Source of the DNA: an uncultured Bdellovibrionales bacterium
GTDB taxonomy: Bacteria > Bdellovibrionota > Bdellovibrionia > Bdellovibrionales > SG-bin7
Direction of reading: 5' to 3'
Length of the DNA stretch: 64,000 bases
NCBI GenBank assembly: GCA_964498095.1
Contig: CAZCFY010000002.1
Location: 74,298-138,297 of the forward strand
Shown: piece by piece, positions 1 to 64,000 of the stretch
How the letters are laid out: each line of letters starts with the position of its first letter
How positions within the stretch are numbered: position 1 is the first letter of the stretch
Program-made: the position numbers and the translations under genes
The notes under the pieces: model-generated
What the model saw: only the letters and a program-made list of their open reading frames with translations
Databases searched by the model: none
Told to the model about the DNA's origin: nothing

Positions 1-1
1 C

Positions 2-1177
2 AAAAAAAATATTGGGGACGTGGATGTCGTCGTTTATTCCAGCGCCATTAGCGCCGAAAACGACGAAGTCCAAGAAGCTCGCCGCCGCAAAATCCCCATC
101 ATCTCAAGAGCCGAGGCTTTGGCCGAAATTATGCGCTTAAAACGGGGTATTGCGATCGCCGGCTCTCACGGAAAAACCACGACGACAAGTTTAGCTTCCT
201 CCATTTTCTTGGAAGCTAACCTGCAACCTACGATTGTGGTCGGTGGCAAGTTGGAACAAATTAAATCCACGGCACTTCTCGGGGAAGGCGAATGGATCGT
301 CGCCGAAGCAGATGAAAGTGACGGGAGCTTTACCAAACTTTCGCCGGAAATAGTTGTGATTACCAATATTGATAATGATCACCTCGATTATTTTGGTAGT
401 TTTGGCAACTTACAAAAGGCTTTTTTGGCTTTTGCCAATTTAATTCCTTTCTATGGGCGGGCCATTGTTTGTGGAGACGACCCTTTAGTGCGCGAACTGT
501 TTTCTGATTTTCGCAAACCTATAACCTTTTACGGAACCAAAGATACAAATGACTACGTTCTCTCGGGTAACCGCGGAACTTACGAGGTTTCAAAAGGCGG
601 CCGCCAAATAGGTTCGTTCACATGTCAGTTTCCGGGAAAGCATAATGCACTTAATTCTTTAGCTGCGGTTCTTGTCGCGCTTGAGGCTGGTGTGCCGTTT
701 GAACTAGCCCGGCGGGGAATCGAAAAATTTATTGGCGTCGAGCGGCGGTTTCAATTTAAAGGCAAGAAAGCCGAAGTTTCGGTGTTTGACGATTATGGAC
801 ATCATCCTACCGAAATTAAGGCCGTGCTTGAGGCCATGCGGGAGAAGTTTCCGCAAAAGCGACTTGTTGTTTGGTTTCAGCCGCATCGTTATTCGAGAAC
901 GCAACTTTGCTGGAGTCAGTTTCTAAATTGTTTCGAAAGTTCTGACGTACTATTGATTACCGACATCTACGCGGCTAGCGAAAAACCCATTGCTGGAATT
1001 ACCGCTGAGCAGCTTGTTAAGGAAGTAAAGCACTCAAGCTGCCAATATATGCCGACAAAAGATTACGCGTTAACCGCTAAAGATCTAAAAGGGATTTTAA
1101 AGCCCAATGATATTTTTCTGACCTTGGGTGCCGGTGACGGTTGGAAACTGGGCACAAAATTGCTAGAAACCCTATGA
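2..1177 (+). CDS. murC: UDP-N-acetylmuramate--L-alanine ligase MurC, 5' end cut off by window edge
   Basis: Frame stays open back to base 2 (KKNIGDVDVVVYSSAI...), so the codon at 20 is internal. Mur-ligase P-loop GSHGKTTTTS, DNDHLD and FDDYGHHPTE motifs. It precedes murB in dcw order. Confidence 0.93.
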   Translation, partial: KKNIGDVDVVVYSSAISAENDEVQEARRRKIPIISRAEALAEIMRLKRGIAIAGSHGKTTTTSLASSIFLEANLQPTIVVGGKLEQIKSTALLGEGEWIVAEADESDGSFTKLSPEIVVITNIDNDHLDYFGSFGNLQKAFLAFANLIPFYGRAIVCGDDPLVRELFSDFRKPITFYGTKDTNDYVLSGNRGTYEVSKGGRQIGSFTCQFPGKHNALNSLAAVLVALEAGVPFELARRGIEKFIGVERRFQFKGKKAEVSVFDDYGHHPTEIKAVLEAMREKFPQKRLVVWFQPHRYSRTQLCWSQFLNCFESSDVLLITDIYAASEKPIAGITAEQLVKEVKHSSCQYMPTKDYALTAKDLKGILKPNDIFLTLGAGDGWKLGTKLLETL

Positions 1178-2067
1178 TAAAATACTTAAGAGATTATAAT
1201 TTGGCGGCTCTGACTTCTTGGAAGGTTGGCGGCCCCGCCGAGTATTTTTATCAGCCAGAAAACTATAAGGATCTTGCCGATGCCGTTGCTTGGGCGGAAA
1301 AAAACCATCATGTACTGACGGTTCTTGGCGGTGGTTCTAACGTTTTGGTGAGTGATAAGGGGGTCAAGGGGCTGATCCTGCACTTGGGAAAACTAAATCA
1401 AATGACCGTCAAAGAAGAAGACGGAAAATTGAAAATTTCTGCGCAAGCGGGAGTGCAAAAGTCCGAGCTTGGCCGCGCATTTTTAAAGAAGAAATTAGCG
1501 CCCGCGGTTTTTTTGGCGGGCCTACCTGGAGACGTCGGTGGCGGAGTTGTTATGAACGCCGGAGTCGGTGATGCGATCACACCCAAAGAGTTCGTGGAGA
1601 TTACTGAGTGGGTTGAGATTTTTCGGCTGGACGAAAAAAAGTTCATTACGTTAAATGCTGACTACCTCACATGGTCTTACCGAAAATGCAATGGATGGCA
1701 GCCGGGGATTATCGTGCAGGCGGGCTTTCATTGGCCGCTTAAAGAAGTTCCTGACATCGTCGAAACTGTTTTTGCTGCTAACCGGTTGCGGATGAGTAAA
1801 CAACCGCTTAACTTGCCAAGCTGCGGTTCCGTTTTTAAAAATCCACAAGGGGATAAAGCGGGTAGGCTCATTGATTCCTGCGGACTCAAGGGGTTTCAGG
1901 TAGGGCAGGCGCAAGTTTCCCCAAAACACGCAAACTTTATTGTAAACTTAGGCGGAGCGACGGCCAGCGATATTGACCAAGTGATTAGGCACGTGCGGAA
2001 GACCGTCGCCGAAAAATCGAAAATTAACCTGGACGCGGAAGTAATTTATCTTGGCGATTGGACCTAA
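1174..2067 (+). CDS. murB: UDP-N-acetylenolpyruvoylglucosamine reductase MurB
   Basis: WKVGGPAEYFY and VLGGGSNVLV (FAD-binding domain), SCGSVFKNP and SPKHANFIVN motifs. Start moved from ORF-track 1141 to ATG 1174 (MIKYLRDY), which overlaps the murC stop as ATGA. Confidence 0.9.
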   Translation: MIKYLRDYNLAALTSWKVGGPAEYFYQPENYKDLADAVAWAEKNHHVLTVLGGGSNVLVSDKGVKGLILHLGKLNQMTVKEEDGKLKISAQAGVQKSELGRAFLKKKLAPAVFLAGLPGDVGGGVVMNAGVGDAITPKEFVEITEWVEIFRLDEKKFITLNADYLTWSYRKCNGWQPGIIVQAGFHWPLKEVPDIVETVFAANRLRMSKQPLNLPSCGSVFKNPQGDKAGRLIDSCGLKGFQVGQAQVSPKHANFIVNLGGATASDIDQVIRHVRKTVAEKSKINLDAEVIYLGDWT

Positions 2068-2136
2068 GTATAGCTTGGGTATAGACATCGACCCCATTTC
2101 ACTTTTAAATATCTTATAGGAATCACGGAGGATGAA

Positions 2137-2562
2137 ATGAAATTTGGATTGTTAGTTGCCATAGCTGCAACAGTTGGATTGTTTACCGCTTGCGAAACCG
2201 CCCCCAAAAATGATGCTAAAGGTGCTGCTGCGACGGCACCCGCCGCAAAGGCAGGCGCTAAGGCCGGAGCCAAAGCGGAACCGGCAAAAGCTGGCAAAAA
2301 ATTTGAGGACGAAGATATTAGTAAAACAAAACCGACGGCTAAAACCGAAGGTGTAGCGGCCGAAAAAATCACCTGTATTTCTGGTGGCGACACACGCACG
2401 TTGGAAATGTCTAGCGGGGACGGCAAAGTATGCCGCTTAAACTACACAAAAGCGGGAGAGACTAAAGAAGTCGCCTCGGCCGCCGCTGACCCCACGAAAT
2501 GTAACGAAGTTCGCGACCGCATAAAGGGCAACCTCGAGGGCGCTGGCTTTAAATGTGAATAA
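2137..2562 (+). CDS. small secreted lipoprotein with an Ala/Lys-rich tract and a 4-Cys C-terminal domain
   Basis: GGAGG lies 6 nt upstream of the ATG. Signal peptide with lipobox LFTAC. Low-complexity tract AKAGAKAGAKAEPAKAGKK. No family recognised. Confidence 0.6.
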   Translation: MKFGLLVAIAATVGLFTACETAPKNDAKGAAATAPAAKAGAKAGAKAEPAKAGKKFEDEDISKTKPTAKTEGVAAEKITCISGGDTRTLEMSSGDGKVCRLNYTKAGETKEVASAAADPTKCNEVRDRIKGNLEGAGFKCE

Positions 2563-3079
2563 AATTTGCGGCCAGATGAAAATCTGGTTTGTCCTTTTGC
2601 TTTTGGTGATTCACAGCCCAGTAGCTTAACTCGCCGGCCTTGGTTTGCAAAATGCAACTAAGGCCGATGTCCAAGTTCTTATTCGGTAAAGAAATTTCCT
2701 TTAGATTAATAAAGTAACTGCAGGTTAAAGAGTTTTTTTCCAAAATACTTTGGATTTTAAAATCCTTTACGCTAGATGCTTCGGCCATATCTTTGTGGTA
2801 ATCGGAAAATTGATAAAGATTCCAGTCCCCGCTGGGAGATGCATTGACCTCATAATAATTTTGCGCCATTTTCGGTTTTACGAAAGTTTCAAAGCAAGTT
2901 GTCTTCCACAAATCATCAAGACGTTTAGGTTTTGAATTCTTAGCGGGAACGTAGAGATTCTCCAAGTCACCGTGAACCACAAATGTGACTTCGATGCCGT
3001 GGTCCAGATGCTTAAGGTCACAATTCACGGAATATTTTTTGTTTTCGTTAAAGGGTTTAAGTTGAAACTCAAAATTCAT
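2549..3079 (-). CDS. hypothetical protein (176 aa)
   Basis: ORF-track 2549..3217 trimmed to the internal ATG (MNFEFQLKPF). The longer form would run across the ddl start and its N-terminus looks non-protein-like. It converges on and overlaps the preceding lipoprotein gene by 14 nt. No family recognised. Confidence 0.45.
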   Translation of the reverse strand: MNFEFQLKPFNENKKYSVNCDLKHLDHGIEVTFVVHGDLENLYVPAKNSKPKRLDDLWKTTCFETFVKPKMAQNYYEVNASPSGDWNLYQFSDYHKDMAEASSVKDFKIQSILEKNSLTCSYFINLKEISLPNKNLDIGLSCILQTKAGELSYWAVNHQKQKDKPDFHLAANFIHI

Positions 3080-3146
3080 TGACTGTTCCTTTCGTAGTTC
3101 AAGTTTAAGACTAGACGACTCTGAAGCGCGGAAGTATAATTTTTTT

Positions 3147-4076
3147 ATGAGCAAAGTAAAGAAAGTTGCGGTTTTAGTTGGCGGGATGGGCGCGGAGCGT
3201 GAGGTGAGTCTAAACACCGGAAAGGCCTTTGAAAAAGCATTAAAAGAGCTGCCCTATGAATACGTGGTTATTGATGCGCAGGCTGATTTACCACGGCGGC
3301 TCATGGACCTTAATCCAGATGTGGCGTTATTGGCACTTCACGGAAAATACGCAGAAGATGGGACTGTTCAGGGTATCTGTGAGTATTTAAAAATTCCCTA
3401 TAGCGGCTCGGGCGTTATGGGCTCCGCGGTAGCGCTACATAAGATTATGTGCAAACATCTTTTTGTGCAGCATAATTTGCCGACGGCCCCTTACGAATAT
3501 TTTGATTTACGAATGACGTCGGCGCAGCAAATTAAAATTAAGTTGGAATTGCCATTTGTTGTAAAACCGTCACGCGAAGGTTCGAGCGTGGGAATTTCTA
3601 TTTGCCATGAGAAAAGTGAAGTCATGCCCGCGTTAAAGTTAGCTGCCGAGTATGATTACATGATACTCGTCGAAAAATTTATTCCCGGAATGGAGCTCAC
3701 GGTTCCAATTTTTCGCAACAAGGCGATCACACCTATCGAAATCGTACCGAAAACTTCGTTTTACGATTACAAGCGCAAGTACACAAAGGGCGAAACCGAT
3801 TATTATTTACCGCCACGGCTTGATGCTAACGTAATTCAAGACAGCATTCGTATTGCAGAGCGGGCCTTTCAAGTTTTAGAGCTGAGAACTTATGCGCGGG
3901 TAGATTTTCGCGTCCGTGATAACGTTGAGCCCATGATTATGGAAGTCAATGCGCTACCAGGATGCACGGAAACCTCTCTTGTCCCAAAGTCCGCCGCTCA
4001 TGAAGGAATTAATTTTATAGAATTTATTAAAGAACTGGTGGAGTCAGCAACACTCGATTATGCGGACCTTAAGTAA
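3147..4076 (+). CDS. ddl: D-alanine--D-alanine ligase
   Basis: ATP-grasp Ddl motifs VLVGGMGAEREVSL, LHGKYAEDGTVQG, FVVKPSREGSSVG and MEVNALPG. Position upstream of ftsQ. Confidence 0.93.
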   Translation: MSKVKKVAVLVGGMGAEREVSLNTGKAFEKALKELPYEYVVIDAQADLPRRLMDLNPDVALLALHGKYAEDGTVQGICEYLKIPYSGSGVMGSAVALHKIMCKHLFVQHNLPTAPYEYFDLRMTSAQQIKIKLELPFVVKPSREGSSVGISICHEKSEVMPALKLAAEYDYMILVEKFIPGMELTVPIFRNKAITPIEIVPKTSFYDYKRKYTKGETDYYLPPRLDANVIQDSIRIAERAFQVLELRTYARVDFRVRDNVEPMIMEVNALPGCTETSLVPKSAAHEGINFIEFIKELVESATLDYADLK

Positions 4077-4797
4077 AAATCTTTTTTTAATTTCCGCGAC
4101 CCTTTTCCTCTTGTTCTTTACTTATTGGGGTTTCGATTCTTCTTTATTTTCCAATATCCGAATTAGCGTAAGTCCCCTCAAGGCACCGTTGGATAACGAA
4201 CAGTTTTCTGTAATTAAAAACGAAATTCTTGCGGACGTGAAATTCCTGAGTAAGGAATCCCTATGGGACATTGATATTTCTAAAATAGTCGGCGAAATTA
4301 AGCGTAAAGCATGGGTCGAAGACGTGCAGCTCACCCGACTTTTTCCGAACCGCTTGGAAATTGGTGTGGCGCTAAAAAAAGTTGACGTTGTCTACGTCGA
4401 CGATGCGGGAATTTGGATGCCGGTCGCCAATGACGGTAGTTTACTAAATAAAAGTTCTAAATCTTTAATTCCTGACGTGCCTTACTTGCGCGGGCGAAGA
4501 TTTTATGAAAATAAAGAACTGCGCAAACGCGCTATTGATTTTTTGGCGCTCATACCCAGCTCGGGAAACTTTACTTCGAGTATGGTTGCGGAAATTTACT
4601 TCGAACCTAAGACGGGATTTGAGGTCCTTCTGGGGAAAACAGGAACGCGGGTGATTTTTGGGCAAGATGCTCTGGATTTGAAACTCAAACGCGTTGGTAA
4701 AGTATTGGAATACTTGGAAGCTAAGGAAATTATCGGGCGCGTCATCGATGCCCGCTATGAGAAGAAAATCCTTGTCAGGATGCGTAAGCGGTCTTAG
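4060..4797 (+). CDS. ftsQ: cell division protein FtsQ
   Basis: Single N-terminal TM helix (LFLISATLFLLFFTYWGF) followed by a POTRA-like region. Conserved position between ddl and ftsA. Overlaps the ddl stop by 17 nt. Confidence 0.75.
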   Translation: MRTLSKNLFLISATLFLLFFTYWGFDSSLFSNIRISVSPLKAPLDNEQFSVIKNEILADVKFLSKESLWDIDISKIVGEIKRKAWVEDVQLTRLFPNRLEIGVALKKVDVVYVDDAGIWMPVANDGSLLNKSSKSLIPDVPYLRGRRFYENKELRKRAIDFLALIPSSGNFTSSMVAEIYFEPKTGFEVLLGKTGTRVIFGQDALDLKLKRVGKVLEYLEAKEIIGRVIDARYEKKILVRMRKRS

Positions 4798-4818
4798 GCT
4801 TTTAGTCAGGGAAACTCC

Positions 4819-4856
4819 CCTAAAGTTTGGTCAAGGGTGACTAAACCTAAAGTTTG
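4819..4856 (+). promoter_or_regulatory. 11-nt direct repeat (cctaaagtttg x2) in the ftsQ-ftsA spacer
   Basis: Identical 11-mers at 4819-4829 and 4846-4856, 27 nt apart, ending 10 nt before the ftsA ATG. Function unknown. Confidence 0.25.
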
Positions 4857-4865
4857 AGGGCAAGG

Positions 4866-6113
4866 ATGCATAAACCAACTCGCGAAAAGGTCGTTGCCGG
4901 CCTTGATATCGGTTCATCAAAAGTCGTTTTCTTAATCGGATTGCAAAATCATTCCGGCGGCGTTGACGTTGTGGGGTTTGGTTCCGTGCCTAGCCCGGGG
5001 CTGCGCCACGGGGTTTTGATCAATATCGAGCAAACGATCGAAGCCATCAAGAAAGCTAAAGAAGAAGCCGAGCTTATGGCGGGACACAAAACCGATGAAG
5101 TGTGGTTGGGAATCGGCGGTACGCATATAAAATCTTTTGATTCCAAGGGCATGGTCGCGATTAAAAATAAAGAGGTCGGCGCTGATGATATTCATCGCGT
5201 GATTGAAGCGGCAAAGGCCGTCGCGGTTCCAGCCGACCGCGAAGTTTTGCACGTTTTACCGCGGGAGTTTAAAGTCGACGAGCAAGAGGGAATTTCTGAC
5301 CCCATCGGCATGTCGGGAGTCCGTTTAGAAGCATTAATTCACATCGTTACGGGTGCAAATTCGGCCATTCAAAATGTTGTTAAGTGCACCCAAAAGGCGA
5401 ATCTGAAAATCCAGGGCTTAGTCCTACAAAGTTTGGCGTCATCGCTGGCCGTTTTAAGTGACGACGAAAAAAAATTAGGCGTCGCTTACGTGGATATCGG
5501 CGCGGGCACCACAGATTTAATTATTTATAGCCAAGGCAGCGTCGCTTATACATCGGTTCTTCCCGTGGGTGGGAGCTATTTTACCCATGACATTGCCGTG
5601 GGTTTACGTACGCCGCAAGATTGTGCCGAAGAAATCAAAAAGAAACATGGAACGGCATTACTTAATCTCATTAACGAAGAAGAGACGATCGAAGTTAAAT
5701 CCGTTGGCGGCCGCGAAAGCCGCACGGTTTTAAGAAAAAATCTTTGCGAAGTGATAGAGCCGCGCGCCGAAGAGATTTTAAATTTGATAAAAGCCGAAAT
5801 CACCAAGAGCGGACTACAATCACAGTTAGGCTCGGGCATGGTGTTAAGCGGTGGGGGCTGTTTGCTAGATGGATTAGTCGAAATGGGCGAATTTATTTTC
5901 GACATCCCGGTACGCCGCGGTCTACCGTCACAAGTGGGTGGATTAACGGATGTGGTTCGTTCACCGCTTTATAGCGCGCCCGTGGGCTTACTCAAATTTG
6001 GTTTAACAGATAGTAATCAAAATAAAGAAACAAGTAACAACGATAAAAAATTTCCAGAAATTGTCGTCGACTGGGCTAAAAAGCTAAGGGACGTCATTGC
6101 CCAAGGATTATAG
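4866..6113 (+). CDS. ftsA: cell division protein FtsA
   Basis: Actin-like ATPase motifs GLDIGSSKV, VDIGAGTTD and LSGGG. Start placed at ATG 4866 (GAGGG/AAGG upstream) rather than TTG 4854. Confidence 0.92.
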   Translation: MHKPTREKVVAGLDIGSSKVVFLIGLQNHSGGVDVVGFGSVPSPGLRHGVLINIEQTIEAIKKAKEEAELMAGHKTDEVWLGIGGTHIKSFDSKGMVAIKNKEVGADDIHRVIEAAKAVAVPADREVLHVLPREFKVDEQEGISDPIGMSGVRLEALIHIVTGANSAIQNVVKCTQKANLKIQGLVLQSLASSLAVLSDDEKKLGVAYVDIGAGTTDLIIYSQGSVAYTSVLPVGGSYFTHDIAVGLRTPQDCAEEIKKKHGTALLNLINEEETIEVKSVGGRESRTVLRKNLCEVIEPRAEEILNLIKAEITKSGLQSQLGSGMVLSGGGCLLDGLVEMGEFIFDIPVRRGLPSQVGGLTDVVRSPLYSAPVGLLKFGLTDSNQNKETSNNDKKFPEIVVDWAKKLRDVIAQGL

Positions 6114-6133
6114 GGCAAAAAAGGGGGACTTAA

Positions 6134-7540
6134 ATGTTTGAACTAGAAGAAAACATCAGCATCGGCGCCAATATAAAAGTCATAGGTATCGGTGGCGGCG
6201 GAAACAATGCCGTAGCAACGATGATCGAAGCCGGACTGGGCGGTGTGGAATTTATTGTGGGAAATACTGATTTGCAGGCTTTGCAAGCGCATCCTGCCGC
6301 CACAAAAATTCAATTAGGATCGGAATTAACAAAAGGTTTGGGCGCTGGCGCAAATCCAGAGATCGGTAAACGCGCGGCTATTGAATCCTACAATGATATC
6401 GTTGAGTCTCTCGAAGGCGCCGACATGGTGTTCGTGACTGCGGGAATGGGCGGTGGAACGGGAACTGGCGGTGCGCCGATCGTTGCTAAAATCGCCCGCG
6501 AATTAGGTGCGCTCACAATTGGCGTGGTTACAAGACCTTTTGTCTTCGAAGGAAAAAAACGTCAACGTCAAGCGGATGCAGGTATTGCCGAGTTACGCGA
6601 GAATGTGGATACGCTCATCGTAATTCCCAACCAAAAACTTCTTTCTATCTCCGCCGAAAAAACCCCGTTGATCGAAAGCTTCAAAAAAGCCGATGCGGTT
6701 TTACTGCAAGCGGTTAAAGGCATCTCTGACCTCATTAATGTGCGCGGACTTATCAATCTTGATTTCGCTGATATTAGAACTGTTATGCAGTCTAAAGGGA
6801 TGGCGATTATGGGTTGTGGCACTTCTGCCGGCGAGAATCGTGCTGTGGAAGCTGCGACGGCGGCAATTTCTTCTCCGCTTCTGGAAAACATCGCCATCGA
6901 CGGCGCTACGGGGATCATTATCAACGTTACCGGCCCAGAAAACTTGTCTCTTTGGGAGGTCAACGAAGCGTCGACACTTATTACAGAGGCTGCGCATGAA
7001 GATGCTGAAATCATTTTCGGTGCCGTTATTGATAAAGATATGGATCCAAGCGAGGTGCGCGTAACTGTTATCGCCACTGGATTTGGAACCAATGCAGTTA
7101 GCCAGGCGTCGATTCGCGAGCAACTGGCCCGGGCGCAACATATGGTGCAAAATCAAGGTTACAACTTCCAGGAAGTTGTCTTTAACGAAATGGAAATGAC
7201 ACGCCCGATGCAACCGCAGGCGCCGATGCCACAGCAACAAATGCCAAACCCGCTGGCGCAGATGCAACCACAGATGCAAAATCCTAATCAGCCGCCAAAA
7301 AAGGATGATGTCTTACCGCGCGATATTTTGCTAGCTAAAGCGAAAGCCTACCGCGATCAAACAGTCGCCCCTAAGAAATCTCAGCCAGAACAATTGTCAA
7401 TGGAAGTTAATTCCGCCGAGGGGCCAAATTCCTTTCAGGCAGATCCGGCCATGACTTTCGATAATTTTAATCTTGAAGTGCCGGCCTATTTGCGCCGCCG
7501 CCAGCACAACGATCAAGATATTGATTCTGGAAAGTCATGA
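6134..7540 (+). CDS. ftsZ: cell division GTPase FtsZ with a long Q/P/M-rich C-terminal linker
   Basis: [10 protein letters not shown], tubulin signature [13 protein letters not shown], and C-terminal conserved peptide [17 protein letters not shown] Shine-Dalgarno upstream. Confidence 0.97.
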
Positions 7541-7547
7541 TTAGGAA

Positions 7548-8285
7548 ATGGTCGCGTATTTCGTCTCGGATATTCATCTTCGCTCTATCCAAGAAGTAAA
7601 CGCGCGGCTATTAGTGCGGTTTTTAAAATCGATGACCAAAAAAGATGGGGTGACCCATCTTTTTTTTGTCGGGGACATTTTTGATTTTTGGATATCTGAC
7701 CACAAATATTTTATTCAAAAATTTGAACCAATAATTAACGAAGTTCAAAGAATCATTGCCGAAGGGATTGCGGTCTATTACTTCGAGGGTAATCACGATT
7801 TGTATTTACGAAACTACTGGACCGACCGTTTGGGCGTAAAAGTTTACCGCGAGCACGAAGTATTTCAGTTAAATGGATTTAAAGTTCGGGTTGAGCACGG
7901 CGATTTGATCGATCCTGATGATAAGGGTTATTTATTTTTGCGAAAAATGTTACGTACTCCCGTTATGGAGTATGTTGCGCATAATTCTCCGGAAAAATTT
8001 ATCGCCGCACTTGGTGAAAAGGCTTCCAGAGCCAGCCGCTATTATACGACGAATGTGAAAACCCAACGGGTCGATGAAATCATCGAAAAAATTCACGAAT
8101 ACGCTCAGCAAAAAATCAAAGAAACCGAGTTTGATTTTATCATTTCCGGTCACGTCCATGTGCGCGATGAGTTTTCTTTTGTCTGGGGTGATAAGCGCAT
8201 TCAATCGGTAAATCTCGGTAGCTGGATGCACCATCCGAGCGCCTACCGCATCACCGAAAAAGGCGGCTCCTTTGTCGACATATAA
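7548..8285 (+). CDS. lpxH: UDP-2,3-diacylglucosamine hydrolase (LpxH-like metallophosphoesterase)
   Basis: Calcineurin-like motifs SDIHL, GDIFDFW, GNHD and SGHVH. The 245-aa length is typical of LpxH. Confidence 0.72.
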   Translation: MVAYFVSDIHLRSIQEVNARLLVRFLKSMTKKDGVTHLFFVGDIFDFWISDHKYFIQKFEPIINEVQRIIAEGIAVYYFEGNHDLYLRNYWTDRLGVKVYREHEVFQLNGFKVRVEHGDLIDPDDKGYLFLRKMLRTPVMEYVAHNSPEKFIAALGEKASRASRYYTTNVKTQRVDEIIEKIHEYAQQKIKETEFDFIISGHVHVRDEFSFVWGDKRIQSVNLGSWMHHPSAYRITEKGGSFVDI

Positions 8286-8844
8286 AAAGGTGCCCGACAC
8301 CAAATCAAGTCCATGGTGCGTTAAGGTATTGTTTTCTTTGGTGATGATAGCATCGCCGTTAGCCAATGCGTTTGATGCTTTTTATATCGGCGGCTTTCTG
8401 GGAGTTGCCAATACGGATCTTTCTGGTTTTGGAACAAAACCTACTTATGGTTTTCGTGGTGGTGCGCGCTTGGGCGATAAACTTACGACAGGACTTTATT
8501 ACCAAGTTTATTCTACCAAAGTGAGTGACGCTACCGGAAGCGCTGACATTTATATTGTTCCGTTACTCATAGAGCTCAATTTCCATTTATTAAAAGCTGC
8601 GGAAGGCCCGTTTTTTAGTTTAAAAATAGGTGGTATCAGGCATTCCGCCGAAAATATTACGGCGGGCTTTAATCCGGCCATTAACTCCGCGTCTGATTTT
8701 AGCATTGGTGTTGGCGGCGGATATAATCTAGAGCTTATCGAGAAAAACTCCGTCTATTTCCAAATTGATTCCTTCACCATTGATTCCCGACCCCACGGTT
8801 ATGGTTTTTTTAGCATAGTTGCCGGTTATACTCTGGAGCTCTGA
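8272..8844 (+). CDS. small outer-membrane beta-barrel protein (OmpW/opacity-type, tentative)
   Basis: Signal peptide ending PLANA/FD. Alternating hydrophobic beta-strand pattern with Gly/aromatic girdles (YYQVYSTKV, GGGYNLEL, FFSIVAGYTLEL). Start is uncertain. Confidence 0.5.
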   Translation: MSTYKKVPDTKSSPWCVKVLFSLVMIASPLANAFDAFYIGGFLGVANTDLSGFGTKPTYGFRGGARLGDKLTTGLYYQVYSTKVSDATGSADIYIVPLLIELNFHLLKAAEGPFFSLKIGGIRHSAENITAGFNPAINSASDFSIGVGGGYNLELIEKNSVYFQIDSFTIDSRPHGYGFFSIVAGYTLEL

Positions 8845-9332
8845 TGTCCTTTGTGCGCCGGGCCCGAGTCGAAGATGCCCGCCAAATTCACGATGCGCAT
8901 ATGCGCTCCATTCGCGAAGTATGTGCCAAAGATTATTCCACAGAAGAAGTTAGTGCTTGGGGCGGCCGAAACTACAATGAACAACATAGGAAGAACGCCA
9001 TCAAGAATCATTTAGTGTGGGTGGTAGAGGACTTTGGTGTCGTGAAGGGCTACGGTCATTTGGTTCCCGACGTAAAAACAAAAACCGCGAATTTGTGGGG
9101 GTTTTACTTAGTACCGGAGGTAATTGGCCGGGGACATGGACAGGAAATATTTTTATTAATGTTAGCGGAAGCTAACGTCATGGGAATGACAAAAATAGAA
9201 CTTGAGTCTTCAATTACGGCCTTAAGTTTTTATCGCCGCTTAGGATTTAGAGAAACCGGTCCGCAGAAGAAGGTACTGATCAATGGTGTGGGTATTCGGT
9301 GCTTTCCAATGGAATTACAATTAAAGAAGTAA
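8844..9332 (+). CDS. GNAT-family N-acetyltransferase
   Basis: Acetyl-CoA-binding segment VIGRGHGQEIF and FYRRLGF near the C-terminus. Start overlaps the upstream stop (TGATG). Confidence 0.75.
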   Translation: MSFVRRARVEDARQIHDAHMRSIREVCAKDYSTEEVSAWGGRNYNEQHRKNAIKNHLVWVVEDFGVVKGYGHLVPDVKTKTANLWGFYLVPEVIGRGHGQEIFLLMLAEANVMGMTKIELESSITALSFYRRLGFRETGPQKKVLINGVGIRCFPMELQLKK

Positions 9333-9375
9333 GATGGCGGTCGATTTTTAAAAAAAGGTCTTCGCCTGCACGGGC

Positions 9376-10824
9376 TCAGAACGGCAAATCCTTATTGGGT
9401 ATAACATACCCAATTGCGATGCCGGAAGAAACGAAACTGGAACTCGCGATGCGTTGACTTGTGCCTGTGACCTCGGGCCACAACTTTGCCCACAAGTCGA
9501 TGGGTATGTTCGCCGAGCGGGAGTAAAGACGTATAGTCCAGCCAGATTTGAAAAAATACATCACGCCCAATTCTGCACCGCCGCCCACACCGACATCGCT
9601 AAATTCAAACTCATGAGTAGCATTGGCCGTGGCAATGGAGTCGTAAGTTAGAACGGGTAATACATTGATATAGAAATTCCAGCGGTAGTTTTCGTAGTTA
9701 AAACTTGGTCCCCAGCCAACATCGGCGTGGGTACGGGTAAAAATAATTTGGCGTACGGGGGTGGGGCCCGTAGGGAATGTCTCTTTAGCGTAGGAAAAAC
9801 TAGCGGTGGGCACCAAACGAAACCGATATCGCCACTCATCCCGTTGAGAAGGGAGAATGATTCTTCGAATACCAATGGTTGAAACCAGGCGTGAAACTTG
9901 TCCAATAAAATCGTCGGAATGATAGGAGCTCGCACGTATAATTTCTTCTTGGGTTCCCGTAATCGTGGTAAGTGAGGTTGCGGATTCTCCAAAATCCAAG
10001 AAAACAGAGTTTGGCAGCCAATAAAAATATTTTGGTTTCACGCCAACCCAATCGTGTTTTTTTACAATTTCAGCACTTTCCTTGGGTAAAGCAATTTCAG
10101 TAGAGAAGTCACTCGCCGGATCCAAAAAATCTTTTACGTTGATAAGAGCACGGACTTTGTCGTGCTCAATTTCAAGGTTACTGATGACAATTTTATTTGT
10201 TCCTAGGCGGCCATACAGGTTAGGGAGATCTTCGTTCCGTGGGTCATCGTCATAATCAACGCTAAAATCAGCAAAGGTTGATACGGTCGAATGATAAGAA
10301 AGAAAACTGTACTGCGGGTATTTCTTTTGCATTTCCTTTTCGATGTAAGCCGCCATGACATCGGAAATATCAGGGTGGGTTGAACGAGGTGGAGCAATAG
10401 CGATGACCGCGCCTTTTTTAGGAATCTTCTTGGAATTATCTTTTTCTTCCCTAGCCTTAAAAGTAACGCTACCGCCTGGATCTGGCCGCCAGGCCGCTTG
10501 GGATATTAAATCCGTTAACCAGCCGACGGGGGCTAGACTCATAAAAATAAAATTGCGGCCAAAACTTTTTCCCCATTTGTAATGACGCTTTATTTCAAGT
10601 TCCTGGGTGTCCCCGCCGAGGCTTAAGGTGTATTTGCGACTTTCATAACCGCGGGGCACGTAAATTATCGAAGGTGTGACCCCAAGAAATTTTCCATTTT
10701 CTCTGATTTGGGCATTAGGCGGCTCGGAGCGAATTACGGTAAATTCGCCCGGCGCGTCCCAAGTCGCGCACCCGCCAAGTAACCAAAAGAACAGAACACT
10801 AATGTGTAAGTAATGATTCCGCAT
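9376..10824 (-). CDS. lipoprotein with a PEGA-like N-terminal domain and a C-terminal beta-barrel-like region
   Basis: Lipobox LLGGC. PEGA-like segment FTVIRSEPPNAQIRENGKFLGVTP. The C-terminal third has an amphipathic strand pattern and a terminal Phe (...NKDLPF). Overlaps the recN stop by 26 nt. Confidence 0.5.
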   Translation of the reverse strand: MRNHYLHISVLFFWLLGGCATWDAPGEFTVIRSEPPNAQIRENGKFLGVTPSIIYVPRGYESRKYTLSLGGDTQELEIKRHYKWGKSFGRNFIFMSLAPVGWLTDLISQAAWRPDPGGSVTFKAREEKDNSKKIPKKGAVIAIAPPRSTHPDISDVMAAYIEKEMQKKYPQYSFLSYHSTVSTFADFSVDYDDDPRNEDLPNLYGRLGTNKIVISNLEIEHDKVRALINVKDFLDPASDFSTEIALPKESAEIVKKHDWVGVKPKYFYWLPNSVFLDFGESATSLTTITGTQEEIIRASSYHSDDFIGQVSRLVSTIGIRRIILPSQRDEWRYRFRLVPTASFSYAKETFPTGPTPVRQIIFTRTHADVGWGPSFNYENYRWNFYINVLPVLTYDSIATANATHEFEFSDVGVGGGAELGVMYFFKSGWTIRLYSRSANIPIDLWAKLWPEVTGTSQRIASSSFVSSGIAIGYVIPNKDLPF

Positions 10825-12487
10825 GCGCCAAAGACGTTTTTGTAATCTTCTCGCCCGAAATTAACCGTGCGACTTCTTGCACCCGGGACTTTCCGGAAAG
10901 TTCGGCAATTTCCATTTTGGCTTTGCCCGAGGAAACTCTTTTATTCACAAAGAAATGCACATTTCCTTGCGCTGCGACCTGTGGCAGATGTGTGATACAG
11001 ATGACCTGTTGCTTTTTGGCGATTTGATGCAGTTTAATTCCCACCTTTTCTGCGGTTTCACCACTTACGCCGGCGTCAACTTCATCAAATAAGTAGGTGC
11101 GCGGCTTTCCATCGTGACCCGTAACACATTTTAAAGCTAATAGTATTCGGCTTAATTCGCCACCGCTGGCAAATTTAGCCAAAGGCAACGGGGCAGAGTC
11201 TTTTGAAAGTTTAGTTACAAACTCAACATCGGTTAAGCCGTGTGAGGCCACCTCATCCAGTGCCTGAAACGCAATAGCGAGTGATAGGCCTTTCATGTTT
11301 AACCTAGAAAGTTCCGAATTTACTTCTTTAACGAGAGACTTTGCCGCAGCTTCGCGTTCGGCGTGAAGTTTCTTAGCTAACTTTAATAAGGCCGCAGATT
11401 GTGCTTCCCCTTGTTTTTGTAATGTCTCAATGCTTTCGTTGGCGTTTTCAAGTTCGCTAATTTCAGTCTCAATTTTTTCTAGATGCGCTAAAATCTCGGC
11501 CGTCGTCTGACCATACTTTTTTTGCAACAGTCTAAAATCACTTAAACGTTTTTCCATTGATTCAAGTTGATTGGCGTCAAGGTCTAAGGACTGACCATAT
11601 TCACGAATTTCAAATAAAAATTCGTTTAAATTCGCCTTTGCGGCCTCCAGCGGTTTAAAAATTTCTCCCAGTTTAGGATCTATTTTTTGAAAATAGATCT
11701 GGCGCTGCTCTAATTTGTGAAGTGCCGATAAAACTGATTGTTCATTTTCGTACAACACGTCTTCAGCGAGAGTTTTAAACTCAATTAAATGCGAGCTATT
11801 ACGGGCTTTACGAATTTGCGCTTCTAGAGCGTCATCGTCCTCGGGGGCGGGACCAAAAGTTTTAATTTCTTCGCGCTGAAATTTTAAGAAGTCCAAGCGC
11901 TGCTCACGCCATTGCAGCTGCTCTTTCATTTTTCCAAGTTTTTCCTTTGTTAGCTGAAGTTCGCTGTGGGCCTTTTGAACTTCTAGACGTAAGGTCCAAG
12001 TTTTGGCATAAGTGTCTACGAGGTCTAATTGATAAAGCTTCGATGCCAAATTTTTGTTTTCATGTTGCGATGTGATCTCAATGAGTGGAGAAGCGGGGCC
12101 AGTAACTTCGATAAGCGGCGCGACGATGTCGCGCAAGGAATTTAAAGAAGTTAGCGTGTCGTTTAAAAACACGCGGTTTTTACCTTCCGAGGAAACCGTA
12201 CGTCTGACGACAAGAGTATCTTCGGAGGCATCAATGTCCAAGGCGCGCAGGCGTTCGATAATATCATTACGGTCACTAATATCAAAAAGGCCTTCGATGG
12301 TCGCCTGCTCAGCGCCCTGACGAACAGAGCGAGAATCGGCCTTCTCACCCATAAGGAGACCCAAACTTTTCATGATAATGGATTTACCCGCGCCGGTTTC
12401 TCCGCTTAAAATATTTAAGCCGGGTTTAAAATGCACGCTAACTTCGTCAATAATCGCAAAGTTTGATACCTTGAGATCAAGTAACAT
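10799..12487 (-). CDS. recN: DNA repair protein RecN
   Basis: SMC-like architecture with Walker A GETGAGKS, a long coiled coil, signature ASGGELSRILLALK and Walker B YLFDEVDAGV. Confidence 0.93.
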   Translation of the reverse strand: MLLDLKVSNFAIIDEVSVHFKPGLNILSGETGAGKSIIMKSLGLLMGEKADSRSVRQGAEQATIEGLFDISDRNDIIERLRALDIDASEDTLVVRRTVSSEGKNRVFLNDTLTSLNSLRDIVAPLIEVTGPASPLIEITSQHENKNLASKLYQLDLVDTYAKTWTLRLEVQKAHSELQLTKEKLGKMKEQLQWREQRLDFLKFQREEIKTFGPAPEDDDALEAQIRKARNSSHLIEFKTLAEDVLYENEQSVLSALHKLEQRQIYFQKIDPKLGEIFKPLEAAKANLNEFLFEIREYGQSLDLDANQLESMEKRLSDFRLLQKKYGQTTAEILAHLEKIETEISELENANESIETLQKQGEAQSAALLKLAKKLHAEREAAAKSLVKEVNSELSRLNMKGLSLAIAFQALDEVASHGLTDVEFVTKLSKDSAPLPLAKFASGGELSRILLALKCVTGHDGKPRTYLFDEVDAGVSGETAEKVGIKLHQIAKKQQVICITHLPQVAAQGNVHFFVNKRVSSGKAKMEIAELSGKSRVQEVARLISGEKITKTSLAHAESLLTH

Positions 12488-12503
12488 AATGTCTCCTTAT
12501 TAT

Positions 12504-13385
12504 TTAGTCGCGTTGGCCGAATTTTAATTTATCGCGTAACAAATCAAAATAATTATTGCCTGGTTCCCGCACCGTTAAATGATCGCGCGCGCTTTTTTCG
12601 ATTATAACGTGGTCTGCATGTTTAATTTCTTCTACGCGTTGTCCATCCACGGTTAAAAATGCACTCGTATTTTTTGAAAGAACTCGCGCATGGATTTGGC
12701 GGTCATCAGGAACGATTAAAGGCCGCATCGTTAAACTGTGCGGATTAATTGGTGCGATAGAGAATACGCTGGCTGAAGGATAAATTATCGGTCCGCCGGC
12801 GGCTAAATTATATGCCGTAGATCCCGTCGGAGAGGCAACAATGATGCCGTCGGCTTTGAGTTCACAAATCAAATTTTTCTCGAAACTTAAACCGATACTA
12901 ATAAGATGAGTATCAGGGCCCCGCTCAAAAACAACGTCGTTGATTGCATAATAAGAATTGTGCGTCTTTCCGCGCTTCACCACGGTGGCCTTGATGATCG
13001 AGCGTTGATGCAACTCCATTTTTCCTTCAAGAAATTGGGAAATGGCTTTGTAGGCTTCGCTGACCCGGGTTTCCGTCAGAAAACCCAGTGAACCCATGTT
13101 AATTCCTAAAATAGGCGTGGGTTGTCCTTCTAAAAGATTGGCCGCACGCAAGTAGGTTCCGTCACCACCGACGACAACCATTAAATTTAATTTGTCCAAA
13201 GTTTTGCGGGAGTCCAGTCCCTTAACATGGGCGCCGAGCTTTTTGCCGGTGGGCGAGTAGACATGGATTTTTAGTTCATCTAACCAATTGGCAATTTCTT
13301 TGGCTTTAGCTAATGCATCCGGGCTTTCGGGTCGGTAAACAATGGCAATATGTTTATTGGAAAATTTTTTGCCTCCACTTTTCAT
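12504..13385 (-). CDS. nadK: NAD(+) kinase
   Basis: VVVGGDGTYL motif, GINMGSLGFL and SPTGSTAYNLAAGGPI. The nadK-recN adjacency is common in bacteria. Confidence 0.9.
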   Translation of the reverse strand: MKSGGKKFSNKHIAIVYRPESPDALAKAKEIANWLDELKIHVYSPTGKKLGAHVKGLDSRKTLDKLNLMVVVGGDGTYLRAANLLEGQPTPILGINMGSLGFLTETRVSEAYKAISQFLEGKMELHQRSIIKATVVKRGKTHNSYYAINDVVFERGPDTHLISIGLSFEKNLICELKADGIIVASPTGSTAYNLAAGGPIIYPSASVFSIAPINPHSLTMRPLIVPDDRQIHARVLSKNTSAFLTVDGQRVEEIKHADHVIIEKSARDHLTVREPGNNYFDLLRDKLKFGQRD

Positions 13386-15400
13386 AACAGGCCCTCTCGG
13401 CGGAATAAAGCATTCGGATCTGGCTCGCGGCCGCGAAATCTTTTGTAAAGTACCATGGGATGCTCGGATCCCCCTTTAGCCAAAATTTCTTCGCGAAATT
13501 TGCGTGAAACTTCTTTATTAAAAATTCCCTTTTCCTTGAAGTATTCAAAAGCGTCGGCGTCTAAGACCTCAGCCCACTTATAGCTGTAATATCCCGCTGA
13601 ATATCCACCGGCAAAAATATGCGCGAACCCCGTGGAAATCGCCGTTCCCGGCTCTTTGGGAAAAAACGAACTATGGCGCGTAACCTCTTCTTCGAACTTT
13701 TCCACGTCAAGTTCATCGGGGAGCGGCCCTTGGTGCCAGGCCATGTCGAGAAGACCAAAATTAACTTGGCGCAAAGAAAACCAGCCGGCATGAAACTTTT
13801 CGGCCGCACGGAGTTTATCAATTAAACTTTGCGGAATTTTTTCGCCGGATTCAAAGTGGGTGGCAAAGAGATCCAGGGTCTCTTTTTCCATGACCCAATT
13901 TTCCATGATCTGCGACGGTAACTCGACAAAATCCCAATATACTTTTGGACCGGCAACGCTGCGGTAATGGCAATCGCTTAAAAGCGAATGCAGGGCATGG
14001 CCGAATTCATGAAATAATGTTTTTACTTCATCTAGAGTTAATAGCGAAGGTTTTGTTGCCGTCGGTTTCGTGAAATTACAAACAATGGAAACGACCGGGC
14101 GTTCGACTTTACCGGCAAGTACGCCTTGATCGCGGTAATTAGTCATCCAGGCGCCAGATTTTTTTGTTTCGCGCGGAAAAAAGTCCGCCATAAAAATTCC
14201 CATAAAACGGCCTGACTTTTTATCTAATACTTCGTACGTGCGCACGTCTTCATGGTATTTCGGTACTTCGGTGGTCTCTTTAAATTCTAAGTCATAAAGT
14301 AAGCCTGCGACTTTAAAGCTACCGGTTATGACTTTATCCAGCGAGAAATAGGGGCGTAACTCTTCTTCGTCGAAATCGTATTTGGCTTTTTTTAATTTCT
14401 CAGCGTAGTAGGAGTAATCCCAAGGCTTTATAATTTCCTTGGCGAAACTTTTTAATTCTTCAAATTCTCTTTGCGCGGCGGCCCGGGCGGTGTCCAATAT
14501 CTTTTTAAGAAAGGTATTTACCTCTTGCGGCGTGCTGGCCATGCGCTCTTCCAACACAAAATGCGCGTGACTTTGAAAGCCCAGCAAGACAGCGCGCTCG
14601 TGACGGAGTTTGGAGATGCGCAGTAAAATGGGCGTATTATTGTAAGGCTCAGATAACGACCGGCTATTGTAGGCGCGCCAAAACTTTTCGCGGATTTTGC
14701 GGTTATCGCAATAAGTGAGCAGCGGAATTACGCTGGGAGCCTGTAGATTAAAAAGAAATCCGTCTTTGTCCTTGGCTTTCGCGGCTTCTTTAGCGCCTTC
14801 AAGCGTTGACTCGGGAATACCGGCCGCTTCTTCGGCCGTTAAGATCATCTCAAAGGAGTTTGTCGATTTTAAAACATTTTCTGAGAATTTTGGATTTAAC
14901 GCCGCCAACTCTTCATCAATTTTTCGCAGTTTATTTTTTTGCTCTTCGTTTAAGAGTGCGCCGTTGCGGGCAAAGGTCTTATAGGTTTTGTCTAAGATTT
15001 CTTTTTGCTCGATATTAAGTTTAAGTTTGCCGCGCTCTTCGTAAACCGTTTTGACCCGGTCAAATAAATTGGAGTTTAACAACGTGTCACTGGAGTAACG
15101 GCTAAGTTTTTGCGAAATTTCGGCCGCGAGCTTTTGGAGTTCTTCGCTGGCTTCGGCACTGAACAAATTAAAGTAAGTTTCGGAGATTTGGTCGACGGTT
15201 TCGCCGCTAAACTCCAACGCTTCGATTGTATTTTCGAAAGTTGGCGCCGTTTTGTTGTCGGCAATAGATTTTATTTCCGCGGAGGCGGCTGAAATCGCTT
15301 TATCAAAAGCGGGAATAAAATGTTCGGGTTTTATGAGTGCAAAATTAACGACACCAAATTTATTATTTGGTTTTTCAAGAAGTGAATTTAAACCTGGCAT
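13382..15400 (-). CDS. M3-family zinc metallopeptidase (peptidyl-dipeptidase Dcp / oligopeptidase A-like)
   Basis: HEFGHALH zinc site with downstream VELPSQIMENW. The 672-aa length is typical of M3A peptidases. Confidence 0.85.
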   Translation of the reverse strand: MPGLNSLLEKPNNKFGVVNFALIKPEHFIPAFDKAISAASAEIKSIADNKTAPTFENTIEALEFSGETVDQISETYFNLFSAEASEELQKLAAEISQKLSRYSSDTLLNSNLFDRVKTVYEERGKLKLNIEQKEILDKTYKTFARNGALLNEEQKNKLRKIDEELAALNPKFSENVLKSTNSFEMILTAEEAAGIPESTLEGAKEAAKAKDKDGFLFNLQAPSVIPLLTYCDNRKIREKFWRAYNSRSLSEPYNNTPILLRISKLRHERAVLLGFQSHAHFVLEERMASTPQEVNTFLKKILDTARAAAQREFEELKSFAKEIIKPWDYSYYAEKLKKAKYDFDEEELRPYFSLDKVITGSFKVAGLLYDLEFKETTEVPKYHEDVRTYEVLDKKSGRFMGIFMADFFPRETKKSGAWMTNYRDQGVLAGKVERPVVSIVCNFTKPTATKPSLLTLDEVKTLFHEFGHALHSLLSDCHYRSVAGPKVYWDFVELPSQIMENWVMEKETLDLFATHFESGEKIPQSLIDKLRAAEKFHAGWFSLRQVNFGLLDMAWHQGPLPDELDVEKFEEEVTRHSSFFPKEPGTAISTGFAHIFAGGYSAGYYSYKWAEVLDADAFEYFKEKGIFNKEVSRKFREEILAKGGSEHPMVLYKRFRGREPDPNALFRREGLL

Positions 15401-15432
15401 GCCTCATGAATATCATAGGCATGCCGTGAGGT

Positions 15433-15936
15433 CTAATAACTAGTGCAAATTCCGATACCGGAAGAAGGGTATCCAGTGGGAACGCAGTTACAACCAGGAT
15501 AACTACTAGTACATGTGGCCACAGCGTAATAGCTGCTCCAGCCGCTGTTGTAGTAACCGTAGTTAGCGTAGCCGAAAGCACCGCTCGCAAGGTACGAATA
15601 ATAAAGCAAACTTGCGGTCGGTAATCCATAAGTAGCTACACAGGAAAGACCCAGTGTATATCCGTAAGCGGCGATTGTTCCGTTAGGACAACGAAAGCCG
15701 TTATAGTACCCATAATTATATGGCTGAAAATAACCGTTAGCGCCGTAAGCGTAGCAGTTATTGTTATAAGGATAACTTTGCGGATAACCAATTGTGCCGC
15801 CTGCACCCGTCGGAATAGACGACAAACATTGTGTGTTCGGTGTGCCTACAAGCGATGCAGGGGCCGGGTTATCTTTTGGACAACCAATGTTGACTATTGC
15901 GAGAGCAAAAACAGCAATCTTTAAAAGATGTTTCAT
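15433..15936 (-). CDS. Tyr/Gly/Asn/Cys-rich secreted lipoprotein
   Basis: Signal peptide with lipobox VNIGC. The mature part has about 25 Tyr and 9 Cys in about 147 aa by hand count (YNYGYYNGF, GYANYGYYNSGWSSYY). No family recognised. Confidence 0.6.
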   Translation of the reverse strand: MKHLLKIAVFALAIVNIGCPKDNPAPASLVGTPNTQCLSSIPTGAGGTIGYPQSYPYNNNCYAYGANGYFQPYNYGYYNGFRCPNGTIAAYGYTLGLSCVATYGLPTASLLYYSYLASGAFGYANYGYYNSGWSSYYAVATCTSSYPGCNCVPTGYPSSGIGICTSY

Positions 15937-16040
15937 AGGAAAACCTCCACCCTATTCAAACGTCGATACGATGCATCAAAATGAAGAGAATTGCCACAAG
16001 TTTTTGATTTTATGTAAGATATTCACGTAAGGAGGCGAGC

Positions 16041-16610
16041 ATGCAAAAGCTTGTTTTTGTATTGGCCATCGTCGTCGGTTTTGGAACCCTGTCTGAGGCC
16101 GCTATTAAAAAGAATTCTTCTTTAAAATTCAATAAGTTAGACGCATTTGCCGGCACTGGAATTTTCCAGGGTGGAGAGTCGGGACGCGCCTATTCTTTGC
16201 TCGATATTAAACGGCAGCCGTCTAAAAATAAAGGCGCGGCTGTGGAGCGCTTTTCGCTTCTTTATGGCGATGAGGTCGGCCGGAGAATCTTGGGAAAAAC
16301 AGGTTATTTCCATATCAGTTTGGAAAAAAATCCTGATCGCCTAGTTATCGATTTGTCTCAGGTCCAAAAAACCGCCATCGACGAAAAACAGCTCGCGGCG
16401 ATCTTCAAAAATTCGGAGCTTATTTCGGGGACTCAGATGACCATGGACCCAGAGGACTTGAGCACGAATATTACTCTTTATTTGCGCGATCAAGTTAGGG
16501 CACGGGTGAAAACGAATACGGATAGCAAAAAACCCGGCCAAGTCTATGTGGATATTATAAAGCGTAATCCAAAAGGCAAATCTCAGCCCAATCCTAAAGG
16601 CATGAAGTGA
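16041..16610 (+). CDS. secreted protein with a weak AMIN-like region
   Basis: Signal peptide (GTLSEA/AI). The segment RLVIDLSQVQKTAI resembles the AMIN-domain core. GGAGG upstream of the ATG. Confidence 0.45.
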   Translation: MQKLVFVLAIVVGFGTLSEAAIKKNSSLKFNKLDAFAGTGIFQGGESGRAYSLLDIKRQPSKNKGAAVERFSLLYGDEVGRRILGKTGYFHISLEKNPDRLVIDLSQVQKTAIDEKQLAAIFKNSELISGTQMTMDPEDLSTNITLYLRDQVRARVKTNTDSKKPGQVYVDIIKRNPKGKSQPNPKGMK

Positions 16611-17365
16611 AATTAAGAGCTGGTTTAATTTCTGCAAGTTTACTTTTGCTGGTGGCCCAAGCTAACGCGCGGGTTTTTAATTTCGCCGGCGTAAACGTAA
16701 GTTCCTATCTAAAAGGGGCGGGCGGAACCGCATACTTTGGCAATGATGCTTTTGCAAATTCTGCGGGTCCTGGCGTTACTTATAGCGACGGCGTTCTTTA
16801 CCAATTTAGCGGCGAGTTTGGTTTTTCATTTGAAATGTCGTCATTTACGGCGCGGCTTGGGTTTGAAATGCATCGCCCGCAGCATTTAACACTTTACGAA
16901 GGAAAAAATACCGGCGGCACGGTCTTATATACTGTGGATTCCGATATCATTAGTTACAGCCCGACGCTCACCTTAGAATTTCCGCTCGGAAAGGCGCAAA
17001 CGACCAAATCCTATATCTTCTTAGGAGTGGGCTACGGTTATGTGACCTTAAAAAATACTTATGCGTTTACGGCCACAGGTACTTCGACATACAGCTTGGC
17101 AGACTTTTCAGAAGACGGAAAAGGCCAAACTATTTTCGGTACTGCCGGCTGGGGGTTTGAAACCTTGATGGTGGATAATGTCACCTTTGGTATGGAATTT
17201 GGTTACCGGTATATGGAAGCTTACAAGCTAGTTCATAAATCTTCGTCGACGACGTTCTTAGGGAATAAAGTCGAAGGCGATAACATGAAGAATTCCGACG
17301 GCGACGACCGCTTTCTTAATTTAAGTCAGCCGTTCTTGGCGTTTTTATTCCGTTTTTATATTTAG
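16607..17365 (+). CDS. outer-membrane beta-barrel protein (hypothetical)
   Basis: GTG start overlapping the upstream stop (GTGA). Signal peptide AQANA/RV. Repeated amphipathic strands (FGFSFEM, FLGVGYGYVTL, FGMEFGYRYM) and an aromatic-rich C-terminus. Confidence 0.5.
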   Translation: MKLRAGLISASLLLLVAQANARVFNFAGVNVSSYLKGAGGTAYFGNDAFANSAGPGVTYSDGVLYQFSGEFGFSFEMSSFTARLGFEMHRPQHLTLYEGKNTGGTVLYTVDSDIISYSPTLTLEFPLGKAQTTKSYIFLGVGYGYVTLKNTYAFTATGTSTYSLADFSEDGKGQTIFGTAGWGFETLMVDNVTFGMEFGYRYMEAYKLVHKSSSTTFLGNKVEGDNMKNSDGDDRFLNLSQPFLAFLFRFYI

Positions 17366-17374
17366 GTTTTAGAG

Positions 17375-17956
17375 TTAAAACGCGCCGTTGCTGGCTTCTG
17401 CTGCGGGTTTTATGCCTACGTTCCCGCTGACCGATAAAAGGCCGGGGATTATTCCATCCAAATCTAATGTAACTAGCGTCGTTGAGTCGGTAATTTCCAG
17501 ATAAGAAAAAGACAAAAATGTCAGCGTTATTGCGTCGGTGGTCGAAAAAATTCCATTATCATTGGTTATCTGCAGACTGCGCCCGGAACTGCACTGACTG
17601 GAAAGTTTTAGCTGAACACTTTGATACTTTCCGGCCGGTAAAGAAACAAAAGATATACTTGAGCCTGAGGGGTCATAACTAAAATCTTCCAAATCAAAAT
17701 CGTAAGTTTGCGTAACGGCATTGGGATCGGGGTTGGCTAAATCAATATAAGGAATGAATTTAATCTGTGAAAAACAGAAAGTTAAAAGGCGAATCTGACT
17801 GAGTTGCGCCGTAGATAAGTTCGAATCTGAAAAAGACAGTTTAAAAAAGGGCCCGCTGGTGGGTGTGCGGCTAGGAAGCGAACAAAACTGGTAGGCGATA
17901 ATAATCGCGCCTACCAAAGCCAGAACGAAATGGCGGTTTAAGTGCCTTCTATGCAT
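17375..17956 (-). CDS. hypothetical lipoprotein or membrane-anchored protein
   Basis: N-terminal hydrophobic segment ending AYQFC. The rest is Ser/Thr-rich and beta-rich. Start overlaps the acyl-CoA ligase stop by 8 nt. Confidence 0.45.
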   Translation of the reverse strand: MHRRHLNRHFVLALVGAIIIAYQFCSLPSRTPTSGPFFKLSFSDSNLSTAQLSQIRLLTFCFSQIKFIPYIDLANPDPNAVTQTYDFDLEDFSYDPSGSSISFVSLPAGKYQSVQLKLSSQCSSGRSLQITNDNGIFSTTDAITLTFLSFSYLEITDSTTLVTLDLDGIIPGLLSVSGNVGIKPAAEASNGAF

Positions 17957-19721
17957 AAAGACTGTCGATGACTTCCTTATATTTTTTGTCGCAGAATTTG
18001 CGCTTCACTTTTAATGAGGGCGTAAGTTCTCCAGCTTCAATCGTAAAATCGTTGGGTAAAACCTCAAAAGTCTTTATGGTTTCGTAGCTTGCCAGCTGAC
18101 TATTTACATTAGCTACGACGTCACGAATGATCCCTTGCACTTGTGGAGTTTTGGTAAGCTCCGCGAAGCTACTAAAAGACATATTGTTTGCCTGGGCAAA
18201 GCGTTTTACTTCGTCAGGATTTAAAGTTAGCAGCGCCACGACATATTTCTTTTGATCACCGTGAATCAATACATTGGAAATATATTTATTAAGTTTAAGC
18301 AGATTTTCTAATTTTTGAGGAGCGACATATTTTCCGCCGGCGGTTTTAATTAAATCTTTCTTGCGGTCGGTAAGCCTTAGAAATCCACGATCATTAAGCT
18401 CACCAATGTCGCCGGTGGCAAACCAGCCGTCGTGCATGACTTCTTTGGTGGCTTCGGGACTCTTGTAATATTCGCGCATCACTTTATCGCTTTTCACGAG
18501 AACTTCGCCGTCACTGGCAATTTTTATTTTTACGTCGGGTAGAGCGCGCCCAACGGATCCGAACTCGTAATCGTGAGGACGGTTTAGAGTTATGGCTGCC
18601 GTCGTTTCGGTGAGCCCGTAGCCCTCGAGAATTAAAATGCCGGCGGCGTGAAAGAATTCGGCGATTTGCTGGCTTAGCGGCGCGCTTCCGGAAATGCAGA
18701 AGCGCAGTCTTCCGCCAAGTCCCTTATGAAGCTTGGAGAAAACTAATTTTTTTGCAACGCCGTACTCTAGAAAAAGTGTCAGCGGAATTGTCTTGTTACT
18801 GCGTTTGTATTTTGAAACTTGCTGGCCAACACTTAACGCCCAGTTAAATATTTTCTTTTTAGTGGGATTTAAATCGGCTTGCGAGACAACGCCGTTATAT
18901 ATCTTTTCAAAAATTCGTGGAACGGCGACGAGCACTGTTGGCGATACTTCGCGTAAGTTATCCCGGATTTTATCGATACTTTCCGCATAGGCGATTCCAT
19001 ACCCGAGATAAATGCTTCCCCAATACTCCACGTGTCCAAGGATATGTGAAAACGGTAGAAAGGTGAGAGTGGAATCTTCGGCGACCATGCCCAGTTCGCT
19101 GAAGACATCGATAACTTCGCTCATAACTTGTAAGTGAGTTAAAGAAACGCCCTTGGGAACGCCGGTCGTACCGGACGTATAATGAATAGTGGCTAAATCA
19201 TTTAACTGCACTTGACTCACGGAACGCGAATAGAAACTAGTATCGCCTTTTATAATCTCGCGCCCTTCCTTTTCGAGGTCGTCAAGACTTTGCGTTCCCT
19301 TGACCCCGTCGGCGTTAAAAATAAAAACGCCTTTTACTTGGGGGCACTGGCTAGAAATTTTTGCCCACTTGTCTAACTGACTTTTGTCTTCGACAAATAA
19401 AAATTGAGTTTCAGAATTGTTGAGTATGTAGGTCATTTCTTCGGTCGTATTGCTGGGATAAATGGGTATCGATACGGCGCCTAAGCCTAAAATTGCTAAA
19501 TCAGCAGCAGACCATTCCATCCGCGTCGAACTCATGATTGCCACATGGGCGCCCTTGGTTACGCCTTTTTTATTTAAACCTGCGGCGATAAATTCAACTT
19601 TCTGAATGTATTCCTTCCAGTTGTAAGATTTCCATTCACCCGCAACTTTGAATTTAACGGCAAATTGGCTATCTGGAATTGCACGCTTTTTTAAAAAGTA
19701 GCTACAAATATTTTCGGCCAT
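17949..19721 (-). CDS. long-chain-fatty-acid--CoA ligase (AMP-forming, FadD-like)
   Basis: AMP-binding signature YTSGTTGVPKG, plus GYGLTET, TGDIGELNDRGFLRLTDRKKD and GGKYVAPQ. Start placed at ATG 19721 (MAEN, GGAGAA upstream) instead of ORF-track 19790. Confidence 0.85.
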   Translation of the reverse strand: MAENICSYFLKKRAIPDSQFAVKFKVAGEWKSYNWKEYIQKVEFIAAGLNKKGVTKGAHVAIMSSTRMEWSAADLAILGLGAVSIPIYPSNTTEEMTYILNNSETQFLFVEDKSQLDKWAKISSQCPQVKGVFIFNADGVKGTQSLDDLEKEGREIIKGDTSFYSRSVSQVQLNDLATIHYTSGTTGVPKGVSLTHLQVMSEVIDVFSELGMVAEDSTLTFLPFSHILGHVEYWGSIYLGYGIAYAESIDKIRDNLREVSPTVLVAVPRIFEKIYNGVVSQADLNPTKKKIFNWALSVGQQVSKYKRSNKTIPLTLFLEYGVAKKLVFSKLHKGLGGRLRFCISGSAPLSQQIAEFFHAAGILILEGYGLTETTAAITLNRPHDYEFGSVGRALPDVKIKIASDGEVLVKSDKVMREYYKSPEATKEVMHDGWFATGDIGELNDRGFLRLTDRKKDLIKTAGGKYVAPQKLENLLKLNKYISNVLIHGDQKKYVVALLTLNPDEVKRFAQANNMSFSSFAELTKTPQVQGIIRDVVANVNSQLASYETIKTFEVLPNDFTIEAGELTPSLKVKRKFCDKKYKEVIDSLYA

Positions 19722-19764
19722 AGGTTCTCCCATTGCTATCAATGCGTATATTTTACTTGCGAGA

Positions 19765-21768
19765 TTATTTTTTGTTAAGGAACAATTCAACCGTTTTTAC
19801 GCGATTTTCGTCGACAATGACACGTTCCTGGGCTTCCGCACCGGTCCATTTGTCCACAGCTCTAATCACGAGTTCTTTATTTGCTGGGACGGCATAGCGC
19901 TTAAATGGTGGGGTACCAGGAATTTCGTCGCGGTTGATGTAAACGGTCGCATTGTTCGGAAAAATAGTTATATTAAGGTAGCCTTCGGCTGTCTTTTGCA
20001 GAAGTGCTTGTAAAGAGTCACTTTGCTTATCTGCAGTATATTCCGTGCGGTAAATTAAATAACCGGCGAGTTTAAGTGTGATTGCATGCGTACGTTTAGC
20101 TTCTAATTCAATAATCGCCGGTGTAATTTTGCCTATATCCTTGTCGTTAACGATAATCATAGCGCCCGGTGGGTTACTAGTAACGGAGACTTTATACGGC
20201 TCTGCTTTTGAAGGCGAAGCGGTCGTTTGACATTCCAACGGGGGGTTGGGTTGTTCACAAATATTGGCAGTCGTTGGCGAGGTCTTAGTGTTCACTATAG
20301 TAAAAAACCTTGAAACTTTGTCGGGGCCAGTCCAGAGAAGTCCTCCAACGAGGACTATGAACAGCATTAATGTAGGTCCGGGTATGTAGGAGGTCAGGGC
20401 ATTAAAGGAAATACGATTTGTGTCGCGCGCTCCACCTGAGTTCGTCATCGAGGAAGCCCGTGTGGTTGTCTGCGACTGCTTCCTTTTAGCATTAATAATC
20501 TGTTGCGAAAGATTTTCGGTGATCGCGCCCTTACCGGCGGCGCCGATCTTTTCGTGCGACGTGATATTTCGCTGTTGAACTGCTGAGTCGACAAGGTCTT
20601 TAAAGCTAAAATCGGTATCTGTCGTGGTGTTTTGTCGAATGGGTGTTGTGGCCGTAGCGTTGGTCGCACTAATAGCGTTGGTGGCAGTCACTGACTGCAT
20701 CACGGTTTTGCCGTCAAATCTGTTATCAACTGGCGTTTGCGTTGAGGTTAGGGTGCGTGTTGTTTCATCGTTTCCGCTCACGGGAACGTCGGCGAGATCA
20801 ATTTTAGAGTACTCTACTAATTTGTTTCTTATAGTTACGATTTCGTCGGAAAATAACGTTTTTATAACATTGCCAAAATCGTGTTGCGAGAAAGTCGGGT
20901 AATTCTTGTTTAGAAAAGTATTTAAGTCGCGATGAAGTGCAGCTGCGGTTTGATAGCGAAGGTTGCGGTCCTTTGCCAAAGCCTTATTTACAATTTTTTC
21001 TAAGTCCTCTGGAACTTTTGGATTTATTTTTCGCAGCGATGGCACCTGACACTCTCGGATTTTCCTAAGAGTATTCATTTCGTTATTAGCCATAAACAAA
21101 CGGTCGTTAGCGACGAGTTCCCACAAGACGATTCCTAACGAAAAGACATCGGTGCGTAAATCGACTTGAATGCCCTCGGCTTGTTCGGGGCTCATGTAAC
21201 CAAATTTGCCCTTTAGCGTTCCGGCCTTGGTGGCTTCGATTTGGGTTTCGGTTTTGGCGATACCAAAGTCGACGATTTTAATTTCGCCTTCGTAGCTCAT
21301 CATGACGTTTTGCGGACTGATATCACGGTGAGTGATATTCAGCGGGCGTCCGCTCGTACCATCGAGGCAGCGGTGCGCGCTGTCAAGGCCGGCGGCGGCT
21401 TCGCGAATGATAAACAAAATTTGATCAAGACTAAACGACTTGTTGCTTTGTTTCATCCGGTTAATTATTTGCCGCAAGTTTTTTCCTTCGACGAAATCCA
21501 TGACGAGGAAAAACTGACCCTTTTCAACTCCAAACTCAAAGATCGAGACGATGTTGCTGTGTTTTAAGTTAATGGCGATTTTCGCTTCTGACTTAAACAT
21601 TTCCACGAATTCAGGATTGTCGGAGTATTGCGGGAGAATTCTTTTTATGGCTACGTACTTGTTAATGCCGCTGGCACCGGGGGCGCGTGCGAGATAAATC
21701 TCGGCCATACCGCCGGTGGCGATCTTTTCTAAAAGAATATATTTCCCAAATCTTTCAATCTGCGTCAC
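19765..21768 (-). CDS. Hanks-type Ser/Thr protein kinase with a TM helix and two C-terminal PEGA domains
   Basis: VAIKRI, catalytic loop HRDISPQNVM, DFGIAK and YMSPEQ. Ser/Thr/Asn-rich linker, then TM helix LMLFIVLVGGLLW. PEGA-like segments VSVTSNPPGAMIIVNDKDIG and LNITIFPNNATVYINRDEIPG. Confidence 0.9.
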   Translation of the reverse strand: MTQIERFGKYILLEKIATGGMAEIYLARAPGASGINKYVAIKRILPQYSDNPEFVEMFKSEAKIAINLKHSNIVSIFEFGVEKGQFFLVMDFVEGKNLRQIINRMKQSNKSFSLDQILFIIREAAAGLDSAHRCLDGTSGRPLNITHRDISPQNVMMSYEGEIKIVDFGIAKTETQIEATKAGTLKGKFGYMSPEQAEGIQVDLRTDVFSLGIVLWELVANDRLFMANNEMNTLRKIRECQVPSLRKINPKVPEDLEKIVNKALAKDRNLRYQTAAALHRDLNTFLNKNYPTFSQHDFGNVIKTLFSDEIVTIRNKLVEYSKIDLADVPVSGNDETTRTLTSTQTPVDNRFDGKTVMQSVTATNAISATNATATTPIRQNTTTDTDFSFKDLVDSAVQQRNITSHEKIGAAGKGAITENLSQQIINAKRKQSQTTTRASSMTNSGGARDTNRISFNALTSYIPGPTLMLFIVLVGGLLWTGPDKVSRFFTIVNTKTSPTTANICEQPNPPLECQTTASPSKAEPYKVSVTSNPPGAMIIVNDKDIGKITPAIIELEAKRTHAITLKLAGYLIYRTEYTADKQSDSLQALLQKTAEGYLNITIFPNNATVYINRDEIPGTPPFKRYAVPANKELVIRAVDKWTGAEAQERVIVDENRVKTVELFLNKK

Positions 21769-21834
21769 AATATACTTAACCTTATTTATGTATCGGAAAC
21801 TTCATAGCGAAATTGAAAAGTTTTAGGAGATAAA

Positions 21835-22425
21835 ATGCGGTGGATTGGACTCACCGGAGGTATAGGGTCCGGCAAGTCGACTGTTGCGCAATTACTCAGG
21901 AATAATGGCATAGCGGTAATCGATGCCGACGAAGTGGCGCATATGGTGACCAAAAAATCTGGACCCGGCTTTGGTCCAGTCGTGAGCGAATTTGGCCCGG
22001 ATATCGTGGGTGCGGACGGGGAAATTGACCGTCGCAAGCTGGGGCAGGTTGTTTTTGCAAACGCCGTGAAATTAGAAAAGCTGGAGAAAATTTTGCACCC
22101 GCTTATTGCCGCCAAGGTCAAGGAGTTGCGGGAGGACCTTGCGCAAAAAGGCAGAATGTTTGCGGTCTATGACGTGCCTTTGCTTTTTGAAAAAAAAATG
22201 CAAAAGCAATTTGACGAAATTATCGTGGTGTTTTGTTCCACCGATAATCAAATTCGCCGCGCCATGGAGAGAACGGGTCTTAGTGAAAAAGAAATACGCG
22301 AGCGCTTAATGGCGCAGATACCTCTGACGGAAAAGTTAAAGGAAGCCAGCCGCATGATCGAAAACGATGGGACACTCGCTGAATTAGAGGCGCGCGTGAA
22401 AAAACTTGCCGCGAGTTTTAAGTAG
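21835..22425 (+). CDS. coaE: dephospho-CoA kinase
   Basis: N-terminal P-loop GLTGGIGSGKST, ILHPLI motif, 196 aa. Confidence 0.9.
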   Translation: MRWIGLTGGIGSGKSTVAQLLRNNGIAVIDADEVAHMVTKKSGPGFGPVVSEFGPDIVGADGEIDRRKLGQVVFANAVKLEKLEKILHPLIAAKVKELREDLAQKGRMFAVYDVPLLFEKKMQKQFDEIIVVFCSTDNQIRRAMERTGLSEKEIRERLMAQIPLTEKLKEASRMIENDGTLAELEARVKKLAASFK

Positions 22426-22492
22426 TTCCAGGAACTTTAAGTGATGTCGGTACGAGAGCGTGATTACCAGAGCGTGGTTACAAGATCGGCCG

Positions 22493-23152
22493 TTACCAGG
22501 CCCAAGAATAGCCGAGAAGCACAGCTAAAAAAGTTTGATCCGAGCCCACCGCTAAATCCATTCCTACGGCGGCACTCAGGGGATTAATCAAGAGATCTTC
22601 AAAGCCAAACCCCAAACGCAACTGAACGTTATCTTGATTGACGACGCTGGCAAGTCCTTGTTCGCTCTTCATGCGCGAAGAAACGCCCGCCCGCAAGAAT
22701 GGGCGAAATTTCTCTGTACTCGTAAACACCCAGCGCCGATTTACTTGCAAATATCCTACCCCACCGGTGTGGATATCAAATCCTAACTCCCAGTGATTGC
22801 TCGTGTTGGAAGGCAAAAGAAAAACAAATCCAAAAAGAAAGACGAGTTCCAATTTCTCGCGGAGTTTGTCGGGATCAAAAACAAAACCTATGCGTGGCGA
22901 AACTGATTTCTTGTACGGATAAAAGTAGGGCTGATCCTCGCGCTCCTTGGCGCGGTCGCGCAAACTTGATTCTTCCTGGCCCTTGGGTTGGGTAATTTCC
23001 ATTTTTTTGAGTCGTAAGTCTTCTTCGGGCGTCGATGGCGCGACGGGTTCGGACTGAGGTGTAGTCGGTACAGTGATTGTGTCGTTGGGTGCGGCACTGA
23101 CAAAAATGCCGCAAAGAAAAATTCCCAAAAAAAACATGACACAAGTTCGCAT
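22493..23152 (-). CDS. small secreted / outer-membrane protein (hypothetical)
   Basis: Signal peptide FVSAA/PN, a Pro/Glu-rich linker, then a beta-strand-like C-terminal half ending in aromatic residues (LLGYSWAW). Confidence 0.45.
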   Translation of the reverse strand: MRTCVMFFLGIFLCGIFVSAAPNDTITVPTTPQSEPVAPSTPEEDLRLKKMEITQPKGQEESSLRDRAKEREDQPYFYPYKKSVSPRIGFVFDPDKLREKLELVFLFGFVFLLPSNTSNHWELGFDIHTGGVGYLQVNRRWVFTSTEKFRPFLRAGVSSRMKSEQGLASVVNQDNVQLRLGFGFEDLLINPLSAAVGMDLAVGSDQTFLAVLLGYSWAW

Positions 23153-23222
23153 AGCTTTAATAATAATAATCCTAAGTCAAACTTTGAACTTATTTTTTAA
23201 TTTCAGTACCTTGGAGGCTACG

Positions 23223-24377
23223 TTGGGATCTATTAAGGCGTTAATTTTGTTGAGCGCGGTTATTTCTTTGCCGCTGGTGGGTAATGGCCAGGCTCTCGTA
23301 AATCATGCGATTCACCAGGACTATATGAGTATTCGTGCTATGGGAATGGGGAATGCGTTTACCGCTGTTTCTGACGATTATAGCACGATGTTTTACAATC
23401 CCGCAGGTCTAGCTAAACTTCAAAGCGGTACGATTAACATGTTTATCAATGGTGGGATTTCTGACAGCTTCATGTCACTTTACAATGACACGAAAAACAT
23501 TAGCGGTAACACGGATACTGAAAAGACGAATAATGCGCTGGCATTAATTCAGTCAAAATATGATACCGATTATTTTAGCCGTTTAGGTTTGGGCGCGATT
23601 TGGGCGCGTCCACGCTGGGCTATCGCGATTTTACCGCTAGATTTTGAATTAAATATGTCGATTCATCAGGGCGTTGGCCCCCAAATCAACGTTGAAGGAA
23701 ATCAAACAACAACGATTGCCTATGCCTATGGCCGCAAGGTGAAGTGGCACGAAAAACATGAATGGTCGTGGGGCACAACAGTAAAAGCTATGTACCGGGG
23801 TTATGTCGCAAAAAATATGTCGGCGACCGAGTTGGCAACTAATGCGGAGTTTTTTAAGGGTAGTGACGCCAAAGAGGGTTTGGGCGTGGATGCGGATGTT
23901 TCTTTAATGTTCGAGCCCAAGTACGACAGCGGATTTATGAGCGTTGCAGCTCCTACTTTCGTATTTGCCGTGCGCAATATTGCTGACTTAGGGTTTAAAC
24001 AAAATTTACATTTATTTAACAAGGATTCCACCGAGCCACCTGCCGCCGGACGACGAATTGATATCGGTTCGAAGTGGCAATTGCCGACATGGAAGATTTT
24101 TACCGTCCGCGGAATGGTAGACGTGCGCGATATTGGCCACAAGTATTGGAATTACATGAAAGGCCTGCACGTGGGTTTTGAATTTGATTGGAATATAGCA
24201 AGTTGGTGGCGTGGAGGTTGGCGCGTGGGATTAAACCAAGGTTACTGGACCGCAGGCTTCACCGGTAAATTTTTAACTTTTATGCTTGATTTGGCGACTT
24301 GGGGAGAAGAGGTTGGGACCTCGGAAACTCCCACGGAAAATCGCCGTTACATGTTTAACGCGAGTATTGATTTCTAA
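23223..24377 (+). CDS. FadL/TodX-like outer-membrane beta-barrel, paralog 1 of 3
   Basis: Start moved to TTG 23223 (GGAGG 6-7 nt upstream; avoids overlap with the divergent gene). Signal peptide ...VGNGQA. N-terminal motif IRAMGMGNAFTAVSDDYSTMFYNPAGLAKL resembles the E. coli FadL hatch N-terminus ([25 protein letters not shown]). C-terminal NQGYWTAG...ENRRYMFNASIDF. Confidence 0.6.
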   Translation: MGSIKALILLSAVISLPLVGNGQALVNHAIHQDYMSIRAMGMGNAFTAVSDDYSTMFYNPAGLAKLQSGTINMFINGGISDSFMSLYNDTKNISGNTDTEKTNNALALIQSKYDTDYFSRLGLGAIWARPRWAIAILPLDFELNMSIHQGVGPQINVEGNQTTTIAYAYGRKVKWHEKHEWSWGTTVKAMYRGYVAKNMSATELATNAEFFKGSDAKEGLGVDADVSLMFEPKYDSGFMSVAAPTFVFAVRNIADLGFKQNLHLFNKDSTEPPAAGRRIDIGSKWQLPTWKIFTVRGMVDVRDIGHKYWNYMKGLHVGFEFDWNIASWWRGGWRVGLNQGYWTAGFTGKFLTFMLDLATWGEEVGTSETPTENRRYMFNASIDF

Positions 24378-24411
24378 ATCGCAGTTTAAGTTGGCGTTTG
24401 GTTATTGGCGT

Positions 24412-25077
24412 TTAGAGTTTAATCATTACATTCAAGAAAACTGTCGGTTGCATAATATTGTGAGGCGCCCCGCCACCGACAGTACTGCTGTTGACCGCGT
24501 TACCGCCTTCAACGCCATTTTGTAAGTTGCCGGTTCCCCCTGTAAAATTTGGACTGTAATTAACGGTGTGCGCATGCGCGGGCATTTGTTGAACCGTCAA
24601 AGTATGCGTTTCGGCGCCAGCCACGGCACCTAGGGGCCGAGCTGTCAAACCTTGTCCAGCACCGGCTCCCGCCAGAGCGCGGCCGAGTGTTCTTGGCAAC
24701 ATCATACTCTTGTGGGCGGCGAAGTCGGCGGCAGCACTTAGTCCGCGGCCAGAACTCACTGGGCACTGAGGATCAGCGCACGTGGACCACAGCAAAGTGA
24801 AAAGCGCTTGCGTGTCATTATTTGCCAGAGCCGCTCCGCTGAGCGCATCGCCAATTGTGTTGTCGTTCATTAATACCCACCCCGCATCCGCCACGTTCTT
24901 AACGGTGAGTTTGATGTCTCCGGTTGTCCATGCTGCCGAGCCGGATGAAGTTGTATTGCTAGAGGACTGCGCCTCGGCCGTTGTAATTTTCTGCAGTTCC
25001 TTTTCGGTACAAGCGTTGTAGCTAAACGTGATACAGCCAAATAACACCACAAGCGAAAGTACTCTTTCTTTATCCAT
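24412..25077 (-). CDS. phage tail-collar-domain (MdpB-like) lipoprotein
   Basis: GGGGG Shine-Dalgarno upstream. Signal peptide with Cys (FSYNAC). Tail-collar domain pattern GWVLMN...ALFTLL...MLPRTLGRALAGAG...GAETHTLTVQQMPAHAH...GGGAPHNIMQP. Confidence 0.75.
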   Translation of the reverse strand: MDKERVLSLVVLFGCITFSYNACTEKELQKITTAEAQSSSNTTSSGSAAWTTGDIKLTVKNVADAGWVLMNDNTIGDALSGAALANNDTQALFTLLWSTCADPQCPVSSGRGLSAAADFAAHKSMMLPRTLGRALAGAGAGQGLTARPLGAVAGAETHTLTVQQMPAHAHTVNYSPNFTGGTGNLQNGVEGGNAVNSSTVGGGAPHNIMQPTVFLNVMIKL

Positions 25078-25150
25078 TTTTTCCCCCGGTTTATACGTTT
25101 TCTTATCGGCAAAATTTGTCTCCGGATTTAGCTTTCTCAGAGTGAGAATT

Positions 25151-25187
25151 GGGTTGGTGGTGGTGGTGGTGTGAATGGGTGGTGGTT
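25151..25187. repeat. G-rich microsatellite, (TGG)5 plus a GGGTGGTGG tail
   Basis: Read directly as ggttggtggtggtggtggtgtgaatgggtggtggtt. Lies in the divergent region between the tail-collar gene and the transposase-like gene. Confidence 0.9.
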
Positions 25188-25387
25188 TTGAGTTTATTTG
25201 GGCATTGATTGGCTGCTATTATCTTCAAGATTTACAGTCGCCTTTGCAGTTTCATTCCGGCAGCTATTTTTACTTACTTACAAGTAACCCTATTTCCTAA
25301 AAGAATTCGTCGAACACTTTTTAAAAGTAGAAATTACTTTTAAATTAAACTTGATTTTCACAGTGAACATCTGTACCTTCGTTCACG

Positions 25388-26113
25388 TTGCATAAACAAA
25401 TTCCCCTATTGAAAAAAGAAAAGTCGGAGTATGGTGGTGAGCTACTGAAAACGCGTGGTGGCCGCAAAGGGCCGCGTCCGTTGTCGACGGATTACTCTAT
25501 GCATTTGGTGTTGCGTTCATCTTTGGCCAAGGGCAACTGGTCTTTTAAAAATCCACGCAATGAAAGAGAGATTAAAAAAATAATTAAGAAATTTTCGCTA
25601 AAGAATGGCGTAAAAATAATTTCCTATGCCATTGTCGGTAACCATATTCACCTTCAAATTAAATTATCCAATCGCTATACATATAATCGATTTATCCGCG
25701 CGATAGCGGCCGCAATTATGATGGCCGTGACGGGCGTTTGTCGATGGCGCCCGTCGAAGGAAAAATTTTGGGATCTTCGGCCTTTCTCCCGAATCGTAGA
25801 GAGCCTCCGTGCCGTGAGAAATTTGGAAAATTATATTTATCTCAACCGCATCGAAGCGGCCGGCTTCTCTCGCAGCGAAGCGCGCGAGATTTTGCGTCGA
25901 GAGGGGCGGGCGCGGCCGGCGGGGTTTGTGGAAAGGTGCCCAGGGCCGCCAGCTGGGATTGTGGAAATGGGCCACGAGCCGTCTGCTGGATTTGTGGAAA
26001 GGTGCCCAGGGCCGCCAGCTGGGATTGTGGAAATGGGCCACGAGCCGTCTGCTGGATTTGTGGAAAGGCGCTATGGGCCCACTTTGTTTGGCGGTCTCTT
26101 TGAAGTTCTTTGA
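25388..26113 (+). CDS. IS200/IS605-type HUH (Y1) transposase-like protein, RAYT-like, with a repeat-encoded C-terminal extension
   Basis: TTG start. HUH motif in IVGNHIHLQIKL. Tyr motif NYIYLNRIEAAG resembles the YIxxNPxxAG of REP-associated tyrosine transposases. The C-terminus is encoded by a tandem repeat. Confidence 0.7.
   Translation: MHKQIPLLKKEKSEYGGELLKTRGGRKGPRPLSTDYSMHLVLRSSLAKGNWSFKNPRNEREIKKIIKKFSLKNGVKIISYAIVGNHIHLQIKLSNRYTYNRFIRAIAAAIMMAVTGVCRWRPSKEKFWDLRPFSRIVESLRAVRNLENYIYLNRIEAAGFSRSEAREILRREGRARPAGFVERCPGPPAGIVEMGHEPSAGFVERCPGPPAGIVEMGHEPSAGFVERRYGPTLFGGLFEVL
25925..26068 (+). repeat. 66-bp tandem repeat, 2 perfect copies plus 12 nt, with an internal 33-bp sub-period
   Basis: 25925-25990 and 25991-26056 are identical base for base (tttgtggaaaggtgcccagggccgccagctgggattgtggaaatgggccacgagccgtctgctgga). 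A third copy starts at 26057 and diverges after 12 nt. It encodes GFVERCPGPPAGIVEMGHEPSA twice. Confidence 0.95.
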
Positions 26114-26580
26114 AAGTCTCTTTGATTGATCTGTCTGTTGATCTCTCTGATTGGCGCTGTGATGGTCAGGCTGTTAGTCCCTTGTGATTATGATTAATCA
26201 TCTGGGATTAATTATCGCGGACAAAGAAAGTCTTTGAAATTAAAAATTATTAAAAAAAGACCTTATTTGTCTTTTTTAAATAATTTTTGATGAGGTCGGG
26301 GGGCCCGGAGCGGGTAATCTACTTATGTACGTTATTGTTGGCGCGGCCCATTTTTTCGGGATTGCTGCTGCAGATTTTAGATTAATCTCTCAAAAAAATG
26401 ATTTATTTATTGATCGAGCGAGCTGATTCACCGCCGCTAGTGCTTTAGGTCTACCTTCGTTCACCGATTGCGGCTTCTAAGATAGATACCTATGTAGAGC
26501 ACCGGCCTCGACAAGCGACTGATAAAAATTCTAGGAGAGTTGGTATGTCTCCTGATTTTTTTAGAAATAATCTCTTTGAA

Positions 26581-26612
26581 AAAAAGCCAAAGACTGTGCT
26601 TTGGCTTTTTGG
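26581..26612 (-). terminator. Rho-independent terminator (usable on both strands)
   Basis: 10-bp stem aaagccaaag / ctttggcttt with a 6-nt loop, followed by a T-run on each strand. Lies 30 nt downstream of the stop of the minus-strand lipoprotein gene. Confidence 0.7.
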
Positions 26613-26640
26613 TTTTAGAACTATGTGAGCGAAGGTAGAA

Positions 26641-27354
26641 TTATTGAAGAAGAGTGATGAGGGCAGCGCCTATCGCCTGATAGTTTCCGGCATTATTATT
26701 TATTGCCTGACCAATTTGAGTACAGACTGCAGAATTTTGATCCGTAATTACCGCACATTGACTCGAATAAAGAGTCGTAGCAGTTGCTCCAATTGCTGTT
26801 TGCTGTTGTGCGGTAGCTCCTCCCGACGCATTGGTAACGGCAGCGTTAATGTCTGCTGGGTCTGGGGTTTGTCCATTGAGAATATCTGCGAGAATATTTC
26901 CTCCTGCGGCACCACCTGCTTCAGCGACAGTTGTTCCGATTCTCGCGGCACTTGCAAAATAAATATAGCCATTGCTACCAGAAGCTACGCAATCGTTATA
27001 GACGGCAGTTGCTACAGTGCCGCTGCTAAATGCTAACATACCCATCAAAGTCATCGCGGGATCATTAGCGCCGTTATTATCCAACATTCTCCCAACAGCA
27101 TTCGAAATCCGCTGGGAGTCGAGGCCGTCGCCGATGAAGCCGGCGGCGCAACGGATAGAGTAGGACTCGGCAGATGAGTAAGATGCGACCATGGCTTTGC
27201 AGGTGGTCGCGGCGGCGGAGCGGGAAGCGACGGTGCCACCGCTAATTCGGTCCAAACATTTTTGGGCTTTGGCAATGGCGTTGGTTTCGGCGTCTTCGCA
27301 GCCGGTTAGAAATAAAGTGGCGACTCCACATACGCTCAAGAATAAATTTTTCAT
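26641..27354 (-). CDS. Ala/Gly-rich lipoprotein L1, paralog of the 28870..29712 product
   Basis: Start at ATG 27354 (MKNLFL, GGAG upstream). Lipobox LTGC. Shares segments with L2 (SYSIRCAAGF vs ASAYAGKCGL; MTLMGMLAFSSG vs LMMVLIAFAKTG). Confidence 0.6.
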   Translation of the reverse strand: MKNLFLSVCGVATLFLTGCEDAETNAIAKAQKCLDRISGGTVASRSAAATTCKAMVASYSSAESYSIRCAAGFIGDGLDSQRISNAVGRMLDNNGANDPAMTLMGMLAFSSGTVATAVYNDCVASGSNGYIYFASAARIGTTVAEAGGAAGGNILADILNGQTPDPADINAAVTNASGGATAQQQTAIGATATTLYSSQCAVITDQNSAVCTQIGQAINNNAGNYQAIGAALITLLQ

Positions 27355-27681
27355 CCGAATCTCCTGTTGCAATTCAAAATTTCAAAATAAATATGAAGTT
27401 CTATATTAGACCGCGACTGCAAAAGTGTAAAGAGCCTTGAAACTGCGTTGCCGCCAAATGGCCGCCGCGACGTATAGCTGTGGCACCGTAGAACACCATC
27501 TCGTCAAATAAAACCACCTCAGCGCGCGCCAACTTAAGAATATAATAACATTTCTCCTCAACGATCGTCCAGGTGGCGGCGGCCACCTCAACCATAGGCG
27601 CGTCGAGGATGGTAAAAAAGAAGTCAAACGTCTCAAAATCGCTACGTATCATTCCGATAATTTGAGTGAGGAGAATTCATC

Positions 27682-28863
27682 ATGAATCGTCTAAGTTTTT
27701 CTAAATTGCAAGCAGCGAAGAGGTATTTTTTTGAGGTCGATTTCGCGAGAACGAAACTAACGAAATTCATTCTTAAAATTCCCCTAATTTTACTTCTCAT
27801 TGGCAACCAAGTTCTGGCCCGGGAACTTTACGAATTTTACAATGGCGTACGGCAAATGGGAATGGGCGGAGCGACGATTGCAGTGGTAAACGACGAGACA
27901 GCGCTCTTTGCTAATCCCGCGGCTCTGGGTAAACTACGCGACAGTTTTACGACAGTTGCCGATCCCGAAGTGGATTATGGCGAAATTAACTCGGAAATTG
28001 CACCGGGCACGGGAATTCTAGATGCTTTCTCCCTGCAAGGAGTTCTTGATAAACTTAATAGCGCGAAAGACAAACACTTTCACTTAAGGGCTCAGGCTTC
28101 GCCATCATTAGTTCTGTCGAACTTTGGAATCGGGATTTATGAAAAGTACTCGGTTGACGGTGAAGTCACGGCTTCGCCAAATGAGTTGCACTTGGATTTT
28201 CGTAACGATTTGGCGTTTGTCATTGGCTACTGTTTTCGTATTTGGGATGGGCGTATTAAATTTGGTTTTAATGCCAAGTACATTAGCCGCTTAGAAATCA
28301 GCGACCCCACGAATACAATTTCTCCAAGTGTTACGGATTTATCGGCCAAAGACTATGCCGTCGAAGGCGCGGGAATTTCCGCAGACGTCGGCTTAATTCT
28401 TTCGGCGCCTTGGGCTTTGCTTCCAACTCTAGCGGTGGTCGCGCACGATGTTGGCGATACGGCATTTAATGCTGGCACGGGTTTTATGTACGGCACATCG
28501 TCAACGCGGCCGCGGAAGGTTCCGCAAACAATAGATGCGGCGATCGCTTTATTTCCAATTTTGGGGCAAAGAACACGCACCACATTTACGGTTGAAGTCC
28601 GCGACGTTACAAATGTCCTCAAGGAGCACGATGGCACGTTGATTACGGACCCTTACAAAAAGTATCACGCGGGAATTGAATTTAACATCCGCGATATGTT
28701 TTTTATTCGTGGAGGAATGAATCAGCATTATTGGACCGCAGGTCTAGAGTTTGCGTATGACCGCTTTCAGTTTCAAATAGGTACGTACGGAGAAGATATA
28801 GGAACGGGAACCGCAAATAGAGAAGACCGTCGCTATTCGGCAAAATTTGCATATAGGTTTTAA
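27682..28863 (+). CDS. FadL/TodX-like outer-membrane beta-barrel, paralog 2 of 3
   Basis: GAGGAG Shine-Dalgarno upstream. N-terminal VRQMGMGGATIAVVNDETALFANPAALGKL. C-terminal NQHYWTAG...EDRRYSAKFAYRF. Confidence 0.6.
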   Translation: MNRLSFSKLQAAKRYFFEVDFARTKLTKFILKIPLILLLIGNQVLARELYEFYNGVRQMGMGGATIAVVNDETALFANPAALGKLRDSFTTVADPEVDYGEINSEIAPGTGILDAFSLQGVLDKLNSAKDKHFHLRAQASPSLVLSNFGIGIYEKYSVDGEVTASPNELHLDFRNDLAFVIGYCFRIWDGRIKFGFNAKYISRLEISDPTNTISPSVTDLSAKDYAVEGAGISADVGLILSAPWALLPTLAVVAHDVGDTAFNAGTGFMYGTSSTRPRKVPQTIDAAIALFPILGQRTRTTFTVEVRDVTNVLKEHDGTLITDPYKKYHAGIEFNIRDMFFIRGGMNQHYWTAGLEFAYDRFQFQIGTYGEDIGTGTANREDRRYSAKFAYRF

Positions 28864-28869
28864 CAGAGA

Positions 28870-29712
28870 ATGTTGAAAAAGTTAGTTTGGCGAACAACAA
28901 TTATATTTTCCGTCGTCGTGGTGTGTACCGCGTGCAAGAATCTTTTTATCGGATTTACGGATTATAATACCGATGAAGCGAAGTACTCTCAGGCAATAAC
29001 TTATTTAAATGCGCTCGAATACGACAAGGCTATCGCCGAGATTCAAAAGACTTCGGCGACGTTTCAGGCGCGGCGGCAAACCCGGTATATTATGGCTTCG
29101 GCCTATGCGGGAAAGTGCGGACTTAATACTGTGGGCATGATTGAGTCTTTCGACAACATTGGCAGCATGCGCTTATTTCCATTTTTGGTGGGGCAATTTA
29201 TCGCCAAGGGCGTAGACCATCAGACTGCGTGTCAGCAAGCCGAAATGCAATTGCGCTTGGTTTCCGAAGATCCCGACGTGCGCACTCCGAGCGAAAACTT
29301 AATGATGGTTCTCATCGCGTTTGCTAAGACGGGAGTGATTTTAAATAAGTCCGTAGATACTAATGATGATGGCGCTATGGACGGAGGATATCTGCCGGGT
29401 GATCATTGTGTTGATCCAACCATGGTAAGCAATTCAGACGTCAATCAACTCATAACGGCCATCACGCAAATCATTCATAGTTTGCCAAAGGTAGGAACGT
29501 CCTTTGGCAGCGCCGAGCTTGGAACATTAACAAGTGCTTGCGATGCCATGGAAGCCGTAAATCCCATTTATAATTTTTGTAATGTATTAACCGCCAGCGA
29601 TGCCACGGACGAACACCGCCAGGCATTTCGGGCCGTTTTAGGATCTAATACTGGAGTTGGATTAGGAAACTGTAACGGAGGCTTAGACGTATGCGAATGC
29701 TTTCCACCATAA
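28870..29712 (+). CDS. lipoprotein L2, Cys-rich, paralog of L1
   Basis: Lipobox VCTAC. Helical-looking N-terminal half (AITYLNALEYDKAIAEIQK). About 10 further Cys. Sits between barrel paralogs 2 and 3, and its end overlaps the start of paralog 3 by 22 nt. Confidence 0.6.
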   Translation: MLKKLVWRTTIIFSVVVVCTACKNLFIGFTDYNTDEAKYSQAITYLNALEYDKAIAEIQKTSATFQARRQTRYIMASAYAGKCGLNTVGMIESFDNIGSMRLFPFLVGQFIAKGVDHQTACQQAEMQLRLVSEDPDVRTPSENLMMVLIAFAKTGVILNKSVDTNDDGAMDGGYLPGDHCVDPTMVSNSDVNQLITAITQIIHSLPKVGTSFGSAELGTLTSACDAMEAVNPIYNFCNVLTASDATDEHRQAFRAVLGSNTGVGLGNCNGGLDVCECFPP

Positions 29713-30836
29713 TTTTTGTAATTTTGTTGGGTGCAAACTCTTGGAGTCAAAGACTGCAAGAAAATTATATTTCGGCGCGCGCCGCGGGTATGGGAAATGC
29801 CTTTAGTGCGGTCGTCGACAATATTGATTCCATTTTTTATAATCCGGCCTCATTGGTTAAGTCGTCGGGATTTCATTGGACCATTGCCGATATCAATATT
29901 GGTGTTGGTAATCCCGAGGCCTTGATGTTGCTAGGAAATTTGAGTGGAGACTTTCAAAACACAATTAACCAATTACAGGATAAGACGTTTAGTAGTAATG
30001 CCTACGCAAAGACCGCCGTGCAACTGGGAACTTTTGCATTTTATGTTTATGAAAATATGAATTTGGGGGTAGCGACATCTAATCCCGTGAGTCCGCAGTT
30101 TGATATCGACTATATCAACGACATTTCTTATGGAATGTCTTTTGCTTTTCCGCTTATTCCCAGCATCATGGCGATGGGAATTACAACTAAATTTATCCGC
30201 CGCAATGGTAACCGTTTTACGGTGTTGGCTAATGATTTGGCCTCGCAGAATCAAGATTATTTAAGGGGTCTTTGGGATCTTAACGGAACGGGTTATGGCT
30301 TTGATACGGGATTTTTATTTAAGATACCTGGTCCCGTGAGTCCCACATTGTCTTTAGCATGGAAAAATATTGGTGGATCGACTTTTAAGCCGACGACAGG
30401 TAGTCCGGGTACACCACCGTCGGAGGCCGACGAAGTAACAGCCGGCTTTGCACTAAATATTGGTTTGCCGCTGTTGTCGATATCTCCAGCAATAGAGGTA
30501 AAACATGCGGGCGACCCCACTATCCCGTTTGGTAAAAAACTGCATCTAGGTTTCGAGATTAGTTTACTTAATTTAGATATTCGTGGCGGCGTCAATCAAG
30601 GTTACTGGACAGCCGGTTTAGGTTTGGGCTTGGGCTTTTTGGATTTGGATTTGGCAACTTACGGAGTGGAAACCGGTGCAACTGTTGGGCAAAACGAGGA
30701 CCGCCGCTATATGTTGCAGCTAACAATGGGACTGGGCATGGATTTTGGCGGCGGCGATGGCGGAGGGAGTGGCGGCTTTAGTGGGGACAGGGAAAATAAA
30801 GTCCGCGCGCAACGACGCTTGAAAAAACGCCGTTAA
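29691..30836 (+). CDS. FadL/TodX-like outer-membrane beta-barrel, paralog 3 of 3, with a Gly-rich/polybasic C-terminal tail
   Basis: N-terminal ISARAAGMGNAFSAVVDNIDSIFYNPASLVK. C-terminal NQGYWTAG...EDRRYMLQLTMGLGMDF, followed by an extra GGGDGGGSGGFSGDRENKVRAQRRLKKRR. Confidence 0.6.
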   Translation: MRMLSTIIFVILLGANSWSQRLQENYISARAAGMGNAFSAVVDNIDSIFYNPASLVKSSGFHWTIADINIGVGNPEALMLLGNLSGDFQNTINQLQDKTFSSNAYAKTAVQLGTFAFYVYENMNLGVATSNPVSPQFDIDYINDISYGMSFAFPLIPSIMAMGITTKFIRRNGNRFTVLANDLASQNQDYLRGLWDLNGTGYGFDTGFLFKIPGPVSPTLSLAWKNIGGSTFKPTTGSPGTPPSEADEVTAGFALNIGLPLLSISPAIEVKHAGDPTIPFGKKLHLGFEISLLNLDIRGGVNQGYWTAGLGLGLGFLDLDLATYGVETGATVGQNEDRRYMLQLTMGLGMDFGGGDGGGSGGFSGDRENKVRAQRRLKKRR

Positions 30837-30856
30837 AATAGCAATCTGCTCTGGCC

Positions 30857-33523
30857 GTGGAAATTATTCCTATTTCGTCGCCAGACGCCAAAGAAAAACT
30901 TTTTTCTGAATTTGATCCACGAACTACGATCTGGGTGGTACCCGATCTCGTTTCGCGGTCGGCACTCCAAGAAAAATTGCTGCAGAAATTTGACGTTGTC
31001 GAAAACAATGCATGTTTGCGCATAAGTGATTTGTGGCGGCAGCTCTTTTTTCGCGTGCGTCCCGATTTTAGGGTGGTGTCTCCGGCTTATGCCAAAGCTC
31101 TCGTGCGAGAATGGCTAAAGACCAGCGAATTTGAATGGGCGCGTACTCCCGGGGCTAGCGAAAATATTGTCCATTACCTCAATGAACTCATACCGCTCAT
31201 AAGCCATCCCGAGAGCGAAACGCTAATGCCGCAATGGTTTCAAGAAAATCAGGGGGCTTTTGTGCGCTGGGGGCTTTGGTACGTCGAAGCCGTACGGTTG
31301 TGGAAAAGATTTTACGCGGAAAAAATCGTGGCCCGCAATTGGATTAGCGGCTTTTTAGTCAACGAACCGGGATTTGAAAAACAATTAAGCCGGCCGTTAA
31401 TTTTTGATTTGGGCGTGGAAATCTTAGCTCCTGAACTTGAGCTCATGCGGCAGATGTCTCGTTTTGTTGAAGTAAAAATATTAGTGCCCTCTCCCGAATG
31501 GGCGGGCGAATATCCAGCGCTGACGAATCTAATCCCCTGTGAGGAAGTTAAGCGTTGGCAAGGCGGAAAAACAGACTTTCGGCATTTTGCCAGTTCGTTG
31601 GGAGAAATCAAAGATTCGGTTGCTACTGTTAGGCAGTGGATCGAAGAGGGAGTAGAGCCCGAAAAAATCGCGATAGTTGCCCCCAACCGCAAGCGGGTGT
31701 GGTCGACTTTAGTAGAATTTTTGCGCTTTGAGGGCATTCGTGTTCAGGAAAATGAACCGGACCCCGTGAGTGCTTATGGCAGAATTGGCCAATTAATTTC
31801 GCGCTTGCAGAATAATTTTGGCCACATTGAATCCAGCCACATTGAATTGGATCTATTTCATTCTTCGGAAGTTGAGAGAAAATTAATTAATCACGAAGAA
31901 TTTTACCGGCTATTTAATAATATCTACAGCGACCGCGATTTGCGTCGTCATGCCGAGATAAAAAGGGAATATGAAGCGCGTGCCGAGATATCCCAAGCTT
32001 GGAATACCAATGAATTTATCAATAAGGTTAGTGCGCAGTGGAATGACGATTGGCCGCACGAAACTTTAGAAAAGCTGTTAAATGAAGTCGTTAAGGACAG
32101 TCATCCGGGAATTCCGTTAGAGCCGCGAAATTGGTTATCCTATTTTGGGGAGCTTGCCGGAACCGTAGATTTAAACTCTAGCCAAGGTAACGTCTCCGGG
32201 GTCCGCGTTGAAAATTATTTTAGCGCAGATCATCTAAATATCTCGCATCTTTATTTTTTAAATGCGACGGAAGCGGAATTTAAAAAGAATAGACGAACGA
32301 GTATTTTGGACGAGGACTTAAAGAGTTTAAGCCGCGCTCTGGGGTTTAATTTGACAGTGAATGCCCCCGATATTCCCGAATTTATTGCCAAGTGGCTACT
32401 CTCTAGAAATTTTAAAGCCAGTGTTCTTAGTTTCGCGGACTCCGATTTTTCGGGCCGGGAAGAGACGCCGGCGTTTTTCTGGTTGCAAGGATGTCTTGCT
32501 CGCGGCCAGGAGACAAAAATTCTCGTCCCAGGTATGACCGTTTGGGATCAAAAGCAGGAAAGCTTGGCGAAAAATCCCGAAAGTACAGAGGTAGGAAAAC
32601 GCGTACGCGCCGAATTTGAAAAGCCCGCGACTTCGATAGGGCCATGGCATAAGCCGTTAAAAATTTCGGCGACCAGCCTGGCAAATTATAACCGCTGCCC
32701 TTATGTGTATTACGCCGAAAATCTATTGGGAATGAAGGTGAGTGAACCGTTAGATCTGGATCTTGGCTATATGGATTTGGGGCAGTTACTGCACTTTCTG
32801 ACCGAAAAAATAATTTCCGAAAACAGGGGCTTTGATTTAAGCGAAAGTGAAATCAGCAAAATTATTGATTCCTGGGCGCGGGAAAGCGCCGTTCCACTTG
32901 TGGACTCGGACCTTTGGCAACATCAGAAAGTGCGGCTATACCCTTACGTTAAAAAGTTTTTAGAAACGGAAAGCGAATGGCGCCGCAGGTTTCCGCAAAC
33001 AAAAACCGCCGCCGTGGAGCTTGAAATAAAGGGCGAGATCAATACGCCCTTGGGAGTTGTAAAGATCACGGGCCGTATCGACCGGGTTGATCATGATGGT
33101 GAGGGGAGATATTTGGTAATTGACTACAAGCGCTCGGACTCAAATTTATCGGCGCTTAAATCTTGGCTGAAAAATCAACTTTACCAGCCTTTACTTTATA
33201 CTCTGGCAATAGAAAAGGGCTGGACACGATTGGGCCGGCAAAAAGTCGTTGGTGGACAGTTTTATGTGTTACGTGACGGCGACCGTACCCGGGCCTTCTT
33301 TGTTAAAGAAGAAAGCGGCACGTTGTTTGACTCTGATAGTAGGGAAAGAAATAAAATTTCCAATGCCGAAAAGGAGGAGTTAATCGGGGAACTAGAGAAA
33401 GTGATCTCTGACTCCGTTACCCGCGTACTCGGCGGCGAGTTTTTACCTAAGCCAGTTGATGAAGAACAAACATGTAACGATTGTCGTTGGAGATATTCAT
33501 GCCGGGCCCGTCACTTAATGTAA
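30857..33523 (+). CDS. addB: AddB-like helicase-nuclease subunit (PD-(D/E)XK nuclease with Fe-S cysteines, no Walker A)
   Basis: GTG start. C-terminal RecB/Cas4-type nuclease GRIDRVD...YLVIDYKRS...QPLLYTLA, flanked by Cys residues (NRCPYVYY ... CNDCRWRYSC). Immediately upstream of, and overlapping, the AddA-like gene. Confidence 0.7.
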   Translation: MEIIPISSPDAKEKLFSEFDPRTTIWVVPDLVSRSALQEKLLQKFDVVENNACLRISDLWRQLFFRVRPDFRVVSPAYAKALVREWLKTSEFEWARTPGASENIVHYLNELIPLISHPESETLMPQWFQENQGAFVRWGLWYVEAVRLWKRFYAEKIVARNWISGFLVNEPGFEKQLSRPLIFDLGVEILAPELELMRQMSRFVEVKILVPSPEWAGEYPALTNLIPCEEVKRWQGGKTDFRHFASSLGEIKDSVATVRQWIEEGVEPEKIAIVAPNRKRVWSTLVEFLRFEGIRVQENEPDPVSAYGRIGQLISRLQNNFGHIESSHIELDLFHSSEVERKLINHEEFYRLFNNIYSDRDLRRHAEIKREYEARAEISQAWNTNEFINKVSAQWNDDWPHETLEKLLNEVVKDSHPGIPLEPRNWLSYFGELAGTVDLNSSQGNVSGVRVENYFSADHLNISHLYFLNATEAEFKKNRRTSILDEDLKSLSRALGFNLTVNAPDIPEFIAKWLLSRNFKASVLSFADSDFSGREETPAFFWLQGCLARGQETKILVPGMTVWDQKQESLAKNPESTEVGKRVRAEFEKPATSIGPWHKPLKISATSLANYNRCPYVYYAENLLGMKVSEPLDLDLGYMDLGQLLHFLTEKIISENRGFDLSESEISKIIDSWARESAVPLVDSDLWQHQKVRLYPYVKKFLETESEWRRRFPQTKTAAVELEIKGEINTPLGVVKITGRIDRVDHDGEGRYLVIDYKRSDSNLSALKSWLKNQLYQPLLYTLAIEKGWTRLGRQKVVGGQFYVLRDGDRTRAFFVKEESGTLFDSDSRERNKISNAEKEELIGELEKVISDSVTRVLGGEFLPKPVDEEQTCNDCRWRYSCRARHLM

Positions 33524-36516
33524 ATACGATCGTGCGTGCTGGCGCCGGCGCCGGAAAAACCACGCGTTTAATTAAAACGATTTTCGACTTTTGTGCTGAG
33601 TTCAAAGAGAAAAACAGCCGTTTTCCGCGCCTAATAGTATGTACGTTTACCCGCAAAGCCACCAAAGAGCTACGTGAGCGCCTAATGCAGAAAGCCTTAT
33701 TGTCGGGCGACTGGGACTTCGTTCGCTTCGTGGCCTCCAATCAACTGCATATCTCCACAATTCACGGGGTATTACTTAAATATTTAAGTCATTTCGGCTA
33801 CCGGCTTGGCTTGGACCCGCGCTTTCGCTTTGTCGATGGTGCGCAAGTAATGCATACGGCGAAGGACATCGTTCGGTCGGTATTAAATTCCGAAAGTCTT
33901 ACCCCTGACCAGCGGGCGCATATCCTGGAAACATTTGAAATCAAAGGTCTCGCTGAATTAGCGATAAAGTCTTTTGAGTTTTCTGGTTTATTCCCACACT
34001 TAAAAATGCATGGCGAGGAAAGCTTAAAGAACCTACTCAGTGAAGAAATTATAAGTGTGATAGCGGAGCTCTCCCGATTACGAGAAGGTCTCGAGAAATA
34101 TGTTGGCGAAAGGCCCATCATAGGTGAAGTTTCGCAGTGGCTGAATAAGCAGACGAAAGTTTTAAAAAATTACGCTGATGAGCAAATTAAGCTTCAGGAT
34201 GTGCTTACATCTCTGGCCACGCTTCCTAAGTTTCAGATTAGCGCAAAAAAGCCATTTCCATCCGATGATTTGCTCGGCAAAGTTCGCGAGGTGATTAAAG
34301 AAATCCGTGCCAGTTGGGACACACCCGCCTATGACTTTCAAAGTTTTTACCAGGTTGGCCAAACTTTATCCGCTGCCGAAGAGTGCATAAAGCTTTTTCG
34401 TGAAAAATTTCTGGCCCATAAATTAAATACCGGCGAACTTGAAATATCCGACCTGGAGGTGCTTTCCATGGAATTGCTGAGAAAGCATCCCGAGACGATG
34501 GGTTTATTTTCCTTGGATTGGGATTTCTGGATGATAGATGAATATCAAGACACGAGTCCCATTCAGGTGGAACTAATAAATAAGTTAAAAGGTAAGAGTG
34601 CGAGCTTTGTAGTGGGCGATCCGCAACAAAGTATATATTTATTTCGCGGGGCCCGCAGCGAGGTTTTTATCGCTGGCGAAAAAGCGGTTAGGGATAGTAA
34701 TGGCCTTCATGATGTTTTGGATGTAAATCACCGTTCGCGCCCGGAGCTTGTTGCGTTCTTCAACGAAGTTTTTGTGCGCGATGGGAACAAGTTTTTTACC
34801 GCTAAAGCGAGTAAGCCCGCCGGGGCGGCAAAGCTAGCCGACGTTAGGCTATTGATGAGTGATAGAGATGAGAGCGGATATATTCCCCTCATTGCAGAAG
34901 TAAATTTGCTAGTTGAAAGTGGTATTGCACCTGAAAACATTGCGATTTTGGCGCGGCAGAAAAAAAGCCTAAAGCAGGCGGCGAAAGCGTTAATGGATGC
35001 TAAAATTCCGTGCCTTATGCATTCGGCAGGAGCTTTCTATGAACGCCGTGAAATTTTGGACGCTCTGTCCTTATTGCGGTTTCTTTTGAATCCGCACGAC
35101 AATACCAATTTTATCGATTTAATTCGTTCTCCTTGGTTTAAGGTTGAAGATCTAAAGATTTTAGAAAGTCTCGCTAATAAAAAATGTTTTTCATTTTGGT
35201 CGGAAGTAATGAGTCAGCCCCTGTTTGAACCACTTAATAAGCTTTTACTTGAGCGTGATCGCTTTTCGATCACTGAAGTCTTTCGCCGCGCACTCATAGA
35301 CAATGGCTTTTTTGATTTTTCTCACTATCTAGATTTGTCGGGCCGAAGGGAGGCCAATCTTTGGAAGCTCGTAAATGATTTGGAACAAGCGGCCCGGCAG
35401 CCTGGCTTTAATTTTTTAAATTTTGCGCAACAAAAATTAAGAGAATTAAATTTGGATTATTCCGAAGATGAAGACGCTACGGCGGCAAAGCAGGGAAACC
35501 GTGTAAATCTTATGACAGTCCACCAGTCCAAAGGTTTACAGTTCGAACACGTGATCGTGTTAGATATCGACAAGGCGATTAAATCGGGCGGCCACCGCGG
35601 CCGCATGGGTTCCTTCGATGAAGAGAAGGGGTTTGTAAGTTTTCCCATATATAATAGATCGACTGCGAAAAACGAGCGGACATTAGGCGACATTACTTGT
35701 CAGAACGCGATGCGGGTCCGCGAGCTTGAAGAATCGGCGCGAGTATTTTATGTCGCGGTCACGCGTGCGATCAATGGCTTAACGATAATTGGCGGTCTAG
35801 AACCTAAGGAAGATTCCTGGCAGCGACTCATTCCATTTAATTTTGAGTCCGGAGAACACTCTGGTAATGGGTACTGCTACGTGGTGGAATACGGTCCATG
35901 GACGAAAAGTGATTTTAAAGTCCCGAGCGCGGAAATAGTCAAAAACATTTCGCCAGTGACTTTGCCAGAAACCTCTATGTTCGAAAAAATATCAGTCACC
36001 AACCTCGTTAAAGGATCAAGACAAAATAAAGAAAGACCGAAAGTACTTCTTAAATCACTGCAAAATTCAATTCAGACCTCGCGGCGTGGAGTGTTAATGC
36101 ACCAGTTGCTAGAGTCCGTGAAATATCAGGGGATTGATGCGGGACTAACGATGGCGGAGAGTTATTTTCCTGAAACCCCAAACGAAGCGCGTGCGGCGCT
36201 AAACTGGGTTTTTGAACTTAAGGATCCGGACATGAAGCAGATTCTTGAAACTGGATTTGCCGAATGGGGATTTCAATTTCGGCACGGTTCTCAGATTATA
36301 GACGGGCAAATAGATTTGTGGGGCAGGGCCAACGCCAAGGTTTGGATATTAGATTATAAAACCGGATCCTCTGTTTATGCCGATCGCGCATTTTCGCAAT
36401 TGACGTGGTATGCAAAGGCGCTTCGCGCGTATGGAATAACGGACAAAATTCAAATGGCCGTTATGTACCCCTTTGAAAAAAGTTTTGTGACTCAAACTTA
36501 TACGGAAAATTTCTAA
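33499..36516 (+). CDS. addA: AddA-like UvrD/Rep-family helicase with a C-terminal nuclease domain
   Basis: Walker A AGAGAGKTT, motif II MIDEYQDTSP, HQSKGLQFEHVIV, YVAVTRA, and C-terminal nuclease IDLWGRANAKVWILDYKTG. Start at ATG 33499 overlaps addB by 25 nt. Confidence 0.85.
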   Translation: MPGPSLNVNTIVRAGAGAGKTTRLIKTIFDFCAEFKEKNSRFPRLIVCTFTRKATKELRERLMQKALLSGDWDFVRFVASNQLHISTIHGVLLKYLSHFGYRLGLDPRFRFVDGAQVMHTAKDIVRSVLNSESLTPDQRAHILETFEIKGLAELAIKSFEFSGLFPHLKMHGEESLKNLLSEEIISVIAELSRLREGLEKYVGERPIIGEVSQWLNKQTKVLKNYADEQIKLQDVLTSLATLPKFQISAKKPFPSDDLLGKVREVIKEIRASWDTPAYDFQSFYQVGQTLSAAEECIKLFREKFLAHKLNTGELEISDLEVLSMELLRKHPETMGLFSLDWDFWMIDEYQDTSPIQVELINKLKGKSASFVVGDPQQSIYLFRGARSEVFIAGEKAVRDSNGLHDVLDVNHRSRPELVAFFNEVFVRDGNKFFTAKASKPAGAAKLADVRLLMSDRDESGYIPLIAEVNLLVESGIAPENIAILARQKKSLKQAAKALMDAKIPCLMHSAGAFYERREILDALSLLRFLLNPHDNTNFIDLIRSPWFKVEDLKILESLANKKCFSFWSEVMSQPLFEPLNKLLLERDRFSITEVFRRALIDNGFFDFSHYLDLSGRREANLWKLVNDLEQAARQPGFNFLNFAQQKLRELNLDYSEDEDATAAKQGNRVNLMTVHQSKGLQFEHVIVLDIDKAIKSGGHRGRMGSFDEEKGFVSFPIYNRSTAKNERTLGDITCQNAMRVRELEESARVFYVAVTRAINGLTIIGGLEPKEDSWQRLIPFNFESGEHSGNGYCYVVEYGPWTKSDFKVPSAEIVKNISPVTLPETSMFEKISVTNLVKGSRQNKERPKVLLKSLQNSIQTSRRGVLMHQLLESVKYQGIDAGLTMAESYFPETPNEARAALNWVFELKDPDMKQILETGFAEWGFQFRHGSQIIDGQIDLWGRANAKVWILDYKTGSSVYADRAFSQLTWYAKALRAYGITDKIQMAVMYPFEKSFVTQTYTENF

Positions 36517-36704
36517 ATAAATAAGAATTACTTGTACCGATTTGAGGCGCTTAACTTGGCGAACTCCTATACGCTGTCTAAAAAGTTTTTTGCCGCAAGT
36601 TCTATACGCGGTCCATCAAGGTATTATCTTTGCACAACTTTATGCCGATAGGACTAACAGCCAGGGATAGGCAGAGTTTCAATTTGAGACCGGGAAATTG
36701 GGGA

Positions 36705-37421
36705 ATGAAGTTGGCTTTCAAAATATCTTTGGTAACGATTGTATTGCTTGGAATAACTACCTTTTATTCCAACTGCACTCCCCAACACATGGTAGGGGCG
36801 CCGCTCTCAAGTATCAACACCGCCGAAATACTTCAAAGCTTACAAAATCAATCCACAACGATTTTAAGTCAGCGATGTGCTTCTTGCCACAACGACAATT
36901 CGACCAATTCCAGCCTTAAAGATATTTTGGATACGCAGTATTTGATTACGGCCGGTTATATTGATCCCGGTTCGCCACAAACATCTCTTCTCTATATGAA
37001 CGTCGTCGATAAAATTATGCCTCAAGGCGGTCCCGAACTCTCCGTCGAAGATATTGCGGTGTTACGCGACTGGATTGCGGCGCTCGGTGGAAATTTTGAT
37101 ACATTTATTGGTGCTGTTGATGGGCCAACCACTGGCAATACAAATGTTATAGGTACGTTTTTGCAAGTAAACGCAATTTTACAACAGCGCTGTGTTGCTT
37201 GTCATAACGGGCAACGCCGGCCAAATTTAAATTTACCTTATGCCCAACTAATTGCCGAAACAACAGCTGCGGGTCTTCCCTTAATCTCTCCTGGAGAGCA
37301 ATCGAATTCTCGTCTTTATCTCTCTGTGGCCAACAATTCAATGCCACAGGGAAGTCCGCTCACAAATACGCAAAAAGAAATCATCCGCACTTGGGTTGCG
37401 GCAGGAGCTCGTAATGACTAA
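36705..37421 (+). CDS. operon gene A: lipoprotein with two planctomycete-type cytochrome-c-like (PSCyt1-like) CXXCH modules
   Basis: Start at ATG 36705 (MKLAFK). Signal ending FYSNC. Two modules of the form C-x-x-C-H ... S-x-L-Y ... M-P-Q-G ... W-I/V-A-A-G (CASCH at 36876-36890, CVACH at 37191-37205). Confidence 0.65.
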   Translation: MKLAFKISLVTIVLLGITTFYSNCTPQHMVGAPLSSINTAEILQSLQNQSTTILSQRCASCHNDNSTNSSLKDILDTQYLITAGYIDPGSPQTSLLYMNVVDKIMPQGGPELSVEDIAVLRDWIAALGGNFDTFIGAVDGPTTGNTNVIGTFLQVNAILQQRCVACHNGQRRPNLNLPYAQLIAETTAAGLPLISPGEQSNSRLYLSVANNSMPQGSPLTNTQKEIIRTWVAAGARND

Positions 37422-39105
37422 ATTGCGTCGCACCTTAGGTTTTATTGGTTTATTCCTGTTACTTAGTTTGAGTTTCCATAACTGTATTTCGGGTTCGTCT
37501 GCGGATTCGAGCGCGGGGACGGGAAGTAATGGTGGTAATGTTATTCCCGCGTGTACTTACTCAAGCAATCCTGCACCCGTTCTCCAAGGAATTTTTACCG
37601 ACAGTGCTTTGACTAATTCCGTTTCGTCGATTTCTTACCGCGTAGGCATGGGAAATGATGCCGGCAATGAGGCTACTCGCACATTGTATTTGCGTGCCAA
37701 CTCCGGCGATAATTATAGCAGTGTAATATCTGTGAACTGTAATGGTGGTACTGGAATTGCCGCTAACTGCGATATTAATAATGGTAATCTCCGTGTGCGG
37801 ATTAATCCCGATCAAGGCGCTGAGTGTTTATCGGGCTCCACCGCAATACAAATCAATGTGAGTGATTTGGTAAATGCTCCAGGTTGTCAAAACCTTGCAG
37901 CGCAGTCGAACTCCTTAACTTTGAATGTGAATCTTACCAATGGTTGTCTGCCGACAATTCGATTAAATCCTCCCAATCAATATTCCTTTGGACAAATGGG
38001 GGCAAGTGTCGCCATCGACGGCAATTGGGCTGTTGCCGCAACTCCGGGTGATGAGCTTTCTGGGGTTGATGCCGGAGCTGCACATGTTTTTCAGCGCAAT
38101 GTAAATCAATGGACTAATTTTCAAAGAATCGTTCCAAATAGCATTGCTGCCGGCGCTTCGCTGGGCGCGGTTGCAATTTCTGGGACGACAATGGTCTTGG
38201 GCGCAAACTTATATGCCAATGGCACAGGCCGGGCCTGGGTTTACCAGTTTAGCGGAACTTCATGGGTGTTGGCCGCAGAACTTAATGCTCCCACACCGAT
38301 TGTCGGCGAAAAATTTGGTACTTCTGTAGCAATTTCAAATGGGGTTATTGCCGTCGGCGCACCCAGAAACTCTGCTATGGGGTCACAGTCCGGCGCGGTC
38401 TATTTATTTTCAGGATCTAATTTTGCTTCCGTGCAGACTGTTTATCCTTATATTGATGGCAATATCGCCGGTGATACTCTTGTTCAGGGCGAGTTTGGTA
38501 CGAGCGTCTCGTTGAATGGAACTTCATTAGTTGTGGGTGCGCCATTTCCTAATTCCTCTATTACACGCAGTGAAGCCGTCTACTTATTTAGACAAAATGG
38601 AAACTTTGCCGCCGCCCAAAAGATTTCCAATAGTGATGGCGGCAGTACAAAGAGATTTGGGGCAGCGATTCTTCAAAGTGGTAACTCTTTAATTATTGGC
38701 GCGCCATTTTACTCTTCTAATATGAATAGTGAAGTCGGCCGAGCCTATGTTTATTCGCGCGCGGACACGGCCGCAAACTTTAGTTTTACCCGCCAATTAA
38801 ATCCCGGCGATCCCGGTGTAAAAGATCACTTTGGACAATCCGTTTTCTTGAGTGGAAATTATTTTTATGTCGGCGCCCCCGATAAAACTTTCGATCAACT
38901 TGCCAAGGTTGGAGCCGTTTATATTTTCAATAGTGATGGGTCACAAAATTTCAAAGTGCGCTCCCGCCGCGCCGACCGCGAAAATGACTCCTTTGGCGTT
39001 TCGATTGGTGTTTCTAATGGGTGGATGATTTCCGGCGCCTTTAATGACGAAAGCGACGTCAATTACCTGGATGCTGGCTCCGTATATATGGTGGATGTGC
39101 CGTGA
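37414..39105 (+). CDS. operon gene B: lipoprotein with a Cys-containing N-terminal region and a 7-repeat FG-GAP-like beta-propeller
   Basis: ATG 37414 overlaps the gene A stop by 8 nt. Signal ending SFHNC. Seven repeats of the pattern FG.SV...G....VGAP......G.VY.F (e.g. EKFGTSVAISNGVIAVGAP...GAVYLF). Confidence 0.65.
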   Translation: MTKLRRTLGFIGLFLLLSLSFHNCISGSSADSSAGTGSNGGNVIPACTYSSNPAPVLQGIFTDSALTNSVSSISYRVGMGNDAGNEATRTLYLRANSGDNYSSVISVNCNGGTGIAANCDINNGNLRVRINPDQGAECLSGSTAIQINVSDLVNAPGCQNLAAQSNSLTLNVNLTNGCLPTIRLNPPNQYSFGQMGASVAIDGNWAVAATPGDELSGVDAGAAHVFQRNVNQWTNFQRIVPNSIAAGASLGAVAISGTTMVLGANLYANGTGRAWVYQFSGTSWVLAAELNAPTPIVGEKFGTSVAISNGVIAVGAPRNSAMGSQSGAVYLFSGSNFASVQTVYPYIDGNIAGDTLVQGEFGTSVSLNGTSLVVGAPFPNSSITRSEAVYLFRQNGNFAAAQKISNSDGGSTKRFGAAILQSGNSLIIGAPFYSSNMNSEVGRAYVYSRADTAANFSFTRQLNPGDPGVKDHFGQSVFLSGNYFYVGAPDKTFDQLAKVGAVYIFNSDGSQNFKVRSRRADRENDSFGVSIGVSNGWMISGAFNDESDVNYLDAGSVYMVDVP

Positions 39106-41417
39106 GAAATTTACTTTTTATATTGTTGATTCTTGTAACCACACCCGCTTTAGCGCTGGATATTTTTGGGCGTGATGCCGCCAGTGGCGGGCAGGGCTCA
39201 CGTAATGGTCTAGTGGCACTTTACAATTTTAAAGGTACGCGCGCTAATGGTGCCGTTGTTCCCGCAAATATAGTCGCCGACGAATCCGGCGTAGGAACAC
39301 CACTGGACCTCACCATCACTGACCTTACGCGCGCCACGCGTACTTGTGCAGAGTTTGTATTTGATCCGGTTTCAAATCAGCTACAAACGGTTTGTAGTAT
39401 TGATTTCTTAGCTGAGGGTGCCGTTGCGAAAAGTTTATCCGACGCCACAAAAATTACTTCCCAATGCCAATCGACAAACGAAATGCAGGTTGAAGTTTGG
39501 TTGAAAAATGACCGGGATGATGATCCACGTATCCGCAATATGATGGTGCCTCTTAAAATCGTTACGATGAGCTCGCCTACCGGTAGCAGCGAAACAATCA
39601 ATGGAAGCACTACATATCGCGGCGGATCCAATGACGCCAATTTCTTTTTAGGTTATAACTATAATGATGCCGCTCAATATTTAGCGTCAGTGAGATCTGG
39701 TCCCCGCCAAACGCGTGCAGCTACGATGAATGATGGCTTGGTAGAGTTTAACCGTTATCGCGTGGAAAATGGCCATACCGTAGCAACCTCCGGCGATAAC
39801 GCTGATTTAAAAATTTTGGAAAAAGAGAAATTCCAGCATGTGATCTTTAACCGTAATTCGCGGGGGGAAGTTCGTCTTTACGTAAGTTCAGCCAGTTTAA
39901 CGGCACAGGGTACGGTTCCTGTTTTACGTCAACAAGTGGCGGGAGCCGCCAACGCTAATTTTTCGGGTTGGGGAAGTAATCTTGTTTTGTCTCTCGGTAA
40001 CGAGCCTACTTTTAGCGATGCCACCGCGCCGCGTATTTCTAATAATAGCGCAAACCGCACGGAAAGCCGTAATTGGCGCGGTCAAATTTATATGCTCGCG
40101 GTTTACTGCCGGGCCCATAGTGACCAAGATATTTTGGGTGCCGCGGCGCCGAGTGCTAACTTTTTATCGATTCCACCAAATCCGAATGTGACTCTTACAC
40201 CGCTACACACGCAAGCGGCGCAACTCTACACTCGTATTACTGGCGTAAAAATTCCCGCAACGGCGCCAATTATTTCTGGCATAAATGATGCCCGCGTTCC
40301 GCAGCAAACAGTCACACGTGGAATGGTTCAATATCTTCAAGATGGCCAACCTTTGCAGGCGGCACTATTGGCGACCCAGGAAGACAGCTTTTATAATACA
40401 ACCGTAAGAGATTTTGCAAAACGAATGTCGACACGCGATGAGACAGTTAATACTCCACTTAATGATCTTGTCGCTACCGTTATCGGAGTTGCGGCTAACG
40501 AAAAAGACGCCCGCCTTTTATTAACTGGAAATTTCTATTATATGGGAGATCCCGCGACCACGGCGTTACCCAATGATTTGCAGCGCGACCTTTTGACTTC
40601 TAACAACCACTACGAATCCATGGAAAGAGTAGGGTATAACTTGCGCCGGGTATTAAAACGCATGGATGGCCAAAAAGTATTTACAGGTACAACAATTGTT
40701 GATCATCCAGATCCCGCTGGTCTAATTACCTCACGGGCTTTTATGGCCGCTCACGCTGTGGCGGGAACAAATCGCCGGCTCGTAGAATTCGCATTCCGCG
40801 AATTTATGTGCATACCAATCGCGGGCTGGGCAGATTCCACGGGGCCAGATAATTATATTGGCCGCGACGTGGACCGCTTCCCTGGCGGCGATCATGCGAA
40901 ATTCTTAACGACCTGCCGAAGCTGTCACTCAAACATGGATGGCTTGCGGGGCGCCTTCGCTAAATTTAATTTTGCCGACAATTTCGTTAAATACGCACCG
41001 CTGATGCCCGTAGTAACCGACCCTGACGACGAAGGTGCCACTAACATGTGTCAAAACCCCACGGGAATCGCGTGTAAAATGAATCGCAATTTCGACACCT
41101 TTCCTGGAGGTTATGTCACGACTGATGACAGCTGGGTAAATAATGCCAATAGAAATTCAAATGGCGCTTATTTTGGTTGGGGTTCGACTCTAAGCGGGCG
41201 CGGCGTGCGGGCACTTGCAAGCACCATGGCGGCGACGAAATCTTTTTCTAGTTGCATGGCCAAGCGCGCCTTCCGTTCGGTTTGTAAACGCGAGGCCACA
41301 AGTTTTGATTCCGCGCTCATCGATCAAGTAAGTTTGGATTTTGTAAATGAACAATATAATTTAGAGAGATTATTTGCGCGTATTGCAATTTCGCGCGAGT
41401 GCATGGGGGATTTATGA
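39102..41417 (+). CDS. operon gene C: secreted LamG-like plus DUF1588/PSD-like protein with one CXXCH
   Basis: ATGA-type overlap with gene B. SPase-I signal PALA/LD. LamG-like end motif NWRGQIYMLAVYCRAHSDQDILG. C-terminal CRSCHSNMDGLRGAFAKFNF resembles the C..CH...DP.G motif of planctomycete DUF1588-type proteins (from memory, unverified). Confidence 0.55.
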   Translation: MRNLLFILLILVTTPALALDIFGRDAASGGQGSRNGLVALYNFKGTRANGAVVPANIVADESGVGTPLDLTITDLTRATRTCAEFVFDPVSNQLQTVCSIDFLAEGAVAKSLSDATKITSQCQSTNEMQVEVWLKNDRDDDPRIRNMMVPLKIVTMSSPTGSSETINGSTTYRGGSNDANFFLGYNYNDAAQYLASVRSGPRQTRAATMNDGLVEFNRYRVENGHTVATSGDNADLKILEKEKFQHVIFNRNSRGEVRLYVSSASLTAQGTVPVLRQQVAGAANANFSGWGSNLVLSLGNEPTFSDATAPRISNNSANRTESRNWRGQIYMLAVYCRAHSDQDILGAAAPSANFLSIPPNPNVTLTPLHTQAAQLYTRITGVKIPATAPIISGINDARVPQQTVTRGMVQYLQDGQPLQAALLATQEDSFYNTTVRDFAKRMSTRDETVNTPLNDLVATVIGVAANEKDARLLLTGNFYYMGDPATTALPNDLQRDLLTSNNHYESMERVGYNLRRVLKRMDGQKVFTGTTIVDHPDPAGLITSRAFMAAHAVAGTNRRLVEFAFREFMCIPIAGWADSTGPDNYIGRDVDRFPGGDHAKFLTTCRSCHSNMDGLRGAFAKFNFADNFVKYAPLMPVVTDPDDEGATNMCQNPTGIACKMNRNFDTFPGGYVTTDDSWVNNANRNSNGAYFGWGSTLSGRGVRALASTMAATKSFSSCMAKRAFRSVCKREATSFDSALIDQVSLDFVNEQYNLERLFARIAISRECMGDL

Positions 41418-42055
41418 AAAGAAAAATAATGAGCCTAACTTTTGTGGCGCTCATACTCGGGGCTATGGGCTCAGGAATATTTTTCTACCAAGGCTGTGGC
41501 AATGAAATGGCGTCAGGAAATTCAGCAACGATGTGTACCCCAGGAGCCGCCGGTGCACCTATCGACAAAAACTATGATGTTGTTCCGGGAGAGCAAACTG
41601 TATCGGTCGCTTACGGCCGCCCGCTTTTAGATTCCATGGTAGCGTGTACCGGAATAGGCCAACCAAGTACCCGCACGCTAAATGAATGGACAGCCCGCAA
41701 TCAGAGTTTATCTGAGTACGGGAGTCTAACGGAGGTTTCGGGCGCCATGATGATGGCTGTAGCCGCCGTTGCGGGAGAAGTTTGCCGCGATCTATTGGAT
41801 AAGGAAATTCCGCTGACAAACGGGTCACGCGGTATTTTTGCCAATGTTGATTTTGCAAAAGGCGGTAGCATGTCAGTTGCTGAAATTAATTCGGCGGCCG
41901 ATATGCTTGGAATTTCGTGTTGGCAGCGCTTGCCGACTTTAGATGAGAAATCAATGATCGAAACCGCAGTTAATCAGCTCAGCGCAAGTACAGAGCTGGG
42001 AGCTTTAAGTTTATGTACTTCCATGCTTGGCAGCTTAGCTGCCATTGCGCAATAG
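41414..42055 (+). CDS. operon gene D: small lipoprotein (possible DUF1595-like fragment)
   Basis: ATG 41414 overlaps the gene C stop (ATGA). Signal ending FFYQGC. No confident family. Confidence 0.5.
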   Translation: MKRKIMSLTFVALILGAMGSGIFFYQGCGNEMASGNSATMCTPGAAGAPIDKNYDVVPGEQTVSVAYGRPLLDSMVACTGIGQPSTRTLNEWTARNQSLSEYGSLTEVSGAMMMAVAAVAGEVCRDLLDKEIPLTNGSRGIFANVDFAKGGSMSVAEINSAADMLGISCWQRLPTLDEKSMIETAVNQLSASTELGALSLCTSMLGSLAAIAQ

Positions 42056-42068
42056 GATCGGGGATGAT

Positions 42069-43556
42069 ATGAAACTTTTTGGAAAATATAAATCTATTCG
42101 CGAGATGCTAGAAAAAGAAGACTCTAAGGAGCTTGCCAAGCGCTTTCCCCATGGCAAGCCCATTACTCGCCGCGATCTCTTAAAAGCGGGTGCCCTGCAA
42201 TTTGCGGCGACCATGACGGCGCCGACTTTATTTGAAATCTTGCTTAACGCCGAAGTGGCCAGGGCCCAGGCGTGTCTACAGGCGCCAACGTTTGTGGGAC
42301 TAAAATTAAACGGTGGGGCGGCGATGCTTGGCAATTTTGTGGCTATGGCGCAAAATCGCGACTACTTATCCACTTACGAGCAATTAGGACTCGGTACGCG
42401 TACGCAAATTTCGGCGCGGGTAACGAATGCGTTTGGAGAAGCTAAGTTTTTTGACGGCTCCCAATTTTTGGCGGGAATTCAGACTACGGCAGCGGCGACA
42501 ACTTTAGCGAGTACTTCATTTGTTGGAATTCCCGTTGCAAGTAATGATGACACCGACCAAAACCCTTTTGACGTTACTTATTTTATAAGTAAGTTTGGCG
42601 TCGTCGGAAATATTTTGCCAAATCTAGGGCGCCGGCAATCATTAACTGGAATTGCGCAACAACCCGCCTTAGCAAAAACGCCGCCGACACCCTTAAGTGT
42701 TGGCAGTCTCGCAGATATCTCCAATGCGCTTTCGGTCCAGGGCAGTCTTGCGGTTTTAAGTGACGCTCAAAAAGTAAGTGTATTTAACGCCATAAATAAA
42801 CTTAGCGAGTCCCAAGCGAGAACTCTCGCCAGCAATACGGGTGGGACGGTTTTACAACAATTGGTAAATCAGGCGACATCACAAAATATGAGTCTGGTTT
42901 CGAGTTCCACAAATGGTATTGATCCGTTGCAGGACACAGCGGTGAGCGCGCGTTTTAATACTATCTGGGCTAATGCTAATAATCAAAATATGCAAAATCA
43001 AAATGCGGGTGCCATGGAAAGAGTTTTTGGCACCATGGTTTACAACACCTTAAGAGGAAATGCCGGAACCTGCAATATGGATATGGGTGGTTATGATTAT
43101 CACGGGCAAGGACGGGCCACTCAAGACGCGCAGGATTTAGCGGCAGGACGCGTGATGGGACAAATTTTAGAATCGGCGGCAGCGATGCAAAGACCAGTCA
43201 TGCTAATGGTAACAAGTGACGGCGCGGTCGGAGCTCCCGCCGGTTCGGGCCCCGGTGCTGCTTTTACTTCGGACCGGGGACAGGGAGGATGCATATATTT
43301 ATTTGCATACCATCCGTTACGACGGCCGCCAGCTACGGACCGAAATGGCCGAGCTGATCATCAAGTTGGACAGTTAGCGGGACAAGCCGCGGTTGATACA
43401 ACTTTTTTAACGGGTAATGATCCCGCTCTGGCAGGACTTGCGGCTTTTGCGAATTTTGCCTCGTTTGCGGGAAATCTTGGCGCGTTCTTTTCGATTTCAG
43501 GAAATGTTTGGAATCAAGATCAAGTGGAACAAGTAGTACGTTTGAGGAAGGTATAA
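42069..43556 (+). CDS. operon gene E: Tat-signal protein, DUF1501/DUF1552-like (alkaline-phosphatase/sulfatase-superfamily-like)
   Basis: ATG 42069 with GGGGA upstream. Twin-arginine motif ITRRDLLKAGALQFAA followed by ARAQA. GGYDYHG resembles the GGWDTH motif I associate with DUF1501 (unverified). Confidence 0.55.
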   Translation: MKLFGKYKSIREMLEKEDSKELAKRFPHGKPITRRDLLKAGALQFAATMTAPTLFEILLNAEVARAQACLQAPTFVGLKLNGGAAMLGNFVAMAQNRDYLSTYEQLGLGTRTQISARVTNAFGEAKFFDGSQFLAGIQTTAAATTLASTSFVGIPVASNDDTDQNPFDVTYFISKFGVVGNILPNLGRRQSLTGIAQQPALAKTPPTPLSVGSLADISNALSVQGSLAVLSDAQKVSVFNAINKLSESQARTLASNTGGTVLQQLVNQATSQNMSLVSSSTNGIDPLQDTAVSARFNTIWANANNQNMQNQNAGAMERVFGTMVYNTLRGNAGTCNMDMGGYDYHGQGRATQDAQDLAAGRVMGQILESAAAMQRPVMLMVTSDGAVGAPAGSGPGAAFTSDRGQGGCIYLFAYHPLRRPPATDRNGRADHQVGQLAGQAAVDTTFLTGNDPALAGLAAFANFASFAGNLGAFFSISGNVWNQDQVEQVVRLRKV

Positions 43557-43564
43557 TTTATTAA

Positions 43565-45196
43565 ATGAAATTTATTTTAGGGCTGAGTTTTATTTTTATT
43601 TTGGTTGTGGGGTACAGTAATTGTTCTCCCGATCACGAATTAGGTTCGGCGTCGTCTACAGGTACTAATTATTGGAGCTGCGGCGATGCGCTCGATAATT
43701 TGTCACTATTTAGCCGAACCTATCAGCCATTTTTAATGAATAACTGTGCGGCTTGTCACTCTGGCGGTGGACCGGGACCTGGGGCATTTGCGTCGAGTGG
43801 AGTGCAGTTGGCTTACGATAGCTTTTCAGCTCTCGGATTTTCGCGCATTAATGCGCGCGCCTTAGACGGCCACAGTACCGGATCGGGGCCACAACATACT
43901 TCGTCTATTAATTCGATTACTTCTTACTATATTGAAGGAATAGATACTATTGAACGGTGCCAAGCGACGGGAACAGATCAATTGACGCAAGACCAAGACG
44001 ATCCCTCCCGCTGGCGTACGCGCAGTAAACCCATTAACCCGAATATTGATAGCCCGACAACAGTATCTTGGGATTTATCTTCGGAAATTATTCCAAATGG
44101 AAATTACAACGCTGCGGACTTTGCGGGCGTTACTCTTTCGGCGCGCGTGGAGATCTTTCAGCGCCCTGGCGTTTTTGCATATGTAATTTCTAATCCTACT
44201 CTATCGACGTCAAACTCCGACATTCGAATTGAGAGTTTGCTATTTAAAGTCAACGGTACGTCAAGCCCCGCACAACGGGCCTTTTATTTCGTGGACCGCG
44301 GCATCCGTATTGGTACCGAGCGAATTTCCGGTGGCGCCATGGTGATCTTGGGTGACGTGCGTACCACAGATGTACTGTCTGTTTCCATTGGTAAATTAGA
44401 GCGGGTAACGTTGCCGCCGCCCATTTTGGGACCCGAAGTAAGCTTTGGATTAGCAAGCCAAACAGTGAATGAAGACTATCAAATTGTGAATATCCCCGTG
44501 GTACTTTCTAAGCCGTGGGATGTTCCAACTTCGGCAGAAATTGTTTTTGGCACGGATACTACAATTAAAGATCAATGTTGCCGCACGACGATTAATGATA
44601 ATGGGCAAACAATAAATGTGAATCACTTCGACCGCGATATACAAGATTATGACATCGATCCTCTTTTGCCTATTAATAGCCGATTATTGTATGAGGCGGT
44701 AAATGTTCGCGGCCGCTATCTGGTTACCTTTGCCATTGGTGAAACCAGCAAAAACCTACGAATTAAAATTGTTCATGATGATCGTGATGAGCAAAATGAA
44801 GTTTTGCACTTACGAATTGATGCCGCGAAACTAAATGGTTTACGCGCGGCCAATACTTTGCAGGACTTCCGTCTAACAATTACCGATAACGACGAACCTT
44901 TTGCGGGAACGGCTTTATCTTATTCGGCACTTCTGAATAATGGTGGAATTTTGGCGAACGAATGTTTGCGTTGCCATAACTCGGTACTTAACCGTGGCGG
45001 CTACGACATAACCAATTACGAGCAGCTTGTGCGTAAAGCTATCTTAAGACCTGGAGACCCCACGAACAGCTTAATGTTTTTACGGATGGACGCAAATATT
45101 CCAGGCCTAGATCCAATGCCCTTAACGGGTTTGATCGACGCTTCTCAACGTTTTGACGTAAAACAATGGATCCTTCAGGGCGCACCTAACAACTAA
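43565..45196 (+). CDS. operon gene F: lipoprotein with an N-terminal CXXCH, a central Calx-beta-like domain and a C-terminal PSCyt1-like CXXCH module
   Basis: Signal ending GYSNC. CAACHSGGGPGPG. Calx-beta-like FAIGETSKNLRIKIVHDDRDEQNEVLHLRID...FRLTITDND. C-terminal CLRCHN...PGDPTNSLMFLRM...MP...WILQGA. Confidence 0.6.
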   Translation: MKFILGLSFIFILVVGYSNCSPDHELGSASSTGTNYWSCGDALDNLSLFSRTYQPFLMNNCAACHSGGGPGPGAFASSGVQLAYDSFSALGFSRINARALDGHSTGSGPQHTSSINSITSYYIEGIDTIERCQATGTDQLTQDQDDPSRWRTRSKPINPNIDSPTTVSWDLSSEIIPNGNYNAADFAGVTLSARVEIFQRPGVFAYVISNPTLSTSNSDIRIESLLFKVNGTSSPAQRAFYFVDRGIRIGTERISGGAMVILGDVRTTDVLSVSIGKLERVTLPPPILGPEVSFGLASQTVNEDYQIVNIPVVLSKPWDVPTSAEIVFGTDTTIKDQCCRTTINDNGQTINVNHFDRDIQDYDIDPLLPINSRLLYEAVNVRGRYLVTFAIGETSKNLRIKIVHDDRDEQNEVLHLRIDAAKLNGLRAANTLQDFRLTITDNDEPFAGTALSYSALLNNGGILANECLRCHNSVLNRGGYDITNYEQLVRKAILRPGDPTNSLMFLRMDANIPGLDPMPLTGLIDASQRFDVKQWILQGAPNN

Positions 45197-45203
45197 ATTG
45201 ACT

Positions 45204-45240
45204 GGCCTCCCCAATGGTAGGAAAATTTTAGGGGGAGACC
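45204..45240 (+). promoter_or_regulatory. candidate anti-Shine-Dalgarno hairpin upstream of operon gene G
   Basis: ggcctcccc (45204-45212) can pair with ggggagacc (45232-45240) at 8 of 9 positions with a 19-nt loop. The right arm contains the GGGGGAG Shine-Dalgarno of the TTG start at 45244. Confidence 0.3.
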
Positions 45241-45243
45241 GGC

Positions 45244-46761
45244 TTGCAATTGTTTATAACTCTACTGTTATTTTTAGGTTCTATCGGCGCTAAGGCGGAG
45301 CCCTGGATGTCCAATCGCTACGCGCAGAATTGTTCTTCTTGTCATAGTCCGGGGCGGCTAAATTTGCCAACCAAAGACCGCCGCTGTACTTTGTCTTGCC
45401 AGGCCTGCCACGTAAATCCTAGCGGTGGCGGCATTCGCAATAGTTATGGAGTGTGGAATCAGCAGAGATGGTTACGCTCGTTTAAAACCGAATTTTTGGA
45501 AAGTAAAAATACGCCTGCGCCCTTTCGTTCCCAGGTGTGGGGCAGCAATGTAGGTAAGAATAAGAAATCTGGCGGGAAAGACTCTAAGGAGACGCAAAGA
45601 GATCAGCGCGACAAAAAAGATTTTCCAATTTTATATATTGTCAAAGAAATTGACTACCGCGAAAAAGACTATGACCGTGGAGATAATCAAGAGCTAATTA
45701 CCGCAAAATCCATGAGTGAGTTCTTGGCCCGAGTTCCCGAAGAGGATCCGTATATCCATGAACGCCGCCAATGGGTTTTTGCTGGCGGGAACTTGCGTTT
45801 ACTAAATTTTGATCAGAAGGTGACGGCGCCGTCAGGAACCGTAACTTCCGGCAATTATACTTTGCCCATGTCGTTTGACGTAGGAGTGCGCTTAAAGCCA
45901 TTTGTTAAAAAGAATCTAAATTTGGTTTTTGAGCACCGCTATTATAATTATCCCGGTCAAAACGGCAACGTGCGCACGAGTCCCGATTGGATTACGGCGG
46001 CGGATGGATCAAAATCACGTTCGGCTTATGTGCTCATTGATGATTTACCTTTTGCGAGTTACGTGCAGTATGGTCTTTATCGGCCCCTGATGGGCATGAA
46101 TACTCCAGATCACACTTCGCTAGCGCAAAGCATGATGTACACCTACGATACCTCCGATGGCTTAACGAATATTCCCGCCGACGCGGCATTATACGTGGCA
46201 AAAGCGCTGTCGATAGGGACTTCTCCTAACGTACCATTTGCCAATGTTCACCTCATAAAACCTGTGGATAATCCTTCTTTCCCCAATTTTTCGCAAGACG
46301 ACGGCTTCGCGGTGAACTTGGGAGGGCGCTTCGTGCGTTATGGTTTTTCGGCTATGCTGTCCTACTGGAATACAAAAGCTAAAATCACCGGTTTTGAAGT
46401 GAATAAAAAAATGATTGGCCTAAACTTCGGTGGAACCTGGAACAATTTCATCGCTAACGTGGACCTTACGCAAATCGAAAAAGATTATACCGGTGGAACC
46501 AGCGACAAGGGACATGTCCAAACCCTGGAATTAAAATACCGCATGTGGCGTGAAATCTATGCGCAAGTTAATGTGGCGCGCGCCAATACGACCCGTACTC
46601 TCAAAGACGGTACCGCGAGCGAATTTATGTTTGGGTTAAAGTCTTTCTTAACTCCCGGCGCGGAATTTGAAATTTTAAACGTGGCACGCGAGGATGGCTC
46701 AGCTTCCGGTGGGAAGTATTCGCGCAGTCAGTGGCAAATGATGTTAAATCTCTTTTTCTAA
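45244..46761 (+). CDS. operon gene G: outer-membrane beta-barrel-like protein with two N-terminal CXXCH motifs
   Basis: TTG start with GGGGGAG 6 nt upstream. SPase-I signal GAKA/EP. CSSCH and CQACH within the first about 45 mature residues, then a Lys/Asp-rich linker. The long strand-like remainder ends in an aromatic beta-signal (WQMMLNLFF). Confidence 0.6.
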   Translation: MQLFITLLLFLGSIGAKAEPWMSNRYAQNCSSCHSPGRLNLPTKDRRCTLSCQACHVNPSGGGIRNSYGVWNQQRWLRSFKTEFLESKNTPAPFRSQVWGSNVGKNKKSGGKDSKETQRDQRDKKDFPILYIVKEIDYREKDYDRGDNQELITAKSMSEFLARVPEEDPYIHERRQWVFAGGNLRLLNFDQKVTAPSGTVTSGNYTLPMSFDVGVRLKPFVKKNLNLVFEHRYYNYPGQNGNVRTSPDWITAADGSKSRSAYVLIDDLPFASYVQYGLYRPLMGMNTPDHTSLAQSMMYTYDTSDGLTNIPADAALYVAKALSIGTSPNVPFANVHLIKPVDNPSFPNFSQDDGFAVNLGGRFVRYGFSAMLSYWNTKAKITGFEVNKKMIGLNFGGTWNNFIANVDLTQIEKDYTGGTSDKGHVQTLELKYRMWREIYAQVNVARANTTRTLKDGTASEFMFGLKSFLTPGAEFEILNVAREDGSASGGKYSRSQWQMMLNLFF

Positions 46762-46774
46762 CAGAGTTAATACA

Positions 46775-48097
46775 ATGGAAGAAAAAATTAAGTCTATTCT
46801 TGAATGCCCTGTCTGCCGCAAATCCGAATTAAATTGTGAACATAAGTTTCCACTCATCAATGGAATTCCCTGGGTGTTTAAATCTACGGAGTCTACTCTT
46901 CTCCAGTGGCAGGCGCGGACAACCAAGCTCTTACAAATGTGCCTGGTGCAAATGGCGCAGCTTGATGATGAACTGTTAAAAGTAGATTTGTTACCAGAAA
47001 CCAAAGAGCGCCTCAAAATATTACGCCAAGCGATCGACGAAAATGAAAAGTTTTTGCAGAAGTTTTTGAGCCCCCTATGGCCAAAAAGCCAATCGGAGGT
47101 CGCGCCCAGTTTGGCGCAGGCGTTAGAAGAAAAAGTAGCCTCGCAACAGGCCATAGAAAGTTATTTTAATAATGTTTTCCGTGATTGGGCTTGGCGTACC
47201 GGGGAAAACGAAAAGAGCTTAGAAGCCATTATGGGAGTCCTACCCAAAACATTTAAACCAAAAAAGATGGTTGTTTTAGGTGCCGGAAGTGGCCGTTTGA
47301 CAGTGGATTTGCAGACAGAATTAGGAATTGAAGATGCCTTTGCCGTCGATATTAATCCGTTTCTTCTATTCCTCTTTCGAGACCTGATGGCCGGAAAGTC
47401 TCATGAGCTTTGGGAAATTCCTATTTCGCCCTTGTCACTTGCCAATACGGCGAAAAAGCAAACCTTAAAGACTTCTGGAAAAACAAAAGGCAGTGTACAG
47501 TTCCTATTTGCCGACGCCACAAATTTGCCGTTTAAGAAAAAATCCGTCGATTGCATTTTGACTCCTTGGTTTATCGATATTATCAAACAAGATTTGCGTC
47601 AGTTAATGAGGCGTATTAATAATACGCTTGAACCCGGGGGGCATTGGATTAATTTTGGTCCCTTGGGCTTTAGACACTTTGCCAATGCCGAAAATTATAG
47701 TGTCGAGGAAATCGCCAGCTTACTTGATGAAGAGGGATTTAAACTCATAAAGAAGGATATTACGCCAGTTCCTTACCTCAGCTCGCCACTCAGCGGCCTT
47801 GAGCGCAGCGAAAAGGTTCTAATTTTTTTGGCGGAAAAGAAAAAGGAGTCCAAGTCCGCCGAAAAATACTCACCGTTACCAGAGTGGATTATGGACCCCG
47901 CGAAACCTATAAAACCAAATCGTGATTTAAAATACGAAATTTCGCGCCATCATCTTGGTTTTCAAATTCTGAGTTGCATCGACGGCAAAAACTCAATCCA
48001 CGGTATTGCTGGTATGGTGGCTAAGCACTATGGGGTAAACCCGGCCCAGGCCCAAGAAATCGTGACGGGATTTTTAATTGAGAAGTTTGAGGACTAA
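46775..48097 (+). CDS. operon gene H: cytoplasmic Trm112-like zinc ribbon + class I SAM methyltransferase + PqqD-like C-terminal domain
   Basis: No signal peptide. CPVCRKSEL...CEHKFPLINGIPW (Trm112/UPF0434-like). SAM motif I VVLGAGSGRLTVDL, then FADATNLPF and LEPGGHWINFGP. C-terminal IDGKNSIHGIAGMVAKHYGVNPAQAQEIVTGFLIEKF resembles PqqD/RRE domains. Confidence 0.6.
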   Translation: MEEKIKSILECPVCRKSELNCEHKFPLINGIPWVFKSTESTLLQWQARTTKLLQMCLVQMAQLDDELLKVDLLPETKERLKILRQAIDENEKFLQKFLSPLWPKSQSEVAPSLAQALEEKVASQQAIESYFNNVFRDWAWRTGENEKSLEAIMGVLPKTFKPKKMVVLGAGSGRLTVDLQTELGIEDAFAVDINPFLLFLFRDLMAGKSHELWEIPISPLSLANTAKKQTLKTSGKTKGSVQFLFADATNLPFKKKSVDCILTPWFIDIIKQDLRQLMRRINNTLEPGGHWINFGPLGFRHFANAENYSVEEIASLLDEEGFKLIKKDITPVPYLSSPLSGLERSEKVLIFLAEKKKESKSAEKYSPLPEWIMDPAKPIKPNRDLKYEISRHHLGFQILSCIDGKNSIHGIAGMVAKHYGVNPAQAQEIVTGFLIEKFED

Positions 48098-48114
48098 TTT
48101 CGCACACGATCGAA

Positions 48115-48714
48115 TTACTTTGGAAAACTAACTTCGGCCGCACCCATGGGACCGGCGAGAGTAAATTTAACGGGACCGGACTGTGCCGCCGTTGCTGGCA
48201 AGCGAAATTTAACCAAATAAGGTGTGCTCCAGCGGTTGTGGTAGGGATATAGCTTTACGAGTTCGGGAAACTCATCGGTGTTTTTAATAACTGTGCCTTC
48301 AAAACGACGGCCATTGGCTTCGAGATAAACTTGCCAGATAGAACTTTTCTTTCCCAGGTTATTGTCTTTGGGATAGGGAGTAAAAAAACTTAAGAAAAAA
48401 TAGGTGTCGTAGTTGAGCTCATCGAGAACTTTATTTAACTCCGTCTGAAGCTTTTCTTGCGACCACTGCAAATAGGTGGCTTGATAACGCTTTCCGGCTT
48501 CGCGAACTTCGCTATTTAGATATGTAACGTTAAATTCAAAGGCGTTATAAAAGCCAGAATAAACGACTTTTCGCTCTGACCACTTTTCAACGGTGTCAGC
48601 ATATTTGTCGGGGTCAAACTCGTGGCCGAAGGTATGACTACCTTCTTCCTTTGTATCTTTGCTGGTGCAGCCCCACAGAAATAAAGTGGCAAAAGCTATT
48701 GCAAGAATTCTCAT
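48115..48714 (-). CDS. lipoprotein (hypothetical)
   Basis: Lipobox LWGC. ATGA overlap with the upstream hydrolase gene. No family recognised. Confidence 0.55.
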   Translation of the reverse strand: MRILAIAFATLFLWGCTSKDTKEEGSHTFGHEFDPDKYADTVEKWSERKVVYSGFYNAFEFNVTYLNSEVREAGKRYQATYLQWSQEKLQTELNKVLDELNYDTYFFLSFFTPYPKDNNLGKKSSIWQVYLEANGRRFEGTVIKNTDEFPELVKLYPYHNRWSTPYLVKFRLPATAAQSGPVKFTLAGPMGAAEVSFPK

Positions 48715-49562
48715 GATTTAGTCAAAAATCCCTTTAAGAAATTGTTGAGATCAGTATATACCGTTTCTCGACCTATATCGTTAAAAATTTCGTGATAGTA
48801 ACCCTTATAGACCTTTAAGTCTTTACGTTGGGAACCAAGCCGTTCAAAAAATCTTTCTGCGGCCTTTCGGCTAGTAATTTTATCGTCGCCGGCAAGCTGC
48901 ATAAGAATGGGAAGGCGAATTTTCCCAGCGTTTAGCAGCGCAAAGTTAAACGTATCAATCATCCCCAAGTAGAGCGCCAAGGATATGCGGTCGTGGCGAA
49001 GTGGATCACGGTCATAAGTGCGGTAGACGGACTCGTCGCGGGTGAGATCTTCGTAAATTATTTCGTTGTTCAAAGTGAGAGAGGGAATCCAGGATTTCAA
49101 AAAGCGTGCGGCCATATCTTTTACGGCTGGGACGGGTAGCGCAATTCCCAAAAGTGGGGAACTAAAAGTCGCGGCCGTAAATCCCAAATCACCAAATTTT
49201 ATCAGAGCGTTAATATTTACAAGACCACCCATTGAATGGCCCAGGAGAAAATAAGGTTTGGGCAGATTTATTTTGTTGATCGTTTCGGCCAGAACTTTTA
49301 AATCTTGCGAAAAATCATCAAAAGAGTTCACGGCTCCGCGTTTACCTTCGGACTTTCCATGACCCCGCATGTCCCAACCGCACATTGTCCATCCGTGGGG
49401 TAACATCCCGTCAACTAGTCTTTGGTAGCACTCGGAGTGTTCGGCTAAACCGTGCGTTACGACGATGGTCCCGCAAGAATTTGGAGGTTCCCAGGTTTGA
49501 TAAAATAATTCCGCGCCATCAAAGCCGCGGAAGTGTCCTTCTCGACGCTGCATAGGTTTCAT
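48711..49562 (-). CDS. alpha/beta hydrolase (lysophospholipase / monoacylglycerol-lipase-like)
   Basis: HGLAEH oxyanion region, nucleophile elbow GHSMGG, and a C-terminal His in YYHEIFND. Start is uncertain (49562 or 49553 preferred over the TTG at 49589). Confidence 0.8.
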   Translation of the reverse strand: MKPMQRREGHFRGFDGAELFYQTWEPPNSCGTIVVTHGLAEHSECYQRLVDGMLPHGWTMCGWDMRGHGKSEGKRGAVNSFDDFSQDLKVLAETINKINLPKPYFLLGHSMGGLVNINALIKFGDLGFTAATFSSPLLGIALPVPAVKDMAARFLKSWIPSLTLNNEIIYEDLTRDESVYRTYDRDPLRHDRISLALYLGMIDTFNFALLNAGKIRLPILMQLAGDDKITSRKAAERFFERLGSQRKDLKVYKGYYHEIFNDIGRETVYTDLNNFLKGFLTKS

Positions 49563-49620
49563 TGTCAGATGAATCCACATAACGGTCAAGAATCACAAGA
49601 TAAATTCCGTTATTACTGTC

Positions 49621-50166
49621 ATGATGTACAGCCTGAGAATCCTCGCACGGACTTTAGTCATTCTCATACTACTTATGGGGTTTGAAACCTTTGCCCAAGA
49701 AGACAAGCCAGATGAAATTGGCGCTAACGTAGGTTCTGAAATGGGTTTTCATGTCGGTCGTCTTTTGCCGGATCAAATAAACGGACTTACCGAAATCATT
49801 TCGGGTTGGGGCGTTCGCTATGGCACAAAGACAGCGCGGGGCTTTGTGGAATTTGGCGGAAACTTTCATAGTGGCGAAGGCTCTACTTATAACACGCTGT
49901 CAGTGAGTATGCGTGGGGATATTCCTGTGGAAAGCTTGGTCGCCGAAGTATTTGGCGGCTTTGACTTAGCGCAAATTTCCACGCCATTAACTGGTGAGTC
50001 ATCTTACTTAGGTGGCGGGCATGTTGGCGGCGGAATTATGGCCCTCATCGGTGGAGATGTTTGGTTTCGTTCCGACATGAAATTTAATATTAATCCGGGC
50101 ACGAGCCTATACATCGGCTTCGGCTTTGTCATTCGATTTGCCGAAGGTTCTGGCGGCGCCCGTTAA
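49621..50166 (+). CDS. small outer-membrane beta-barrel protein (hypothetical)
   Basis: Signal peptide ETFA/QE. Gly/aromatic-rich strand pattern (GVRYGT, FVEFGGNF, LYIGFGFVIRF). Confidence 0.5.
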   Translation: MMYSLRILARTLVILILLMGFETFAQEDKPDEIGANVGSEMGFHVGRLLPDQINGLTEIISGWGVRYGTKTARGFVEFGGNFHSGEGSTYNTLSVSMRGDIPVESLVAEVFGGFDLAQISTPLTGESSYLGGGHVGGGIMALIGGDVWFRSDMKFNINPGTSLYIGFGFVIRFAEGSGGAR

Positions 50167-50174
50167 AATTCTAA

Positions 50175-50939
50175 TCAGATATTTGCTTTAATTCCAGAGT
50201 CCTTATTGGGAACACCATCGCAAGAGAAATTCCAAAATCCGACCTCATGATATGATCCGCCCATTGCGGTGCAGATGCTATGACCATTATTAGCCTCGGC
50301 AGGATTGTCGTCACACCCATAAGAGAAGCCGCATGTCGGCTCCATGGTTAAGCGTCCTTGACAGGTAGATTGGCGAAGGCAATTTATAGATACTTTGCGT
50401 TCAATGTAGACAGTGCCATCACCTTCGGGTGCGGTTGTTGAGCTGGGCGAGCGTCCGCAAGGTTCTGTTGCGGCGATGGCGCCGGGGCCATCTTTTAATC
50501 TTACCGAGCCAATATTTCGCGAGGCTACGATTCCAAATCCGCGCTTTTTGTAAGTAATCGACATGTCGTATGTGGCTGGAGTTTTAGTATTTCTTTTACT
50601 TAGTTCGTAACTCTGGATTTCAATATTGGGTTTACCGTATTTGTCGATTAAATTGCCAAGTGGGCTTGCTTTAATTTTCTCTAAGACGTTGCTCTTGTTT
50701 TCGAGTTGTTGATTGGCTATCTGCAACCCAGCAAATGTTTGATTACAGACATCAACGTCACCAAGAAGTCTTGAAACTTCCACGCCCAAAGAAACGGCGG
50801 TTAGCCCTGACTCCAAATCCTGAATAAATTTTTGCTGGTTTATCATCAGTGTTGTTGTCGCTGTGGCGATTAGTAAACCGACACCTAAAGCAATCACTGT
50901 ACTTATTAATGAAAAACCTGATTGCGATTTAAGGATCAT
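50175..50939 (-). CDS. prepilin-like protein A (type IV pilin/pseudopilin N-terminus lacking Glu+5, Cys-rich C-terminus)
   Basis: AAGGGGG Shine-Dalgarno upstream. Leader MILKSQSG / FSLISTVIALGVGLLIATATT matches the prepilin-peptidase pattern G/F-S-L-I, but position +5 is Ser. There are 9 Cys in the C-terminal about 110 aa. Confidence 0.6.
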   Translation of the reverse strand: MILKSQSGFSLISTVIALGVGLLIATATTTLMINQQKFIQDLESGLTAVSLGVEVSRLLGDVDVCNQTFAGLQIANQQLENKSNVLEKIKASPLGNLIDKYGKPNIEIQSYELSKRNTKTPATYDMSITYKKRGFGIVASRNIGSVRLKDGPGAIAATEPCGRSPSSTTAPEGDGTVYIERKVSINCLRQSTCQGRLTMEPTCGFSYGCDDNPAEANNGHSICTAMGGSYHEVGFWNFSCDGVPNKDSGIKANI

Positions 50940-51275
50940 AGAATGCCCCCTTAATATAATTCTAGAGCCTTTTGCCTATGAGAAATTCTTCATTTTGGCA
51001 AAAAGATGACTCATTTTGAGACGCTGTTTTACTGTTTTATTTGGATTTAGCAGCCGGCTACTGAGATTGCTAATTTGTTAAGTGAGGGACAGATTCGAGG
51101 ATGACCGCATCAAAGATTGAGACATCCTTTCTAAAATATACTCTGGACGCCCGAACTTAACTTGGACCTTCTTCCTTTTTATCTACCATCTCTTCAATTC
51201 CTTCCAAATCATGCTCAAGTTCCAGAGGCTACCACTTCTGAGACTGCGATTTTTCCGCGAAGCTCCGCCCTGCCG

Positions 51276-52532
51276 TTAGGGATCGTTTGGAATTTCATTT
51301 GCGGCTTCAAGCAGTTCTTTGACCCTCTGGTCGAATCCCAAAGTGATTTCCTGTAGCCATATCTCAGGAGTAGAAATTTCGTGGTTTGCTTGAGGCGCCT
51401 CAGCCTTATGGAGATCTACAAAGTCTTCGGCAATTTTTTGAAGCTTTGTAAAATCCTCTTGCGTAAGATTTATTTTTTTATAAATCGCGGAGTTGCCATT
51501 AAATGTGCTTCCCGTTTTAACCGTAGGTAATATCTCATCGCGCGAAATTCTAACTCCTGTCGTTAGACAGATATTCAACATAACGGCTGCCAGCGGGGAA
51601 ACGTAAGGACGGGAATAAAATTCGATGGCACTTAATGACGAATCTTTGGGTTGAGACTTATCTCGAGTTGTCTCTAAGAGAGCCGGTAAGATCGCAGAAA
51701 ATGGAACAAAGTTATTTGCTCCTCTGAGAGCGGCGAAACTTGACGTAAGATTGGCCATGCCGGCGTCATTATCAAACCCTCGGGTCAACAATATCTTTTC
51801 AACCACAAGATCTGTAGCTGAACCCAATTCGGATCTCCGGCTTTTTAAAAATTCGACAAACTCCTTCGTTAGCATATTTATATCATGACCGCGTTTCATA
51901 AACTTGCGAGGGTATAGAATTGCGCCGAGATGAAATGCAATTTCATGTGGGGTCAATTTGGGGTTGTTATCAGCATAAGGAAAATATAAAAGAATATCGC
52001 GTTCGGGATCAGCCTTTACATATAATTCAAAAAACTCTTTGGGAGAAACAAAGCCTGCTTGTTCTGGCATGTAAGATATCGGTTCATATCCCTTACGTTT
52101 CAAAATGATATTCATTTGCCTAATCCACTTTTCGAGCCTTTTTGCGCCCGGCACTAACATATAGATCGTTCCATCTTCTGCTATTTTAATTCGGAAGCCC
52201 ATTTTAAATGCCAACCTCTTGCCAAATAGAAAAATAGGATTACGGGGATCTGATTGTTGTGTGGACGCGCCTAAATGATCATAGGAGGAGTCCCATTCTG
52301 CATTTTTATTCTTTTTTAAAAGTACTCGACCGTCACTTTGTTGAAGTTCGACAAACCTAACGGTAGGATTCGCTTCTCTGACGTTATTGCGCCTAAGGTT
52401 TCTTTGCAGCGATTTAAACTCCGAACGAAATTCTTCAATCGAAAATAGAGCTGAGCATTCGTTAGCGGCTTGGGTTGAAAAGCTAAGAAAAGCAAAACTC
52501 AAAATTACAAATAATAAGGAAATCTTGGTCAT
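51276..52532 (-). CDS. secreted protein of unknown function (about 418 aa)
   Basis: Start placed at the internal ATG (MTKISLLFVILSFAFLSFSTQA/ANE signal peptide). No motif recognised; HEIAFH is HExxxH, not a zincin HExxH. Confidence 0.5.
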   Translation of the reverse strand: MTKISLLFVILSFAFLSFSTQAANECSALFSIEEFRSEFKSLQRNLRRNNVREANPTVRFVELQQSDGRVLLKKNKNAEWDSSYDHLGASTQQSDPRNPIFLFGKRLAFKMGFRIKIAEDGTIYMLVPGAKRLEKWIRQMNIILKRKGYEPISYMPEQAGFVSPKEFFELYVKADPERDILLYFPYADNNPKLTPHEIAFHLGAILYPRKFMKRGHDINMLTKEFVEFLKSRRSELGSATDLVVEKILLTRGFDNDAGMANLTSSFAALRGANNFVPFSAILPALLETTRDKSQPKDSSLSAIEFYSRPYVSPLAAVMLNICLTTGVRISRDEILPTVKTGSTFNGNSAIYKKINLTQEDFTKLQKIAEDFVDLHKAEAPQANHEISTPEIWLQEITLGFDQRVKELLEAANEIPNDP

Positions 52533-52699
52533 TATAAAACTATAAGCAATTAAAATGCCTACCAAAAACAACCTATACCATCTGGGGAGAGTTCTGGCCC
52601 TTGAAATGCCATTTTGCAGTTGCAGCTGTAAAGGGTTTTTACGGCTTGGCTACTGTGGGAGATTCTTATTCTTGCGCTTCAGAAGCCCCCAATCACACT

Positions 52700-52746
52700 C
52701 AATCCTTTGTCAGCCTCCGCCGCGGAGGTGAAGGGTCCTCTTAAAG
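52700..52746. repeat. GC-rich palindromic element, copy 1 (inverted relative to copy 2)
   Basis: Its reverse complement reads CTTTAAG-N10-CACCTCCGCGGCGGAGG-N4-CAAAGG. The 17-nt core is identical to that of copy 2. Confidence 0.8.
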
Positions 52747-52907
52747 CTCCCGCGCCGGAGTTCAAGAAATAGGTACCGTCGGAAGTAGCTCGCGGCAATT
52801 CCAATTGGTTGAGTTTTTCATGTTTTGAAATTTGCCGATGGCTTTATTTTTTCTATCTTAGAAAAACAGAAAGTTTTCGAGTTTAATCCTATTTGTTACG
52901 ATGACGC

Positions 52908-53750
52908 TCATCTGCAAACATAGCCGGTACCAGCTTCCGTCATCCCCCAAACAACACCATCTCCTGAGGAGTCTATGTACTTTGTATAAAGAGGAACTGC
53001 TTGCCAAGTCGTACCCGGAGGACATCCTCCAGACGACGAACTTGGCGGCGCCGAACAAATCGGTGCGCCCGTGGACGAAAGACCGGTAACCACTTGACCG
53101 GTAGGGCATGACCCCCCAGTGGAGCCAGAAACTATACATTGAGGGGTTCCATCCAAATTAATCCCAATCATAGTTTGTCCCGCTGAACATGAACCCAGTG
53201 TACCTCCGCTTGAGATTGCCGCGCATGAGGCTATGACTGGGGGAGCCGTGATTACAAAAAGAATGCGAGGGCCGTCCACGTTAATAAGTCTTCCGGTCAA
53301 ACTTCCTTTTTCTGTAGCTGCTATTTTAAGGTGAAATTCGTAAGGAGACGAATTATTGAGTCCACCAGTGCTTTTATTATAGGGTTTAAAAAGTCTTATT
53401 CCGGATATGCTGATGTAGCGGCTATTTAACGCGTAATTATCCACCAATGATTTCAAAGGTGTGCCGTTAATGGCGTCGGTCAAAATAGTATAAGTTCCAC
53501 TGGCGTCAGAAGCTAAATTTACTGTCTTCCCCGAAAACGTAGCATTGCAATTTACAGCGTTAGCTAGCGTTTGGATCAATTCCTGTTTCATGTTGATTGA
53601 TTCGATCTTTGCTTCCAAGTAACGAATCTGTTGGGAACTTGAAATCAACTGCGAAGCGATAGCTGTCATCAGGATCATTCCAATGCCAGCGGCAACCATA
53701 ACTCCAAGTAAGCTAAATCCTGCCCGACTCTGCAGATTTTCCCTCGACAT
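52908..53750 (-). CDS. prepilin-like protein B (lacks Glu+5; C-terminal Cys-bounded repeats)
   Basis: ATG 53750 with GGGGA upstream. Leader MSRENLQSRAG / FSLLGVMVAAGIGMILMTAIA has Gly at +5. C-terminal repeats GSCSAGQTMIGINLDGTPQC and GSCPTGQVVTGLSSTGAPIC. Confidence 0.6.
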   Translation of the reverse strand: MSRENLQSRAGFSLLGVMVAAGIGMILMTAIASQLISSSQQIRYLEAKIESINMKQELIQTLANAVNCNATFSGKTVNLASDASGTYTILTDAINGTPLKSLVDNYALNSRYISISGIRLFKPYNKSTGGLNNSSPYEFHLKIAATEKGSLTGRLINVDGPRILFVITAPPVIASCAAISSGGTLGSCSAGQTMIGINLDGTPQCIVSGSTGGSCPTGQVVTGLSSTGAPICSAPPSSSSGGCPPGTTWQAVPLYTKYIDSSGDGVVWGMTEAGTGYVCR

Positions 53751-53902
53751 GCCTGTCCCCAATTCCTTTATATTATTTTATAATATCCATTGGCATTTAT
53801 TAAGCAATTTTAAGTGAATTGCCTTAGACTCAGCCAATGCACTTTCTAATCGATGATTTGTATCAGAATGAGATGCCCGGGGGCAGATACATCGCCGGCA
53901 AA

Positions 53903-53954
53903 TTTTAAGTGGAGCGCTATCCACCTCCGCGGCGGAGGTGGAGACTCTCAAAGG
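53903..53954. repeat. GC-rich palindromic element, copy 2
   Basis: TTTTAAG-N13-CACCTCCGCGGCGGAGG-N10-CAAAGG. The core forms a 9-bp stem with a 3-nt loop (ccacctccg cgg cggaggtgg, 53921-53941). Confidence 0.8.
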
Positions 53955-53984
53955 CCACACGTTTCTTTGCCTGTGAGACAAGTG

Positions 53985-54533
53985 TTAAATAGCTTTACCG
54001 GGGGGTTTCCGCTCAGACTGGGGTTTTGGTTGCGGCTTCATTTTTCTCGAGGGTGGTACGTCATACCCGACAGTAACCAGTTCAAACTCTTTAAAGTTTT
54101 TGAGGACGTCTATTCTTAGAGGAAGATCGAACATACGAGAAACATTCGTGCCTTGGGAATTTTCGGCGGCACAAGAAAAGTGGATTGGTGCCTTGGCGCC
54201 CTCCAATACTAAGGTAGTAACTTCGTCGGAACTGTTTCGCTCAACTTCTTTCACTTTCAGTATACGCGGTTCACTTATTTCAAGTTTAGAGACATTTTCC
54301 CCTTTAACTTTGAAGGTGCATACTATCTTACTTTTGAAGAAAGGTGTATTATCCAAAATTTTTTCAAGGGTGGCGCAGGAAGAACTTTCCTCAGCGGGAC
54401 AAGGTTCAAAGGGTAAACTACTTATCTTTTTCGGATCAAATTTAAGCTCAGTCATGGACCCTATGTAAAGTTCTTCGCCCTTTGCAATCAAAGTAAAAAA
54501 TAACGCCATAAAAACGAAGCGACTTAAGGTCAT
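53985..54533 (-). CDS. secreted protein of unknown function with a Pro/Lys-rich C-terminal tail
   Basis: Signal peptide FFTLIAKG/EE. C-terminus PPSRKMKPQPKPQSERKPPGKAI. No family recognised. Confidence 0.45.
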   Translation of the reverse strand: MTLSRFVFMALFFTLIAKGEELYIGSMTELKFDPKKISSLPFEPCPAEESSSCATLEKILDNTPFFKSKIVCTFKVKGENVSKLEISEPRILKVKEVERNSSDEVTTLVLEGAKAPIHFSCAAENSQGTNVSRMFDLPLRIDVLKNFKEFELVTVGYDVPPSRKMKPQPKPQSERKPPGKAI

Positions 54534-54634
54534 GTACCCCCCTTGATCTCATTCACTAGGTTATCAGGAAATGTTAAAGAAACCAGCGGCACCTTCGTCC
54601 AAAAACGCGGCACACCCACTAACCGCCATCCCAG

Positions 54635-55081
54635 TCACCGCAGCGAAGCCACTGCCAATCTAACAAATTTTCCGTGCCCGGCGTTTAGCGAGCCCAGCTT
54701 TTCGTCTGTTACGCGCATCCAGCGAATGGCGGCGGCATCATCACCGGCGGAAAAATTAAGTTCGACATCGGTACCAACGTGTTTGTGAAACACCGTCGTC
54801 TCTACCCATGACTCCTTGGTGTTACGCGGATCTTCGACCAAGCCTTTATAAATTTCCGTGCCTGCCACATGACTCAAATCTACTCCCGCTTCTTCCCGAA
54901 GTTCCCGCGCAGCAGTGGTTTCCGCCGCCTCACCTTTTTCGATAAATCCACCAGGCAGCGCCCAGCGCCCACTGTCTTTACGCTGAATAACCAATACTTC
55001 AAAAATATTATCGCGCGAATTGAAACGCGTGACCACGGTATCAGCGGCAAGGTTGGGTCCTTTGTACCAAAGATCCGGCAA
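54635..55081 (-). CDS. Nudix hydrolase (ADP-ribose pyrophosphatase-like)
   Basis: Nudix box GGFIEKGEAAETTAARELREEAGV. Confidence 0.85.
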   Translation of the reverse strand: MPDLWYKGPNLAADTVVTRFNSRDNIFEVLVIQRKDSGRWALPGGFIEKGEAAETTAARELREEAGVDLSHVAGTEIYKGLVEDPRNTKESWVETTVFHKHVGTDVELNFSAGDDAAAIRWMRVTDEKLGSLNAGHGKFVRLAVASLR

Positions 55082-55088
55082 TGTACAC

Positions 55089-56660
55089 CTACCTAATTAT
55101 GGAATCTTCTAAATTCTTGTTTTTGGTTGGCGGCAGGTCTTCGTTGTAGTGAATGCCAACAGACTCCTTGCGCATCAAAGCACAGCGGACGGAAAGCGTG
55201 GCCATTAAAGCAATGTTACGGCACTCAAGGATGTCCTGATGCAAAGGAAACTTACGATAATATTCCGCGATCTCTTCTTGAATGATCTGCAGGCGTTTTA
55301 GTGCGCGCTGCAAACGGAAAGTCGTGCGCACGATTCCCATATAGTTCCACATCAGTGTGCGAATCTCTTGCCACAAATGCGCGATTACCACCATTTCCGG
55401 ATGAGTAGGGGCGGGTGGGTTCTTCCACGCATCGATTTCTAACGGCGAAATCGGGATAGTGGGAATTTTATCTTTTAAAAATTCGGCGGTATTCTGTGCG
55501 GTCGCCAAGCATTCCAGCAGGGAATTGCTAGCTAAGCGGTTAGCGCCATGGAGTCCATTGCAAGCCGTCTCGCCAATTGCAAACAAGTTCGTAACGTCGG
55601 TTTTGCCAGTAATGTCACTTAATACTCCGCCACAGAGATAATGAGCTGCCGGCACCACGGGGATGGCATTGCGAGTAATATCTATGCCGTAATTCAAACA
55701 TTGTTTATAGATTGTCGGGAAGCGCTCTCTTATTTCTTCGGCTGGTTTATGAGAAATATCGAGATAAACACAAGGATGGCCCGATTTTTTTATTTCGGCA
55801 TCCATCGAGCGCGCCACGATATCGCGGGGAGCGAGCGTTCCCATCTCGTGGTATCTTTGCATAAACTCTTCGCCGCTAGAGTTAATAAGTTTAGCGCCTT
55901 CTCCGCGTAGGGCTTCTGTAAGTAAAAAATTTCGCGCTTCAGGGTGATAAAGGCAGGTGGGATGAAACTGCATAAACTCAAGATTGGCAACTCGCGCGCC
56001 GGCACGATAAGCCATGGCGATGCCATCGCCAGTGGCGCCGGTCCAATTTGAGGTGTAAAGATAAATTCTGCCCGCCCCACCCGTTGCTAAAATCGTAACT
56101 TTGGATTTTATGGCGATGACTTCTTGATTTTTCACATCAAAAACATTGCAGCCGATACATGTGTTGGGATTTAAATCATGCGGATCAAGTCTTTTTGTTG
56201 ATAAAAGGTCGATCGCGAAATGGTCTTCTAAAATTTCTATATTTTTGTGTTCGCGAGCCCGTTTTAGTAAAGTGCTATGAATGATATTTCCGGTATGATC
56301 TTTAACATGCAAAACGCGCGCTTCGCGGTGGCCTCCTTCGCGGTTAAGGCTGCTATCAAACTTTACTCCCCATTGGATGAGGTCATTTATGCGTTCGGGG
56401 CCCTGGCGAATTATATTTTCCACGACCTCGCGGCGGCAGAGGCCCGCACCGGCGTTCAGAGTGTCTTCGATGTGTTTATCAAACGAATCATCTTGGCTGG
56501 ATACCGAGGCTATTCCCCCTTGGGCAAGGTTCGAGCTAGACTCGGTCGCTTTGTATTTGGAAAGGATAGTGATTTTGGTGGTTTCCGCCATCTTCAGAGC
56601 TAGACCAAGGCCTGCCACACCGGAGCCAATAACCAAGATATCTGTCGTCAACGTCTTCAT
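55089..56660 (-). CDS. nadB: L-aspartate oxidase
   Basis: FAD-binding DILVIGSGVAGL, plus NLAQGGIA, RPGHHT-type flavoprotein regions (THCAQGG-like AHYLCGGV) and GLHGANRLASNSLLE. Start is uncertain (ATG 56660 or GTG 56690). Confidence 0.9.
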   Translation of the reverse strand: MKTLTTDILVIGSGVAGLGLALKMAETTKITILSKYKATESSSNLAQGGIASVSSQDDSFDKHIEDTLNAGAGLCRREVVENIIRQGPERINDLIQWGVKFDSSLNREGGHREARVLHVKDHTGNIIHSTLLKRAREHKNIEILEDHFAIDLLSTKRLDPHDLNPNTCIGCNVFDVKNQEVIAIKSKVTILATGGAGRIYLYTSNWTGATGDGIAMAYRAGARVANLEFMQFHPTCLYHPEARNFLLTEALRGEGAKLINSSGEEFMQRYHEMGTLAPRDIVARSMDAEIKKSGHPCVYLDISHKPAEEIRERFPTIYKQCLNYGIDITRNAIPVVPAAHYLCGGVLSDITGKTDVTNLFAIGETACNGLHGANRLASNSLLECLATAQNTAEFLKDKIPTIPISPLEIDAWKNPPAPTHPEMVVIAHLWQEIRTLMWNYMGIVRTTFRLQRALKRLQIIQEEIAEYYRKFPLHQDILECRNIALMATLSVRCALMRKESVGIHYNEDLPPTKNKNLEDSIIR

Positions 56661-56818
56661 AATGGGGAACTTGTAAGAGAGCTTTTCCACTTTGTCATTA
56701 ACTCACGATTAATGCGCCATGTAACACAAGGGGAGTCTTGATTCTGACAGAGAGCCGAAACTAAAATTTATAGCAAGGGTTTGACTCGGATGTTGACCCC
56801 CAAAAAACGAGGGCATGG

Positions 56819-58531
56819 ATGCAAAAAAGATTACAGTCTTTGGTCGTGATCACACTTGCGGTGATCATAGTTTCAGTCGTTGCAATAAGAACAAAATATT
56901 CTTGGTCAAGTTTTGCCCGGCAAAATTTGCGTGAAGTCGTTAGTAGCGAACTTTTAGTACTGAGCCACTTGCTAACGCAAAAAGCGCAAACGCTAGAGGA
57001 CGCTTATGTAAGTGCTCTCAATAAAAAACCAAATCCCAACGTAAAAATCATCTATTCCCGTGTTCTGCAAAAATCAGAAAACGGCCATTGGTCGTTAGTC
57101 GACACGCAAGAGGTCCCGGGATCAGGCGCTTACTTTGCCAAACAAATTCCTGAAAACTTCAAACCCACGGGCAAGCAATGGATGCGTCTTAGTGATTCTA
57201 AGGGAGAGTCTTATGCGGGGCTTTTGTTACCCGTAGCCGCTGGCGAAAATGGTATTTGGCGACCCACGGCCGCGAGTGACGCCAAGACCATCGTATTTGC
57301 CGTTTTCAAAGATCCTTTTGGCGACATTGTAGAAATTTTTAAAGGCGCCGGTGCTAGTTTTATAGTTTTAGATAACCGCAACTTTGTAATGGCGCATTCC
57401 ACGGAGGAATACCAAGGCATGGCCGTGGCTAAAGATATTCAACGGCTCATTGATACTTACCGCTTGGAATCCTTTGTTGAAAGAAAAGCGGGTAAAAAAG
57501 CCGGTGGCTATATCGGAATTCAAAAAGTTCCCGAACTCAACCTTGTTTTAGCTGCCGAATTGCCTGGGAATTTGGTGGGCATGAAATTTTATCGTTGGCT
57601 GTTTGAATTCATCGCTGGCGGAATTCTGTTTACGGCCCTAACACTTTTTGCCCTCGGCCGGCGTCGTCAATTCAGCGCGGAGGTTTCTGAAGAAATTGTG
57701 GCGGTAAGAATTCCTTCGCCGAAGACCGCAACTCCAGCTCCAATCACGGCCGCAATTCCAACTCCGGCTTTACCGCAAAAAGATTTTGTAATTGAAGAGC
57801 CTGAAATTGAAAAGCCCCAAGGCCGCTTGGAAAAACTCATGAATCTGGCTGCCGGCATGAAAAATAAAAAAACAAAACCCACTCCTCCGCCGATTCAAAC
57901 TCAAGTCACCGGCTTTCAAAGCCAGCCGACCATGGTTACCTCGCCCATTTTAACGCTGGAAACTGCTAACTTGCGGCCCCTGTTAATAACTCTCTTGGCG
58001 GAAGCCGCGCACGACATTCGCGTTTATGGCGTTGAGGTTGAAGACAAAATTGACGAAGTGCCAGAAGTTAATGGTTCCGCAAAAGATTTACAGCAGGCTC
58101 TAGCAGGACTTATGAAGCTAACGTTTTATGGCGTCCGCCAAAAAATGGCCAAGAAAGTTAAGATTCGTCTGCAGCGCTTAGGAAAGAGCGTTGAATTAAT
58201 TTTAAGTGACAATGGGTTGCCGCGAAAAACTAATGAAGACGCGCTCCTCACGGATATTATTAATTATCCCGAGCTAGTTACCGCAGTTTCATCGGCGCTG
58301 CAGAATTTACGCCGGCTAAAAGCCGAAATACAAATGCGCTATGACTTTCACAACGGTAATCAAATTATAGTGCGCTTGCCTGTTGGCCAGGAAAAGGCGC
58401 CGCCGCGGATTACTCCAAACCTTGCGGCGCAAAATAGCGAAGAAATAAAAAAGCGCTTTAATCAATTCCAGATTAAAAATATTGCCATAAACGTGCGTAA
58501 ACCCAAAATAAAGGAAATCGAAAATGACTAA
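56819..58531 (+). CDS. membrane sensor-like protein: Cache-like periplasmic domain, Pro-rich linker, degenerate HATPase-like C-terminus without a recognisable H-box
   Basis: Two TM helices (LVVITLAVIIVSVVAI; FIAGGILFTALTLFALG) bracket an about 240-aa extracytoplasmic domain. C-terminal KVKIRLQRLGKSVELILSDNGLP resembles the G1 region of histidine-kinase ATPase domains. I could not find a phospho-acceptor His box. Confidence 0.45.
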   Translation: MQKRLQSLVVITLAVIIVSVVAIRTKYSWSSFARQNLREVVSSELLVLSHLLTQKAQTLEDAYVSALNKKPNPNVKIIYSRVLQKSENGHWSLVDTQEVPGSGAYFAKQIPENFKPTGKQWMRLSDSKGESYAGLLLPVAAGENGIWRPTAASDAKTIVFAVFKDPFGDIVEIFKGAGASFIVLDNRNFVMAHSTEEYQGMAVAKDIQRLIDTYRLESFVERKAGKKAGGYIGIQKVPELNLVLAAELPGNLVGMKFYRWLFEFIAGGILFTALTLFALGRRRQFSAEVSEEIVAVRIPSPKTATPAPITAAIPTPALPQKDFVIEEPEIEKPQGRLEKLMNLAAGMKNKKTKPTPPPIQTQVTGFQSQPTMVTSPILTLETANLRPLLITLLAEAAHDIRVYGVEVEDKIDEVPEVNGSAKDLQQALAGLMKLTFYGVRQKMAKKVKIRLQRLGKSVELILSDNGLPRKTNEDALLTDIINYPELVTAVSSALQNLRRLKAEIQMRYDFHNGNQIIVRLPVGQEKAPPRITPNLAAQNSEEIKKRFNQFQIKNIAINVRKPKIKEIEND

Positions 58532-60194
58532 TGATGTACGCAGTAGTTTTTTGATTTACCTCATCGGTGAAGAGACTCTTGAGCTGGCGGCACTTCGGGT
58601 ATCTTTGACTCAAGCGGGCTTTCATATAATTAATTTTCGAAAAGTAGAAGCGGCGTTTGAAAAAGTGGCAAAAAATCCGCCGCATGTCACAGTTGTCGAT
58701 CTTGAGGGGCAGAACCTCAATGCCGAACAGTACTTGGAAAAATTTGCCAATCTTTCTCCGGAAACACTTCATATCGCGACCATTGGTAAGGGGCGAGATT
58801 TACATGCGCCGATACTTATGGAAATGGGTTTTTACGAAACCATTGAGCGGTCCCAAACCGACGGCCGAGTGTTAATTGGAATTTTGGATAGGGCGATAGA
58901 ACGCATTTATTATCAGTATCAGGCCGAACAGGTTGGTGAGACCAGTGAAAAGAAAATTTCTGAACTAGAGCAGGTTATTAGCGATAAAGACAAAACTATT
59001 GCAGCATTAAACGAAAAACTCACTAGTCAGACAAAACAAGCCGAAGATTTATTTCAAAAGATTAGAAACTTTCAGATCCGCATTAGCCAGCTAGAGTCGG
59101 AGCTCGAAGCCAGTGAAAGCAAAACACAAAGATATATCGCTGATTACGTAAAAATAAAAAACGATAAAGATTCTCTAGAAACTCAAGTTAAACGCTATAA
59201 AGGCGATGCCGGCACTTCGTCACTGGGCTTTACGGGTTTAATGTCGTCTTTAGGAAAATGTCACTCGGTCGAAGATGCCGTTCAGGATTGGCTAAATAAA
59301 ACTCACCGCTTATATCAAGACGTACCGGTCGCTTTTTTCCGTTATATCCCCAATCACAGTCATTTGGTGCTCGCGCAATGTGCGGGTCTTGAAATTCAGA
59401 AAGTGCGTGGAATTGGCATTCCGCTCGCGGGCCTAAGCTTGAAGGAGCAAAAGTACTTTTACTCGCACGTGAGATTCTTGGCGAATCTGCGGGATTTATT
59501 AAAAGGCGCATTTAATGTGTCTGAGTTTGAATTCCGTGAACTTGTTACCGACCGAGGTGTTGTTGGGATATGTGTAATCTTTAGATCGCTAAAAACCGAT
59601 GTTGAGAAGAGATTTTTTAATGATTCCATAGAACTTTTAAACTTAGTGGCTAACCGTAATTCACTCGCCTTTAAAGTTCACGAATATGACTTAAGGGATG
59701 ACCTCACTCAGCTCTATACCCGCCGGTCCTTGGACGAAAGTTTAACCGCCGAGATGTCGCGCGCGGGGCGCACACGCTTACCACTTTCCGCTCTCTATAT
59801 CCGCATCGACGATTTTGCGGAATTGGAAAAGAAGTGGGAATCGGAAACAGAAAAAGTTATCAAAGCTGTCGCCACCATTTTGCGCAAGACAAGCCGTATA
59901 AATGATTTACTTTATCGCATAGAAAAAGATCAATTCGTAGCACTCCTCCCGCACACCGATTGTCAGGGGGCAAAAGTAAAGGCGGAGACTTTACGAAATT
60001 TCATTAAGAAGGCGCAAATCCGTACTACGCAAGGCCAGATCATTCCCAATGTCTCAATTAGCGTTGGGATAAGTGAATATCCAAAGCTTTGCCGTGACTC
60101 CGAAGGATTGTTAATTTCCTCGGATGAAGCACTTTTTGAAGCGGCAAAATCCGGTGATTGCGTCCAACTTGCTACGAGCATCGAAGCGCTGTGA
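58524..60194 (+). CDS. receiver-like domain + coiled coil + GAF-like region + degenerate GGDEF domain with a retained I-site
   Basis: ATG overlaps the upstream stop by 8 nt. The REC-like N-terminus keeps the Asp of VVDLEG but lacks the acidic DD pair. Coiled coil from about residue 140 to 230. GGDEF-domain frame DDLTQLYTRRSL...ALYIRIDDF...SISVGISEYP has the active site replaced by EKDQF and is preceded by RIND (RxxD) 5 residues upstream. Confidence 0.7.
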   Translation: MTNDVRSSFLIYLIGEETLELAALRVSLTQAGFHIINFRKVEAAFEKVAKNPPHVTVVDLEGQNLNAEQYLEKFANLSPETLHIATIGKGRDLHAPILMEMGFYETIERSQTDGRVLIGILDRAIERIYYQYQAEQVGETSEKKISELEQVISDKDKTIAALNEKLTSQTKQAEDLFQKIRNFQIRISQLESELEASESKTQRYIADYVKIKNDKDSLETQVKRYKGDAGTSSLGFTGLMSSLGKCHSVEDAVQDWLNKTHRLYQDVPVAFFRYIPNHSHLVLAQCAGLEIQKVRGIGIPLAGLSLKEQKYFYSHVRFLANLRDLLKGAFNVSEFEFRELVTDRGVVGICVIFRSLKTDVEKRFFNDSIELLNLVANRNSLAFKVHEYDLRDDLTQLYTRRSLDESLTAEMSRAGRTRLPLSALYIRIDDFAELEKKWESETEKVIKAVATILRKTSRINDLLYRIEKDQFVALLPHTDCQGAKVKAETLRNFIKKAQIRTTQGQIIPNVSISVGISEYPKLCRDSEGLLISSDEALFEAAKSGDCVQLATSIEAL

Positions 60195-61288
60195 GAAAGA
60201 CTGTTGCTGAGATTTCGCTAAGCAACTTACGCCATAATTTTAAAATCATCCAAAGTATTGTTGGCGAATCTCGCTTCATTTGTCCAATGGTAAAAGCCAA
60301 TGCCTATGGCCACGGGGACGTCGCCGTCTCGAAGGCTCTAATCGCCGCCGGGGCTGAGCGCGTGGGTGTTTGCTTGGCCGAGGAGGGGATGCATTTGCGT
60401 AAGCACGGTGTTTCCATTCCTATTTTGGTTTTTGATATTTTTGACGACGCTTCCGCCGAGGAAATTATTGATCATGAACTTACCCCGGTAATTTCCACAT
60501 GGATTCAGCTAGAGGGAATGGCCAAAGCACTGCAAAGTAGGCTTTGGCCAATTCACCTAAAATTTAACACGGGTATGAACCGCTTGGGCTTTGATTTGAG
60601 TGATGCGCAAGCCGTTCATGATTTTATAGTGAGCAAGAAATGTTTTCTTTTGCAGGGGGTGTGCACTCACTTACGTAATGGTGAGGACGCCGGAAAGAGC
60701 AAAAGTGTTAGTGAGGCGCAGCTTAAACGATTTTTGTCACTAGAGAAAATTTTCTCGGAAGAGGGAATTAAATTCCATGCCCTAAATTCCGCCGCCTTGT
60801 TTTCGGCGAGTTCCAAATATAAAAAACTTGGGGTGCGGCCGGGAATTTCGCTCTACAGTGCCGAGACCAATAAGAAGTTGCGGCCGGTGATGTCGATTAA
60901 ATCTGAGATAGTTTTATCCCGTTTTATCGAAAAGGGAGAAAAAGTTTCCTACTCGGGAAAATGGACGGCAAAAAAGAAATCCGTCATTGGCGTGGTGCCC
61001 ATAGGCTACGAAGACGGATATTTCCGCGCGTTTTCAAATAAAACAGAAATGCTCTTCCGTGGTAGGCGTGTGCCCGTTATTGGTACTGTCTGCATGGACT
61101 ATACGATGGTTGATTTAACGAAAGTTTGCAGTGGTAAGCTGGCGAGTGTAGGCGAAGAGATTGTCGTTCTCGGCGCGCAGGGCGCCGAAGAAATTACCGC
61201 CGCCGAACTGGGTAAATGCGCGAGTACAATTTCGTATGAAGTTTTAACTTCTGTGGGGAATAGGATCCCTCGCGTCTATGTCAGATGA
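60191..61288 (+). CDS. alr: alanine racemase
   Basis: PLP-lysine motif PMVKANAYGHG. C-terminal VPIGYEDGYFR, GTVCMDYTMVD and SYEVLTS. GTG 60191 overlaps the upstream stop (GTGA). Confidence 0.92.
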   Translation: MRKTVAEISLSNLRHNFKIIQSIVGESRFICPMVKANAYGHGDVAVSKALIAAGAERVGVCLAEEGMHLRKHGVSIPILVFDIFDDASAEEIIDHELTPVISTWIQLEGMAKALQSRLWPIHLKFNTGMNRLGFDLSDAQAVHDFIVSKKCFLLQGVCTHLRNGEDAGKSKSVSEAQLKRFLSLEKIFSEEGIKFHALNSAALFSASSKYKKLGVRPGISLYSAETNKKLRPVMSIKSEIVLSRFIEKGEKVSYSGKWTAKKKSVIGVVPIGYEDGYFRAFSNKTEMLFRGRRVPVIGTVCMDYTMVDLTKVCSGKLASVGEEIVVLGAQGAEEITAAELGKCASTISYEVLTSVGNRIPRVYVR

Positions 61289-61501
61289 TTTTGCTGTTTG
61301 AAAATGTATCAAAGAACTTCCGGGCAAAAATGCTCTCCCCAAAAAAAGTCCGCCACCGCGAAAAGACCAGTCAAACCAACCAAAGCACAGGTCCGGTCCC
61401 TACGAAGGTCTCTAGCAAAACGTGGAGAAAAATCGTCAAAAGGATAAGTTCTTCCCACTTACGCGAGCGGACGAATACAATATTCATAGAGAGAATTCCC
61501 A

Positions 61502-62335
61502 ATGAATGTTGATACCTTGACGATCAGACTTACCAAAACGGGTTGGGAGAAATTCGTCCAATTTCTTGAGGACGTGCACACCTGGATCGCCGATATCGGC
61601 GCCATGTTTTATTTTCTTACGGCCGCTATCAAGGGGATTTTCGACAAACCCTACCGCGTGAGTGAGTTCTTTCGCCATGCCGAATTTATTGGAAATAAAT
61701 CCATTGTGATCGTCGCGCTCACCGGAACTTTTACCGGCATGGCGCTCTCTTACCAAATCTACCTTGGATTTAGTTTAGTAAATGCTTCTAATCTTGTTGG
61801 CCCCACGGTGGCGCTGGCCATCAGCCGGGAGCTCGGGCCCGTGCTCACGGGTCTAATTGTAGCCGCTCGGGCGGGGGGAGCGATGGCCGCGCATATTGGT
61901 ACTATGCGTGTGAGTGAACAAATCGACGCTCTCGAGGTTATGGGTGTTGATCCCGTGCAGTATCTCGTGTCTCCTCGGATGGTCGCGACACTCATGGTAA
62001 TGCCGCTGCTGACCGCAGTATTTGACTTCGTGGCGATGGCGGGTGCGCAATTTCTTTGTATCGGAATTCTAGAAATGGATAAGGCGATTTTTTGGGAAAA
62101 AATTAGACTCTGGATAGAACCGCGTCATATCTATGAGGGATTTTTTAAGTCCCTCGTTTTTGGATTTTTCTTCGCGACAATTTGCACCTTCAGCGGTTAC
62201 ACCACAAAAGGTGGCGCCCGGGGCGTGGGAAACGCTACCAACCGCGGCGTGGTATCGAGTATGGTTATGACTATCGTTCTGGATTATTTTCTCACGCATA
62301 TTATTCGCTTTTATTACAAGATTGCTGGAATATAA
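61502..62335 (+). CDS. mlaE: ABC transporter permease MlaE (phospholipid/lipid-asymmetry maintenance)
   Basis: MlaE/Ttg2B family pattern: five hydrophobic segments, ISRELGPVLTGLIVAARAGGAMAA and EQIDALEVMGVDPVQYLV. Confidence 0.88.
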   Translation: MNVDTLTIRLTKTGWEKFVQFLEDVHTWIADIGAMFYFLTAAIKGIFDKPYRVSEFFRHAEFIGNKSIVIVALTGTFTGMALSYQIYLGFSLVNASNLVGPTVALAISRELGPVLTGLIVAARAGGAMAAHIGTMRVSEQIDALEVMGVDPVQYLVSPRMVATLMVMPLLTAVFDFVAMAGAQFLCIGILEMDKAIFWEKIRLWIEPRHIYEGFFKSLVFGFFFATICTFSGYTTKGGARGVGNATNRGVVSSMVMTIVLDYFLTHIIRFYYKIAGI

Positions 62336-63094
62336 ATGGAACAAACCGCCATTGACATAAAAAATTTACGCAAGACTTTTGACGGCGAAAACTATGTGTT
62401 TCAGGGCGTGAATTTACAAATTCCAAAAGGTAAGATTACTTGCATCATCGGGTTTAGCGGTACGGGAAAAAGTGTATTATTAAAACATATTTTGGGACTG
62501 GTGGCGCCGTCGGACGGCACTATTTCGGTTCTTGGTCAGGAAGTCTCGCACCTTAACATGCACGATAAAATTGAATTGCGAAAACACTTTGGCGTGCTTT
62601 TTCAAAACGCGGCCCTGTTTGACGACATGACCGTGATAGAAAACGTATGTTTTCCATTGCGTGAGCACCGCGCCTACTTATCAGAGAGAGAAATTTTGGC
62701 CACCGCCCAGGCGCGACTAAAGTTAGTTAAACTCGATGAGATTCACTTCCACAAATTACCCAATGAGCTCAGCGGTGGAATGCGTAAGCGCGTGGGACTG
62801 GCGCGCGCGATCGCCCTTGATCCAGATATTTTAGTTTACGACGAACCAACGACGGGTCTTGATCCGATTCTCACCGAAACTGTTGATGATTTGATTCTTG
62901 AAACCCACCGTCACCGGACTGGTTTAACGTCGCTAGTAGTAAGTCATGATTTGTATGCAGCATTTCGCATAGGTGATTACATCGCCATGCTGGATAGTGG
63001 TAGAATCTTATTATTCGGAACTCCTCAGGATTTTTATAATTCTGAAATTCCGCTGGTGAAAAAATTTGTGTCTAAAGGAATGAAGAAGTCATGA
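62336..63094 (+). CDS. mlaF: ABC transporter ATP-binding protein MlaF
   Basis: Walker A GFSGTGKS, signature LSGGMRKRVGLARA, Walker B ILVYDEPTTGLD. Confidence 0.9.
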   Translation: MEQTAIDIKNLRKTFDGENYVFQGVNLQIPKGKITCIIGFSGTGKSVLLKHILGLVAPSDGTISVLGQEVSHLNMHDKIELRKHFGVLFQNAALFDDMTVIENVCFPLREHRAYLSEREILATAQARLKLVKLDEIHFHKLPNELSGGMRKRVGLARAIALDPDILVYDEPTTGLDPILTETVDDLILETHRHRTGLTSLVVSHDLYAAFRIGDYIAMLDSGRILLFGTPQDFYNSEIPLVKKFVSKGMKKS

Positions 63095-64000
63095 ATTTAC
63101 TTGGCTCCGCTGAATTTAAAGTGGGCATCATGGTCATCGCCGTGCTCGCGATCATTGGCGTTATGTCAATGAAAGTCAGTGAGAATCCCGAAATTCTTCA
63201 CAAAAACAAAGAGGCTTGGTTTCTTTTAAAAGACGCCAGCGGACTCATTAAAAACTCAGGCATCAAAATGGCGGGCGTAAATGTTGGGACCATCAAGGAT
63301 ATTCGCTTACAAGATGGTATGGCGCGCATTGATATCAAAGTTTCCGGAGATATTCCACTTACCACGAGCACTTCCGCCGAACTCAGAGCCAATGGCATAC
63401 TTGGCGATAAGTATATCGAGATCGTTCCGGGAAATCCACAGGACCCAGCACTTCCCGAGGGTGGGCAAATTACCCGTACCGTAGACCATGGTTCCATGAA
63501 CGTGGTAATGAACGAGATTTCGAAAGTCGCCAGCGCGTTTTCAAATATCGCGGAAAAGTTAAAAACGGCTACAGATGATAAACCGGATCAAAATCAGCCT
63601 ATTGGCCGCATCGTTAAAAATATTGAAAATCTGACCCATGACCTCGCCGAAATTACCAGCCACAATAAAGGTAAAATTAACGAAATCATTGACCGTGCTA
63701 ATAAAATCGCCGGAACTTTAGATGGTGTGATCAATGATAATTCCGAAGAGGGCTTTAAGCAGACCTGGAAACGTGTCATGAAAAGTCTCAATCGCCTTGA
63801 TGTGGTGATGAAAAACGCGGAAGAAGTTTCAGATAAAATTAACAGCGGCAAAGGTACGATTGGCCGTTTGATTAATGATGATGCTACCGTGGAAAAAATT
63901 GAAACCGCGGTAGAAAAAGTATCAAGTGTGTTCGATACGGCAACAGCCATCGAAACAAGTTTTGATTTCCACTCGGAATTTATGACAAAGGCGGGCGAAG
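63091..64000 (+). CDS. mlaD: MCE-domain substrate-binding protein MlaD-like, 3' end cut off by window edge (absent from ORF track)
   Basis: ATG 63091 overlaps the mlaF stop (ATGA). I translated the frame by hand and it stays open to base 64000. N-terminal TM helix (VGIMVIAVLAIIGV) and MCE core IKMAGVNVGTIKDIRL...ELRANGILGDKYIEIVPG. Confidence 0.8.
   Translation, partial: MNLLGSAEFKVGIMVIAVLAIIGVMSMKVSENPEILHKNKEAWFLLKDASGLIKNSGIKMAGVNVGTIKDIRLQDGMARIDIKVSGDIPLTTSTSAELRANGILGDKYIEIVPGNPQDPALPEGGQITRTVDHGSMNVVMNEISKVASAFSNIAEKLKTATDDKPDQNQPIGRIVKNIENLTHDLAEITSHNKGKINEIIDRANKIAGTLDGVINDNSEEGFKQTWKRVMKSLNRLDVVMKNAEEVSDKINSGKGTIGRLINDDATVEKIETAVEKVSSVFDTATAIETSFDFHSEFMTKAGE

Follow-up and report, generated by a model that had tools for sequence, protein, structure and literature searches.

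Gene content and composition of the island

The window, i.e. the whole 64-kb stretch of DNA analysed here, carries at 50167-55088 an island of ~4.9 kb that precisely fills the interval from the gene at 49621-50166 to nadB (55089-56690), two convergent genes whose stop codons bound it. Five protein genes make up the island, all read from the minus strand: PIL1 (50175-50939), SEC431 (51276-52532), PIL2 (52908-53750), SEC182 (53985-54533) and a NUDIX hydrolase gene (54635-55081). The neighbours of the two type IV pilin-like genes, PIL1 and PIL2, are orphan putative secreted proteins, NUDIX and nadB. Synteny marks 50167-55088 as a true lineage-specific insertion into this Bdellovibrio-like lineage: in a relative whose NadB is 84% identical (L001) the genes that flank the island here lie only 6 nt apart, the adjacency of nadB and a homologue of the 49621-50166 gene recurs in L003 and in at least six more distant Bdellovibrionales loci, and the five island proteins gave no tblastn match across 80 related loci. 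The presence/absence comparison proposed by the initial annotation accordingly finds the island here and finds it missing between conserved flanks in the closest relatives. The insertion is real, but the end first assigned to it, 54533, was too short; the true end at 55088 takes in the NUDIX gene. Hallmarks of mobility were sought, and there is no integrase-like ORF in 50167-55088, no flanking repeat and no tRNA in the 64-kb window.

The GC content of the whole island is 0.441, and that of 50175-54533 is 0.431, the lowest of all sliding windows of the same length (mean 0.456, sd 0.011). The region is AT-richer, as had been judged from spot counts, although the difference is small. Per-gene GC3 z-scores in 50175-54533 run from -1.5 to -2.65, the latter belonging to SEC431 and being the lowest in the window; PIL2 has average GC but deviates in its choice of codons (z = -3.4). 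Coding density in 50175-54533 is 78% vs 91.5% for the window. The four minus-strand ORFs described there are borne out by their coordinates, and the spacers put at ~220-380 nt measure 336, 375 and 234 nt; the accompanying statement that gaps elsewhere in the window are 0-50 nt is incorrect, there being six other gaps of 213-647 nt, e.g. 22426-23072 and 26114-26640. The simplest explanation of the long spacers is that the DNA is young and poorly compacted, with every gene transcribed as a separate unit.

The 336-nt spacer upstream of PIL1 (50940-51275, GC 0.420) has no Rfam match, repeat or pilin remnant. The 375-nt spacer at 52533-52907, which shrinks to 336 nt if the upstream TTG start of SEC431 is used, and the 234-nt spacer at 53751-53984 each hold a copy of a GC-rich hairpin, at 52712-52733 and at 53920-53943 (CCACCTCCGC-N3-GCGGAGGTGG), respectively. 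These two copies, both inside the island, compare with 0.02 expected in 64 kb. The 85-nt stretch 53900-53984 that contains the second copy has a folding energy of -29.2 kcal/mol (z = -2.8), and no U tract is found in it.

SEC431 encodes an orphan protein of 418 residues counted from its ATG, within an ORF that extends to a TTG at 52571; by eye its N-terminus resembles a Sec-type signal, MTKISLLFVILSFAFLSFSTQA with Ala following the apparent cleavage site. It has no match in Pfam, NCBIfam or PHROGs, on plasmids or in the fetched loci, and just two weak matches to PDB sequences (E about 0.02). SEC182, an orphan protein of 182 residues with four Cys, begins, on inspection, with a signal-like sequence and ends in a tail rich in Pro and Lys; it too lacks a Pfam, NCBIfam or PHROGs match and a homologue in the fetched loci. 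The only tie of SEC431 and SEC182 to the pilin-like genes is adjacency. The NUDIX gene (Pfam NUDIX, E 2e-20) starts 7 nt past the nadB stop, has a GC of 0.523 (z = +2.6) and is absent from all 80 related loci.

Two paralogous pilin-like proteins

PIL1 (254 residues) and PIL2 (280 residues from ATG) are paralogues (E 1e-14), with intact frames and clear Shine-Dalgarno-like sequences ahead of both. Each has an N-terminal leader that is short and basic and has Gly at -1, MILKSQSG in PIL1 (residues 1-8, nt 50916-50939) and MSRENLQSRAG in PIL2 (residues 1-11, nt 53718-53750), followed by FSLIS and FSLLG, respectively, i.e. by Phe at +1 and ~20 hydrophobic residues (FSLISTVIALGVGLLIATATTTLMI and FSLLGVMVAAGIGMILMTAIASQLI). 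The ORF translations confirm these leaders as originally read, together with Ser (PIL1) or Gly (PIL2) at +5 in place of the Glu that characterizes type IV pilins, and the ~30 residues after +5 include none that is acidic. The Pfam N_methyl profile (PF07963) scores 14.8 bits for PIL1 and 18.6 bits for PIL2, both below the gathering score of 21.2, and the N-terminus of PIL2 matches ComGE and PRK10557. The putative pilin modules comprise residues 9-161 of PIL1 (nt 50457-50915) and 12-176 of PIL2 (nt 53223-53717). Cys-rich tails follow at residues 162-254 (nt 50178-50456) and 177-280 (nt 52911-53222), and the Cys-rich C-terminal domains of the initial annotation are evident in both: each protein has exactly eight Cys (65, 161, 187, 193, 203, 209, 223 and 240 in PIL1; 68, 176, 188, 205, 215, 232, 243 and 279 in PIL2), six of which lie within ~100 residues of the C-terminus. 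The C-terminal module has no known adhesive domain, its sole match being a weak, sub-threshold one to a "CC domain".

An AlphaFold model of PIL2 built with the family alignment has a mean pLDDT of 80, with values above 90 over residues 11-180 and block means of 88 to 97 across residues 11-70. It predicts a ~50-residue helix (14-63) and then a four-stranded sheet (strands 113-122, 137-147, 155-168 and 172-179). Examined as a modular pilin, PIL2 has a complete module, bounded by the conserved Cys176 of its final strand, and the tail that follows in the two proteins (93-104 residues, six Cys) evolves separately; pLDDT falls to about 47-68 in the C-terminal module. A Foldseek search of the model against the PDB gave no match at E <= 0.001 and no pilin among the 50 hits listed. 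As to the structural comparison with minor pilins and GspK that had been called for, the model thus has the predicted helix and four-strand sheet, and the listed PDB hits include no pilin.

Pilus genes are lacking in the vicinity: no pilus-assembly domain was found by Pfam among the twelve neighbouring genes scanned, some of which have no domain at all, in agreement with the earlier remark that no such genes are adjacent, and PIL1 and PIL2 carry the sole pilin-like motifs across all reading frames of the 64 kb.

An unnamed family

Word-indexed searches with PIL1 and PIL2 returned nothing beyond the two queries. By a full HMMER scan an unnamed family of about 405 representatives was recovered at E <= 1e-3, with 12 matches at E < 1e-24 that span the entire N-terminal module, 47% identical homologues, and PIL1 itself at E 1e-75 against the family profile. 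Among 106 aligned members Gly is found at -1 in 98 (98 of the 100 that have an N-terminus) and Phe at +1 in 75, whereas position +5 varies: Glu in 45, Ser in 21, Gln in 18 and Gly in 16, so that Glu5 is absent from 57 of the 102 members with a residue there. The canonical GFSLIE occurs in 45/106 relatives. N_methyl matches 57 of the 106 (E <= 0.01; best E 1e-8) and TIGR02532 matches 31; the NCBIfam matches among members are pilin or pseudopilin N-termini throughout (TIGR02532, PRK10557, ComGE, GspI, PilV and GspH). In PIL2 numbering, Cys68 is conserved in 106/106 and Cys176 in 98/106 members; the median Cys count is eight, and the count is even in 83%. A hypervariable tail with ~6 Cys follows the conserved module, pairwise identities within the close clade averaging 39% for the N-terminal module vs 21% for the tail. 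Homologues elsewhere are stand-alone or tandem pairs away from pilus genes, e.g. a pair at L081 with leaders ending in Gly before QSLIS and ISMVS. The family-wide Gly-1/Phe+1, the N_methyl and TIGR02532 matches of relatives and the predicted topology uphold the prepilin-like identity first proposed, and on these sequence and model grounds support placing PIL1 and PIL2 in a genuine family of proteins that resemble type IV pilins.

Relation to known minor pilins

The initial annotation had pointed to GspK/PilX-class tip subunits. Like the Glu5-less caps GspK and PilX (PilK), PIL1 and PIL2 have a prepilin-type leader without Glu at +5, and by analogy they may share with these caps a predicted position at the filament top. 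Membership of the class is nevertheless rejected on sequence, predicted domain content and operon context, the shared lack of Glu5 being all that remains. T2SSK (PF03934) and PilX_N (PF14341) match neither PIL1 nor PIL2 at E <= 1 nor any of the 106 members at E <= 0.01, no GspH/I/J-type partners lie beside PIL1 and PIL2 and the contexts of homologues are also without pilus genes; GspK moreover has a large alpha-helical insertion, which the PIL2 model lacks, being mostly beta-strand past the pilin module.

A further likeness is to modular minor pilins such as PilB and PilC of Streptococcus sanguinis, which like PIL1 and PIL2 have a pilin module plus an extra C-terminal domain; in such systems the tip-located complex is capped by a subunit without Glu5 and the grafted domain is adhesive (PMC10191384). 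In contrast, the C-terminal module of PIL1 and PIL2 is of low confidence and without a known adhesive domain, and the two are orphan genes of a diderm predator-like genome, outside a pil operon. The predator Myxococcus xanthus has interchangeable disulfide-rich minor-pilin tips, the Tips of its Kil (Tad) system, whose paralogous sets are encoded away from the main machinery, as here, and whose distal domains are variable and have a proposed role in recognising different prey (PMC12075869). However, the Tips are TadE/F/G-type trimers from three-gene clusters, whereas PIL1 and PIL2 are single genes that alternate with those of unrelated secreted proteins; their leader is of the GFxxxE type (type IVa / type II secretion), and no TadE signature was found in family members. 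In the PilV of the R64 thin pilus a constant pilin N-terminal part is followed by one of several C-terminal segments, the choice of which decides target-cell specificity, the variation arising by site-specific DNA inversion inside one gene (the shufflon). PIL1 and PIL2 resemble PilV in this arrangement, but their variation comes from separate paralogous genes, and neither a recombinase nor an inverted-repeat system was found.

Possible function

We infer that PIL1 and PIL2 are best read as modular minor pilins capping or decorating a type IV pilus. Bdellovibrio-like bacteria possess prepilin peptidase and type IV filament assembly machines, and prepilin peptidase requires Gly-1 for cleavage but not Glu5. 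The basic leader and the hydrophobic stretch visible in both sequences would direct insertion into the inner membrane and, to judge from the family homology, removal of the leader by the host prepilin peptidase. The predicted module of 50-residue helix and four-stranded sheet, apparently pinned by the Cys68-Cys176 pair, may then dock through its helix into a type IV filament. Without Glu5 there would be no salt bridge to hold the N-terminus of a further subunit stacked on top, and the PIL protein would accordingly best fit as a cap, at the very top of a pilus or tip complex, by analogy with the caps without Glu5 that are described for tip complexes (PMC10191384). The hypervariable C-terminal module, probably holding three further disulfides, might be displayed distally as a candidate binding head, the two paralogues conceivably offering two alternative heads; a role as pilus-tip adhesins is plausible. 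The full reading, in which the paralogues PIL1 and PIL2 are modular, resemble type IV pilins, come from an unnamed family, were acquired or expanded with the 4.9-kb insertion and have a plausible pilus-capping role, is given a probability of roughly 50%. Counting against this reading is the orphan location: known capping subunits are operon-encoded with three partner minor pilins. The sub-threshold N_methyl scores and the poorly modelled C-terminal module also count against it.

Alternatively, the proteins could be pilin-like and yet form no part of a filament, the cleavable prepilin-type N-terminus serving solely for membrane anchoring or export of a protein that acts in the periplasm or inner membrane, or in a short type II-secretion-like pseudopilus. 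Glu5, needed for assembly, is missing from PIL1, PIL2 and more than half of the family, which could equally have abandoned filament assembly; assembly genes adjoin neither the two genes nor their homologues, and the N-terminal NCBIfam matches include the pseudopilins GspI, GspH and PRK10557. Against this, the long helix and sheet module and its disulfide are kept under selection in about 400 representatives, hypervariable tails rich in Cys are found more typically in binding domains that are exposed at the surface, and genuine minor pilins are also known from orphan locations, so that this alternative is rated possible but rather doubtful. An accessory role dispersed along the pilus shaft, as for Neisseria PilV, PilX and ComP, in place of a tip cap would suit the position of PIL1 and PIL2 outside any core minor-pilin operon, system-specific non-core minor pilins being dispensable for assembly and spread along filaments (PMC10191384); it is improbable in that a shaft subunit requires Glu5 for neutralising its neighbour's N-terminus, acidic residues are absent from the first ~30 of mature PIL1 and PIL2, and a ~100-residue extra module is hard to fit in shaft packing. 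That the prepilin resemblance is incidental, the genes either being in decay within junk DNA or encoding ordinary proteins that a Sec signal or anchor sends out of the cell or into the membrane, might be argued from the sub-threshold Pfam scores, the 50 listed Foldseek PDB hits without a pilin, the low coding density and deviant codon use of the region and the word-indexed search without a close homologue, but it is largely refuted, and very improbable, given the family-wide Gly-1/Phe+1 with GFSLIE and N_methyl common among relatives, the intact frames with ribosome binding sites, the conserved Cys, the 47% identical homologues and the confident model over residues 11-180.

With the capping role as the preferred reading, a broader and distinctly tentative extension, itself unlikely on present evidence, is that the family is a toolkit of interchangeable Glu5-less capping adhesins, gained piecemeal as orphan genes by Bdellovibrio-like predators (and perhaps other bacteria) and plugged onto an existing type IV pilus, the disulfide-rich head setting the prey or surface that is gripped. 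Such a toolkit, if true, would correspond on the type IVa side to the "adaptable tips" of the Tad system in Myxococcus. As plausible tip adhesins, PIL1 and PIL2 represent a new family of a known kind and not a new mechanism.

An unnamed family of modular pilin-like proteins

PIL1 (50175-50939, minus strand, an ORF of 254 aa) and PIL2 (52908-53750, minus strand, 280 aa from an ATG and the same as the 280-aa NCBI product P0001) can be aligned over their first ~145 residues with 26% identity (E 1e-14), and are by sequence comparison paralogues in a real, unnamed family. Both look like orphans because word-indexed searches of 5.8 billion proteins with either one return only the two themselves; a word-indexed search with a 24-sequence profile likewise gave essentially nothing else. 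When 1.84 billion representatives were scanned exhaustively with HMMER, the query being a profile built from both N-terminal halves, 405 proteins were found at E <= 1e-3, 18 of them at E <= 1e-10, and 12 at E < 1e-24 that span the entire 175-residue N-terminal module.

Family statistics were taken from an alignment of 106 members. Gly precedes the predicted cleavage point (marked by a slash below) in 98 of the 100 members having an N-terminus; of the 106, 75 have Phe at +1 and 10 have Met. Cys68 (PIL2 numbering) is invariant, and 98 members have a further Cys at position 176. At +5, Glu is found in 45 members, Ser in 21 (as in PIL1), Gln in 18 and Gly in 16 (as in PIL2); canonical relatives have the start G/FSLIEV. 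Pfam N_methyl is matched by 57 of the 106 (best E 1e-8), and the Pfam scan of these members found no other shared family. Their NCBIfam matches (PRK10557 44, ComGE 43, TIGR02532 31, GspI 22, PilV 6, GspH 5) are exclusively to the N-termini of pilin and pseudopilin families. PIL1 and PIL2 score 14.8 and 18.6 bits, just under the N_methyl threshold of 21.2, likely because Glu5 is missing. Sequence searches of the PDB gave weak pilin N-terminal matches with the profile and none with the single proteins. PIL1 and PIL2 are very likely type IV pilin-family proteins.

Homologues with retrievable contigs are not near pilus genes: P0005 is flanked by a squalene-hopene cyclase operon and pdxJ, P0006 adjoins a secreted protein and a leucine-rich repeat (LRR) protein, P0017 adjoins TPR and unknown proteins, and the neighbours of P0022, on a marine contig of 266 kb, are housekeeping genes. 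One homologue locus (L081) carries two family members in tandem, P0146 and P0016, at 2801-4517. The annotated starts of this pair fall inside the hydrophobic helix and reading upstream restores prepilin-type leaders, from which it follows that gene callers tend to truncate this family. The true N-termini, ...NQKG/QSLIS and MKKSFKKKTTSNQG/ISMVS (the latter leader ending ...SNQG), both lack Glu5. The window is therefore not peculiar in its orphan genes, its paralogue pair or the loss of Glu5, all of which characterize the family.

Predicted structure and the cysteine-rich tail

AlphaFold gave no usable model of PIL2 without an alignment (pLDDT 39.5), and with the 106-sequence alignment a pTM of 0.64 and a mean pLDDT of 80, rising above 90 over residues 11-180. 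The model has a continuous helix (14-63), a loop region with short helices at 65-72 and 98-109 and a short strand at 86-89, and then four consecutive strands (113-122, 137-147, 155-168 and 172-179), a predicted order of elements that is that expected of a type IV pilin. Cys68 is placed directly after the long helix and Cys176 within the last strand, positions from which a Cys68-Cys176 disulfide would probably staple the module. The assignment of a pilin fold draws on this predicted topology and on N-terminal homology; the helix and the four strands were obtained, whereas the PIL2 model had no significant match (E <= 0.001) in Foldseek against the PDB, with no pilin among the 50 hits listed.

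Mean pairwise identity in the close clade is 39% for the N-terminal module vs 21% for the tail beyond Cys176, and in PIL2 the model of residues 181-280 consists of short strands at a pLDDT of ~47-68. The Cys-rich C-terminal domains described in the initial annotation are confirmed: PIL1 and PIL2 have exactly 8 Cys apiece, family tails have a median of 89 residues and 6 Cys, and the whole-protein Cys count is even in 83% of members, with a median total of 8. In the PIL2 tail, two units of 18 residues run from Cys to Cys, C188-SAGQTMIGINLDGTPQ-C205 and C215-PTGQVVTGLSSTGAPI-C232, and a similar CPxGQ...G...C unit is seen in several relatives. The sole match in a domain search of the tail was a sub-threshold one to a "CC domain".

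A lineage-specific island between conserved genes

ORF calling recovered all four minus-strand genes of the initial annotation, PIL1 and PIL2 together with two orphan signal-like proteins: SEC431 (51276-52532, minus strand; 418 aa from an ATG, with the signal-like N-terminus MTKISLLFVILSFAFLSFSTQA, and a mechanical ORF call extending to a TTG at 52571) and SEC182 (53985-54533, minus strand, 182 aa). A NUDIX hydrolase gene (54635-55081, minus strand; Pfam NUDIX E 2e-20) begins 7 nt past the nadB stop. Apart from adjacency, nothing was found that would tie SEC431 and SEC182 to the pilin-like genes, and in the homologue loci examined none of their homologues is next to a family member.

Eighty related loci, all from Bdellovibrionales-type genomes, were fetched with NadB (55089-56690). 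In the nearest, the metagenome-assembled genome (MAG) SG_bin7 (NadB 84% identical), a convergent homologue of the window gene at 49621-50166 (81% identical) lies 6 nt past nadB, and homologues of 48711-49589, 48115-48714, 46775-48097 and 45244-46761 come next, in that order. The same nadB adjacency without the island is found in L003 and at least six more distant loci (L062, L078, L046, L022, L041 and L080), and PIL1, SEC431, PIL2, SEC182 and the NUDIX protein have no tblastn match in any of the 80. Alignment of the junction DNA places the extra DNA at exactly 50167-55088, between the two stop codons. This segment is a true lineage-specific island, absent from the conserved junction of relatives, and larger than first drawn, since it includes the NUDIX gene.

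No integrase-like ORF, flanking direct repeat or tRNA was found for the island, and an origin as a mobile element is unsupported, mobility genes and flanking repeats not having been found. A PHROGs search matched the NUDIX protein only, and tblastn against plasmids with SEC431 and PIL2 gave no matches. The NUDIX gene has, in contrast to the rest of the island, unusually high GC (0.523, z = +2.6); its placement behind a NAD-biosynthesis gene hints that it is connected with NAD or ADP-ribose metabolism, and that the island is mosaic in origin. Beyond nadB, 56819-58531 (plus strand; 570 aa, no Pfam domains) and 58524-60194 (plus strand; a GGDEF diguanylate cyclase) keep their order in the closest relatives and diverge fast (55% and 68% identity in L001, the SG_bin7 locus, vs 84% for NadB).

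The long spacers between the four genes are real (336, 375 and 234 nt), but the accompanying figure of 0-50 nt elsewhere is wrong, six other gaps of 213-647 nt occurring in the window. Coding density is 78% in 50175-54533 vs 91.5% window-wide. The segment is AT-richer only slightly: its GC of 0.431 is the minimum of all sliding windows of that length, but the mean is 0.456 (sd 0.011). The four genes have GC3 z-scores between -1.5 and -2.65, and it is PIL2, although ordinary in GC, whose choice of synonymous codons deviates most (z = -3.4).

Searches of the spacers gave no Rfam family or pilin remnants, and the one repeat they share is a GC-rich perfect hairpin, CCACCTCCGC-N3-GCGGAGGTGG, whose two copies in the window (0.02 expected by chance) both lie in the island, in opposite orientations, at 53922-53940 or, delimited more widely, 53920-53943 (~45 nt past the SEC182 stop) and at 52712-52730 or 52712-52733 (~175 nt past the PIL2 stop). 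The 85-nt stretch 53900-53984 that holds the first copy folds at -29.2 kcal/mol (z = -2.8) and has no U tract. A sigma-28-type promoter pattern was not found in the island, and a generic promoter and terminator scan fell under shuffle expectation. Most simply, the four genes would each be transcribed as a unit of their own, in DNA acquired recently and still uncompacted; the hairpins may serve as 3'-end structures, perhaps atypical terminators, or be REP-like elements.

A second loosely packed stretch, 21800-27700, has gaps of 647, 310, 527 and 309 nt by ORF calling, GC of up to 0.53 and several signal-peptide-like proteins without family matches; one of these, the product of 24412-25077, has, judged by eye, a phage-tail-collar-like C-terminal sequence. 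An IS200-like Y1 transposase at 25388-26113 (plus strand; Pfam Y1_Tnp E 3e-7) resembles REP-associated tyrosine transposases and ends in a tandem 23-aa repeat (PAGFVERCPGPPAGIVEMGHEPS twice), which may be a read-through into flanking repeats; the island hairpin has no copy beside this gene.

Candidate function and significance

A review (PMC10191384) describes Glu5 as pairing with the N-terminal amine of the next subunit up, tip complexes as having a Glu5-less cap, and some minor pilins as modular, carrying grafted adhesive domains. A Glu5-less module joined to a variable, disulfide-rich C-terminal module would best fit a capping, binding subunit, and by this analogy PIL1 and PIL2 may be tip-cap adhesins of a type IV pilus, a reading to which we give a probability of about 0.5. 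Myxococcus, a predator whose interchangeable minor-pilin tips are rich in disulfides and encoded apart from the machine (PMC12075869), offers a functional precedent. Counting against a tip cap are the poorly modelled head, the lack of a structural match and the sequence, predicted domain content and operon context, none of which places the two proteins in the GspK/PilX class; that part of the initial interpretation fell, while the pilin-like family, the missing Glu5, the Cys-rich tail and the island stood.

A role outside the filament, or in a pseudopilus, is a lesser though serious possibility, in that so free a loss of Glu5 may mean that the family has abandoned filament assembly entirely. 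Service as accessory pilins of the shaft is improbable for proteins with Ser or Gly at +5. Least credible, beside a near-constant leader Gly and an invariant Cys68, is that the pilin resemblance is incidental or the genes are decaying.

Modular, Glu5-less pilin-like proteins are known as a class; what is new is an unnamed family of them, and a new family model for annotation would be justified. If the proteins prove not to enter pili, the family would be a case of the prepilin leader reused for another purpose. Pili are required for prey entry in Bdellovibrio-like predators, and how these recognize and hold prey is only partly understood. Variable pilus tip proteins are a leading idea (PMC12075869; bioRxiv 10.64898/2026.07.08.737194, on the Bdellovibrio Tad system). 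With ~400 representatives, more than half without Glu5, a conserved module bearing hypervariable Cys-rich heads, and orphan genes in lineage-specific DNA, the family provides concrete, testable candidates for pilus-tip specificity factors in predators.
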